Positions 1-64,000 of a stretch of DNA of 64,000 nt are shown here, one piece after another. Made by a program: the position numbers and the translations under genes. The notes below the pieces were generated by a model. It was given only the letters and a program-made list of their open reading frames with translations. It searched no databases and had not been told where the DNA came from. The DNA is from Octopus sinensis. Taxonomy: Eukaryota. The number at the start of each line of letters is the position of its first letter. Positions within the stretch are counted from its first letter, which is position 1. The stretch spans positions 47,616,001 through 47,680,000 of the forward strand of contig NC_043008.1 in NCBI RefSeq assembly GCF_006345805.1, in the 5' to 3' direction.

Positions 1-1061
1 GTACAGCTCAGCTCTAATGAGTCACTTTATATTATTTACGAAGAAAATCAGCAGAATTCACAATTAGATTTGCTGACCAGCGCTGGCAAAAATACATTCC
101 TAAATAATTACAAAATGTAGGGAACTGAAGCACAAGAATGGCACTAAAATGGCCAACATGCACACACCTTAGCAGTTTCTTATTAATTCATACTCTACAT
201 ATTTACCATATTTGTTTAATTCTACATCGAATAAATTTCTTCATACGTCACATACCTCGTTTTTTTGGTTTCGTTTTGTTTTTTCGAATATTACGACAAC
301 ATTGTTTAGAAACTGCATGCGATTGTTACACGTTTGTAATACAATTATTAATAACTTAATATTAGTAATACTATTAATGATAACTAAATATTACTAACAG
401 AATTAGTGATAACTACATATTAGCAACACAATTAGAGATAATGCACTGTTAGCATCCTGTGTTTCGTGATCAACTTTTAGAATCTTCTTTGGTAAACTTT
501 GGCGTTCGTTTCTAATGAAGTGACAAAAAAATTGTTGACGAACCTACATACAAAAGAATAATCCAGAACCACTGCCAGCAGCAGCAGCAACAAGATTCTA
601 TTATGGAGACGTATTATATTCCTTGTTATTCTTTTGTCAGGTAGTCGGAAATTAACTCTGCATGTCACTTGAAGAGACGGCTAAGTGAAGGCGCGTGACA
701 CATAAATTTATCGTCTCAGATATAATTTGTCTCCACCTAATTGAGGCCCATGCAATAAACTGGAAGAATGGTGTTGTAAGGGCACCTTTCTGCCACGCCT
801 TTAATTTTCTCTGTCGTTTTCTCTGTATTTATAGTTAAAATTCATCACCTGAAAGTTTCCACCTTTTGCTTTTTCTCGTTTTACCTGTATACATATTATA
901 GACATATTTTGTATCTGATGCCCAAACTGTTATGTTTAAAATATTTGATGTATCTAATTTGTTTATACACATAATTGATTCAATACCTCAACTTCATTCA
1001 TCTTATAGCCTTTATTTTCCTTGTGGAATGATCCCCTGAAAAGACATCGGAGTCTATGTAA

Positions 1062-1116
<55 letters not shown>

Positions 1117-1124
1117 ATATATAT

Positions 1125-1290
1125 AGGGAGAGTTTACGAAAAAAACAAAAGACGAAGACAAGTGGTGTACAAAACAAACAGATGTATTAGTATAACGCTC
1201 AGGAATAGAAAAAAGTATTTTACGTTCCGAGCCTACGCTCTTCTACAGAAATGGACACAGAATAAACAAGGAGAGAAACAAGGAGAGAAA
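1125..1290 (-). mobile_element. Penelope-type pLTR-derived repeat (same family as 15150-15340) with a degenerate hammerhead-like motif at 1218-1251
   Basis: Aligns by eye to the reverse complement of 15150-15340; motif CUGUAGA-A-GAGC(GUAG)GCUC-GGAA-CG-UA; abuts (TA)n. Confidence 0.6.
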
Positions 1291-2811
1291 AAGTCTGTAT
1301 ACGAAATTAAAATGACAAAAGAAGAAGAAATAATGTTACGAACTTCATTACCTTACAGCTGTTTCTGTTATAAGATGCAAACCATTCATATTTGAATGAT
1401 TTTGTATCACTCTAAAGCTTCATCGAAGCTTCAAAATGAAAGCGTTACGAACGAAAATGTAAATTTGTCTGCGTTGAATCGTAAATCTATTGTTTATTGG
1501 GTGATTTTGTAGCACTCAGATGTTTTGTGTATCTATATAGACGTTAACAGAGTAAAGAAAGCACTTTACATAGGCGAGATTAGTAGCAATTTGGATTATC
1601 GTTTCCAGAAAACTTTCCATGCTGCCCTTAAAATATGCAAATAGACATTATATCTATAGTCTTTCACCTGAATTCTGTGAGGCTCGAATTAAGACTAGGA
1701 ATTCTGTTCTGTAAATCATATGGATTTGGTGTTCATGTACTGGTTGACTATAAAAGACAGAACTGTCAGCAACTATCGACGACATTTTTTTAAAATACGC
1801 CGATATTTTAAAGAAATGTGTCTGGAGCGAAATACCTGTATGTAATTTCAGGATGAAAGCGTAAGATTTCAAGCAACAATGAGATCTTTTTTGAGACTGT
1901 GGTATGAATTAGTTTTTAAGCTAATTATCCAGAGATAAATGTAGCAATAAAGGAGCTATTTAGAACTGTAAATCTTATTAAAGCCAGGCAGTGAATATCT
2001 GTTTCTTTTCTGTTCGCCAACAAAATGTGAGAGCTGAGTTCAGAAACAAAATGTCACTGCATACAAAAGTATTATGGCCGTCGAAGAGAGAAACTTTGAA
2101 ACGATTAGTTGATGTAAAAAAAAAATGAAGTTGTTGTTGTTTTATAAGAAATAAACACTTGTGAGAATTGGTTTTCAAATTATAGTCTTTGTGAGGTATT
2201 TTTGAGAAACTCGATGAAGTTATTATGCCTCAGCAAGGAGCGGCGGAAGATAATGTCACTCTGATACGTAAATTAAAGGCATTTATGAACAAAAAATTCT
2301 CTTAAAGCGTAAAATTTGGAATATATCGAAAACCAATTCTACAAACAATTCCACTTAACATAGAAAATAACAAATTCGATATATTCGAGTTCTCTTCATC
2401 GCATTAAAACAGCAGATGACACAAAATTCGTTGGAGGTTGAAGACGAATTGATAGAGTGGAGTTTTAAAACTGAATTTGCAAAAACAAATTTGAGAGGAA
2501 TTTAACTCAGTTTGAATTGAGAATCCTATAAAATCTGAAATAACCATGATAACCATATCTCTTTCATATTAATGTGGATCAACATGTTTAGCCTTGACGG
2601 GAAGAGAGTGAAATTATTGCTGGCTGATTAAAAATGGAGAAATATCAAGTCACACGTCGACGCTTCATACCTAACCGTGCCACAGCAGTCAACTTACTCG
2701 GAACATTTGTATAATATATTGTTGATTGATTGATTGATTGATTCTAGTTTCAGCTTATGAGCTGTGGCCATGCTGGGGCACCGCCATTTGGTGTTGCTAC
2801 TTGGTTTCACT

Positions 2812-3483
2812 TCACGAAAGCTTTCTAGTAACTGCCATTTGGTGCATGAGTGAGTTCGATGCAGCTGCCCTCATCTGCCCCTCCTGCCGTGAAGTTGGTT
2901 CATCTGGGACACCTGACAGGAAGAGATCCAGCTTCATTTTAAAGACATCTGCATCCACCCCATGCAGGTCTCTCAGGTTCTTCGGGAGGATATTGAAGAG
3001 CTGTGGGCCTCGGAAGCCCAGGCTATCACAGAATCTTGTCCTACATCTTGATGGCAAGTTTGGAGTCCTAGGCACCACGCAGTGGCGCCCAGTTCTGGCA
3101 TTTGCGTAACTCTCGATTCCAAAGTTCAGGACACATCCCTCCAGGATCTTCCAGATGTATATTATGGCATATCTTTCCCGCCTACGCTCCAGGGAATATA
3201 GTTTTAATCTCTTGAGTCTTTCCCAGTAGCTTACATTCTGCATAGAGGCTATCTTCTTCGTGTAGCTACGTTGGATCGCCTCGAGCTCTGTGATCAACTT
3301 GACACTGGATGGTGACCATAACTGAGAGCAGTAGTCAAAGTGGCTTAGGACAAGTGTCTTCCAGAGGACCATCATGGTTTCTTGTTCTCTTGTTCTAAAG
3401 GTTCTGAGGATCCATCCGGCCAGTCGTCTACATTTCATTGCCAATTTAGCAACATGTACACGAAAGGTCGCGTCATCACTCAT
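2812..3483 (-). pseudogene. LINE ORF2, C-terminal (thumb/CR1-type) region
   Basis: YCSQLWSP...LEAIQRSYTK...ERLKRLKLYSLERRRERY; the stop lies about 70 nt before the tail. Confidence 0.9.
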
Positions 3484-4609
3484 GTAAATACCTAGGTGCC
3501 TCTGGGATTGCTATTCCTCCGGGTCCAGTGTATTCATTGGGTATTGCATTTAGTTTTGCATGCTGATAGTATTGCGCTTGAAACTTTTCAGCATTGAACT
3601 GGATGCTATTCTTTTCGGCCCACTTGTATATTTTGTCCAGCTCACATTGCAGGTGTTTAGTGTCCTCAGGGTTCTGTATTGCCTGTGAAACTTTTGTATC
3701 ATCTGCATAACTTGTGATCGTGGCTCTCTGCGTGGCTAAGGGCATGTCTGAGAGGGCCATTATGAACGGTAGTGGTCCCAGAACAGTGCCCTGCGGAACA
3801 CCGCTCACTATTTGCGTGTTAATGGAAGTGGCCCCATTGGCTACTACCACCTGACTTCTATCTTTCAGAAAGTCATGAAGCCATTCTCCCAGTTTTCCAA
3901 CTATGTTGAGATCACGCAGTTTGTGACATATCATTCCATGATCGACTTTATCAAAGGCCTTTGCAAAGTCGAGATATATCACTTCCACATTTGAGTGGTT
4001 GAGCAGCCGTTTCAGCACCCAGTCATAGTGTTGTAGGAGCTGAGTTAAACAGCTTCTCCCTGGTCGGAAACCATGTTGGGTGTCGGGCAGCAAGTCATTT
4101 TCTTCAAGGAAGGTGATCAGCTTCCTTCTGACTATTCGTTCCATGACCTTGCTGATGTGTGAGGTCAGAGAGATAGGTCTATAGTTCTTGGCTTCCGCTC
4201 TGCTACCTCCTTTATGAATGGGGCATATTTTACCTTCCTTCAGTTTTCTTGGAAGTTTGCCAGCTGCAAGGAAGCTCTGAAAGAGGAACTGCAGTGGTCT
4301 TGCTAGGACTCTCTTACATGCTTTTAGGAGGATTGCCGGGAATCCATCGGGGCCAGTAGCTGAGTCTGTTTTCATTTCATCTATAGCCTTGATTACATCG
4401 TCTTCCTTTATATCGATGTAATCTATCGTCGCCGCCTCTGATTTTATATCTGCAGTGGTAAAAAAGTTAGTTGGATTGGTGATTTGGAGATGCCCAAGGG
4501 GTGGAGTGAAAACACTCTTGAATTGCTCATTCAGTATTCCACTTACCCTCATTGGTTTTCCTGTAAGTGTGCCATCCTTTTCGAAGAGTGGCCCTATTCT
4601 ACAGTGCAC
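3476..4609 (-). pseudogene. LINE ORF2, reverse-transcriptase domain
   Basis: SATGPDGF, NYRPISLTS, QHGFRPGRSC, YLDFAKAFD, GVPQGTVLGP and YADD motifs. A second frameshift lies near 3495 (the DLGIYMSDD frame resumes). Confidence 0.95.
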
Positions 4610-4665
4610 CGTAGCTGTTTCTTTGGCATACCTGTAGAAAGCTCTGGGGTTAGATTTTATGTTGT

Positions 4666-5793
4666 CTATAGCCAGGCTTCTTTGTCTGCTCTTTCTTTTT
4701 CATGGGAGAGTTGCAGACATTTTTCGATTTCCAACAGTTTTATTTTTAGGCGGGACTTTTCACTGCTTTCAATCTGTTTGTTTAGGCGATTTGAAAATTT
4801 TGTACGCCGTCTCATTAAAATTTTCCTCTCTCTGGGGATTTTGTTCTTGTGTACAGTGGCCTTCCTCTCTGGGACACATTTGTAGCATATGGCTTGCATT
4901 ACAGACATGAATTGTTGAGGTTTCACGTCGATGTCTGGCGAGGAGAGACATTCAGGCCAGTTTTGTTCGATGATCTCTTTCTCAATTTGTTTCCAGTTTG
5001 CCTTATGGTAGTTCAAGCTGGAAAGATTCTGAGGGTTTCTTGTAGGCTGCATGTCCGTGCTCTCTTTTGGCCCGTACATGGTCAGCTCTATCATGTTGTG
5101 ATCCGAGAGTAGTGTCGGTGTCACTTTCACATTATGGATGAGATCCATGTCATTTGTGAAGCAGAGATCCAGTGTGTTACCTGTCCTGGTTGGTTGGAGT
5201 ATTACCTGCTCCATGTACAGGGTGTTGATGAGGTTCAGGAGGGACCTCGCCTGTCCTCGTTCACATCTTGTCATTCCTGGGAGAGAAAGGCCCTCGGGCC
5301 ATCTGACATTGGGCAGATTGAAGTCTCCCATAAGAAGTACACTTATGTGTTGTTCTAATGTGGTTAGAACTTCTTCTATTTTTATAAGGCAGTCTTCAAA
5401 CTTGCCCACATGGCTTGGGGCATCTGGAGGGCGATATGTAGCACACACAACTACATCAAGTTGCCTAATATGTACAATTAGTGTGTCACACACCGAGTTT
5501 GAGTATGACAAGAGGACCTGGGGTGTGAGGTCCTCACGGATGTACATAGCAACACCTCCATGACTCCTTTCTTTTCTGTCGGTCCGTAGTACAGCATACT
5601 GTGGTATGTGTAACTCCGCATCTGCTATGTCCGGTTTCAGGTGCGTTTCCGTAAGTGCTATGCATAAGGCTTGATTGCATGCAACAAAGTCTCTCAGGAA
5701 CGGGATTTTTGTCCTGTTACTGAGTGTTTGCAGTCCTCTGATGTTCAGTAGGAGCATCGAGGTGAGGTGTACGTTGTTGCCGGCGGTGTCCAT
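4666..5793 (-). pseudogene. LINE ORF2, apurinic-endonuclease domain
   Basis: LLLNIRGL, ALTETHL, GGVAMYI, TYRPP, GDFNLP, NTLDL and SDHN motifs. The frame breaks near 4670 (1-nt loss: ...EAW/AIDNIKSNPRAFYRYAK). Confidence 0.92.
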
Positions 5794-5837
5794 CCTGGGT
5801 CTGTTTGCTGTGGTGGTCTGGTATATAGTGGGTAGTC

Positions 5838-6335
5838 CTACCTGCGGGCTTGGGTTTGATGAAGCCAGGTCAGCTGCTGTACAATCTTTTGTGCCATGCA
5901 CAAAAAAGATTGTTGCTCAGCAGCTGCCCTTTCGACAACATCATGTTGGCGGTTTGTGGCACGCACAACATCTGCGTACCTCCGCTTTGGGGCAGGTGGT
6001 GCGTGGTCCATCCTTTTTCCTTGTGTTGATGGTTTGTCCATCTGCCTCGTGTCTCTGTGGCAGGGTCCCCGATGTGCAAAGCGGCAGCCTGCACCTTGCT
6101 TTCCATGCCAGCAGGAACCTCTCAGGTAGAACCTACACACCCGTGTGCGCTGTTTGTTTCCATCTTTTGCGGTTCCACTTCTATTCCTGGTTGTTTCACC
6201 CTTTGGTCCTGCTTGAGCTTTTCCTTTAGCTCTTCCAGTCCTTCTTTTAGTTCTTCCTCCTCCCTCTACCTCTTCACCGGGTTCTCCGTCTCCATGGCCC
6301 TTGCTGCCGGTTGGAGAACTTGCACCTGGGTTCAC
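5838..6335 (-). pseudogene. LINE ORF1 remnant with a CCCH-like zinc finger (C-x7-C-x8-C-x3-H at 6072-6137)
   Basis: Translation CRFYLRGSCWHGKQGAGCRFAH after a G/K/R-rich stretch; lies directly upstream of the endonuclease frame. Confidence 0.7.
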
Positions 6336-6444
6336 TTCCCGGGCAGGTTTCTCATTATTATTAAAGGTTTAGGAAGTCTGGCTTCTACGTAATCTATACT
6401 TCTTGAGTTCTATATTCGTATTAATAATATGATATGTTTAAAAT

Positions 6445-6650
6445 GGTAAGCTGTCACAATGGTTAACGCACCGGGCATACGGCATTTCGGCCGTCTTCAC
6501 GTTCTGATTTCAAATTCCCTCGTGGTCAACTTCGCCTTTCATAATTTCGGGGATGATAAAATAAGTACCAGTCATATTACCGGGAGCCGATGGAATCGAT
6601 TACCCTCCTTCCCCAACATTTCAGACCTCGTCCCAGTAGTAGAACGGATA
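6445..6650 (+). mobile_element. Diverged copy of the same SINE family
   Basis: TTCAAATTCC...GGTCAACTTCGCCTTTCAT...GATAAAATAAGTACCAGT. Confidence 0.72.
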
Positions 6651-8385
6651 CTACGAAAGTCTTTTCTTACACAGAACGTTCATTGGTCCCCTTAATTTTT
6701 AAACGCAGATTTCAGTCCCAGACTTTCTTCAAAATTATTTCTTATTTTCATCATTTTCCCACTTGACCCCCCCCCACCGCTATATCGAATTTACTAAAAG
6801 CTTTCTCCCTTTCTATCTTATCTACCCTTATCTAATCTCCTCGATTCGTCAACCTCTCACTACTCTCAAACCACCAACTTACCATGGATCTTTTCCTTTC
6901 CACACAACTCCGTTCAATTAACTATTATACTTTGTCATAAAATACTGCATTATTTTTATGTATTTATATTTAATGAAGCCCTGTGTGCATGCGTGTGTGT
7001 ATTCATGTGTGTTCGTAAGTGCGTGTGTATGTGTCTATGTATATGTGTGTTTACGCGTGCGTATGTCTGAGCTGCTTTTTTTGGTTTTTGCAAGCCTTAC
7101 TATTTCCTATCCTCTCTTTTCAACTTGCCCACACTCCAGATTCTTGCAACTATTCTCTCCATCTTGCCTTTCCATTCTTGGTTTCATGTACCTTCTTCCC
7201 CACCACCTAACCATCACTCCTTACAGCAATTCTTTACATCATTTCATAAGTCATTTGTTAAATTGCAGTTAAAATGCCAAAACTTTCTCTTTATTCCTTA
7301 AATCTGAGATGAAAGACAAATGTTTGAAAAGCCAGAGACTTCATTCCTCACAGCAAGTGAACTCAACGAACTTTTCTTCGAACTTAAAGACAAATAATGG
7401 ATCAGTGCTTACCAACACAGACTGACATCACTGACCTCGAATCCTGGAGTTTATTCTAAACCAAAGAAAGCATTGAAGTGTGGCAGGTGATAAAAAGGCA
7501 GAGAGTAAAACCGCCTTTGCTGGTGATAATTAACGAGGGGAAAATATATACGTGGCTGGGGAAAATGGCGATTTTATTTCAGGCTTTCAATAAAAGTAAG
7601 ATCAATGGCCAATATATTTGTTAGGGGTTACTTAATTTCCTCTCTTCTGATGCAGCGATCACACGAGATATATTATATCTATATCTAAATGTGCAAAAAT
7701 ATATTTATGTAAATAAATATATCAAAATATCGCCTGTTTATTATAAGCTCGCTGTGAATCAGCTTCAAATCTTTATTCTCTGGTTGTAGTCGTTTAAATT
7801 TTCTTTACTTTAGTCATTGCTTCTGAGAAATATCAGGTTCTTCCAGTTAACCACAAAGTGTCACAGGTCTCTTACGTCTCTTACATCTATTATGTAAATA
7901 CTTAATAACTCAGAAACACTTAAAGCTTCATAAACTGAGTTGCTTCTACATACATTCACACATGTACGCATCCATACACACACATTATTTATTTATTTAC
8001 ACAAAATACAGGTTCAGTTGTCTAAATATTTTCAATAAAATATGATATTTTACTGAATATAATAAATCTCTGAGCGAGATATAAACAGTAGCAGCACGAT
8101 GTTGTGAATTATATTAGCCAACTAAAAGTGACATCAACCCTTAAAGGTTAGCCACATTTATATAATATATAATTCACAATTTTTCTGAATGTTTCTCAAA
8201 AAAGGTCCGGCCCAAATCTTTGCTGGTTTAAATCAATATTTTACATTTGCTAACATATCTTCTGACAACACACCAACAAGGTGTTTTCAATGTTACTTGT
8301 ACACACACGAATTCCAAAGATCTTGTATATATGTAAGGGTGTATGCATAAGTACATATATAACCAGGCACATATATGTATGCAAG

Positions 8386-8417
<32 letters not shown>

Positions 8418-11400
8418 TATATATATTGGTTTATGGATATTCTTACCTGCTTGCATATGTATATATTATATATATACATATTGCACGTATAAGCATGCGT
8501 GCGGTATGTATAGAGTATGTACCAATAGCATATATTACCAGTAGCATATATTACTGAAAAATATACACAATATATGTGTATATGAACTGAATGGATGTGT
8601 TACGTATATAATAAATACGTCTATGCGAGTGTGTGTGTGTATGTGTGTATGTGTAGGGGTAGGGTGTCTATATGTATCAGCATGAGTCACAATATATTAG
8701 TGATCTTGTGAGTAGGTGCGTGTGAATATGTGTTAAATGTTTAAACTATAACCGTTATAATACAATATATATTTTTCGACAAAAAGATCTCAGCTATAGA
8801 ATATATCGCTAGATAAGGCAGAGACTGAAGTGTTTTTGAATGAATTGTTCCATATATATCAATTTAGTAAGCAGTTTTTCACGTAAAATATCTTTATAGC
8901 CCATCGTTAGTTGTGTTTTTTAACAGCTTCAAATAATTCAATGAAATATATTTTACTTTTTATATCATCATTATGACAATGATGGCATTAAAATGGCTAT
9001 TTTCAGAATGGTAACACAAAGCTTAGCAATATAATATTTAATGAATTTAAACGAATTCCATAGCAGGGGTAATATTTGAGGATGGGTCTTTTACAGAATT
9101 TATAAAGAATTAGTTTGATAGCTTGCTTGGGGTAAAATTTATTGCTATAATTAAAAAGGAAAATATTCCGTTATTCTATCGTTTGTAGTCACAGTGGTAT
9201 TAGACAAGAAAATATAATCGCGTAACATTCCTTATATTTTCTGTTAATCGTCGATGTAGATGAAATGAACTTCATTCCGCAGATAATACAAGGTTATGAT
9301 TGCCATTATCAAGATATGTAGGTGTATGTGTCATGCTTCGCAACGTGGTTTGGTCGAGCTGAGTTTTACATATACACATTTATCAATTTGATGCTGGTTT
9401 AACGTCTCCCTGTCAAACGCTGTTCGCATATATTTCTCCCTCATTTTTTAGAGATCCCCTCCTTGTTTGGGACTAAACCCGCTGATATACCGTTAGAAAT
9501 CACTCCAGAGTCATCCTTTATCTGGGTAGACCGACGATTGTAGGGTGGGAATTGTAGTCAGGTAGAATTCTGCCGAGGAATGTTGTAGGAAATTGTTTAA
9601 TTGTATTTCTTGTCTCAAAAACATCATTCTAAGAGGTCCAAATGTACTTTTTCTGCTAATTTCTAAACTAATTTAGAATCTTGGTAGCATATATTATTAT
9701 GACATAAGAAAACCTATATTTTCTTTGAAATTATACTCGATACATTTTGCATTTTCTAGAATATTTGTTCAGATCATTGCCATTTGATCAGTTTCCGTGA
9801 ATGTAAAATAGCATTCAAATATTTTCGCACTGTTACAAGAATCACAAAACTCAGTCCCTCTTATAAAACTCTGCTACATTTGATTCTTGCTTCCATAACA
9901 ATGATATGGAAACAATAATAAGAGATTCTCATACTGATTGTTATTTTATTCGTGTTAACATCATTGGAATTTCTACAAAAATAAATACCAGAATATTTAT
10001 CCAAACCTCGGTTTAGCAGTTAGAGCTGTCAAATAATATTTTTCCAACATGATTGGAGTAGCTTCCCTTGGAGTGAGACAACTGCAGCCCATGTAGGTGC
10101 TGGAACCCACACAGAGTTCCAATAAATACTTTTAAAATATTTATAAAAAGTTGTTACGTAAGTCGAATACCACTGCCTTTAATTATGGAATTTCATCATT
10201 ATTGACTCAGCATAATAATTGCCAATTAATTACAAGCAATAAATCCGCCAGGAGCATTTACCGTCAAAATACTTAGTTCGAGTACCTACTTCTGGAATCG
10301 ATATTTAAACGTCGTTAAAATAGGAGGAATTACCACCGTGTTTCGTGGTCTGCTACCACAACAGCTCCTTTATAGGATCCAGTTAGCTCAAGACATCATC
10401 AGGAGGAACCACGTCCGGTTTCGGCCCCTAGTCCTCTACCGTTTTGACGTGGCGCTCCCCCCCCACCCTCTTTCGGGGGTGTCTTCAGCTCTGGTGTTGG
10501 GTGCATGTCTTCTTTTCTTCTTTCTTCTGTTCCCTGGCCTCTTCGATGTATCGTCAGCGAGTGTCAGCCGGTGACTGACTGTCTTGTCAAATTTCTCCCT
10601 TTAAATACCTGCCGCACAGACTCCAGCAGGCAGCCCCAGCAAGTTGTCACATGGCACTGTCTCACCTAAACTGACTAGTGAAGGCGCGTAGTTTTAGCCC
10701 GCACGTTTTCGACCGCCTCCTGTACTCTCCTTATGGATACAGAGAATAGATAGCAAAATATCGATTTTCTGATATTAGAATACTGGCCTGAAATTTGTAG
10801 AATTAGCTGTGATCAGGGGGCATCACCATGAGTATATGACGAGAGCGTATTTTATAAAATATAGACACAATGGAATGTAATTATATGCTACATATCGTTC
10901 AAAATGTAAGCCACAACCTTGAAAACGTTGACTATATTGTTGACAAGACTATGAACATATCGAAAACACAAGAACAACTTACAAATATCATTTATTATGG
11001 AAACATCGGATAAATATATTATAGTATTTACAATAAGACAATGTTTAATTCCTTACCAATTTGCTGAATGCCATTAAAAAAATATATTTCTCTGCATTAA
11101 TTAATCCTGATTGATGTATATATCATGTGATTTCTTTTATACATTATTATCCATAAACATTAATAATTTTAGGAAAATTGAAAATGTCTCCTCTTTCGCA
11201 AGTAAAGTAATCGTTTAACAGCTTCTAATTTTACGACGAATTCAAACTTATCAAATTTTTAAATGGTTTCTTTCCAATTCAACATGATTGAATTGCTGTT
11301 GTATTTTAGATCATAATTATTGAATTCTTACATTGGCACATAGTAACACAACGTACAGAATGTAACTTGATTAAATCGAGATAAGTATTTAACTGGTAGA

Positions 11401-11836
11401 GACGGCAAAAGCCCTGGGGGAGGAAGATCGAAGGCGATGTAGGAGGGATTTGAATTTAAGGTATAAATGGATATCGAAATTTTTTGAGCAATTTTCCAAT
11501 TTTTGCGCAGATTGACATCTTTTATAATTATTTGGAAAGAAATTAGTCTTTGAATACACAATAGTATTGAAAAAATACTTTCTAAACAATATTGATTTTT
11601 GAAATTCTACTTCATTATATCGCCTTCATATTCTCCAGGTTTGTGACAGTCTCAATAGGTAAGATACTGAAATACCAATTAACGCAGTTGGTGGTTCATA
11701 CCTTATCAACGGTGGTAATGTTTAGTGACAGTCTACGTGGTCAATACCTACGATAGATTGACACAGTATATGTTGCAAACATATAATGTAATTTTATCAA
11801 TAGTTTTCTATTTCCAATATTTTTTCCATAGATTAA

Positions 11837-12050
11837 GGCAGCGAACTGGCAGAATCGGTACCACTTTGCAATAAGCTTAGCGGCATTTCGTTCGTCTTCG
11901 CGTTCTAAGTTCAAATTCCACTGATGTCGACTTTATCATTCATCCTATCGGGGTCGATAACATAAGTACCAGTTGAGCACTGGGGACGATATAATCAAAA
12001 CCGTTCTCCCTACCAGAAATTGCTGGTCTTGTGCCAAAATTTGAGACCAA
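11837..12050 (+). mobile_element. tRNA-type SINE, near complete
   Basis: The head GGCAGCGAACTGGCAGAATC has a B-box-like GTTCAAATTCC; the central GGGGTCGATAA(C)ATAAGTACCAGTTGAGCACTGGGG motif recurs at 6.5, 27.3, 59.8 and 62.2 kb. Confidence 0.8.
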
Positions 12051-12348
12051 CATTTTTCTAGAATTTAGAATGCAATGTGTTTTCCCTCGATGCAACCCGT
12101 GTAAAACTCGACAGTGAGAAATACTCATTACACGAGCCGACAGATCCGGAAATGTTTCTATTTTCTAAATACATTTTCTATGAACAAATATTTACATGTG
12201 TTACCCCACCCCTACACACTCCTTTACTAGTTTATATATTTTACCCCAAACCATTATTTCTATTTTCATTTTTGTCTATCAATATTTTCCCTTAATCGCA
12301 CCCTTTCTTGAATTTTAAGCTCTACATAGGTCTCTCTCTCTCTCTCTC

Positions 12349-12397
<49 letters not shown>

Positions 12398-12400
<3 letters not shown>

Positions 12401-12790
12401 TAATCCAAACGGGACAACAGAAAAAACAACAACACGTGGAACAATTACAGTATTATTATTATTAGGCGCTCAGGAAAATGGAAGAAGGAGGGTATGACGT
12501 TTCGAGCGGAGCTCTTCGTCGGAAACATAGGAGAAAGAAAGATCCCGAGACGGGAGGACAGAGGAAAAAAAAATTGCAGGTAGTCTTCACGAGGTCACAT
12601 ACTAAAAAGACGGAAGTGGTAAAAAAGGAGGAAAATGTTTTTTTAAAAATAGGAGAGCTGAATCAAAGAGGGAATGGTAAAAAAGGTGTGCGAGATGACG
12701 AGGGTGTGTGTGTGTGTGTGTGTATGTGTGTGTATGGTGGACAGTGGCTAGTAGCAGGCAGTAGTAGAATTAAAGGAGTGGTGTGAAGGT
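12398..12790 (-). mobile_element. Penelope-type 3' remnant with a hammerhead-like motif at 12493-12527
   Basis: The reverse strand reads CCGACGA-A-GAGC(UCC)GCUC-GAAA-CG-UC, then a pyrimidine-rich stretch and CCUGAGCG as in the 1.2/15.2-kb family; ends at (TA)n. The right boundary is approximate. Confidence 0.5.
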
Positions 12791-12829
12791 ACCCTAGCAA
12801 GTCAGAAAGGCAGATCATAAACAGGGAGG

Positions 12830-13892
12830 TATGTGTGTGTGCGTGTGTATGTATGTGCGAGTGTGTGCGTGTGCGTGTGTGTATGTGTGTGTGAGGCGAG
12901 ATAAAAAAACAAAAAATATGTATATGTTAGTGCGTGCAGGGCGAACGGATGACATAGCAAGTCTCGAGTGAGTGGTCAGTGGTAAAAAAAGGGAGGAAGG
13001 AGGGAAGAAGGGAAGGAGGGAAGAAGGGAAGGAGGGAAAGGGTGGGGGCGTATGTAACGTGCCAGTGTGTGTGTTGAGTGGTAGTGTGTGTTTGTCCAGT
13101 GTGCGTAGTTGTGTGTATGGCAAGTAAATTTGAAGTGTGTGTAAGTGTAATGTATATATATATATGCAAATGTGTGTGTGTGAGTGGGTGTGTGTATGTG
13201 TGTGCGTGTGTTTACAAAGAGGGGGGGTTAAGGGAAAAAACTGCAGCGGAGAAGGGGGGAAAGGGGAAGATGGAAGAGTGGTCCCGCGGCGACTGGCGTG
13301 GGAGAACCCAAAGACACGCGCCGGCCCCAGATACGTACAGTAGATCTAGTCGGTCACCCACGACGTGGTGCATGCATGCGTGTATGCGTGCGCGAACGTG
13401 CACAAGCGTGTATGTGCGCGCGTCTGCGAGTGTGCGTGTAAGTATGTATGTGTGTGGATGTGTGAGTGTGTCTGTGTGTAAGTCTGGGTGTCAGTGTGTC
13501 CGATGAATGTATGTAAGTATGTGTGTGTATATGTGTGTATATAGATGTATGTCCGTGTGTGTGTGTGTGTATGTGTATGAGTGTGTATGTATGTACGTGT
13601 GTGTGTGTGGAAGTGTGTGTATGTGCATGTGTGTGCGCGTACATGCAGGTGTGTGAGTGAGTGTGTGTGTGTGTGCATGTATGTGTGAGTGTGTATGTCT
13701 GTGTGTGTAGGATGCATGTATGTGTATGGGTGTATTTATGTGCGTGTGTGTATGTATGTGTACGTGCGTGTGTGTGTGTGTATGCATGTATGCATGTATG
13801 CGTATGCATGTGCGTATGTGTGTGTGTGTGTGTGTGCACGTGTGTAGGTATATATGTCTGTGCGTATAAGTGTGTGTATGTGCGTATATATA
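12830..13892. repeat. Degenerate (TG)n/(TGTA)n field with purine-rich inserts
   Basis: Direct reading; it explains the His/Thr and Val/Cys pseudo-ORFs. Confidence 0.9.
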
Positions 13893-14085
13893 TAAATCCT
13901 TAAATCCTTTAAAATGTTTTAGCCCGAAGGCCGCGGCGATGCTGGGGCACCACTGCTGAAATGAGGAATGGTTACAGCACCCAGGTTTCCCAAGCGATCA
14001 CCCATCTAAGTACTGACTAGGCTCAATGTTGCTTAACTTCGGTGATCGGACGAGAACCGATGCTTTCAACGTGATATGGCCATAA

Positions 14086-14088
<3 letters not shown>
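13893..14088 (-). mobile_element. Candidate 5S-derived SINE (SINE3-like): 5S head, short linker, CR1-type 3' tail and (AGGATTTA)2
   Basis: Bases 13916-13951 match the LINE 3' end 2747-2782 at 26 of 36 positions without gaps; there is a terminal tandem repeat and (TA)n on both sides. Confidence 0.7.
13970..14087 (-). pseudogene. 5S rRNA-derived sequence (118 nt), head of a chimeric retroelement
   Basis: The reverse strand reads GCTTATGGCCATATCACGTTGAAAGCATCGGTTCTCGTCCGATCACCGAAGTTAAGCAACATTGAGCCTAGTCAGTACTTAGATGGGTGATCGCTTGGGAAACCTGGGTGCTGTAACC, a full-length metazoan 5S pattern. It is a solitary copy, has substitutions near box C, and has no oligo-T terminator directly after it. Confidence 0.92.
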
Positions 14089-14147
<59 letters not shown>

Positions 14148-14805
14148 ATATATATTATATATATATATATATTATATATATATATATGTATATATATATG
14201 TATATATACATATAGGTGTGAGTGTCTATATATAATATATATGTGTGTGTGTGTTTGTCTATGTGCGCACGCGCATTAGAGGGTGTGCGTGTGTGTCTGA
14301 TTATGTACAAGTGTTTGCATATGTGTGGGCACTGCACTTAGGAATATTCGCGTTATAAAATCACAAACACTCACACACACACATACACACTCATACACAC
14401 ACAAACCGGTTGTAGGACTTTTATTTGTCATTAATCAATTAATTGTCTGGTTTTTTCACCGCAAAGCAATCATAGAAACACTGACTTCATTTGGAACGGT
14501 TTTCCCGCCATTTTTCTTGCCTGGTGAGTTGCATTGTTTCAAAAAAGTATGAGTTGCGTGATGAAATACTTTAACGAATTAAGTAATTAATTAATTAATT
14601 AATTAATTAATAACCACTAGGAAACAACAGTGTACGCATATATATACATATATATATATATATGCCTTCATTGACAATGTTTGCTGTAAATAAATTATGC
14701 TTCAATACAGGGTGTCATGTGAAGTTCTTTGCAACACATACACGTACAGATACATGCATGCATACATACATACATACATACGTACATAAATGTATACATT
14801 TTACT

Positions 14806-14881
<76 letters not shown>

Positions 14882-15149
14882 GAGAGAGAGAGAGAGCGTG
14901 TGCCTCTGCGTATCTATGTATGTGTAGTTCTTGCTTGTTTTTTTAGGTTCTTAATGTATTGAAGCAGACTAAGTTATAGTCATTTCGCCAAAATAACAAC
15001 ATTCACCAAATACATTTCGCCTCGTTTCATCATATCCAATCCAAGTGTAAGTTGATTATCTAAAGAAGTAATAAATTCTTTGAGCAATCAAGGAATATAT
15101 TGCCAGTTCTTTCCTCACTCTTCGCGTCTTTCTCTTTGACGTCCCCTCC

Positions 15150-15340
15150 TAAATACATCTACCTATAGGCACTACACATTTTTTATTTTCTCTCCTTGTT
15201 TCTTTCTGTGTTCCTTTCTGTAGAAGAGCGTAGGCTCGAAACGGTAAATACTTTTTCATTTCCCGAGCGTTAGACAAATACATCTGCTTGTTGTCTACAC
15301 CACTTGTTTTCGTCTTTTGTTTTCTTTGTGAATTCTCCCT
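15150..15340 (+). mobile_element. Penelope-type pLTR-derived repeat with a hammerhead-like motif at 15215-15248
   Basis: CUGUAGA-A-GAGC(GUAG)GCUC-GAAA-CGGUA; second copy of the 1125-1290 family; abuts (TA)n. Confidence 0.6.
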
Positions 15341-15609
15341 ATATATATATATACAAACAAACACAACCATTTACCGACGCCTTTTCTGTTCTCCTGCCTC
15401 TGTTACCCTCACTAACTCGCCTCATTCTCTCTCATTCTCTCTCTCTCTTTCTCTCTCACTTTCATTCTCACATATCTGCAATTAATACCAATAATATGAA
15501 TATACTTTTACAGCGAACCACAAGATTATTTCCGCTACGGGTCATCAACTTATTGTGATTCCAATAACTTAGGAAAATCAATTTTATGAATATTTAAATG
15601 AAAACGTAC

Positions 15610-15749
15610 CTTTTATCGACTTGGGTTAGAATTTTCATAAGCTCCGTAAAGTACGATGGATCCCGAACAATAATCTTCTCTGTCTCGTTGATATATATTG
15701 ACTTTTTGGGGATGTTCATGACTTGAGTAAAATAGGACATCCAATCAAA
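15610..15749 (-). CDS. M13 peptidase exon (140 nt; FDWMSYFTQVMN...IIVRDPSYF...VDK)
   Basis: ttgctttag|TTTGATTGG...GATAAAAG|gtacgt; phase 0-2; FxW and V-x-x-P-x-Y motifs. No next exon was found to the left within the window. Confidence 0.92.
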
Positions 15750-17775
15750 CTAAAGCAAAAGAAAAACAATATATTGACAAATCAACTAAAGCATATTCTA
15801 ACCTTGTATTTCTTCCTCGCATTATAACTTCAAGTCTCAATAATATATTGAGACCTTATTTCAAATAATCAAAGCATTATACTTTATATTACAAAACTCT
15901 ATTTCTTTCCTTTGCAACTAAACAACTCTTCTATTAAACTACAATGCACACTTTAGATCCGCAGAGATGCCTGATGCAATTGTGTAAAGGCTATCAATAT
16001 TTCAGTATTTAGTTCTAATATGACCCAGCTCCACTTTCCCTCCCGGTGGAACATCTAAAACGAAATGTTATTATTACTTTCTAGTCAATTCGTTTCGTCT
16101 CTTTCGAAGCAATACCTACCAAAGAGTTTCAATTCAATATTGACGGTTTCTGAAAGCCACATGGGGCCAACAAGTTTTTATTGCCATATCGAATTTCGAG
16201 TGGTTTTCCTCGACTGTAATATGTTAGAATCGTTCCTGTATTTCAATTTATAATTTATTTCTAATATTGGCCCATAGCAACGAAATATGGTGAAATAAGC
16301 GACCGATTAAATCGAGACCAATATTTTATTAGTTCTTATTATACAGAATGTGAGTAAATGAAATTTATAATTGCGTAAAGCGATGGGAGTTGATTTTAGA
16401 AGCTAACGGAATATGCAAAAGCATTTTCTTCGACACTTTGCCATGTACTGCCATATTCTAACTTTCAACGATTCTCAGAAATTAGTCGTTCACAGTAAAA
16501 TGTTTGCAAGAAATAGTTTTGGTATAATAACACCTTTTGGACAATATTAATCTCGAAATCTCACTGAGATATATTGGACCGTATTGTGACTTAATATTTT
16601 CTAATTCTGAACGTAACCTGGTCATTAACCATTGGAAAATATCGGCTGAGATGATGGTTCATCTGGTGTTACGTTTACTACGTTATGTCCGTAGTCATGA
16701 TGATCAGCACATTAATACAAATGGTTCAGGCTATATAATTCGGTAAATATATATGATAAGTGGATGCAAGTAACCTCAATTATTCCTACGGGTTGTATAA
16801 TGTTGCTAAAACTATCAGTAAATATAATTCCAATAATTTGAGCTGCGGAAACTTAAACAATATGCTCACAACTTATGATATCGTTGCTCTGTACTTATTG
16901 CGCAACTGATATTCAACAGCATCAATTGAATTCGGCTTCTAGAGCTTGACATTGATTTAGATCTAAAGTATTTACCGTATGTTTAAAAATTGATAACGTG
17001 TTGTCAGATCACTGATGTATTTAAGTAATTTTATAGTGAAAACAACGCAAGTTAAATGGTTGTCGGTAAAGCAATGCTTCATAACTGAAATGTATATATT
17101 AAAAACTATATCCATAAATATGCTATCAGGATCGAAAAATGCATCGTTTAATCCTTAAAAGTCACGGAATGCATTTGATAATGTACATGAAAATCACTTT
17201 AGCTTTAATTATATTATTTATGAAATACACTCGCTCAAGTTGCAATATTCGTGCGAACCTTAGCGTTTTATTAAAATACATAAAATTATATTTTCATTAT
17301 ATTTAGTCATTTAGGAGGAATTATAAATAAATATCAACACATTTATTTAATATCTTTAAAGAGAAATGATAAGCTATGTGTAAACAACTCATTATTTGAA
17401 TCTTTCTATTTGTGCGTGTTTATGGCAGTTTGTCGCCTCGTTGAACTGTCATTTGATTATTCTTGGTGTTGGCTGTAAAGAGTTACTTCAGACGAGAGTT
17501 CGCCTTTAGAAACGTTATGAATCCACGTTAATGTTATGCCAATTGTTCTTCTGGAATATAACATCTCTATCGCACAAATAGTTTCGTTCTTGGAACATCT
17601 TTCTAGATTTATATATCATGGAATTCGATAAAATTCATAAAAGTATGAGACAGTAAAGGAGGTAGAATATTATTGTGTTTGCGTGTGACGAAGGGAAAGA
17701 GAGAAACAGCCGTCGAAGCCTAGCAGTCCGAAACCTCGGAGTCTCTGGTACCCATCACATCTTGTATATGTTAAA

Positions 17776-17798
17776 TACTACTACTACTGCTGCTGCTG

Positions 17799-17870
<72 letters not shown>

Positions 17871-17888
17871 CACTACTACTACCACTAC
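17776..17888. repeat. (CTA)n tract
   Basis: Direct reading; left flank of the RTE insertion. Confidence 0.95.
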
Positions 17889-18368
17889 ATGCATAAGATC
17901 TGGTCATCAAATCTAAGTAGAGACTTCAAACTTGAAATCTTCAAAGCCACAGTCGAACCAATTCTACTATATGGCTCAGAAACCTGGACGTTATCAAAGA
18001 AGCTTGAGAGGCGGTTGGATGGAACCTACACTCGCCTCCTTATGAGAGCTCAAAATCTCTCGTGGAAGCGCCATCCAACCAAAATGCAAATATATGGGAA
18101 ACTACCACCTGTGTCATCTCTTGTGAAAGGTAGGAGAGTCCAGTTTGCTGGACATTGTTGTAGAGCTGAAAAAGAGGTAATTTCTACCCTTCTCCTCTGG
18201 AAGCCATGTACTCACAATACCAGTGGGCGCAAACTCTCCTACCCTGATGTAATCTCCAGGGATACAGGCATCCAGCAACAGGACCTCCGTAATGCCATGA
18301 TGGACCGTGAAGTCTGGCGTAGCATGGTAAATTACATTGTCTCGACCACGGTCGAACAATGATGATGA
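17889..18368 (+). mobile_element. RTE-clade LINE 3' fragment with an intact reading frame, (TGA)3 tail and a 10-bp TSD
   Basis: FKATVEPILLYGSETW...RRVQFAGHC...DREVW motifs; stop at 18360-18362; CTACCACTAC directly flanks it at 17879-17888 and 18369-18378. Confidence 0.88.
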
Positions 18369-18449
18369 CTACCACTACTACTAATAGTCGTACCACTACT
18401 GCTGCTACTACTACTAAGAAGAAGAAGAACAACAACAACAACAACAAAA

Positions 18450-19022
18450 ATTGGTGGTGGAAGTTTATTTCCCTGTGTAAACGCTGTATAGAGTGTGTCT
18501 TTTATTTGTTGGTTTTTTTCTTTAGTTTCTGTCATTGGATTCATAGTGTCTCGCGTAGGACGTGGGCTATTCCTAGCAGGGTTATTTTTTGGACATTGCG
18601 TAGTGTTGAGGATCCAAGTGGAGTTTCTACATTTTTGTTTGTGTGATTTATCTTTTTTTGTCATGCCCAAAGCCCCACTTCTTATTGGTATTGTTCTTAC
18701 CTTCATGCCCCACAGTTTGAATACTTCAATTTCGAAGTCTTTGTACTTAGATAATTTCTCCACTTCTGTTTTGACATTATTTTGATCAGAAGGGATTATA
18801 ATGTCTATCAGTAAGTGTTTTGCCCCCAATCCTTGGCTATAATGCCCAGGCGATTATCTTTTATTTCTTTGCCGGGTTGGACCGAAATATCCTAGAAGAT
18901 TGTAGCCTGGTTGTTGTCTTGTACCTTGTTTGGCTCATGCTTATACCATCTGTTGTTAGTTTTGATGTTGCAATGTTGGCATATTGTCCAGTGGATATAC
19001 CTGCTTACTTTGTAGGGCATGT
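18450..19022 (-). mobile_element. RLE-type (R4/Dong-like) non-LTR element, decayed 3' fragment
   Basis: Across frames: YIHWTICQHC...WYKHEP...LLIDIIIPSD...EKLSKYKDFEIEV...IP...GALG, a restriction-like endonuclease domain; stops and frameshifts present. Confidence 0.82.
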
Positions 19023-19628
19023 ATACTTATTCAGACTTGGCAAGAATTCGGCTAAAACGTAAATCTACAGTGTTGGATCTGTCATTTCTCAACACACTTG
19101 CATTGACTGAACGTCATTTTTTAATATTTTATAAATTAATTGCAGTCCGATATAATAGTTTTCGCAAATTAATAATCAGTTACATCAGCCATAGAATCGA
19201 TGTATTAAAGGCCATCACCCCGTTATTGGACTGATAGGAATTATTAAGCTACTCATCTAGAGCTATCCTCATTTGGCTAAACCTTCCAATTAAACCACCC
19301 ATATGTCGATGTAAGAAACCAAAAAGTATGTTTTATTAGCTTTCTCTTATCTTTTATCGAAAAGCTGGAGTGGTTTGTGCCAAGCGTGAATATCTAAAAT
19401 CGATTTTCTCCTCATTACTTCGACGTCTGCAAAATCCAATTACGGTTTGTATTTCTTCCTTTTAAAACTTTTAAGAGAAGCACCACTAAGACACTAGAAT
19501 GCATCATATCAATTTTTTTTAAGTATCTAAGAGGAGATAAATCTCTTAAGATATCATACCTGTAATTTCCTCGTAAGAAACGCCATTATTTATCCTAGTT
19601 TCAGATAAAGTGAGAAGAAGTGTCTTAC

Positions 19629-19715
19629 CTCTTTGAATTTGTGTGAAAGTTCTTTGACCGTCATTTTGTTGTAAAGCCTCTCATTATCACGTCTGTTTTC
19701 CGGCGGCGTAATAAT
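19629..19715 (-). CDS. M13 peptidase exon (87 nt; IITPPENRRDNERLYNKMTVKELSHKFKE)
   Basis: tttcacag|ATTATT...AAAGAG|gtaaga; LYNKMT motif; phase 0-0. Confidence 0.93.
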
Positions 19716-22700
19716 CTGTGAAACAGCAACGACAACAGCAACATCATTTTATTGATACAAGGAAATGGAAGAAGAAGAACATTTGGAATATTGTCTATGA
19801 TCTTCACAAACTATAGTAAAGCAAAATGCATGGAGGAGAACTAATCAAGTCTATTTCCATATAACAATATGAATATCATATTTCCTGGCTTAAATGTGCT
19901 CAGGTCCTTCTGAGATTGTTTGTCGTTCATTCCATTCTGTACAGTATTCCTGATATAAGATAGGAGAAAAAAGTACACAGGATTTGAACTTGAAAAAGGT
20001 ATTTAGCTCAGGCTAATATAACGTAAGACATGGATCGACTTACATTCAATGTTATAACTTAATTAAGTGAAAAACAAGGAGTGGGTAGATCCTTCAAGAC
20101 ACGACAGAATGGATATAATATAAATAAAACGTTATGATAATGAAATGCGTCAAATAGATGAGAAAAAATACTTGCAAAATTTCAACGATATAAAATTGAA
20201 AATTACTTAAGTGACAAGAAAAGTGACATTTTAACATTCTGTCTGCAAGACAAACGGGGTCAAAAAGCGTAGATGACGCGGAGGTATCGTGAAAGGAAAT
20301 GTAATATAATTACAATAAAACGGTGAGTTATCTTGACTTGTTCCCCGATCTCGAATAATACTGCAGTATAACATACTTGCAATATGAGATACACTTATGT
20401 TTTATAAAGTCATAATACTTTTTGGAGACATTATTACCAATCATGCTGGCAGATCGGTAGGAAGAGATCACCGCCGTCTAATAATGCTTGTCTTTGTTAT
20501 AGTCCTTGTATTTACTATTCCTAACTAACAGACATTTCCATTCAGCACACTTGACCTCTGCCTTGTGACTATGTTCTTATTCGAATTATCGAAATTCTCC
20601 GATGTCACATTATTTGAACACAAGCAATGCAAACAAATTCACATTTGCTAATTTATAACGTAATTTCCCTTTTTTTTTCTTCGTTTAACATGTGAAGACC
20701 TTAGCAACCTGTTGTCTATAAAAACATACTCAAAATATGTTTTGTTTTATGTTCTGGACATTGTGCTGATATTTCCCACACAAAAAGACCAAAAAAAAAG
20801 AGTTTTAGGTTTTTTCTTTGCATTCTATTTGAAGAAAGCAGTGCTGCTTTCTTGCTGCTTCGTATAGCAATGAAACGAATGTTGTTTTATAAAGTCCTCT
20901 TTAAGGATTGTTGAGAGAACTTCCGGCAAATTTCAACTGGAATTTGGCATAAGTAACTCCAAAGCATTTTCCTTAACATGCGTTTCAGCTAATCATAGAA
21001 TCATTTCCTTTTCATTCCTCCATTCAGAAGAAAAAAATACACGATCAAACCAGAATATACATTTGGTGGCTACATTTTTTTAAAAATGAGGATAACACAT
21101 CTTGCGCTACAGTGATTTTTGAAACGATATACTAAATTACGTTTATTTTAAGCAGCCTATCAAAGAATATTTCTTTTATCGTTGTGTGACAACGTGTAGG
21201 GGACCAGCGTTAACAGGGCAACGTGTGAAACTGTGTCGCTTTCTTTGTACCCCAAAATACGCTTTCAACATTTAACTATAACGTTACGATAAATTTTAGT
21301 AAACCGTCCAAGATTCTCCTTTCCCTATCATTATCACAGTTTTCTCCTTTTGTGAATTTGGCGTTTTCTTTCAAACTGGGAAGTTTGTTGGACAGTAAAA
21401 CAATAGATTAATCACATTTGCATTCTGCACTGTTACAAGGGTCCATTTCTAGAGAAGCCACTTGGAAAGCAAAGACAAAACCTACGAACATCTGAGTAAG
21501 TACTGCAGGAAGGTAAAATATCCATTACAATTGATTGCTACACCATAAAATAGTGGAATGGTTTCTTTGCTTTAACCTCAATTTCTTGTGAAAGGTTTAC
21601 CCGTGGAAGACAGAAATCTTGGCTAAGGAATATTTACCTCTAGTTCAAACTATAGAAGTTGAAGGAAAATACCAGAATATTATATCCCTGAGAGCGGTCA
21701 AGTAATTTATATATTCATGATGTAATTTGAATCCTCAAGAGGGATAAAGTAAAATATGCATTTATTATGTTAATTAGATTGCCGAGAGAGGTAGAGCAAT
21801 TTATACATTTATTATGTTAATTGAATCTGAGAGTGGTAAAATAATGTATACACCTACTACGTTAAAGCATTTTTATAAATGTACGACTCCGATAAACGCC
21901 AATTGTTCAATTTCGCCAACATAAATTCAAAGGTAATTGAGTATGACTCATGAATATATTTATGGTAAGCGATTTAAATGATTGAAAACTGAGCTATTAT
22001 TTGAAGATTATATTTCGAACATGGTTCCTGACTTACACAGGGGATCCAACAAAACTACAAAGTAACAACTTCAGTGTTATTTTTAATTATCTTTTCTGTG
22101 AGATGCAGAAACAAATTGTAGAAACGTGGTATTTTCCTCATAAGATAAATACCGAATGATTAAATAGGCGCAATACTTATGTTAGAAAAATATCGACTTC
22201 AGAGGCATAAATGGTTAAGTTAACCTTCGCTGGTTTGAACGCATTTGTCGCTATGACCCTAAACAAATACTGCAAAATATTTAATCCAACAATCGAATGC
22301 TTCTCTCAATTCACCTTCCATCAAGAACCAATTAATAAACTTTTAACCAACTAAAATTAATCGCTCAATCTTCCTCAAATGACACGCTACACTCTTCACA
22401 TAGAAAGACAAAGTAGTTTATAGGATCCTAGATACATTATGAGTAAATAGAATACATGAGGGGTAGATTTTTAAAGTTTTATAGCTTAGGTATCTCTTCA
22501 ATCTGAGATAAACAAGAACATCAACAACAATATCAAACCCTGACACTCTGTCGTTTACGTCAACAAAAGTTCCAGGTGATCTACCCTCCTGAACGGCTCC
22601 GAAATCTCTTAAATTGCATTTCTGACCGGTTTAAAAGAGCACAAAGTCAAGCTACGAATCCAAATATATTTTTCCTTCTGTTTATTTTTGATGTTGACTT

Positions 22701-24748
22701 TGAGTCAACCATCTTGCCGCACATATTCTCCTGCTATAGAAATCGGCAAAGTGTATGTGGCATGCATCTGATCCAAGATGACTCTGTGGTGTACACAGTG
22801 TTATTAACGGACAGAGTCCGCTCTGTTTGTGGCAGTAAATACGTACAGTTAGGGTAGAAGTGTCACTGAGGCAGAGATGAATAGACAGAGACAGAGAGAG
22901 GATTGAGGATATATGCTGACGTACGATTGCGATCTTTCTAAATTGACCATTTGCTCACGGGGAAATATATAATAAAAAGCAATGCTCAAGTGATGCTTTG
23001 ATTTTATTCTACAAATATATAAAGCTGAATTCAAATTAGAAATAGAAATTATAACTTAAGTTCTGACAAATCTACATTAACGCCTTCGAAACTGCGCACT
23101 ATATTCCTCTGAATATTACCACTTGTTACATATAATCCTTTCCTTTATATTATCCCAAAGAGTTTCATTTGAAGGAAGGTAATTGCACGGCCACTACAAT
23201 CCTTAAAACTACACCATTCCGTTTGTTGTGCAGTAATATCTAATCATGCGCTTGGGCGTGTGTTGCCGCTTCAATTCTCGACCTTAGATCCCTTCTTTAT
23301 CTTATACTTAAAACACCACTATTACAAAAGACATGCATGTCACCAAATCTCATTTTATCTCATCCTAAATATGGTTCCCTTCTCCTAAATCCCAAGAACG
23401 TAGCAGTTACTTGAATGAAATAGGTTTTACAACGTTGTTTCGTCACAGGATTCGTTCAAAGTTATTCGCGATTAATTTCCCCTTTCATCACGATGGACTC
23501 AATAACATAACAGTTATATTCTGGTATCAAGTTTTTACAACTGTTTTTTGCCATAAACCAATGTGAGAAATCAATAATATTGCATTAGGAGTCTTTTATC
23601 ATTGATTTTTATGGTTCCAAATCTTAGATTTGATAGGAAATGAGGTTGCAGAGCGATTACTGACTTTTTTCGAAGATTGATGAAATAAATAAATAAATTA
23701 CAGTGAAATAGTCACAGTAGGGAATCGAATGTAATTTTCAGTTCACTTACTGGCAACTCACAAAGGCGCCGAAGCTGGGTCAGAGTGAAAAACGTAATTA
23801 AAAGGTTTAAAAATGGACACGTGATTGATACTTTCAGATGGCGCTCATGAACGAAGTTGCAACGTTTACAATTAGTTACCTTTACAAGGCCACATAGGCA
23901 CACACACAAACACACACACACACAAACACACACAAACACACACAAACACACACATAGACACACACACACACATAACTATATAATTATGCATATAAGTAGA
24001 AAGAACAAGAGTGACAGTCAGAAAGAACTAATCGTAAAACATGCTACTTCGTAACGTCAATATATAATATCCGTATAATATTCATTATTTAAACCATGAA
24101 TTAAATTTAACTCTAACCTCCCCATTTTTATAAACAGTGAGTAGCTATTTAATTCGCTGTGTGAGTGTATGTGTGCCAAATTACGCGTGTGCGTATACTT
24201 GTGTCTCCGTGGATGTTTATACGAGCGAGTGTAAGTGCGCCATGCAACATAAGCGAGAGCGTTTATACATCCATATCCGTTAAGGGTTATATTCAATACT
24301 TTTTGGAGTATTGTATATTCCTTTCTTTTTTCATGTGTTACTTATCATTGATCTTCTATAAAAATGAATCTGTATTCTTTAATTTGCTTATTTTCTAAAT
24401 ACAAATCGAGCAGAAATGTTGCGGAACAGTCGTTATTTTAGCGAGATATATCTTATTCACGCCAGAAAAGACACATCTACACCGACGGATACTCTTAAAC
24501 TGGTTGTTAAGTATGTCACCCGTGAGGGACCGATGCTAGATGTCGAAACGATTGTAGTGATGTATAAGCATTTTCGTATCTTCCATCTTCTGCCTTTCTC
24601 ATTAATCAAATATCCAAAATCACTGTGAAAGTGAGCGTGACTTACCGGTAAACTACCAGGTATATACTATACGATTTATTATGTGACACACACACACACG
24701 CACACACATACACACACACATACACTCACTCACACACACACACACACT

Positions 24749-24791
<43 letters not shown>

Positions 24792-25289
24792 GGAGTCCCA
24801 AGTATAGGGAAAACCAACTTTTTTTTCCATCGAGAGCTTATGTGCCCCTATATTAGATTATGTTCTTTAGTTAATCCACGCTGATCAATTAGAAGCCTTA
24901 AGCTCATGAGATTATTTACAGAATTGTAAAACTCGGCACAGATTATCAGATCATCGCAGAGAACACACACACACACACACACACATACACACGCATACAC
25001 ACATATATATATATACACATACATACATTCACATACACATATATATGTGTATATATATATATATATACATACACAAACATATATATATATATATATATAC
25101 ATACACAAACATATATATATATACATACACAAACATATATATATATATATACATAACTAGTATGTACATGTACTTATAAAAAAAGAAACAAAATGTGTGT
25201 GTGCGCGTGTGTGTTAGTCCGTGTGTGTATACATATATATGTACGTATCTATATAACACCAAAATGATAAGTGTCATATATTCATTATT

Positions 25290-25342
<53 letters not shown>

Positions 25343-25698
25343 TAACATTTAGATCTGCTCTTAGTATTTATTCAATTAACAAAGATGTAGTCATGACACC
25401 GAGTAACAGTTGTGTGATCGAACTCTTTCTTTGACGCCGCGATTGAATATCCTTAAGAATAAATATATATATATAGGTTTACAGTTATCACGTAGGCACT
25501 TTAAATTTCTTTTAAAACATTATAGTTCATCTAAATTTCTATCTTACAAACTGAAAAGGAAGCTTGACAAAATTAACTAAATTAGCAGAGAATAATGGTT
25601 CCATATTTTTTTTTATAATTAAGATCTAAAACTCTTAACATATGAATGCGAAAGCGATAGTTGAATGACTGTAAAATCACTTTGGGTCCACCGTATAT

Positions 25699-25792
<94 letters not shown>

Positions 25793-25808
25793 TTATATAC
25801 ATACATAC

Positions 25809-25848
<40 letters not shown>

Positions 25849-27209
25849 AGATAGCTAGATAGCTAGATAGATAGATAAATAGATAGATATATAGATAGCC
25901 ATATGAATGTCTTCAGGTTAATATGAGTGCAGCTTTCAGTTTGTGTGTGTAACAGTGAATCCACTGCTGTCTTTCAGCGTCCGTATGTCCTCTTTTATAC
26001 ATTATACATTAAGTGTGTCTGAATAAAGTGAAAACGACAACAAACCACAAATGATATTTCATGCATTTCAATATTGTTTTGCTATTTTGGCGATTTGAGT
26101 CATCTAAATTCGTCAGCGATAAGAAAGCAATTTGTCAGTACCTTTCAACGAAAGAATACAGTTCCTGTCATATTGCTGAATATGCGAAAATATGAAAGTA
26201 TTCTTTCTTTATAAAATATGTTTCTAGTAAAAGCAATAAATATACCACATAGAGAAATGTCATAACTGTAAACCCACCATTAAACCGCTGTCACATCCCT
26301 TTGAAATCAAAATAAAAGAAAGTATTCGAATCTAAATAAACAGAAAAATATCCAACTGAACATTTTAGCAGACTTAAAATTTCTATTCTTGTTTGTTTGG
26401 GTATAACTTTTAGTTTTGAAGTTCTTTTCTTTTTCTTTTAAAAGAGTATATATTTTAAAGCGTGTATATTTGTTGTGAGGAAATGGCATATCAAATTAGC
26501 ATGTCAAATGGTTGAGTTGATAAGACTTTTAAATAAATCTGACATATTTGTTGCATTTCAATAAATGCAGAAATGTGTAAATGACTCTCTCTCTCCTAAT
26601 GTAGAAGTAAGCCTTTTTTTCATTTCTGGTGGAATGACGTCAATCTTACTTTTTGTATCACAATCAACTAATTGTTAGAGGGGAAACAAAGAACAATCTT
26701 AAATGGATTAGAGAGAGATTTTTTTTTCTTTTTTCTTTTTAACTTCCAAGAAAGAGAGTCTGGTAATTACTTGATGCACTGAATTTATAGGCAATCAGGT
26801 CTCAGCGATAAAATAGAACATATTCAATATAACCTTATCTTCATTTGCCATGTGGAGTCAGAAATTCAAATGAATGCGACGTTCATAATATCAGTTTCAT
26901 AAATCATATTAAGGCCATCACTATAACTCTTTCTTACAATATCCGGACAGACAAAATGGAAAGCATTCATGCTGAAAGTCTATTTTGTAGGCGTTCAATG
27001 CATTAAAATTGCTTTTAATAAATGCCTTGTCATCACTAACCTTAAATCTTCGAGACTACACAATACACCCCAATTACAAATGGATCGCTGCTGCATATTT
27101 CATATTTTGAACAATCTTCTGAGAAATACATGCTTAGACTTTACTCATTTCACTACAATTGCACCCATAACAAGTATAAAACTATCTCCACCGACTAATA
27201 TTCTTATGA

Positions 27210-27394
27210 AGGTGATATCCTGGCAGAATCGTTAGCAAACCGGGTTTACAGGTATTTCAACTCCCACCGAGGTCGACTTCGCTTTTCATTCTTTCGGAGT
27301 TGGCAAACTAAGGACTAGTGAAACACTGGGGTCGATGTAATAGGCTAGTCCCCTCCGCCAAAATTTCAGGCTTTGTGCTTACAGCTGAAAAGGA

Positions 27395-27396
<2 letters not shown>
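27210..27396 (+). mobile_element. SINE copy ending in (ATT)n
   Basis: CTGGCAGAATCGTTAGC...GAGGTCGACTTCGCTTTTCAT...CACTGGGGTCGATGTAAT followed by (ATT)n at 27396-27482. Confidence 0.75.
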
Positions 27397-27482
<86 letters not shown>

Positions 27483-28004
27483 GAGTGAGAGAGCAGTGCA
27501 TGTCATCAAAGTGACGCTGGGGTAAAATATACGAAGCCCAGTATCCCCATCATGACTACCCGTCTGATAAGGGTACACCAGGCACATGCATCACACCCAT
27601 ATATGTGCGCGATAAGGTGATCTTATATCAAGATAAACAGCGCATGACCTTGCAGGTGGGGCCCATTTAGAATTTTCTCCTGGTCGAGTAGCCCACCCCG
27701 CTCAAAAGTTCCTTGAATAAGGATTGTTTAAGGATGTTTCCAGAGGTGAATTATCCAAACCTCAGAGAATCCCTCTCAACACATGACTATGATGCCTCCC
27801 CGTACTACTTCTGATCGTGATCAGCCACTAAGGGACATGGTCAACTGGTTACGGTCAAACAACTGACAAGCAAATCTTTGGTTTTGAGCAGAATATTTGC
27901 TGTAGCCCATCTTTTATACAAAGACTAAACAATGTACATGATAACACTTCCAATCAGTTAAAATCAGAAGCCACGAGGGCCACTACTTGGTACTGCATCA
28001 GGGC
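27483..28004 (-). mobile_element. Non-coding ~520-bp interspersed element flanked by (TAA)n
   Basis: A second copy at 63808-64000 begins with the same GAGTGAGAGAGCAGTGCATG directly after (ATT)n; no recognisable coding remnant. Confidence 0.8.
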
Positions 28005-28012
28005 TATTATTA

Positions 28013-28061
<49 letters not shown>

Positions 28062-28074
28062 TATTATTATTATT

Positions 28075-30017
28075 TCTTTTAATCTGCATGCTTGTTTTAA
28101 TCACTTGCCGGAGCACACCCAACGTCCTAGGGCGAGTGAACAAGGAGAGTTATTACAGTATGGCTGAAAGCTTGGTGAGGGGAAGTATCAGTGGCAGAAA
28201 TATCTTCATGCAATACAACACTGACATTTAAATGGATAGGGGTTTTCTAAGGAAGTAGGCAGTACTTGTCAGCACTCTATTTTGGATTTCTCTGAGGCAT
28301 GTTTCTCTTGGGATCTTACCTAGAAGTTTCTGACATCCCGTTTTTATCATACGTAGGGCACCTACACTAACAGGAATAATTCTTGCTTTAAGATGCTACA
28401 TCTTTTGTATTTCAATTTCCAGGTCCTTATAATTACTTAATTTGTCAAATTCTTTTACAAACATATTTTTATCAGTGGGAACACTTGCAGCTATTAATCT
28501 ACAAGTATTTTCTTCTCTATCCTTAATGACTGCTTGGATTCTATGCCATCCGATCAATTTTGACCACAACACCAAACATAGTCTTCGGAAATATTCTATC
28601 CTCAGTTGTCCTTTCATTTCCTTCTCCATGATTTAGTTGAATTCTGGTATGCCAACGTATTTGCAGCCTTCCATTTTAATTAGTTTAATCAGTTCTCTAC
28701 TTGGTAATTCTACCCCTGATAGGGACCGTACCTTGCTTCTTTTCAGGTACATTATGCCACACTTCTTGAGTCCGAATTCCATTCTAATATCAGCATTAAA
28801 GCAGTGGACCGTGTTCACGTCTTGCCTCTCCGTAAAATGTCAGCCCAGTGTTTCACCCCACCATACTTCTCTTCAGAAAACACGTTACATTCCTCACAAT
28901 TCCAATCAAATCTAAGCCTTCAGTTATCCACGAATGTGGAATCATATCATATATTTACGATAACCAATCCAAGCCATTCCCAAGTTTGTCCTCTTTCCAT
29001 TACAATCTTACATTACCATTTTGTCTACCAAAAATTAGTCCTTGGCACCTCTGCATTCCCTCCTACAACTTTTATGTTCTGTCGATAACATATCGTTCTC
29101 ATCAAGAAAAATGTACAGTTCTTCTGAAAATGTCTCCTGACAGTAACTTCCACATTAATGGGAGGTAATAAATTGGCCCTTAATGATCGGCAGTATTTCT
29201 TTTGGATGCATCCTTCAGATACAACCCTTCGCCCTTTTTGTTAGCCCGGGATTTCTTCTTCTCTATCGATCAATGCATTAAATTGCTCTGCGATCAAATT
29301 GCTTTTTTTATCCGAAATCCTTGGACACCATTCGATCCTGTTGCTTTCCAATTGCTTATCTTGTTACTCATATTTCTGAAACGGTCTACTCCGAATTGGA
29401 TATCCTCTTGCTGGGAATAAGAAGCTGTTTGCTTCATGCTGCAGAGCCATTCAGCTGTAGTATTATGCTGTTCTTGCTTACTCCATATCTTACCCCAAAA
29501 ATGTCGACTTTCATCAACATCAGGAACTAATCTTTCACATTCTTTATCATAATTAATTTCTTGATAAAAACTTTCTTGGTCGATTCTAAACAATTGGCTT
29601 TGCTGCTATTCTTTAATCTGTTGTTCAGACCTAATTAGCTTTGCTTTTTCGGCAAGTATACACTGCTTCAGTTCATTAATTACAGCCTTCAGGTCTTTTG
29701 TATGTACACCATACATCATCAGTTTTTCAAATTTGCGATCATTCTTCAATTCTCCTTTTCTTTTCCTGACACGTTTTGACCCTGCACTATTCGGAAACAC
29801 TATTCTTGTGAAATCCTCCTTTCCCACCAGGGTTGTTTATTTCCTCATTTATCCATCGATGTTCTGTTTTCAATTGATTCCCATCCCATCCTTTCTGTCG
29901 CAATCCTACTTGCAGCCTTGATAAGTTGAATTGTTTCTGTGATGTTCTTTTCTTCGACTTGTTCCAATACACTATTGACTTTAATTGTCTCTTGATATAG
30001 TCTCCATCGGTTAGACT
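28075..30017 (-). mobile_element. RLE-type (R4/Dong-like) non-LTR element, decayed and internally deleted
   Basis: Fragments FWGKIW...NWKATGSNGVQGF (RT N-terminus), DIRMEFGLKKC...YVGI, EYFRR-x-x-LVL-x-SKL, then a jump to SVPTDKN...KLSNYKDLEIEIQKM (RLE); (TAA)n at the 3' end. Confidence 0.85.
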
Positions 30018-30034
30018 TCAAGATATTATTATTG

Positions 30035-30540
30035 CTGTTGTTGTTGTTGTGCTTATTATCATTATAACTGTTGTTGTTGTCAAGGCGGGGAGCTGGCAGA
30101 ATCTTTTTCCAAAATGCTTAGTGGTGGGGGTGGTGGATGTGGTGGTGGTTGTGGTGGTGGTGGTGTTGGTTGTGGATGTGGTGGTGGTCGTGGTCGTGGT
30201 CGTAGTCGTGGTCGTGGTGATCGTGGTGGTCATGGTGATGGTGCTGGTGGTGGTGGTCGTCGTCGTCTTGGTCATGGTGGCGATCGTGGTGGTGGTAGTG
30301 ATGGTGGTGGTATCGACGCCGACGACGACGATCATGATGAACATGAAGATCGTGGTGATAACGAAGAGGATGGTGGTGAGGATATTAACTGCTTATACAA
30401 TTTTACATCATACAATAATTGAGTTTGTCTACGCCGGAAATGTATTCGCTGCTACTGCATACATTGATACTGTGCTTGTTTTCATATTTGTTGTTGTTGT
30501 CGTCGTCGTCGTCGTCTTCGTCTTCGTTGTTGTTGTTGCA
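30035..30540. repeat. Compound (GTT)/(GGT)/(GTC)/(GAC) trinucleotide field with a SINE head fragment at 30082-30122
   Basis: Direct reading; AAGGCGGGGAGCTGGCAGAATC matches the SINE 5' end. Confidence 0.88.
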
Positions 30541-30857
30541 ATGATTCCGAGCAGACTCTGACGAAGGTTTTGTCGTGCACCGTTAGACGCGAGGTGTCGA
30601 TGTGTTCAACACGAGACGCTTTTCTTGTATGTCTAAATCCGCCACGGTTCTAATGTATAACCTTATTACACCGAAAGTAGCACAATATTTGCCAACATTT
30701 CCATGTAAACTTATTTCTTTTATTCTCTTTTTATAATGATTTATTCTTTCCGTCCAGTGTTAAACGGATGACTAAACACAACCAGGACGATGCCAATTGC
30801 TTTAGCCAACAAGGGGTTACGTAGGGACAAATATATATATATGTTTTAATATTGCAG

Positions 30858-30892
<35 letters not shown>

Positions 30893-31236
30893 GGTGTTGT
30901 CGCTGCTGCCTCTGCAGCTGTATGTAGAATCATAATACAACAGTGATTGTCTGAAGGTGAGCTCATTCTATATTATGGTTTTGGAAAAGGAAACAACTAA
31001 CAACTTAACCATTTCCAACATTAAACAAAGAAAAATGTTGTTGTTGTTTTTTTCTACTCAACTAAACATTTGATTCTTTCTTCTTCTCATCGTTTCAAAT
31101 CGATATATTTATAGGCTTAACCTTCATAAATAGACCAGAATATATATCCTCGCTACAACGCTAGTACCATTATTGAAATAAAGTAGTAATGCTACATACA
31201 GATCTGTTATGAAGTTGAAATACTTACACGCACACG

Positions 31237-31273
<37 letters not shown>

Positions 31274-31374
31274 TATATATAAAATATTATTAGAGACAAA
31301 ACCACTATTTTGCAAAACAAACAAGGAAAGACTTAATCAATACATAAAATTTTAATAAATAGTCAAAAAAACCG

Positions 31375-31417
31375 CCACTACAATCATTTCTTGTCTTGAT
31401 CGACAATCTTCAGGTGG
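31375..31417 (-). ncRNA. Minimal type I hammerhead motif (left arm)
   Basis: Same motif on the reverse strand with position 15.2 C>U (GAAAUGAUUGUA). Confidence 0.74.
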
Positions 31418-31467
31418 ACTTCCAATAAGTCAGTTTCAATTAAATTTGAAACTGACTTATTGGAAGT

Positions 31468-31510
31468 CCACCTGAAGATTGTCGATCAAGACAAGAAACG
31501 ATTGTAGTGG
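31468..31510 (+). ncRNA. Minimal type I hammerhead motif (right arm)
   Basis: CCAC-CUGAAGA-UUGUC(GAUCAA)GACAA-GAAA-C(GAUU)G-UA|GUGG: canonical core, 4-bp stem I, 5-bp stem II; ACGAUUGU is self-complementary with G-U wobbles. Confidence 0.8.
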
Positions 31511-31718
31511 CGGTTTTTTTGACTATTTATTAAAATTTTATGTATTGATTAAGTCTTTCCTTGTTTGTTTTGCAAAATAGTGGTTTTGTCTCTAATAATA
31601 TTTTATAATATTTTACAATAAAATTGGATTTAATCCTAAATCTGATTTTTTTCCCTGTAAATTTGGATTTATTCCCTAATATTTATTATTATATATATAT
31701 ATATATAGGTATACATAA

Positions 31719-31750
<32 letters not shown>

Positions 31751-31763
31751 ATATATATATATA

Positions 31764-31842
<79 letters not shown>

Positions 31843-33639
31843 CAATGTCTTGCAATCTAGCCCAGGTTAAATAAGTTTAACACTGATGCGCTGGTTTGGC
31901 CTCATGTATCAGAATATAAGTCCAGCTAAAAGAAATCAAGAAATCCCATTTGCGAATCGAATTCTCATCTTTATTAGTAACTTCAGTGAGAGTTAAGACC
32001 AGAGATTAGAAGAAAAATATTGAGACGATGTATAAACCGCTACATTCAGAGAAATGGAATTGTAGATTTAGTTACATTTCCTTTTGATTATATTAGACAA
32101 TCTAATCAGAGATGACAATAATAGAAGATTCCCGGAAAACTAATATAGGTTATTTTCATTCATGAAGTAGGTAGGTTGAATTAGAGATAAATTTGTATAT
32201 TGCTGTAGCCATTGTTAGATTGATTTTCGCAAAATGTAATGCGATTCATATTCTTTCATTCAAGCTATATAAGATGTTTTGTTTTATGTTTTTTTTTTTT
32301 ATTTTGGTTACTTTATTTCTTTCTTGGTTTCGAAAAGGATCTTTGGAATAAAAATTTGAATTGAAGAATTACAAATAAATAGAAGTTAATGGTTTTAAAT
32401 GGAAGAAATAAAAAAGAAGAAAAACAGAAGAGAAAAGGAAGCAGTCAAAGAAAATGGTACATTTTCAGAAATATTTTCGGCATATGATATCTATACTATT
32501 GTCAATTAAAGTATTTCTAGCGCTCTAAGACGAAATTTGAACTTGAAACCATTCCAATTGTTGACGGCAGTGTGTCCAGAGCACTACAAGCGTCATCTCT
32601 TAAACTTTTAAAGTCAAATGGATTGAGAGTATTATCAGCACTACAGTTTCTGCAAGTTTTTATGGCCAAATCTTTCGTGTATCGAACCAGCAATATCTCA
32701 TAAATCGTGTACGGTACTGAATGTTTCCAATTCCGTTCTCTTTTACACATTATCAGTTTTCTGTTTTTAGTGAAGATCAAAAGAATTGCTGAGAGTTAGG
32801 TGTGAATTTTCATTTGACACGAAATCGTGAGATAGCAGTAGACTTAGGAGTGAAACCACTTTCAAAACGCAGAGCACTACGAAGATTAAGTTTTATTTTC
32901 CTGCCCTCATTATTTTATTACGTATTTCACAGTTGTTTTGTTTCTATTTCAAATAACGTAACAGGTTGTCAGACACGGGAGTCGGTAGTCTTCCTTCGTA
33001 AAGTCATTGCTACAAAGAACAAATGAAATGGCTGTGAAAGGGAGTGAAACCAGAGAAGGCCGAAGACCTGATGTTGCGATCTACACTGTTGACATTTTAA
33101 ATATTGGTCACTCTCGTTTCTGTGATGGTGATTTAGGATCGACAGAATTGTTTCAATTACCTGTTTCAATTATTTCAATTATTTTAACGTTAATTTCAAA
33201 AATGAAATCTGATCAACTAAAAAAGGAATTGCACTTAAAATCTGAAGAAACGCGAAGCATGGTGCCGAATGTGACCACCACTACCAACACCCCGGTTATG
33301 CACCGAAAGGAGCACTGCTTGTGCACTTCTAAATGTTGTATCGATGAACTTAAAATCACGATGTCGGTTGAAAATGATTTACAATAGAAAAGAACCAATT
33401 GAAGCTTTGTGAAGTATTTTGTGTCGAGCGTCCTCGTTAGCACAAATCCTTCCAGCCGTGCAATTGGATATGTAGTACTATATACAATCGTTTGGTTTGA
33501 TAGACGACCGACGTTGTATTAATAATGGTTATTGAATACAGACATATGGGGTCTTTATTTATTGGTTACATTTAGAAATAGACACTTTTGTCAAGATAAA
33601 ATTGGAAAGCTATTATAAAGACTAAAGGTATGTCCTTAC

Positions 33640-33819
33640 GTTGGCAAGCTTTATCTCCAAATCCACCATATCACTCATGTCTTCTTCAGCTGTCTTCGGG
33701 TCGGCCCCAAAATTGATTGCCATCTGAACGGCGAGCTTTTCATAAGCCTTTAATTTGGTATCATTGCGACCTTTCAAGTAATACTTTTGCCCAGGCATTC
33801 CGAAAGAAGGTTGATCGAT
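33640..33819 (-). CDS. M13 peptidase exon (180 nt; IDQPSFGMPGQKYYL...LEIKLAN)
   Basis: tttgtag|ATCGAT...GCCAAC|gtaagg; 60 codons, phase 0-0; absent from the supplied ORF track, read directly from the reverse strand. Confidence 0.94.
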
Positions 33820-35070
33820 CTACAAATCATATTGAAAAGGAAAAAAATAAATCATGAAAGAAAGAATGAAATTTGTGCGTTTAAACTTCATTTATAGACA
33901 GGTGTTATGGAAAATGCGCAAAATGTATCATATGCGTTCCTTAATCAGAGCTGTTCATTTCTGCAATATGGTTCTCCACATTACATTATGCAAGAATGCA
34001 TGCTGTTTTAGACCATGAAGACGTTTGTAGTGACATTGTTGCTGCGTTAGACGATATACTCCTCTTCCTTCCATACTTCATGACTCTTTGTAAGTGTGTA
34101 ACAGGAAAATGAAGTCTGCCTTGAGTGCTTATGATGGCTTCCACTCGACGTTTTAATTTCAGTTTTATATCTTATGATATATGATGTGATATATATTATA
34201 TATACATATACACATACATATGCATGTTTGTGTATGTGTATGCACATATATATGTATTTGCGTATATATATGTGTTTATATATTACATATGTTTATACAT
34301 AAGTATGTGTGAGTGTGTGCGCAACATGTGCATTTATATATATGTATGTGCATGTGTTTGTGTACGTGTTGATGTCTGTGTGTGTATTTGTGTTGTACGT
34401 TTTGGTGTGTGTATGTGTGTGTGTGTGTGTGCGTGTGTGTGTGTGCATGTGTGTGTGTATGTGTGTATGTGTCTATATATGTCCGTGTGTATTAAATGCA
34501 TCATACTGTGACAAGAATTTAAAACATTATAAATGCTGAAAATTACGCTTCGATATTCTCAGAGCAGCAACTCATTAGCCCAGTCGCAACCATATTATAA
34601 GGCCACGCACTTTTAACCACGTTTTAACAATTAAATAGTAATGGCGACTGTTTATATATCCTACATTAAGACCAAGGGTTCTTCGACCAGCAGTTCCCAT
34701 ATACGTAGTTGCCTATTTTACTGCAACACACGCAACAAGCGTCTTCTAATCGTTGGCGTCTTGACATCAATAAAGAACTGATCTCGAAGACAGGGTTTGG
34801 AAGTCTTGTAATCTATTGAATAATAAAGTTTTCACTGAAAACTTTGCCTTCTTGTTCTTTATCGAGTACAAGAAGCTTTGGTGGAAACAATCCAGCACTA
34901 AATTAATCTCATAAAATGAGCTGAAATTGTCACCGGAAGTTGGTGGAATGGGCGTTTCTTAATTGTGCAAAGTCTACCAAAGAGAAACTAACAAAACTGT
35001 AACCTGAAAATCAGGAAACAAAGGATTCATTTAGCTTCGAAGTGTGAATAATTTTCAAACGATTACTTAC

Positions 35071-35276
35071 CGAGAGTACATGACTAGTGGAGTTCTTATT
35101 GTTTGAGCGAACTGCAATGTGAATTAAAGGCTGACAATTGTATTTTCTTAACGATGACAGTAAATTAACTAGACTAAAATTATTTATATCCCTACTGTTG
35201 TACCGTACTGGCCAATCACCAAATTCTCCTCTCAGTACTGTTTCAAATTCTGCTAAACTGCGTTCTTCGATTAATG
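35071..35276 (-). CDS. M13 peptidase exon (206 nt; LIEERS...GDWPV...KNSTSHVLS)
   Basis: ttttcgcag|CATTAATC...CTCTCG|gtaagt; phase 1-0; GxWP and KNS motifs. Confidence 0.92.
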
Positions 35277-38022
35277 CTGCGAAAAGAAAGACAAGCAAAC
35301 GTTTATTGCAGTTTATAGAAGTAACATTTAATAAATGAAAAACCACAGTTATTTTATAATTAATAGACTTCATCCAATATAGAACTAGTTTAAATACCTC
35401 TGATATGAAGGAAAGACATAATTTGCTTAGTTTTCATTTGAACTTACAACTTTAAAAGACGTTTCTAATTTAAATACTTTAGAGAAATAAAGCGGGAGTT
35501 TTATATTTTTGTCATCGCTTTGGATAGATTTCGGCGAAATATGAAATCTTTTACTGAGATGAGAGTCACGTGTAATAGTCGTCTCAACGCTATTACTTTA
35601 TGCGCTCGACTAATGGCTTATTAAATGCGAATTTGTTGCAGATCTGCTTTTTATTACTAAATTCCTAATGAATGGTACCTACTTGATTTAACCTCAATTT
35701 CTATGACAAAACTATCTGAGGCGGCAAAGTAGAAATTTAATATCGAAATTATCTTCTAGGTCAAACTGATTTCATATTACTTAAGATCTAGATGCGCTTC
35801 AAAACAAGGTATTTTGCTTCTGTTCTAAAGCATAAAAATTGCTTTTAATTGAATAGAAAAAAAGAAACCAGTATTCGAACTATCCCCCCCCCCTACATTA
35901 AGAAGTCCCAATGTGTCTACAGTGATGGAAATATAAGTGCCATTAGGAATATTAAGCCTTCTCTGGGAATTCCGATTCAGCTTTTTTTAATTCATTTATT
36001 ATATGCTTCGTATATATAGATTATCCTTCATACATATAGATTATAATATGGTATTATAAACATACACGTGTCCATCATCATAAGCTCCTTTAAAGGAACA
36101 TATACACATCATACTGGAGATATATACTTGCAATAGTATCAAGGCTTACTGTTTCTTTTTTTTATCTCAAAAGTATAATTGTATTCAATAATTATCTGTT
36201 GTACACCTCAATCATAGATTCATTTCTCTTCCTGTTTCAAGATATTGAAAAATATTAATTTCAGGTTGTGAAATAAGATAGGAAACATTTCTAAAACGGG
36301 GAAATTCTCAAACCAGTCTATTTTTAATGTTTAAGAATTTAAACATTCATGTGTATCGATGACGCCATTTTTTAAAAACTTGAACAGAATTATTTAGAGT
36401 CTAGATTCAAGTATTTGAATGTTTGTTTGATCGAAAAGTTTCTGGAGACAAGACAGACATTGCTAATTCTTCTTGTGTATATCTCGATGAGATAAAAGAT
36501 AATCCAGGTGGAATAAAGATTCTCAACGTACAATGGCGATTCTGAAGACTTTTAAGATTCTCGTCTAACTTTCCCCGTTGCAGTTCCCTCCATTACTCAT
36601 TCTACAATATATATATATGACATAAATTTCTTTACATAGGAAGTCACTAAAACTGAATTCATAGAGTTAATCATTAGGGATCCTAAGTAATTAAGCTACT
36701 AAATTATTTTAATGAATGCGATTAAGCATTTATAGTAGTCGTGTAATGATAGCTGGCGTTACACCAAATTAATTTGCTTCAACAAGGATTTGCAGAAAAG
36801 GACCAAATATGGATATTCTTGGCTGCTGTTATCGTGTGTTGCACATAAATACTTTAATGAAAATATTTTTATTAGAAAACGGAAGTAGAAGGAATACACA
36901 GGTGATATGCTAATGGGATAGAAACACGTTGTTGTTGCTGTTGTTGTTGTTGTTTAATCTCCGGTAGGCCCTGATCGAGCAAACTCATAATCCAAGGCCT
37001 TTCAGCCGTGGCCATAGTTTTTCAAACTTATATGTGACAAAGTTCTTCAATATTCTTTCAAACGACATGGTACAATTCAATGGAAATCTGACTGCTGTTT
37101 TTAGCACGGCATTCAACCGAGTAGATTCGTCCTCAAAATCACCACAAATCTCAGTTGAAGAATAATTCATGCTATTGTACCTAATGAATGAGATAGTATC
37201 ATTGTGATTTTTTCAAATGTCTAATATACAGAATTTTGGAATAAATAGAAGGATACGCCATTTAAAATGTATTGAAAATGCGATTAATAAAATGTTTGAG
37301 AGATTTTAAACTGAACGACGATATTTTCAGCAAGAAAATATGAAATGTAAAAGATTTGAATAGTAAAAATCGAAAAATGCTTAAAGATTTCAACAGCCAA
37401 TTATTTAATATAAACTGTTATATTAATATTTGATATTTCGTAGAAAGTCGTTCACAATTAACATGGTAATGAGTAAGAGATATAATACAGAGATTTAGGT
37501 CACCACTCTTACTTTTGCTCTACGCAGAAGTTAAAATAAGACAGACATTCTAGACATTGATAGAAATTTAAATTTTTATACATCATGTGGTTGGTAAACA
37601 GTTACAGATTATTGAATATGGTAATATATTTAAATATATTTGAATATATTTCGTTCATTTGTTGAAGTTCTTATTGCTACACAAACCAACACATTACCGT
37701 TGTTATATATTTCTAGGTCCCCTGGGGTCGCGTTTACAATTCATCTCTTTAAATCGATAAAATTATAATACAAGAGAAACAAACTTGTTATTCTCTTACG
37801 TTGCAATAGATTGGAGAATTGTCTCACGCTTAAAACTCTGCAAAGAAGTAACTCGTGGTTCCGCAGTCGGTAGAAATATCAAATATTGATTTCTATGGAT
37901 AAAGAACGAGACCAAACTTTGATAAAGTGAGCTATGGCAATATCGATTACTCCCCTTGTCACAAAGCCACAACCTTGCAGAGGAAGTGCATATATATGTG
38001 TATGTGAGTGTGCTTGCGTGTC

Positions 38023-38136
<114 letters not shown>

Positions 38137-38241
38137 AATGTGAACTTAAGAAACAGACATATATACATATATATGTGCGTGTGCATATATTTCATCTATA
38201 TCTACATTTATATTATATACATACACACACACACACACACC

Positions 38242-38275
<34 letters not shown>

Positions 38276-39817
38276 ATATATATATAGTAAATCAAGTGTA
38301 AGCAATGTATCGACTTGTGACTGATGAAACAGGGAATTACCCCTGCAGTGATGTTTTCTGACGCAAAAGGACGCAAGAAAAGTTTTTAGGAATTTTAACC
38401 AGTGCGCTACCGATTTTGCCATCAATTCTACTTTTCTGATTGTCGATGCATGTAGAGTTAACGAGAAAATGTGATCGATGGCTAGTTCGTTACGTGTATA
38501 ATTCTGATGGCATCAATTCTGTCTCTTTAATGAAGCAACAATATATATATATTAAAGAGAAAGATGATAAGTCAACTGTATAATATCTGGCATCATATTA
38601 ATATTGTTTCTTTGTTCCAATATTAATGTTCATTGACGTATTATGAAAAAGGTAATTAGCAGCTTATAACCGTTAAGTAGATTCTCTAGTGTTACCTGCC
38701 GCTGGAATGTCTCAGATTTTTTTTCTTTTTCATCCCGTATATCCCCCCACCTTATCTTTGATGCGAAACATAATTTGTAGAAGTATTTAGTTTAATAGAT
38801 CAATATGTACACTCAATATAGTAATCAAATGTTTCGTTTATGTGTTCGTCTGCGGATATTTTATGCTTTACTTTAAATATAAGATGACTATATCTGATCT
38901 GTAAGCAAACGGAAACTAATGTCAGTGAATATAGATTAGAATTATCGTCGTTCCCCAAAGAATGTCGTATATAAAGCAGCAGACCTAGTTTCCAAAGTTT
39001 GCCGTTTTATTTTGGAATGTCTTTAAACAGCGGCACTAATGTTATTGAATTCTCTAAGACAGAGGATTATTGAGTTAAATCAATATACAAATTTAATTTC
39101 AGGATGATAATCCAACTTAAGAGAAGAAAAATATCTAAAGTAAGAAGGTAAATATTTTAGTTCCAGAAGTACAAGAAAAAAGGCAATTACTGTTTGGTAT
39201 TGAGCAAAAGTTATAATCGTATTTTACTCTCGCAACATCACACGTGCATCGGTGTAGCAGAGTAAATACTTTAAAAGATCATTGCACGTGAAATGGATGC
39301 CTGGTTTCACATGTGTGTTTTTGTGGGGGGATTTGTGTACGTATTTACAATATCTTATCCTGTACGATCGGAAGAGCAGCACGAATATCTCCTACGTCCG
39401 ATATGTAATAAATTCTGTTTACATAAGAAGAAAATAAAACAGTCCAGCAGTCCGTACAAATATAACTTAATCCTAACATTGTCAAGTATTATTTTACGAC
39501 TGTGCGCTTCCTACGACTCAATTGAACTTTATACAAGAACCAACCGCGTGGAGTGAAACAATAAAAATAACAAAAGAAAATTATACAGGAATCAATTTCC
39601 AATTTGCTTTCTTCGAGCCTTGAAAGAACGGCAAACAAAATGCTATGTAAACGCTAAAGCAAATGTATCAGCTTGCTTTTAACCAAGTTCTTGCAATCAG
39701 ATTAGAAATACATGACAATATTACGACAATACGACAATATATTTGAAGCGTAAATGCCGAGCTCAGCTTTATTGCAATACATACCCAACATAGCGATATA
39801 TATATATATATATATAT

Positions 39818-39885
<68 letters not shown>

Positions 39886-42540
39886 CATACATGCATAGAC
39901 ACACACATACATATATATGTATACATATATATATATATATTATATATATATATAATTCATACACATAAACATATATTATATTTAAGCAAAACTATTATTG
40001 ATAGTGACTTCGATGCATGCTATTTAAACTTGGCTTTATATAGTCTCTTACTCTCTCCCTCTCCCTCTGGCCAAAACATAGACCAGCACGTAAATTTTTA
40101 TCATTAGGTTTTTTATACATTTATAAACCATCTTACAGAAAAGTAACCATATATTTTATGAAGAAAAAATGCCTTCCTAGATATAACCCTACAGCTGTTT
40201 CAAACATTCAGCAATCAATTGCAATACTGTGCAATCGATTTAAATGCCATAATACCATATGTACGTGTTTCTTTGTTTTGTCCCTTTATTACATAGCCAT
40301 GTCATGCAGCTTTTATAGCCAACTCTTGATCTATATACATATGTGTGTGCATGAGTGTGTATGTGTGTGTGTATGCATAATGATAATGTCTGTGCGTGTA
40401 TGTCTATATGTATACAAACTGTTATCATTATACGTTGACTCGGAATAGAATCTGAGTCGAACTCGCAACGGCCCTTACACCAGCGACTAGCGTGCGTTCT
40501 TCACAATAGAGTTTCATTTGTGCAAAACCGAATCACACACAAACACGTCAGGCATGAACTTTTCCATCTGGTTACTTGCATGTATGATGCATCAATCTAC
40601 ATCTATGTGTGTTTGTGACTGTGTGTATGTATGTGTATGTCCTTGCTAACCACACTTAGATTCACCAGGTTTTGTTTTCTGTTTTTCCTGTTTCTTTCTC
40701 TTTTATCTTGCTATCAACTCTTCGCTTCTTTCAACTCCGATTTTCTTTCTTTTAGCTTTTGGCAATTTCCTCCATTTCTTATTTTTCTCTTCTTTCCTTT
40801 TCTTTTCGTCGACGGTTCGCTTCATACATTCTATTTTCTTAAAGCTTCTGTTGTCGCTTTTCTCTTTCGAGTTACTGGAGGCGTTTTGCTAACATCTTGA
40901 ATAATTATCACTGAAATTACTTGACTTTCTAATAGATCATTTCGCTGAGAAATTTGTTTTTTACTGAGAAATTTGCATTTCATAATTACTTGACATGAAC
41001 GATAATTAAAAGAGAACGGCAAGTAATTATGTCGTAGGTAGTGATTGAAAAACACGCTGCAATCGCGACATCTTATATTTAAAATGCTGGCAGAGACAGA
41101 AAAACGACAACAAGTAAGTGAAATGAATCTTGACTTGAACGTACGGCGACTCGGTCACCGTATTTCTACATGTGTGAGGTTGTGTTTAAGCTTAAAACGG
41201 TCAAAGAAAAACTGAATCTAAGCTGTTTCTGAGGCCGAATCACCAGAAACATCATCTTTGTACTGGACAGACTGAAAGTGTATACAAGACCGTCTGCAGG
41301 GTTGTACCTGCCATTCAGAAATTCAGAAAGTACAGCCATTTCATAAACCGGTTCTGTCTATGAATTACGATACGGCAACCCATGTCTTTGGAATGCTCAG
41401 AAACATTTAAGTTTAATTAAACGAGCAAGAAATTCAGTTGAGCAAAGAACTGAATCTCTCATCGTCGAAAACGACCGAGATCCATATTATATATATATAT
41501 ATATTTTCATATACATATGCCCGTGTGCATGTTTGTGTGGTGCGTTTGTACGTGTGTGTGTATGTGTGTGTGGGTGGTGTGTGTGTGTGTGTGTGTGGTG
41601 TGTGTGTGTGTGTGTGTGTGTGTGGTGAGTGTGTGTGTGCATGCGTCTGTGTGTGTAATGATGATGACTCGCTCCTACATATTCGCAACCATTTTCCACC
41701 CATTTTCGTTTCACTGCGGAATCCGTTTCCTACAATTCAAAAGCAATTATGGCGTTTCTTTCAATCCTAAATTCACAATGAATTTGTTTTAATAAATTGC
41801 TCCAGTTATTTAGATATAAATTGATATTTATACAAATCGTATATTTATAGTATACACACTCACACACACAAAAAAAATAGCCGCGCACATAGCCAATAGT
41901 ACGCAAAACAACAAGGACATAATACAAACAATAAACTAGATGTACGTAAATTAACCTATACGTGCAGCTAGAGAGAGAGAGAAGGAGAGAGAGGGAAGAA
42001 CTGGGGGGAAGGAAGGAGGAGGAATAGGAGGGAGATGGAGAGTGAGGGTGAAAGAGAGAAAATAGAAAACGAGAGATGACGACATAGATAAGTAGATGGA
42101 AATATGTTTCCATATGTGAACATTAAACTGCTTTTCAACACTCGTATCAAGTTCTATAGAGATCCCGGTATTTTATGAATACATAGTAATGACGCTACCA
42201 TTATCCATCTAAATATCGCTGTAACAATCTATCTATCGATCTATCTATCTATTTATCTATCTATTTATCTATCTATCTATTTCAATCTATCTATCTTTCT
42301 ATTTACCGATATCTATCTATCTATCTTCATATATATATATATTCATTAAGCATTCATATAAAAATACGTGTGTGTTTATGAGTGCATTGCGTGTGTGCGT
42401 GCGTGTATGTGTGTGTGCGTGCGTGTGTGAGTGTGTGTATCTTGTACTGTTGATAGGGACACACATTCAGGTCAGAAATAAAAGTATAATGGTGAAAAAT
42501 TTACCTCCGTAAGACACCGATGCGTATAGTTTTTGAATTG

Positions 42541-42711
42541 GAAGAAGAAGAAGAAGAAGAAGAAGAAGAAGAAGAAGAAGAAGAAGAGAAGAAGAAGAAG
42601 AAGAAGAAGAAGAAGAAGAAGAAGAAGAGGGAGAAGAAGAAGAAGAAGAAGAAGAAGAAGAAGAAGAAGAAGAAGAAGAAGAAGAAGAAGAAGAAGAAGA
42701 AGAAGAAGAAG
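42541..42711. repeat. (GAA)n tract, ~170 bp
   Basis: Direct reading; two short interruptions. Confidence 0.98.
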
Positions 42712-42793
42712 AGAATGGTGTTTCACAGAAGCTCGAGGTAAGGAACCTTGAGGGTGTGGGTTGGTCGATGTTATCGGCTCAGTGACTGATCTT
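42712..42793 (-). mobile_element. Short 3' fragment of the (TTC)n-tailed SINE subfamily
   Basis: AGAATGGTGTTTCACAGAAGCTCGAGGTAAGGAA is identical to the sequence from 59681 onward; (GAA)n is adjacent at 42541-42711. Confidence 0.7.
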
Positions 42794-43270
42794 CGAAAAT
42801 GATAATGCTAAGATCCTATGCAAAGATCTTATGGGATTTTATAATTTAGTGTGGCCATGAGATAGCGAATAGGAGACCAGATATAGAGTTAATTGATAAA
42901 GAAAGCAAACGATGCCGGATCATTGATATAGCATGCCCAGGTGACAACAACCTATGCGATAAGGAGGAAAGAAAAGTTGAGTGATATGACAGGTTAGCTT
43001 GGGAAGTTAAGCAGCGGTGGTCAATGAAAAAGATGGTAGTAGTACCAATAATTCTCGGAGCCCTGGGAACAGTGAGTAAAGATCTTTGAGAAGTACATGG
43101 AACAAATATGGGCTGCAAGACGGGTGGAGTACTTGCAGAAAACAGCTCTGCTTGGAACAGCTCGAATACTCCGGATGGTGCTCGAAAAATAAGGGTTTTT
43201 ACCTTAGTTCACTGGTAGTGAACAGCTGACACTGTAGTACATCTCCAACTTTAGAAGCTTTGCAAAGGCA
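42794..43270 (+). mobile_element. RLE-type (R4/Dong-like) non-LTR element, 3' fragment with a (TGA)/(TAA)n tail
   Basis: ENDNAKIL(W)DF...RRPDI...IIDIACPGD...GALGTV...LQKTALLGTARILR; stops and a short tandem duplication (aagatcctatg/aagatcttatg); tail at about 43270-43340. Confidence 0.85.
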
Positions 43271-43290
43271 ATGATGATGATGATAATAAC

Positions 43291-43339
<49 letters not shown>

Positions 43340-43384
43340 TAATATATATATATATACCCAAACGCACAGGTACTTCGACCTGTT

Positions 43385-43437
<53 letters not shown>

Positions 43438-43896
43438 ACTGAGAGAGAGAGGGGGGAGAAAGACACATGCTCATGCGTGTGTGTCTATGCCCACGTACGT
43501 TTGGTAGAACATCAAGGCTACTTCCATTTAAAAAATGCAATATTGAAATCAAAACTACTTCCTATGTCTCTCACTATTATGCAGAGTTGGTTGTGAGAAA
43601 CGTATTACTAACATAAAATGTATGAAGTATACAATACCCGACGCCCCCCATCCCTGTCAGATACCGCCTCCCCCATGCGGATGCAAATAACGAAATAGGA
43701 TTTTTAAAAATCTCACTATATTGGAAAATACATTTAATAATTTATATAAAAAGAAGCCAAACTATATTCTTCTGTCAACTCTTTCCCTTTATGAGACAAT
43801 CCCAAACAACATATGTAGCATAGTCTACAGACATTTACCGTTAAGTACATGGCATTATTTTTAAGGAATTGAATTAATCAAATAAACAATACTTAC

Positions 43897-43980
43897 TTTC
43901 ATTCATACACGATTTGTACAGAAGTTTTGCCTTTCGAATCGCCCTGGCATCACTCGAAGATACGCTGTTTTCCAATAATT
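43897..43980 (-). CDS. M13 peptidase exon (84 nt; LLENSVSSSDARAIRKAKLLYKSCMNE)
   Basis: ctttcag|AATTA...GAAA|gtaagt; KAK-x-LYKSCM motif; phase 1-1. Confidence 0.94.
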
Positions 43981-44916
43981 CTGAAAGAAAATGCAATTTG
44001 CTGCACTTAGTACCTTTTATATAAGATTCGGTAACGAAAACCGATATGCATACGATCATACAAACACATACCCACACAGACATACACCAGCGCACACTTG
44101 CAGAGACATGCGCACACAATCTATGTTACATATATATATATATTATGATTTAATATTCATAAATACCTGTGTGTGTCTGTTTAAAACAAGTATATATGTT
44201 TATTCAAATACATATAGCTATTATAGCATATTACAATATTTTATATCCTGTGCTTGATATAGAACTAAATAGATTCTTCTTGGAGCAATTCATATAAAAA
44301 TTTCCGTGAGGTTTTACATCTTAGAAATCAGAAGTTTGCATTATTTCAAAATTGATTCACAATCAATAAAATTAATAATGTTCTTCGAATATTACGAATG
44401 TGAGATTCTTTATGTTTCTATATGCGGGTGTTGATAATTAAATTTCTATCTTTAATAGTATACCCGTGTGGAGGTACACCTATCTATGTGTGTGCGTGAA
44501 TCTCTTTGATTATAGAGGCATCATTACTAGTCCGTTAACAATATTTCATTTCGCTGCTGTAATGCATTATAGAACATACCGTTAGGTATAACTATAGAGT
44601 TTTCGTTTTTGGGGGTTTTTTGTTCATTCTTTTTTAACGAAACTTTATGTTGCGACGACTGTAAATACTACTTTCACATACGAAATCAGTGTCTGCGCAG
44701 AAAATGGGAGAGTTAGACAGATAGACAGAGACTGAAAGACAGATAGGTACACACACACACACACACACACACACCACACACCACACACCACACACCAACA
44801 TATATATATATATATATATATCTATATATATATATACATATACGTATACATATACATATACATATATATACATATATATAGACATACATATATATATACA
44901 CATACACACACACAGA

Positions 44917-44995
<79 letters not shown>

Positions 44996-45235
44996 TTCCT
45001 TAAACGATGGTATATCATATTTTTATGAGAATAACGTCTCCCGACTCCATGCACTTAAATCCTTTTGGTTCACAGATGACACCCGGCACCAGAACTATGA
45101 CATTCATTACAACAATTACGACAGTCAGCTCTGAGGAATCGCTCAAATTCCTTCACCAAAACACTTTGCAAGCAAAACAATATACAACTGAATTATTGAA
45201 TGAAAAAATGTAAGAAAGAATCGGAAACGGCTCAC

Positions 45236-45397
45236 CTCTCAGCGTGTTCTCCACCTCATCTCTAAGTACAGTGAAAGTATCAATGGATGAAAGGTCATCG
45301 GGTATGGCATGTCGCTTGACCCATTGACCACATGTATAATCAAAAAAATTATCACATGGGTTAACGCTAGTGTCAATTGACCGAATCAATCGAGCAG
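45236..45397 (-). CDS. M13 peptidase exon (162 nt; ARLIRSIDTSVNPCDNFFDYTCGQW...)
   Basis: tttcag|CTGCTCGA...CTGAGAG|gtgagc; carries the M13 signature PC-D-F-x-Y-x-CG-x-W. Confidence 0.95.
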
Positions 45398-45884
45398 CTG
45401 AAATGAATATAAGAAACTCTATATGTTTCAGCAAAAATCCTAAAGCGAATGGTCGTAAAGCAATTAAACAGTTTGCAATTGTGTTTATGATTACAATAAA
45501 AAATAGAGTGGAAAAAATCATTATCATTATAAATCAGTGATTTACATAGTCATAGAATCTTGACATTCACAGAGGCTTCCAAAACTTGGTAGTGTCATAT
45601 AAGCTGAGAGCTAATTTAGAACCAAGATCATTCAGAGTTCAATTGTACAAACAAATCATTTGTTGTGATAAACTGACTGCGTCGATGAATGTGTTGAGGC
45701 CGTCGTAGTTTAGTTGAGGCGGAAAGAGAAACGGTGTAACGTAGACGGCGCTAAGATAATCTCTGTCTGATACAACTATATCTACAGTTTCGTGACGGTC
45801 TCTCGTATGTGGTGCAGTTTTACATATTGTTGAATTCTTGCATTAAAGAAACTGAAAGTCGTCTGGAAAATCTTAAGCAATTGA

Positions 45885-46240
45885 ATTTCTTTTTCTTACT
45901 TGTTGGGGAATGGATACAACCAGTTCTCTTTATAAAACAACACCGAATCCTGTGCGACTGAAAGATGTTCAGTTTGTGTTGAAACTGTTGCAGGCTATCA
46001 TTTGAAGGAAAATATGAGAAGAGATGGCAGGGAGGTAAATGTTCAGGTGAAGAAGGATTGGGTATAGTGACTAGTATAGTGTCTGGAAGATTGAACGTAA
46101 CAAGGGTAGCGAGGGGCGAAGAGACGGGTCAGTCGTGGAAGCTGAGTGGAGGAGATAGAAAAGTCATCAGAGCCAAGGAAAATAGGACGTTACTCTAGCA
46201 ACAGAAAAGATGGTGAGATGGGACAGAATGTCTTCAGGGA
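45885..46240 (-). mobile_element. CR1/L2-like LINE 3'-end remnant
   Basis: The reverse strand gives RLTR...YTSHYTQSFF...SLP...IFPSNDSLQQF, resembling the R-T...Y..SFF.RT..WN.LP...FP....L..FK ending; decayed. Confidence 0.55.
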
Positions 46241-46847
46241 GATCAAAGCCTGGAGCGTCTCTCGGAATGACGTCCTGGTAGAAGTTCATCACTGCTGCTG
46301 TTGTTGTTGGCGGTGGTAGTGGTGGTGTTGCTAACCTACAGAAGAGGCCTATGATAAATCCAGGGGCATACATTCTTTGAAGGAGGAGTAAGAAGAATAC
46401 GCGCGTGTTGAATTATCTTCATCGTTGAGCTGCAAAGACCTCACATGGATACATATATACAATCTATATAATATATATAGATAAATAGATAGATATGTAT
46501 ATACATGTATATACATACATTTGTACACGCACATGTATATATATGCCTTACCTGTCATTGTGCTTTTGTAGCACGAAGCAAAGCAAGCCTATCAGCCAAG
46601 AAACCACATCGCAAATAATCCACAAGCAAACTGAGTCCTCAACTTGTTCCATTTGCCGAATGAGATTTGCAAGGCACCAGCACGCCTCAAGGGGCACATT
46701 CGTCTCCCTAGAACATAACAGGGACCGTAATCCTCCGTAAAGTCTCGCTCGAGAATTCTTGATACTGACGCGTCAGTTTCGGCAATTTCGTTGCCTCTTC
46801 CGTTAATACCAATCGATTTTTCAGCTCTTTCGGGGCACGATTCGCCA

Positions 46848-46893
<46 letters not shown>

Positions 46894-47407
46894 GTGTGTG
46901 TGTGTGTGTGTGGTGTGTGTGTGTGTGAATTTGAATATTACAAAACCTTACCTTGGTGTGGTGGAAATTGGCAAATGTTATAGCCTAATCTCTAAGAACC
47001 CATCTACGTACTGCATAGCGGTTACCACTTAAGCTTTAAATGTTACAAATTACCATAACCATTTTAATAATCAAAAATAATACAGTTGACTGTACATACG
47101 CTGATTACCGTACGTACACATTCTCTGAGTCAAGGCATTATACTGTTAAATCATAAACTCAACAGCAATAATACAGAAATCAGATTTACTTGGAATGAAT
47201 CGCATCATGTCGACTTGCTTTACAAGGATATTTTTCTATTTTTTGGAAAGAAAGAAAAACGATAATATTCTTTACTAAAACAGGATAAGCAATAAATGAT
47301 TGCTACATAAATCTTTAGAAGGATTCCCAATGTTAAAATATATTGCTGTTTATTGAAAATCTCGCATTGAGAAGTTATATTCATAAAAATGTATTTGAAA
47401 CACTTAC

Positions 47408-47452
47408 ATGCCACGGTACATCTTGGAGTGAGACAGATTTCCTCTTTGTCAT
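47408..47452 (-). CDS. M13 peptidase exon (45 nt; C-x4-C stalk motif ICLTPRC)
   Basis: ttttcag|AT GAC AAA GAG GAA ATC TGT CTC ACT CCA AGA TGT ACC GTG GCA T|gtaagt; phase 1-1; joins the next exon as TCT GCT CGA. Confidence 0.9.
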
Positions 47453-47640
47453 CTGAAAATTAAACGGAAAAATAATTAAATTGGTTGATGATAAATGGAA
47501 CTGTCAGTTGATAGATGCAATTCAATTGAAATTATGACTACTTACTTATGTACTCCATTATATGTCTGTGTGTGTGTGTGTTTAAGTGTGTCCATATATG
47601 TATATATGTATGCATGCGTTTGCGTATATATATATATTAG

Positions 47641-47676
<36 letters not shown>

Positions 47677-47689
47677 TTTATATATATAA

Positions 47690-47950
47690 ACCAATATGTA
47701 TGTATGTATGCATGTATGTATGTATGTATGTGTGTGTATGTATGTATACATGTATGTATGTATGTATGTATGTATGTATTTATGTATGTATGTACGTATG
47801 TATGTATGTGTGTATGTGTGTGTGTATATGTATGTATGCATGTGTGTATGTATGTATGTATGTATGTATGTATGTATGTATGTATGTATGTACGTATGAA
47901 TGTATGTATGTATGTGTGTGTATGTATGTACGTATGTATGTATGTATGTA
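47690..47950. repeat. (TATG)n tetranucleotide tract
   Basis: Direct reading. Confidence 0.95.
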
Positions 47951-50176
47951 TTGTGAAGTATTCAATTATCGGTCCTGTTTCAGTTTCCTTAATTTATTTG
48001 TATCCCTTCTTTCAGGAGCACAGAAACTGAAGCAGTTCCGAACCGTGTCCGAATGACTCTCCCATCCATTTACTTCCCCACTCGTTTATTCATCCACAGA
48101 AATACAATGCGGCTGTCATTAGCAGATCCTCTTTGCTCAGTTATTAGGTACAGGAAGTGAAATATTCTGAAACATTTTCTTATCTTTATTCTGTAACTAA
48201 CAACATGGTAACTGATGTCGTGAACCGACAGATTTTGGATTTCGCAATAGTATTTACTTCTAGACCAAAAAATCGTTGGCTCACGGAAGAGGGGAACTCG
48301 GTTCGCTGAATGATTCAATGTCACCAGCTCATCATGATGCCTTTAGGCAAAAAAATTAATCCCTAAATCCATAGTCTACCCTGCTGATAGTAATTATCGC
48401 TGGAGAAGCACCAGTAACATCAAAGTAAAGCGGATTGTTGTTAGATAGCGCGATATGCTAAGTTCAAATCCTATGAGAGCATGGCTTGAAGGTAGATAGG
48501 ACTACACAAAACTAATTTGCTAACTTTACTTCAAAAAGTTTTTAAATGATAGTCCATGACACACTGTATAAGTAGCACACACACACACGCACATACACAC
48601 ACACATTTAACTTTTATTTAAAGTTATTAAAATGTTGGCCTGAGCCGTGTCAAAACATGCTGCAACAATGAAGTAGAGAGAAAGAAAAGTTAGCCAAGAT
48701 AATAATCTTAATTTTTACTTGTCTCTTTATGTTAATGAATGAGACGTGCAGCAATCTCGGTGTGTGCAGTGGGTGGTAGGCTCTGATAATATCAACCGAA
48801 AGAGGCCGCACTTGAATGAAGATCAATTAGTAATGAATCATTATGTTATCAACTGTTGTGGGTGTTTTGAGTGATTTAGTCATTGAGGGATAAGAGTTAA
48901 ATGAGTAAAGAGAAAATTACGAGCAGCTTAGTCGACGGTTTCTAATGAATATTAATTTAGAATTATCAGGAAAATGGTGATGCCTCAGGCAACTCTGTTA
49001 CTTGCAGTTTGACTTTCATTGTAGATTGAGAAGTATTCTAATTAAAGGAAACGTGTTGTAATCAATTATAATGTTCCAAAGTGACGCTGCTTTGCGGTTC
49101 TGTGAGAGATTAAACCGACAAGAGAGAGAGAGAAAGAGAATAGAGAAAAGAAAGAGGAGAGAGAGAAAGAGAGAAAAGAAAATGAGAGAGGAAAAAGTGA
49201 AGGAGAAAGAGGTAAATGGCAACAGTGTCTGTTGCTTAATTTGTTATATATAATCGCACTCGGATATAATGGAAGCTCTAAAAAATGCAATAATGTGAAA
49301 TTTCAGGTGAAGCTATAGTAAATATTTTGAAAAATATTTTTACCAATAAAAGCGTATTTTATCAATCAAGTGAGATCTTTATCGGTCCTGAAATTATGCA
49401 GACATTAATCCTAAACAACTGACTTCTAAGAATATTGTAAGGTAGCCGAAGGCTGGTTGCGAGTTTCATTCTTTAACTCACATAAATGTATGTATACGGT
49501 TTCTCTGTTATGAAGCGATCGAGAAATAAGTAAACTGCTGTTAGTAACAACTAGTTTCCAGACATGCGAACGAGAATAACTACTCATAAGCGACATACTA
49601 CATACATAAAGGCCAAGTGTATAAACAGTCTCACATTATATAACACCATCCATTCATTTACGTATGTCGAAGAAAATATGATATCCTACATATTCAATAT
49701 AAGAAGGGAATGAGATCTAATGAGGCCTAATGACATTTGATTATCTGTTGTGGTGAAGCATCCAAATGCACCTGGAGCATTCAATACAGGGCTCCAAGCA
49801 ACCGTAATGATAAAAGATATGTAGAAACTAATGAAACACATTTGCATTTATTAATTTGTTCTGTATTTCATAACTAGTAATACCGTGAAGTACAGCAGTA
49901 ACACAACTACTATACATAAGCAGGCAGGACGAGGATAATCTACAGCAAGTTCTAAAGAAAACACTAGCAGCCATTCATCTATCTCTACTTACAAGAGACA
50001 CTATCCGTATTGGTGTGTGTATGTGTGGTTGTGTGTGTGTGGTGTGTGTGCGTGTATATATACCATACTATAATGAAATGTGGATTCTATGTATTATATA
50101 TATATATATATATATATTAATATATTATATATCTATATATTATATATATATATATCTATATATATTATATATATAC

Positions 50177-50261
50177 ATAGATAGATAGATAGAGAGGGTG
50201 GTAGATAGATAGATAGATGATAGATAGATAGATAGATGAGATTTGTTGATAGATAGAAGAG

Positions 50262-50318
<57 letters not shown>

Positions 50319-50443
50319 TATGATAGATAGATAGATGATAGATAGTAGATAGATAATAGATAGATAGATAGATAGATAGATAGCTAGATAGATAGATAGA
50401 TAGATAGAGATAGAGATATAAATATAGATATAGATATAGATAC
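50177..50443. repeat. (GATA)n tetranucleotide tract
   Basis: Direct reading. Confidence 0.95.
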
Positions 50444-51262
50444 ATATTTACCATACCTGGAGATACGCATATGCAATACCACAAATATATTTTATCTGAC
50501 AATTATTTCTAACAAGACTTCAAAGACTCTGCATCGTCCATATTACACCAATAATATCATTGTCACTAGATTCGCTGTTCCGTTCTCAATGCCTTCTGTC
50601 ATCAAATGATACGAGTGGCTGGAAGCTGAAAATTACCAGCACAGATGGAGTATGGCATCAGCTTGCTGGACAATTCATGTAAAGAATCTATACTGACGTC
50701 TATAAGAAATGTTCTGCAAGCAGCAGAAGACATGGAGTTCGGTGAGTTACCTTTTATAAACGTTCAGACGTAAGAACCATGGCGGTCGGCAAATGTTGCG
50801 ACCACTGACATTCATTCATTGAATAATGTCTTACAAGTGTATGTGTGTAAATTATGTGTGTGTACGTGTGTGTGTATGTGTACGTGTGTGTGTGTGTGTA
50901 CGTGTGTGTGTGTGTGTGGTGTGCATGTGTGTGTGTGTACATGTGTGTGTATATTTTCTTTTTGTACTTGGTTTGCAAGAGTTTTGATGTGAAAGAGTGT
51001 GTTGAAAGGAGTTTGACAAACGAACAACCTATTTTATTGTTTAAACAAAACATCTAAGGGTGCCTTTTCGCCTCTGAAGAGATTTTGCTCAGAAATATGA
51101 ACCTAATATTTAATTAATTTCATTACGCATAATTGAAACAGCGTTAAGGGATAATGTTCGATTTGTTGTTCATAACAGACATTTATTAACTTCAAAATCT
51201 CCACTTTCTTCTTCCTTTATATTATATACATACATGCACACGTACATACATACACCACACAC

Positions 51263-51312
<50 letters not shown>

Positions 51313-52928
51313 GAGAGAGGGGGAGGAGAGGGAGAGAGAGAAGGATTATGGATTTAGATAGGTACATACATATACAAACACATATATATGTATATATAAA
51401 TATATATATATACATGTATTATATGCATGTGTTTGTGTTTGCGTGTGAGTGTTTTTGCATTGTGTGAATCAACCCATATCACATTTCTAGTTCAATCCAA
51501 GGCTAAGGATCGCTATAACGAAATGAAGGGATAATCTAGTCAATGCAATGTAGTTTTCATTATAACCTAACTAAACTAGAGATGTGTGTCAAACAGACAT
51601 TCAACATTTTTATTCTTTGTTGTTCCTGTAGCTATATTTTTTGAAACTGAAATTAAATCGAAGTTACTGAGGAAATGATATCTTGATAACCAGGGATCCG
51701 TAGAGAATACATCGGTTAACTGGCTTTACAGTTCTGGGCATAGATCATGTTTAATCAATCAATATATATCTTATCCTCCCTTGCTTCGATCTTTAATTCT
51801 TGCACTGAACCAGGTTTTTTTCAAAAATTCCCTGTCAATCACAGTAATGTCTTGGGGGCCTTAAACTCCGGTGAAATGTCATCTCGTATTACGATTAAAT
51901 GGTGCATACCATTGCGTCAATCAATCGGATTTGCTTCTTGAGCATATCGTTAGAGAATGATCGATATTTGTTGCAAACGTGATTCTCCTGAAGTTGTGAA
52001 GATGTAAAAGAGAACGGGGGGAAGGGTTCGTTGATATGTCACGAACACATGACAATTGCTAGAAAGTTCTCTTCAAACGAGACCTTAAAGTTGACATTGA
52101 AATTATCCTAAATGTAATATAATCTTTGGCTGCAGTTGATGGCCTTGTCATACGGCTCCTGCTTTTGCTGTTACTGTGATTGTCGTTGTTGAATGGAGGC
52201 CAATGGTGGTGGTGGTGGTGGCGGCGGCGGCGGCGGTCGTCGTTGTCGTCATCGTGGTGGCAATGACGGTGCTAGTCGTCATGATTATGAGGATGGCGAG
52301 ACCTCGTCGACGACCACAACCACGGCAATTACGACGATGATGACGATGATGATGACAAAACGTTTGAGGGTTTTCTCTGACAATGTGTGCGAAGCCAGCT
52401 TGTTAAAGATATTAAATTTAGCCATTTCTGTGCCTGCTCTTACATTCTGTATTAAATGAAAGTTTAAGAGAGAACCTGACATTTTTCAGGACGTGAATGG
52501 TGACTGGTACCACATTTAATATTTTGTTCATCCATTTTTCTCTGAAAATTAATGACGAACGCATGCGACAACAGCCATATATGTATTTCAACATTATGTT
52601 CGTCATTAAGGGTCTACTAAACGGCTAGTTATAGCAGTTTAACTTATGTTTGCTATCGTAAATAGTAAATATTTCAAGTTCATACTTAGAAACCATTTCA
52701 AACAATTGACCATCATAATTGATCATTTCCTGAACTGTGAAGACGGACATTTTGATGAAGATAAGAATACAGTAAATTAAATCAGGAAATTTGTTTGACA
52801 CCTTTAATTCGTGTTGTTTTAATGAGCTAATTCTAATCACCAATGTACACATATAAACTTCTCGTATCTAACAGTCATTTGATATTGTAGCCACACACAC
52901 ACACACGTACATGTGCGTATATGCCTAA

Positions 52929-52969
<41 letters not shown>

Positions 52970-54226
52970 GTGTTGTGTGTGTGTGTGTGTCTGTCTGTGT
53001 CTGTGTCTGTGTGTGTCTCTGTGTGTGTATACATATACATATACATATATCTGAAGCAGCAATGGAGTGCCGTGCGATAGAATTTCGATATGTTTCCAAA
53101 TTGCTATGTCGGATTAATTACACAGCCTACATTTAAACCAAATGCCAGGCTTAGCTTATTTTGTTATTAATCCCTGTTAATTTTAATTCCAGCTTCGTTT
53201 CTTCAATCATAATATCGTATAAGGATACAACAACACATTTAATAACACTTCTATAACAATGTCTAAACGTTGGAGTAAATATTTTAATGTTTCTCGTGTG
53301 TCAAGCGATCTTACTCGTATCTCTTACTTGTTTTAGACTGTAAGCTGCGGCCAAGCTTGGGTGCCACCGTTAGTGTTACTACACACTCACTACCCGCCTT
53401 TGTTAACATGCCAAATAATTATTACATTCCTAGCCACATTTTCATAATATGAGGATGTTTATTATCTTTTTCTCATTTGCATAAATCTGGGCAATAAATT
53501 CCCTCTTCCTCTCAAGCTCACCTTGACATTTCAAATAACAAAATGCAGTTTCTATAAACCTATATTTCAACCGAATCACTTTTAACATGCCGTAATTCTC
53601 CATTTAGTGCCGAAATTAAAGCATTCTTCCATAAAACGTACGTTTGATCGCAATCTTCAACCGATTTCACAAGTTTTGTAGGTTATCAGATATTCTCTGG
53701 CAAATTTATTCAAGTATTTCTCATTTCCACATGAAAAGAGAATTGTTCTTTGTAGAAAAGGCAATTTCTGTTCTGCCTTTATATGAAGACAAACCTTTTA
53801 TCGAAGTGTGAAGTAAAAAAGAAAATCCGAAGCACGAAAGAAAGGGGACGCTAGTGAAATAATCAATAGAGTGAAGTAATTTCGTATCCATCAGGAATCG
53901 GCGCTATTTGGAACTGCTCTGATGTTCACACGTAAGGCAGATTAAACCAAAAGACATTTCTTTCCAACAGCTCAATCAATAGCGACGTCCTTTTAAGCGA
54001 TTGGTGTCAGACTTTTGAATCATGATTATATTAACGGATCTGATATTCCCAAATTTACTACTTTTTTCCTTTTTTTTTTTAATCCACGAATTCTTCTGGA
54101 AACCCTGTCAATCTGAGGATGAAATGGAATACAAAATCCTAAGAAATTAATTTACGCATAAAAATGTAGCTCAACTAAATTTCATTTTACTCGGGAATTT
54201 TGTCTTCGATTTTCAAATTGTTTACT

Positions 54227-54286
54227 ACAACAACAACAACAACAACAACTACAACAATAATAATAATAATCATAATAATAATAATA

Positions 54287-54345
<59 letters not shown>

Positions 54346-54423
54346 GCAACATCAACAACAATAAAAGCAGCGATAATAACTGATCATGATTTATTATTAT
54401 TGGTGTTGATGTTGTTCTTAATG

Positions 54424-54475
<52 letters not shown>

Positions 54476-54548
54476 GTTTTTGTTGTTGTTGTTGTTATTG
54501 TTATTGTTATTATCCTCAGCATCATTATTATTATTATTATTATCATCA

Positions 54549-54583
<35 letters not shown>

Positions 54584-54657
54584 GTTTTTTGTTGTTGTTG
54601 TTGTTATTGTTATTGTTATTATCCTCAGCATCATTATTATTATTATTATTATCATCA

Positions 54658-54695
<38 letters not shown>

Positions 54696-54775
54696 GTTGT
54701 TGTTGTTGTTATTGTTATTATCCTCAGAATCATCATCATCTTTATTATTATTATGATCAGCGTCGTCGTCGTTGT
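54227..54775. repeat. Compound (AAC)/(AAT)/(TTA)/(TTG)/(TCA) microsatellite with a higher-order period
   Basis: The anchor ATCCTCAG recurs at 54512, 54621 and 54720. Confidence 0.92.
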
Positions 54776-56986
54776 TATATTTGTTGTTGCTTCATTTCGA
54801 ATTTAATATTCCAAGAGAACATTTTCTAATTTTTTTCGTTTGTTATTTTCATTATAGCAGGGTTTTTTTCTCTCACTTCCTATGAAATATTTGATTAAAC
54901 AGTTGATAATCTTCCGCACAGGTTTATACATCACATCATTCATATGTTATATACATTTTAGAGAAGAAATGTACGGAAGGAAGATGATTTATATTGCAAC
55001 TGTCAACTAATGTGCTGCAAGAATATATTCCTATTTTGGAGGGGAAAGCCTTGAGACGTTAATAGTCGTTATGATAGCGAGATCTCAATGTCATCTCGAT
55101 AATGGATGCGAGGCTGAAGCATCTTTAAAGATGGAGGAAAGAGAAAGTAGGAAAGAAAATTCACACACACACACACACTACAAGCATAACCAGAAATGCA
55201 CGCACACATATATGTGTACAGCAGAAAATGAATACTTTCGTTTTTTTAAATTTTTATTTCACAGTCAGGCTCAAAACTATCGAAACGCACCTCATACTTG
55301 TGTGTCCGTCTGTAGGAGGAATGTTTCTCTCTGCTTTAGGCTTTTTTTTTTTGGTTGGGTGTGGACATTTATGTATACATACGTGTATTTGTATGTATGC
55401 ATGTGTGTATGTGTGTATCTGTATATGTCTGTCACAATTATCATGAAATCGTCAGCAAAATTCCATAAATGTTGCCTAAAGCTGCACTATATACATAAAA
55501 AAATTCGTTTCCTACATTAGCAGAAAATATTACAACAGCAGCCTCGCATCATTTGACCAGGTCCAGTTCAGTTGTGCCAGCATGAACACTTGCCCATTTG
55601 AAGACAAATGCCTAAACATAGAATTCATGTCCTGTGTTAAAGTGAATTTAACAAAACAAAATGAACGGATCTCTTAAGGGTTTACAGTAAGTACATCTAA
55701 GAAGCGATAGAAACACCAGGCATATCATATCAGGAACTCAAACGTATCGCAACCCCACTTCCACTGTAAAACTGGAAACTGAAAATATATGATACCTCAA
55801 ACTTTGAGATGTTGTAATCTATAATAGAATTTTGCGAACCATGTTTTGGAATTTCTAAAGCTTACTTCTACACTTCTGAAAATGTTTTCAGATCTTTCCG
55901 CCTCGCCTTTTCCTCATCCTTCTAATGCTTTTCTTTCTCTATTATTGCAAATTTCTCTTCCTTTCTTGAAGTCTAAATATATCTAAATATATCCATTGAT
56001 TTTAAGCTTTTCATTGCAAATATTGTAAACCTGACGGACGCTAAAAATATTGAAAACCCAGAAACATTAAGTGTCGGACAGGTAAAAATTGGAAAGTATT
56101 TTATTACTTCTGGTTATTAATACCCGTAACCTATGCAGCACACTATTCGTAAAAACTATGGTGTGTCACTTAATAACCCACCCCAACCACTACCACCCTC
56201 ACACAAATATATGCATATACTGTATACCTCATAAAAACATTCGTAATTATATCCTAGGCAGACGCGAACCGTCTGCTACGGCCACCGGAATTACTAAATC
56301 CTGTGATTTCGCCCTGCAGGAGTTCCTCAGTGACAGGTGTCCAGTAGCGACATAACTGCCGAATCTTCTGTCAACAATAGAGTCTCAGTGTTTATCCAGG
56401 CATTGATGTAGCAAATAGCCAGTGGGCTTATTAAAAAGCAATAGCCAAAGAATCAATGCCAAAAGGCAATCTTTATATTTATTCGCTTGTGCAACATTGA
56501 ATTTTGCTAAGAAATATTCTAGCGGAAAAATGATTTTACAGAAAGAAATATCTTCTCGGGAATTTTGACAGAAATAGCTCTCAATCCAGACAGGAAATAC
56601 AATACTTGTATAATTCACAACCATAAATAGGAAGCAACAGGAAAAACAGCATTTATGCCATAGATTTCTTTTGTAGGACAATTCATAACTTCCATGTCAC
56701 TAAGAATATTTTATATAATAAACCTTCATAGATACCGATCCCCTAATCGTTCCTAACACATAAACTAATGCATATCGGCTGACAAAAGGTTCTCGTTTGC
56801 TACTACGCCGCAAGAACTATTAGAATAGAGTTCACTGTAAAAGCAAACCGTATCGTTACAGACAGTCATATCTACGGATACATTGACGGCTTTACACGTA
56901 TTCATTTATAGAAAAACAATTTGACTCGTAGTTATGTGTTATTATTATCGCGGCTGGGCTGCGAGGTAAATGTTAATATGCAAAGC

Positions 56987-57020
<34 letters not shown>

Positions 57021-57094
57021 ATATATATATAAGAAATATATATATATAAAAAAGGAAGATACGCACACTTACATGGTTATAATATGATTTTTAA

Positions 57095-57131
57095 TGTACC
57101 GACCGGTTTCGCAATCGCTATTCATGATATA
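57095..57131 (-). ncRNA. Second copy of the A3/U8 hammerhead motif
   Basis: The reverse strand reads UAUAUC-AUGAAUA-GCGAUUGC-GAAA-CCGG-UC|GGUACA; the core is identical and stem I has one wobble and one mismatch. Confidence 0.68.
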
Positions 57132-57406
57132 ATATTTAATTTATATGAATATATATTTTTTTCTTAAGAAGAAATTTGGTCCATGTTGTTTGTAATGAAA
57201 TTCACGAGAGAATGATTTTACAAGTTGACAAGTAAAAGGAGGTAATTGGTTGTTATTATTGTTATTGTTGTGTGTAAGGGAGATAACTGTTTAGGTTTTG
57301 GGTGGGGAATAAATATGTGTACAGAAAGGAGACAGGTTTAAAAAAGGACCTTGTTTAATAGGGGATTTATGTACAGTGATGTAATATGTAAAAATATAAA
57401 AGTTGG

Positions 57407-57653
57407 TTATGCGTGCATAATAAGATGCGTTTTGTATTTTTCAAAGAAAAAAGTTTCTTTATTTAAGCGTTCTAGTTGAGAGATTGTGTCTTTGCACTGG
57501 TAGAAAGGGAAGACTGTAAAATTTGGTTTGATGTTACCTGCACATTTTTCTATGTGTTCACTAAGAAGAATTTGTCTGTATTGCGGGAAACGCATTTGCT
57601 CCTTATGCAGAGTGATTCTCTGCCTCAAAGTTAAACTCGTTTGTCCAATGTAC
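57407..57653 (-). pseudogene. GIY-YIG endonuclease fragment of a Penelope-like element
   Basis: RYIGQTSLTLRQRITLHKEQ...LSEHIEKC...FTVFPFYQ...RLNKETFFFEKYK; only the YIG half onward is present. Confidence 0.82.
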
Positions 57654-57761
57654 CTCCCTTTACTTGTCAACTTGTAAATTCATTCACTCGTGAATTTCAT
57701 TACAACAACATGGATCAAATTTCTTCTTAAGAAAAAATATATATTCATATAAATTAAACAC

Positions 57762-57798
57762 TATATCATGAATAGCGATTGCGAAACCGGTCGATATA
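57762..57798 (+). ncRNA. Minimal type I hammerhead motif with an A3/U8 core
   Basis: UAUAUC-AUGAAUA-GC(GAUU)GC-GAAA-CCGG-UC|GAUAUA: 6-bp stem I, 2-bp stem II, palindromic ACCGGU stem III, predicted cleavage after GUC at 57792. Confidence 0.72.
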
Positions 57799-58025
57799 TT
57801 AAAAAATATATTATAACCATGTAAGTGTGCGTATTTTCCTTTTTTAATTTCTTATATACATTACAGTCCACCACGTGGGGACAACCGAAATTCCTCTTTT
57901 CTGTTAATACTACTATATATATATATACATATATATACACATATATTTATACGCATATATATTTATACATGTATGTGAATATATATATATAAGTATATAT
58001 ACATATAAATATATACATGTACAAT

Positions 58026-58129
<104 letters not shown>

Positions 58130-59008
58130 CTTATATATATGTGTATATATATGTGTGTATACATATACGCACATGCACATATGCAATAAAAAGCAATAAT
58201 ATTAATATGCATCTCTTAACGTGCATTCACAATGCAACACGTGCAGTCACCGTACGTCCACGTGCATCTACAGCATTGCTTCCACTTCAGGATGCACATA
58301 CGGATGTATATATTTTGTATATAGATTGCCGGGCACTTCTACATTGTTAGATTGCGATGATAAGATAAAAGGCATTGATAACATTTTATCTTCAGCTGAA
58401 ATGAAGGCAATGAATATATCAAATTATTTATCAATGGATGATATTAATACCTTATATCAAATACCATTCTTTCCTAATAAACAACATAGTTTCCCGTTGA
58501 GTGTGGAGCGAGTATGACATTTTCTCCGGTGGCAGCTTTGGCAAATATCATTGCTCTGCCATCTTTACCAAAAATGGCTAATATTGTGACTGTTTAGATT
58601 ACACCCGATACGATCCGATGTAACAGATGAAATTTCAATAAGCTGTTCGATTATTTGGTGTTTCCAAGATTAACACAGCTCCCCCCCCCCATTCAGCAGC
58701 TCTTATAGATTGCATATATCAGGTGCCTTGTATCGACATTGCGATTGCTTATTGTAATAAACAGGAGATATAAGTTACATACGTTATCATAACCAGATGA
58801 AGGTGTAATAATAACCTGTGAATTGCAAACGAGTTATAGACTTGCCAGTTTATGAGTTAAAGCTCTGCGTATGTATGTATGTATGTGTGTGTGTGTGTGA
58901 GTGCGTGTGTGCGCGCCTGTGTGAGTGTTCTATGTGTGCATGTGTTTTGTATGTAACACTTTGACAGCACTGTCAAAGGCCTCAATTTGCCACTGACGGT
59001 ACATATTC

Positions 59009-59068
<60 letters not shown>

Positions 59069-59115
59069 AATACATATGTGTATATATACACACATATATG
59101 TGTGTTTGTGCATAC

Positions 59116-59152
<37 letters not shown>

Positions 59153-59491
59153 CTTATATATAGACACACATATATGTGTGTTTGTGAATACATATGTGTA
59201 TATATGTTTATATATATATACATATATGTGTGTTTGTGTGTGTGTACGTGTGTGTGTGTGTATATATGCATACACATGTGTATCAATGCATACATACATG
59301 TGTATATACACATAAAATGCATTTATGTATGTGAATGTACATAAGTCCTGCCCATCCAAATAACTATCAGCAGCTGATGATGGGAAAATTGAAATTCAAG
59401 AGGGGAGACGAAATGTTTTGAATAGCGGAACATCGAACTAGAATATTCAAGAAGGGTTTGTTCGGAACATAATAGCAGTTACTCGCAAATA

Positions 59492-59684
59492 AAGAAGAAG
59501 AAGAAGAAGAAGAAGAAGAAGAAGAAGAAGAAGAAGAAGAAGAAGAAGAAGAAGAAGAAGAAGAAAAAGAAGAAGAAGAAGAAGAAGAAGAAGAAGAAGA
59601 AGAAGAAGAGAAGAAGAAGAAGAAGAAGAAGAAGAAGAAGAAGAAGAAGAAGAAGAAGAAGAAGAAGAAGAAGAAGAAGAAGAA
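59492..59684. repeat. (GAA)n tract, ~190 bp
   Basis: Direct reading; two short interruptions. Confidence 0.98.
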
Positions 59685-59830
59685 TGGTGTTTCACAGAAG
59701 CTCGAGGTAAGGAATCTTGGTGGGTGTGGGTTAATCGATGTTATCGGCTCAGAACGTGACTGATCTTGTAATTTATCGAACCGAAAGGACGAAAGGCAAA
59801 GATGACTTGGGCAGGATTAGAAATACGAGC
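59681..59830 (-). mobile_element. SINE subfamily copy with a distinct 3' tail ending in (TTC)n
   Basis: The reverse strand has CTTTGCCTTTCGTCCTTTCGGTTCGATAAATT, then an ~85-bp segment shared with 42712-42793, then (TTC)n. Confidence 0.65.
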
Positions 59831-61374
59831 CTAATCAGCCAGAACTAATATCGGAAGAACAAATGTCGGACGCTTTAATGAAAACGAAACGGTCGTAAAT
59901 CATATTTGTGAATGTCTCAATTAGATTAGTCCCTAATGCGATCGTGTATGCGACAAATAATGGCCTCCAAAGAGCCAATACACTGTAGGAATATGGCGTA
60001 TTTATGATTCCGCTGTCGTTTCGTTCATGTTGCTTGTGACAGGAAAGGAGTGACATAGAAATTAAACTCGCTTTATCCTTTCATCTTTCTTCTGCTCATA
60101 AAATAAGTATGAATGAGCATAAAAACTTCATATATTCTCGATGGGAACTCCTCTATAAATTTATATCTTTCTTTCCATATAAGAAATCGATAATCTGGTT
60201 ATTGAACGCATTAAGTTAGGAAAATGCCAACCCTTAATTCCGAGTAGAAAGTGAAGCTTAACAGTTGCCCGCTGCTGAGCCTCTGTAATATATTCTGAAT
60301 ACGTACTGTGATGATTTGTAATAGAATACAAAGTAGCTGTGGAAATGTGCCGACAATATGGTACAATTATAGCAAATATGAAAAAAAATATATCGCCTCT
60401 GTCATTACAAAAAGAATTCTATAAAATCTGTATGATCAGGCACGTAGCTAAGAAATGGCAAATTTAGGGAAAGACATTTCGCATTTTTTTATTATTATTA
60501 TTTATACGAAATGTGATAAAATTAATAACCCCTTACCTCCGCTGCATAATATCTCGTAAAACGAACGTTTAGCTCGAAATGTAGCTCCATTGAGACGATA
60601 AATGATAGCCTCTCACCCTCAAGTTAAGAAGCCAAGCTATCAACTGTAACGTACCTATACTATTTTCGTCATTTCCCGAATTTTGATCTACAAAGACAAT
60701 TATGTATTAACTCCTATGAATAACAGGATATCGTTGAAACGTTATAGCTAACAGCAGAAATTCGTTCGGAAAACAAGTTTGGATCTTTCCAAACATAAAA
60801 GATAAAGTCGTTGGTTTTGCTCTGAGTATAAATAGATTTTTATCTATTAATACTTGCAACCAACGTTAAATAGTGGTAATCAAGTGTAAAGCAGAGTCTG
60901 TGAAGTATTTTCCATCATAGATGATCCATTTAATTTCGCTTCATCTCCATATTTGTAATTTCCGGTTGCAATCAACAGAATGGAAAGCATGGAAGCGACA
61001 GTTGGACTTTGCTATGACACACTAAATGGAAAAAGTTCGACAGTGACTTACGAATTAAATTGGACGGAATGTTTCCTGCCTTTCTACTTTGCCTATGTGT
61101 GTGTGAGTGTGTGTGTATGTGTGTGTGTGAGTGTGTGTGTGTGTGTGCGTGCGATGTGTGTATACGTTAGTGTGTCTTAATGATTTACCCAGTCGCTACT
61201 TACCTTTGAATGACTAAATAAACTCTCCGACATATTTCAATATTTCCTTTTTGGTTTCTACTTTCAAACGCATTTAAAAATATGAACTTCCATAAACGTG
61301 TACGTATGCGTGTGTATATATACATATGTGTGTGTACGTATATATATATATATGTGTGTGTATGTATGTATATA

Positions 61375-61462
<88 letters not shown>

Positions 61463-61483
61463 TTCATCTTTTATCTGTTGCTC

Positions 61484-61685
61484 GTTTCAGTCATTAGGCT
61501 GCGACCATGCTGTGACACCGCTTGCAAGAATTTTTTGTCGAATAAATCGACCCCCAAGTTTTTGATTCAAGCCTGATACTTATTCTATTGGTCTCTTACG
61601 GAGACGTAAACACAATAACATCGGTTGTGAAGCGGTGAGGAAAGCATACACTGACACACGCACACACATACAGGCATACATATAT
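61484..61685 (-). mobile_element. 3' part of a second SINE family with a CR1-type tail
   Basis: GTTTCAGTCATTAGGCTGCGACCATGCTGTGACACCGC resembles the LINE 3' end at 2747-2784; the family assignment rests on recall of octopus SINE sequence. Confidence 0.65.
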
Positions 61686-61993
61686 GTTTATAAATTATAG
61701 GAAAGCTTGGAGAATGTTTGTGGACGGATGAGTGTATTTGATGTTGCTGAAAGTACGGAACCAGCATGATGCGGCGGGATTAATACAGCATATGCTGTCG
61801 GGCCCCGCTGCTGATCTTGAGGGTTGCGCTCTTTGCCTTGACATGACCATAGGAGGGGGCTCACCTCTTTGAACTAGAAAATGAAGGAAATGACTGGTAT
61901 GTGTCCCGTTGTGGCTACCACCTACTAAAAAAATGCGGAATAGGCCTGGGTTTATAAATAATATAATACACATATATGTATATGTAGTGTGTA

Positions 61994-62037
<44 letters not shown>

Positions 62038-62174
62038 TATGTTTATAGATATATGATGAAATCTCATACCATAGATGACAGGCGAGGGTTCTGCAATTTT
62101 TTACCCAACGACCTACTGAACAGATGATCTGTTTAAGGCAAGACTAATACTTCAGATTTCAGATAGCAAAATCT

Positions 62175-62280
62175 CAGGGTCGACAAAATAAGTACCAGTT
62201 GAGCACTGGGGGGTCGACGTTATCGACTCAGCCCCCCTTTTCCATAATTGCTGACTTTGTGCTAAATTTTGAAACGAATA
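62175..62280 (+). mobile_element. 3' half of the same SINE family
   Basis: GGGTCGACAAAATAAGTACCAGTTGAGCACTGGGGGGTCGAC...AATTGCTGACTTTGTGCTAAATTTTGAAAC. Confidence 0.75.
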
Positions 62281-63313
62281 TTTGAGGCAATCTTGTTTGT
62301 TTTAAAAGATTCATAACGACGAGTTATTTGCGATAGTCTTTATCTTGGATCGATATATTTTAAGTTCCCCATGTTTGTGTTCGACCCTTTTCTGTCATCA
62401 AGCAAACTAGAAGTTTTGATTTACATGTTAACATGTGGAGTTAAAGTCCTTACCACTAAATTTACATATCGATTCTTTCGTTATAAAGCCCATTATTATA
62501 GTCTTGAAATAGTTCAGTGCTCCTAATATATATTTACAAAACATAATGGCATTTATTCATCTCAGCTTACCTTTACCATGTGAAATTATCATCTCGCCCC
62601 ACGATTTACGGCCAAAGTAATTCCACAAAGTTTTGAAGTGAGTTGATAATGGAGCTGCGGATTCTAGATGGAAATAGGTGTAAGTGTGCACTGTCTACCC
62701 GGGAAATTATAATGGAAATTACAAATTAAGTTATGATTCGGTAACAAATTATGCGCGTGAACTATCGAGTTTTAGGAACAGAATCATGGTAAAAGCTGGC
62801 AGGCGAGAACTTCTGAAAGTGTTTCCACATCATATATATCGATGTTATAATTAATTAACTATTCAACCAATTACAACCTATTATAGTTGTTTGTATATAT
62901 CAAACTTATGATAAAATTACGCTGTAGACACATTAGCACATTTATACCAAAAGCACAGACATCGACTTTCAGAACTAATGGCCGACACTCTATTATTTCC
63001 GTTCTTTGCTGGTGTTTATTTATGCATTGTTTTAATATAGATCAGAGAGAGAGTTAAAACAGTCTATAAATACACGGCACAAATTACTCCATAATTATGA
63101 TACACTGATGATAATGATGTATATAGCTTATGACAGGGTTGCTATAATAAAATATATTAAGGTAATTTAATTGCGGACCTTTATGTCCAATGGATGCAAC
63201 GTGTGTTTGAAACGAAACCCTATAATTACTGATGTCGGTTTATTCCATCGAACATCTTTGTCATTTGCTAAACAAGTAATTTTCTATTATTATTACTATT
63301 ATTATTATCATTA

Positions 63314-63466
63314 TTAAGATTATATACGACTGAGGTAACTCCTCCAGAAGTTATACACAAATAAAAAAAAATAGAAGAGTTATCTTCACATAATAACTAT
63401 GGCACTCTTTTGTTTTTATTTCTGTATAACTTCTGGATGAGTTACATCAGTCCTATATAATCTTAA
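63314..63466. repeat. Imperfect foldback (MITE-like), ~65-bp arms
   Basis: TTAAGATTATATACGACTGAGGTAACTCCTCCAGAAGTTATACA... pairs with ...TGTATAACTTCTGGATGAGTTACATCAGTCCTATATAATCTTAA; the centre is partly repeated at 63545-63588. Confidence 0.75.
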
Positions 63467-63602
63467 CAAAAAATTAAGGAGTCTGACATATAAGTTTTGA
63501 ACATGTGGAAGGCACGCTAGATGCCGAAATATCGTTCAACCAATTTCACATGATAACTATGGCACACTTCTATTTTTTATTTCTGTATTATTATTATTAT
63601 TA

Positions 63603-63672
<70 letters not shown>

Positions 63673-63675
<3 letters not shown>

Positions 63676-63768
63676 TAGTTTTATTTTTATAGCGTGCTTT
63701 CACTTCACTACCGAGCGCGGCTCTGTGTGCCTTGGGTATGTGCTGTGATTTGTTGTGATACTCTGATG

Positions 63769-63769
<1 letters not shown>
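63673..63769 (-). mobile_element. ~95-bp insert inside a (TTA)n tract, probably a retroelement 3' end
   Basis: Unique sequence bounded by (TTA)n at 63586-63672 and 63770-63806; the reverse strand ends AAAACTACTG-(AAT)n. Confidence 0.5.
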
Positions 63770-63806
<37 letters not shown>

Positions 63807-63807
63807 G

Positions 63808-64000
63808 GAGTGAGAGAGCAGTGCATGTAATCAAAGTGACACTGGGGTAAAATATACAAGGCCTAGCATACCCATCATGACTACCCGTCTGATAAGGTTA
63901 CACTAGGCACATGCATCATAACCATATGTGCGCGAAATGGGTCCTTGAATAAGATTTGTTTAAGGATAATTAACAAAACACCCGTGTTTCCTAAGTTGAA
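63808..64000 (-). mobile_element. Second, internally deleted copy of the 27483-28004 element (runs off the window)
   Basis: About 130 bp align with 27483-27610, then the sequence jumps to the TCCTTGAATAAG segment found near 27710. Confidence 0.8.

What the first reader, a model, noticed from the sequence alone, without database searches (positions are those of the whole stretch)
13893..14088. 5S rRNA head fused to a CR1-type 3' stem-loop: candidate SINE3-like family
Seen: a full-length 5S sequence is followed, with no terminator, by a ~20-nt linker and a 36-nt segment matching the resident LINE 3' end (26/36). It ends in (AGGATTTA)2 and sits in (TA)n. The mismatches cluster in a hairpin and preserve it: LINE CAGCU-CAUA-AGCUG versus GGCC-UUCG-GGCU here, which includes a U-A to C-G swap and a cUUCGg tetraloop. 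Established: zebrafish SINE3 combines a 5S head with a CR1-like tail, and LINE RTs of this group recognise a 3' stem-loop (eel UnaL2/UnaSINE1). The octopus SINEs I know of are tRNA-derived. Inference: because its tail and terminal repeat differ from this LINE copy, the element more likely belongs to an amplified family than to a one-off template-switch chimera.
Basis: partly seen in the sequence, partly recalled or inferred. Interest (0 to 1): 0.78.

Follow-up and report, generated by a model that had tools for sequence, protein, structure and literature searches.

The report
5S rRNA copy fused to LINE tail
A complete 5S ribosomal RNA copy is fused to the short 3' "recognition" end of a resident jumping gene (LINE), which makes it a retroposed hitch-hiker element of a known general type (a 5S-headed SINE, or a one-off chimera); it is a modest addition to the catalogue, not a new mechanism.

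Summary
A full-length 5S rRNA (Rfam 98.9 bits, model 1-120) lies on the minus strand at 14087-13969. No T-run follows it. A 17-nt linker and a ~40-nt segment come next, and this segment is the conserved 3' module of the resident LINE lineage (27/38 identical to the LINE copy at 2.7 kb). The element ends in (AGGATTTA)2 inside (TA)n.

The module forms two adjacent hairpins, not one. The substitutions in the 5S element keep or improve both, with U-A to C-G swaps in each and a cUUCGg loop. Three related LINEs from ENA metagenome contigs and two other non-autonomous copies in the window carry the same module.

So this is a 5S head joined to a LINE-type tail, made by LINE-mediated retroposition. I could not test whether it belongs to an amplified family, because no collection available here holds the source genome. 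All searches for a second junction were empty.

A published RepeatModeler table lists about 1,095 (O. bimaculoides) and about 996 (O. vulgaris) copies classed "SINE/5S". This makes a family the likelier reading (~0.6) over a one-off template-switch chimera (~0.3).

This is a new member of a known kind, of moderate to low interest.

The parts
13969..14087 (-). Complete 5S rRNA-derived head (119 nt). It carries the internal Pol III control region. One helix-I pair is broken (C2/C118).
   Evidence: Rfam RF00001, 98.9 bits, model 1-120, E 2.3e-20. It is the only 5S hit in the window at E<=1.
14088..14088 (-). One extra G between the upstream (TA)n and 5S position +1. It could be flank, a non-templated addition or an upstream start; this is undecided.
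   Evidence: Sequence reading.
13952..13968 (-). 17-nt linker TTCCTCATTTCAGCAGT. It has no T4 run and no detectable similarity to the resident LINE, to L001-L003 or to the other tail-bearing copies.
13936..13953 (-). Hairpin 1 of the LINE-type 3' module: GUGGUGC-CCCA-GCAUCGC, a 7-bp continuous stem.
   Evidence: Predicted in the element and in all four LINE tails. It is in the consensus structure with covarying pairs 7-28 (CG:2, UA:2, GU:1) and 10-25.
13921..13932 (-). Hairpin 2: GGCC-UUCG-GGCU, a 4-bp stem with a cUUCGg tetraloop. It is homologous to CAGCU-CAUA-AGCUG of the resident LINE.
   Evidence: Pair 33-39 reads CG:5, UA:1, UG:1.
13916..13953 (-). The whole conserved LINE-derived module (GGTGCCCCAGCAT...GGCTAAAAC).
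   Evidence: The 13-mer is exact in only two places in the window. Identity is 27/38 to the resident LINE and 29/38-39 to L001-L003.
13911..13914 (-). TTTT, the first possible Pol III termination signal. It lies after the hairpins and before the terminal repeats.
   Evidence: Sequence reading. The same AAACATTTTAAA stretch is present in the LINE tail of L001.
13893..13908 (-). Terminal 8-mer repeat (AGGATTTA)2, the 3' end of the element.
   Evidence: Related LINEs end in 8-mer repeats of other sequence.
14089..14214 (.). (TA)~64 at the 5' side of the element. TATATATA at 13885-13892 at the 3' side is a possible (TA)n target-site duplication, but it cannot be told apart from the microsatellite.
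2729..2786 (-). 3' module and (TCAA)n end of the resident LINE. The LINE body extends to 6368 and is defective: ORF2 is split over three frames.
61455..61528 (-). The same 3' module at the end of another non-autonomous, SINE-like copy (partly decayed).
   Evidence: nhmmer and blastn, sequence, alignment.
53305..53375 (-). The same 3' module at the end of a short element (decayed). It shares G at column 28 and A at column 43 with the 5S element.

Best explanation
The 196-nt element is a retroposed, non-autonomous chimera. It consists of a complete 5S rRNA copy, a 17-nt linker, the two-hairpin 3' module of an octopod LINE lineage, and an 8-mer terminal repeat. Most likely it is one copy of a SINE3-type (5S-headed) SINE family.

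Proposed mechanism:
- RNA polymerase III starts at 5S +1 from the internal box A/IE/C promoter. This step is inferred.
- Because the 5S terminator is missing, transcription reads through the linker and both hairpins. The missing terminator is shown; the read-through is inferred.
- The reverse transcriptase of a LINE with the same module binds the hairpins in trans, primes on the terminal repeat at an AT-rich nick, and copies the RNA into a new site. This step is inferred by analogy with UnaL2/UnaSINE1.

The founding event would have been a template switch from a LINE or SINE RNA onto 5S rRNA.
For: Shown here:
- The 5S head is full length with no T-run after it.
- The tail is homologous to the LINE 3' module.
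- The module forms two hairpins. They are conserved across the resident LINE, three related LINEs (L001-L003) and two other non-autonomous copies. 89% of cells are paired, against 21-43% when the partners are slid, and 3 pairs show changes on both sides.
- The element's own substitutions keep both hairpins.
- At least two other non-LINE copies in the same 64 kb use this module, so it works as a mobilisation tag in this genome.
- Head and tail are adjacent and in the same orientation, with a chance probability of about 0.002.

For a family rather than a singleton:
- 1,095 and about 996 copies are classed 'SINE/5S' in two Octopus genomes (PMC8967140; arithmetic).
- About 24,000 5S-derived loci are reported in giant squid.
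- An element met by chance in one window is far more likely to come from a class of about 1,000 copies than from a handful of one-off chimeras. This last point is inference.
Against: - No second copy of the junction was found anywhere I could look: the window, protein-space searches with six-frame translations, and metagenome, viral and prokaryote contigs. These collections evidently lack the source genome, so the negative result carries little weight.
- The link between this element and the published 'SINE/5S' counts is not shown.
- The 5S part is complete to both termini, as expected for a copy of mature 5S rRNA.
- A TTTT lies between the hairpins and the terminal repeats. It would cut many Pol III transcripts short of the repeat that the RT is thought to prime on.
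- No LINE with an (AGGATTTA)n end was found.
- The target-site duplication cannot be read inside (TA)n.
Confidence: 0.6

Rival explanations
1. A one-off chimeric retrocopy. During target-primed reverse transcription of a LINE (or tail-sharing SINE) RNA, the RT copied about 76 nt and then switched template to a mature 5S rRNA, copying it to its 5' end. The product was never re-transcribed or amplified.
For: - The 5S is complete from +1 to about 119 and abuts the 3'-terminal part of a LINE-type sequence in the same orientation. This is the architecture of template-switch chimeras, which prefer small RNAs (Buzdin et al. 2003, as cited in PMC4824008 and PMC4758252).
- The internal TTTT is harmless if the tail came from a Pol II LINE transcript, and the same TTTT is in the L001 LINE tail.
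- No second copy was found.
Against: - Such singletons are rare per genome, whereas about 1,000 copies classed 'SINE/5S' are annotated in Octopus genomes.
- The tail hairpins look tuned rather than decayed: a closed internal loop, a UUCG cap and two compensatory swaps. The parent LINE or SINE subfamily could already have carried these changes.
Confidence: 0.3
2. Two independent neighbouring insertions: a 5S retropseudogene, and a severely 5'-truncated LINE or SINE tail that happens to lie 17 nt downstream on the same strand.
For: - Short tail-only copies do exist in the window, for example at 53.3 kb.
- The 17-nt linker matches nothing.
Against: - The chance of same-strand adjacency within 100 nt is about 0.002 in this window.
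- No poly(A), repeat or target-site duplication separates the two parts.
- A LINE-independent 5S retropseudogene would need its own 3' priming sequence.
Confidence: 0.06
3. A functional dispersed 5S rRNA gene, or a variant that makes a 3'-extended 5S RNA, which merely sits next to repeat debris.
For: The Rfam score is high, the structure is nearly intact, and box A/IE/C-like sequence is retained.
Against: - There is no terminator at the 5S 3' end.
- The helix-I pair 2-118 is broken.
- It is a single copy in microsatellite sequence, probably inside an intron of an M13 peptidase gene, and not in a 5S array.
- The extension is a recognisable LINE tail.
Confidence: 0.02

Closest known systems
SINE3 of zebrafish and other 5S-headed SINEs (Kapitonov & Jurka 2003; fruit bats, springhare, AmnSINE1/Deu-type, SINE3-1_TC, HaSE3 and other lepidopteran SINE3, Aspergillus AfuSINE3)
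   Same: [quoted passage not shown] Such families have arisen independently many times (PMC10886601).
   Different: - The head here is the whole 5S (1-119), and there is almost no body (17 nt).
- The tail comes from a different, mollusc/octopod LINE lineage, so descent from any described SINE3 family is not expected.
- Copy number is untested.
- I found no characterised cephalopod SINE3 in the searchable literature, only automatic 'SINE/5S' counts.
UnaL2 / UnaSINE1 of eel (Kajikawa & Okada 2002): 'stringent' LINE-SINE pairs that share a 3' stem-loop and terminal repeats
   Same: A conserved 3' stem-loop followed by short tandem repeats is shared between a LINE and non-autonomous elements. The stem is maintained by compensatory change.
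   Different: - Here there are two adjacent hairpins.
- The element's terminal repeat (AGGATTTA)n differs from that of the only LINE copy in the window, (TCAA)n.
- There is no experimental evidence of mobilisation.
Template-switch chimeric retrogenes (U6-L1, 5S-L1 and others; Buzdin et al. 2002/2003)
   Same: A full-length small Pol III RNA is fused at its 3' end to the 3' part of a LINE, in the same orientation, as one insertion.
   Different: Those are singletons on L1 poly(A) tails in mammals. Here the tail is a structured module of a stringent-type LINE, and a multi-copy family is plausible.
HaSE3 of Helicoverpa (5S head recombined onto the body and tail of a tRNA-SINE; PMC3272025)
   Same: A tRNA-type SINE-like copy in the same window carries the same tail (61.5 kb). 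The 5S tail shares two states (G at column 28, A at column 43) with the non-autonomous copies rather than with the LINEs. The donor may therefore have been a SINE RNA.
   Different: No SINE body is shared, only the roughly 40-nt module.

Membership tests
SINE (SINEBase definition, PMC3531059) | Short (<1 kb), interspersed, non-tandem repeat | tested here: met
   The element is 196 nt and is single in the window, not in an array.
SINE (SINEBase definition, PMC3531059) | At least 60% identity to tRNA, 5S or 7SL RNA over at least 60 nt | tested here: met
   Rfam 5S_rRNA, 98.9 bits over model positions 1-120.
SINE (SINEBase definition, PMC3531059) | [quoted passage not shown] | not testable with these tools
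   No collection holds the source genome. The literature gives 1,095 and about 996 'SINE/5S' copies in two Octopus genomes, but it is not shown that these have this junction.
SINE (SINEBase definition, PMC3531059) | Extra sequence (body or tail) that sets it apart from a plain RNA retropseudogene | tested here: met
   A 17-nt linker plus a 59-nt LINE-type tail.
SINE3 (5S-headed SINE class) | Internal Pol III control region (box A, IE, box C) retained in the head | tested here: inconclusive
   The region aligns at high posterior probability to the Rfam model. By my recollection of the Xenopus ICR, it matches 9/15, 5/6 and 14/18. No promoter model or transcription data were available.
SINE3 (5S-headed SINE class) | 5S terminator absent, so transcription continues into the tail | tested here: met
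   There is no T4 run between 13969 and 13915. The first TTTT is at 13914-13911.
SINE3 (5S-headed SINE class) | 3' tail derived from a LINE of the same genome | tested here: met
Zebrafish SINE3 family proper | Sequence descent from the SINE3 consensus (shared body and CR1-like tail) | not tested
   No Repbase, Dfam or SINEBase library was available. The tail is that of a mollusc LINE lineage, so membership is not expected.
Stringent LINE-SINE pair (UnaL2/UnaSINE1 type) | Shared, structurally conserved 3' stem-loop | tested here: met
   There are two hairpins. 89% of cells are paired against 21-43% when slid, and 3 pairs change on both sides. Only 7 sequences were available, so the statistics are thin.
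Stringent LINE-SINE pair (UnaL2/UnaSINE1 type) | Same terminal repeat as the partner LINE | tested here: not met
   The resident LINE ends in (TCAA)n. L001-L003 end in (AAAACATT)n, (AAAAGAAT)n and (AAAGAATT)n. No LINE with (AGGATTTA)n was found. The true partner may simply not have been sampled.
CR1 clade (for the partner LINE) | RT/EN phylogenetic placement within CR1 | not tested
   Only Pfam RVT_1 and Exo_endo_phos_2 were shown. An APE-type endonuclease and a repeat-ended, non-poly(A) tail fit the CR1/L2/Rex1-like group but do not place the LINE.
Template-switch chimeric retrogene (Buzdin type) | Full-length small RNA fused 5' of a LINE 3' fragment, in the same orientation | tested here: met
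Template-switch chimeric retrogene (Buzdin type) | A single target-site duplication around the whole chimera | tested here: inconclusive
   Both flanks are (TA)n.
Template-switch chimeric retrogene (Buzdin type) | Junction unique in the genome | not testable with these tools
   As for copy number above.

The most novel reading that the evidence does not exclude
This is a copy of a young, octopod-specific SINE3 family that has not been characterised. Its tail would be a 'tuned' version of the LINE's two-hairpin recognition module: the internal loop is closed to a 7-bp stem and the second hairpin is capped by a cUUCGg tetraloop. On this reading the SINE out-competes its LINE for the reverse transcriptase. 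It would be a natural experiment on what a stringent-type RT reads in its 3' end, in the genome group where SINEs make up about 40% of repeats.
Probability: 0.15. Interest if true: 0.55.

Novelty: new member of a known kind. Interest (0 to 1): 0.35.

Why it matters
5S-headed SINEs are the rarest of the three classical SINE classes, and they have arisen independently in fish, mammals, insects and fungi. A characterised cephalopod example would add a phylum. It would also explain the 'SINE/5S' and 5S-derived loci that cephalopod genome papers report without analysis, including inflated 5S gene counts.

The more useful by-product is the two-hairpin 3' module. It is shared by the LINE, by the other non-autonomous copies in this window and by the 5S element. 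It gives a concrete, mutable candidate for the RT recognition signal that drove the very large SINE expansion in octopuses.

None of this changes how SINEs are understood to work.

Tried and rejected
1. Six-frame pseudo-protein search. I joined all six translations of the junction and tail with X spacers and searched the 5.8-billion-protein set, hoping to catch spurious ORFs called on other copies. Nothing scored at E<=10. A 35-aa junction ORF against 1.84 billion representatives gave two hits, both unrelated tandem-repeat translations.

2. Reaching the source genome through proteins.
- The LINE C-terminal ORF found relatives that are at most 67% identical, all from metagenome contigs.
- The concatenated M13-peptidase exons found nothing.
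- So neither the genome's ORFs nor its annotated proteome are in the collection, and genome-wide copy counting was impossible.

3. Exact-pattern scans.
- A CpG-tolerant pattern for the tail in metagenome contigs: 0 hits.
- A 32-mer from the 3' half of the 5S head in metagenome, prokaryote-genome and viral contigs: 0 hits.
- The LINE module pattern in viral and genome contigs: 0 hits.

4. Literature.
- I found no paper describing a cephalopod SINE3.
- Sequence-string searches found nothing.
- Albertin 2015 and Walker & Doolittle 1983 are not held, so I had no cephalopod 5S reference for dating the head.

5. More distant LINE relatives (L005-L007, about 50% aa identity) have the same architecture, structured 3' UTRs ending in 7-10-mer repeats, but their modules do not align. 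They were left out of the structure count.

6. The whole-element MFE fold is uninformative (z = -0.8).

7. I checked whether the element sits inside the internal microsatellite of a tRNA-type SINE copy. The flanks beyond the microsatellites do not look like one.

Full report
WHAT IS THERE

Rfam finds one 5S rRNA in the 64-kb window, on the minus strand at 14087..13969. It scores 98.9 bits (gathering score 38, E 2.3e-20), covers model positions 1-120, and has only two non-canonical pairs. A permissive scan (E<=1) finds no further 5S fragment and no tRNA.

Read on the minus strand, the locus is:
- (TA)~64, then one G
- the 5S head, ending GCTGTAACC-A
- the linker TTCCTCATTTCAGCAGT
- the tail GGTGCCCCAGCATCGCCGCGGCCTTCGGGCTAAAACATTTTAA, then (AGGATTTA)2
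- TATATATA, then CGCACA...

A working 5S gene would have a T-run right after position ~120. Here there is none. The first TTTT is 55 nt further on (13914-13911), after the structured part of the tail. TRF confirms the 8-mer repeat (2.1 copies) and the (TA)64 tract.

THE TAIL IS THE 3' MODULE OF A LINE LINEAGE

A LINE lies at 2729-6368 on the minus strand.
- It has an ORF1 with a weak CCCH-finger hit, an APE-type endonuclease (Exo_endo_phos_2, 6.6e-13) and a reverse transcriptase (RVT_1, 4e-29).
- Its ORF2 is split over three frames, so this copy is dead.
- Its 3' end reads GGCGGTGCCCCAGCATGGCCACAGCTCATAAGCTGAAACTAGAA(TCAA)n.

The 13-mer GGTGCCCCAGCAT is exact only there and in the 5S element. 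Over the module the two are 27/38 identical.

nhmmer with either tail also picks up two more minus-strand copies of the module, at 61.5 kb and 53.3 kb. The 61.5-kb copy ends a SINE-like element with an internal TG/TA microsatellite and no LINE coding sequence. From memory it resembles the very abundant octopus tRNA-type SINE; this is a lead, not a test. So at least four elements in 64 kb carry this module. With so few copies, the chance that one lies within 100 nt downstream of the only 5S, on the same strand, is about 0.002.

RELATED LINES ELSEWHERE

The LINE's C-terminal ORF finds 1,332 relatives, but the best are only 63-67% identical and sit on short ENA metagenome contigs. Three of these were fetched (L001-L003).

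They have the same module directly after the stop codon: GGTGC(A/T)CCAGCATG(G/A)CC(A/T)CAGCC-loop-GGCTGAAAC. It is followed by 8-mer repeats: (AAAACATT)n, (AAAAGAAT)n and (AAAGAATT)n.

The 5S element's tail is closer to L001 (37/47, including an identical AAACATTTTAAA) than to the resident LINE (28/46). Sister subfamilies of this LINE with different terminal repeats therefore exist. One with (AGGATTTA)n is a reasonable but unobserved donor.

More distant relatives (L005-L007) keep the architecture but not the sequence.

STRUCTURE

RNAalifold on the seven tails, and single-sequence folds of the element and all four LINE tails, give the same two adjacent hairpins: ((((.((((....)))).)))) followed by (((((loop))))).

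On the alignment, 89% of cells form standard pairs, against 21-43% when the 3' partners are slid by 1-3 columns. Three pairs have changes on both sides. With seven sequences this is suggestive, not strong.

The element's differences from the resident LINE fall in these stems and respect them.
- Hairpin 2: U-A becomes C-G, A-U becomes G.U, one terminal pair is lost, and the loop becomes UUCG.
- Hairpin 1: U-A becomes C-G at the outer pair, and a G-to-C change closes the LINE's 1x1 internal loop into a continuous 7-bp stem.

HOW IT MOST LIKELY WORKS

Shown: the element has a Pol III-type head with no terminator, joined to a structured LINE 3' module that other non-autonomous elements in the same genome also carry.

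Inferred:
- Pol III initiates at 5S +1 from the internal control region and reads into the tail.
- The RT of a LINE that owns this module recognises the hairpins and primes on the terminal repeat, as in the UnaL2/UnaSINE1 model.
- The junction itself was born by RT template switching from a LINE or SINE RNA onto 5S rRNA. This is the route proposed for 5S-headed SINEs and for chimeric retrogenes (PMC4824008, PMC4758252).

One wrinkle is the TTTT between the hairpins and the terminal repeat. If Pol III stops there, the RNA lacks the repeat. That argues either for leaky termination or for a tail copied from a Pol II LINE transcript.

FAMILY OR SINGLETON?

This is the crux, and I could not test it directly.
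- The window has no second copy.
- The source genome is absent from every collection I could query. Its LINE ORFs and its M13-peptidase gene are not in the protein sets.
- Translated-junction searches and exact DNA scans are all empty.

A chimera made on a sister subfamily's RNA would look identical.

What does bear on the question is published repeat annotation. In PMC8967140 Table S2, 'SINE/5S' is 0.0301% of repeats in O. bimaculoides and 0.0387% in O. vulgaris, and 'SINE/5S-Core-RTE' is 0.0214% in O. bimaculoides. With the 3,637,615 elements of Table S3 these give exactly 1,095 and 778 copies, so the percentages are copy counts. O. vulgaris comes to about 996. The giant-squid genome paper reports about 24,000 5S-derived loci, 'likely SINEs'.

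Multi-copy 5S-headed repeats therefore exist in cephalopods, though they have only been annotated automatically. About 1,000 copies in 2.3 Gb gives about 0.03 per 64-kb window, far more than one-off chimeras would give. On that basis I put the family reading at ~0.6, a one-off chimera at ~0.3, two independent insertions at ~0.06 and a functional gene at ~0.02.

COMPARISON WITH KNOWN SYSTEMS

The element works like a SINE3. It meets the SINEBase criteria for length, head identity and extra sequence. It has a LINE-derived tail and lacks the 5S terminator. The copy-number criterion is untested. It is not expected to descend from any described SINE3 family, since these arise independently.

It resembles the UnaL2/UnaSINE1 pairing in having a shared, conserved 3' structure. 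The terminal repeat, however, does not match any LINE I could see. Whether the LINE belongs to the CR1 clade was not tested.

I found no characterised cephalopod 5S-SINE in the searchable literature.

CONTEXT

Exons of an M13 peptidase (Peptidase_M13_N positions 1-195 of 381, E 1.4e-44) lie on the minus strand between 45.5 and 33.6 kb. No catalytic-motif exon is in the window. The gene must therefore continue below 33.6 kb, and the element, on the same strand at 13.9 kb, is probably intronic. This is inference.

VERDICT

This is a new member of a known kind, of moderate to low interest. One BLAST against the genome would settle it.

Noticed in passing
window 33625-45533, minus strand: Exons of an M13 metallopeptidase (neprilysin/ECE-like) gene. 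Concatenated, they match Pfam Peptidase_M13_N positions 1-195 of 381 (E 1.4e-44). The catalytic exons are not in the window, so the gene runs on towards low coordinates, and the 5S element probably lies in one of its introns on the same strand. Neither the word-indexed search of the 5.8-billion-protein set nor any other search found a close relative of these exons.
   Followed up: partly
window 2729-6368, minus strand: A nearly full-length but defective LINE. ORF1 has a weak CCCH/Torus-like zinc-finger hit, which is unusual for CR1/L2-type ORF1s. The APE endonuclease, RT and C-terminal domain are in three different frames. It ends in the two-hairpin module plus (TCAA)n.
   Followed up: partly
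window 61455-61700, minus strand: A SINE-like non-autonomous element with an internal TG/TA microsatellite. It ends in the same LINE 3' module followed by A-rich repeats and (AT)n. From memory it resembles the dominant octopus tRNA-type SINE.
   Followed up: partly
window 53305-53375, minus strand: A short, decayed copy of the same 3' module with no recognisable head. It shares two tail states with the 5S element (G at alignment column 28 and CTAAAAC rather than CTGAAAC).
   Followed up: partly
window 31278-31607: A 330-bp near-perfect palindrome: 162-nt arms, 99% complementary, with a 6-nt spacer. The sequence is complex, not a microsatellite. It could be a foldback or MITE-like element, or a long hairpin RNA source.
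   Followed up: no
window 27434-27609 and 63759-63934: Two copies (89% identical) of a 176-nt dispersed repeat, each next to an (ATT)n tract. The family is not identified.
   Followed up: no
window 17775-18853 and 28399-28632: ORF remnants typical of the region downstream of RT in non-LTR or Penelope-like elements (a weak DUF6451 hit; ...LIDIIIPSD...EKLSKYKD... motifs). They are further decayed retroelements.
   Followed up: no
L003 626-707 (ENA ERZ23499275, XUSH22-1 metagenome): The DNA downstream of the LINE tail looks, from memory, like the reverse complement of another abundant octopus SINE (...CTTTACTACCCACAAGGGGCTA...). This suggests that these 'metagenome' contigs are octopod host DNA.
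   Followed up: no
window-wide: Microsatellite load is very heavy ((TA)n, (TG)n, (ATT)n, (GAA)n and others). It produces about 140 spurious sub-threshold miRNA-family matches in Rfam (mir-297, mir-3149, mir-1277...) and many spurious long ORFs.
   Followed up: yes
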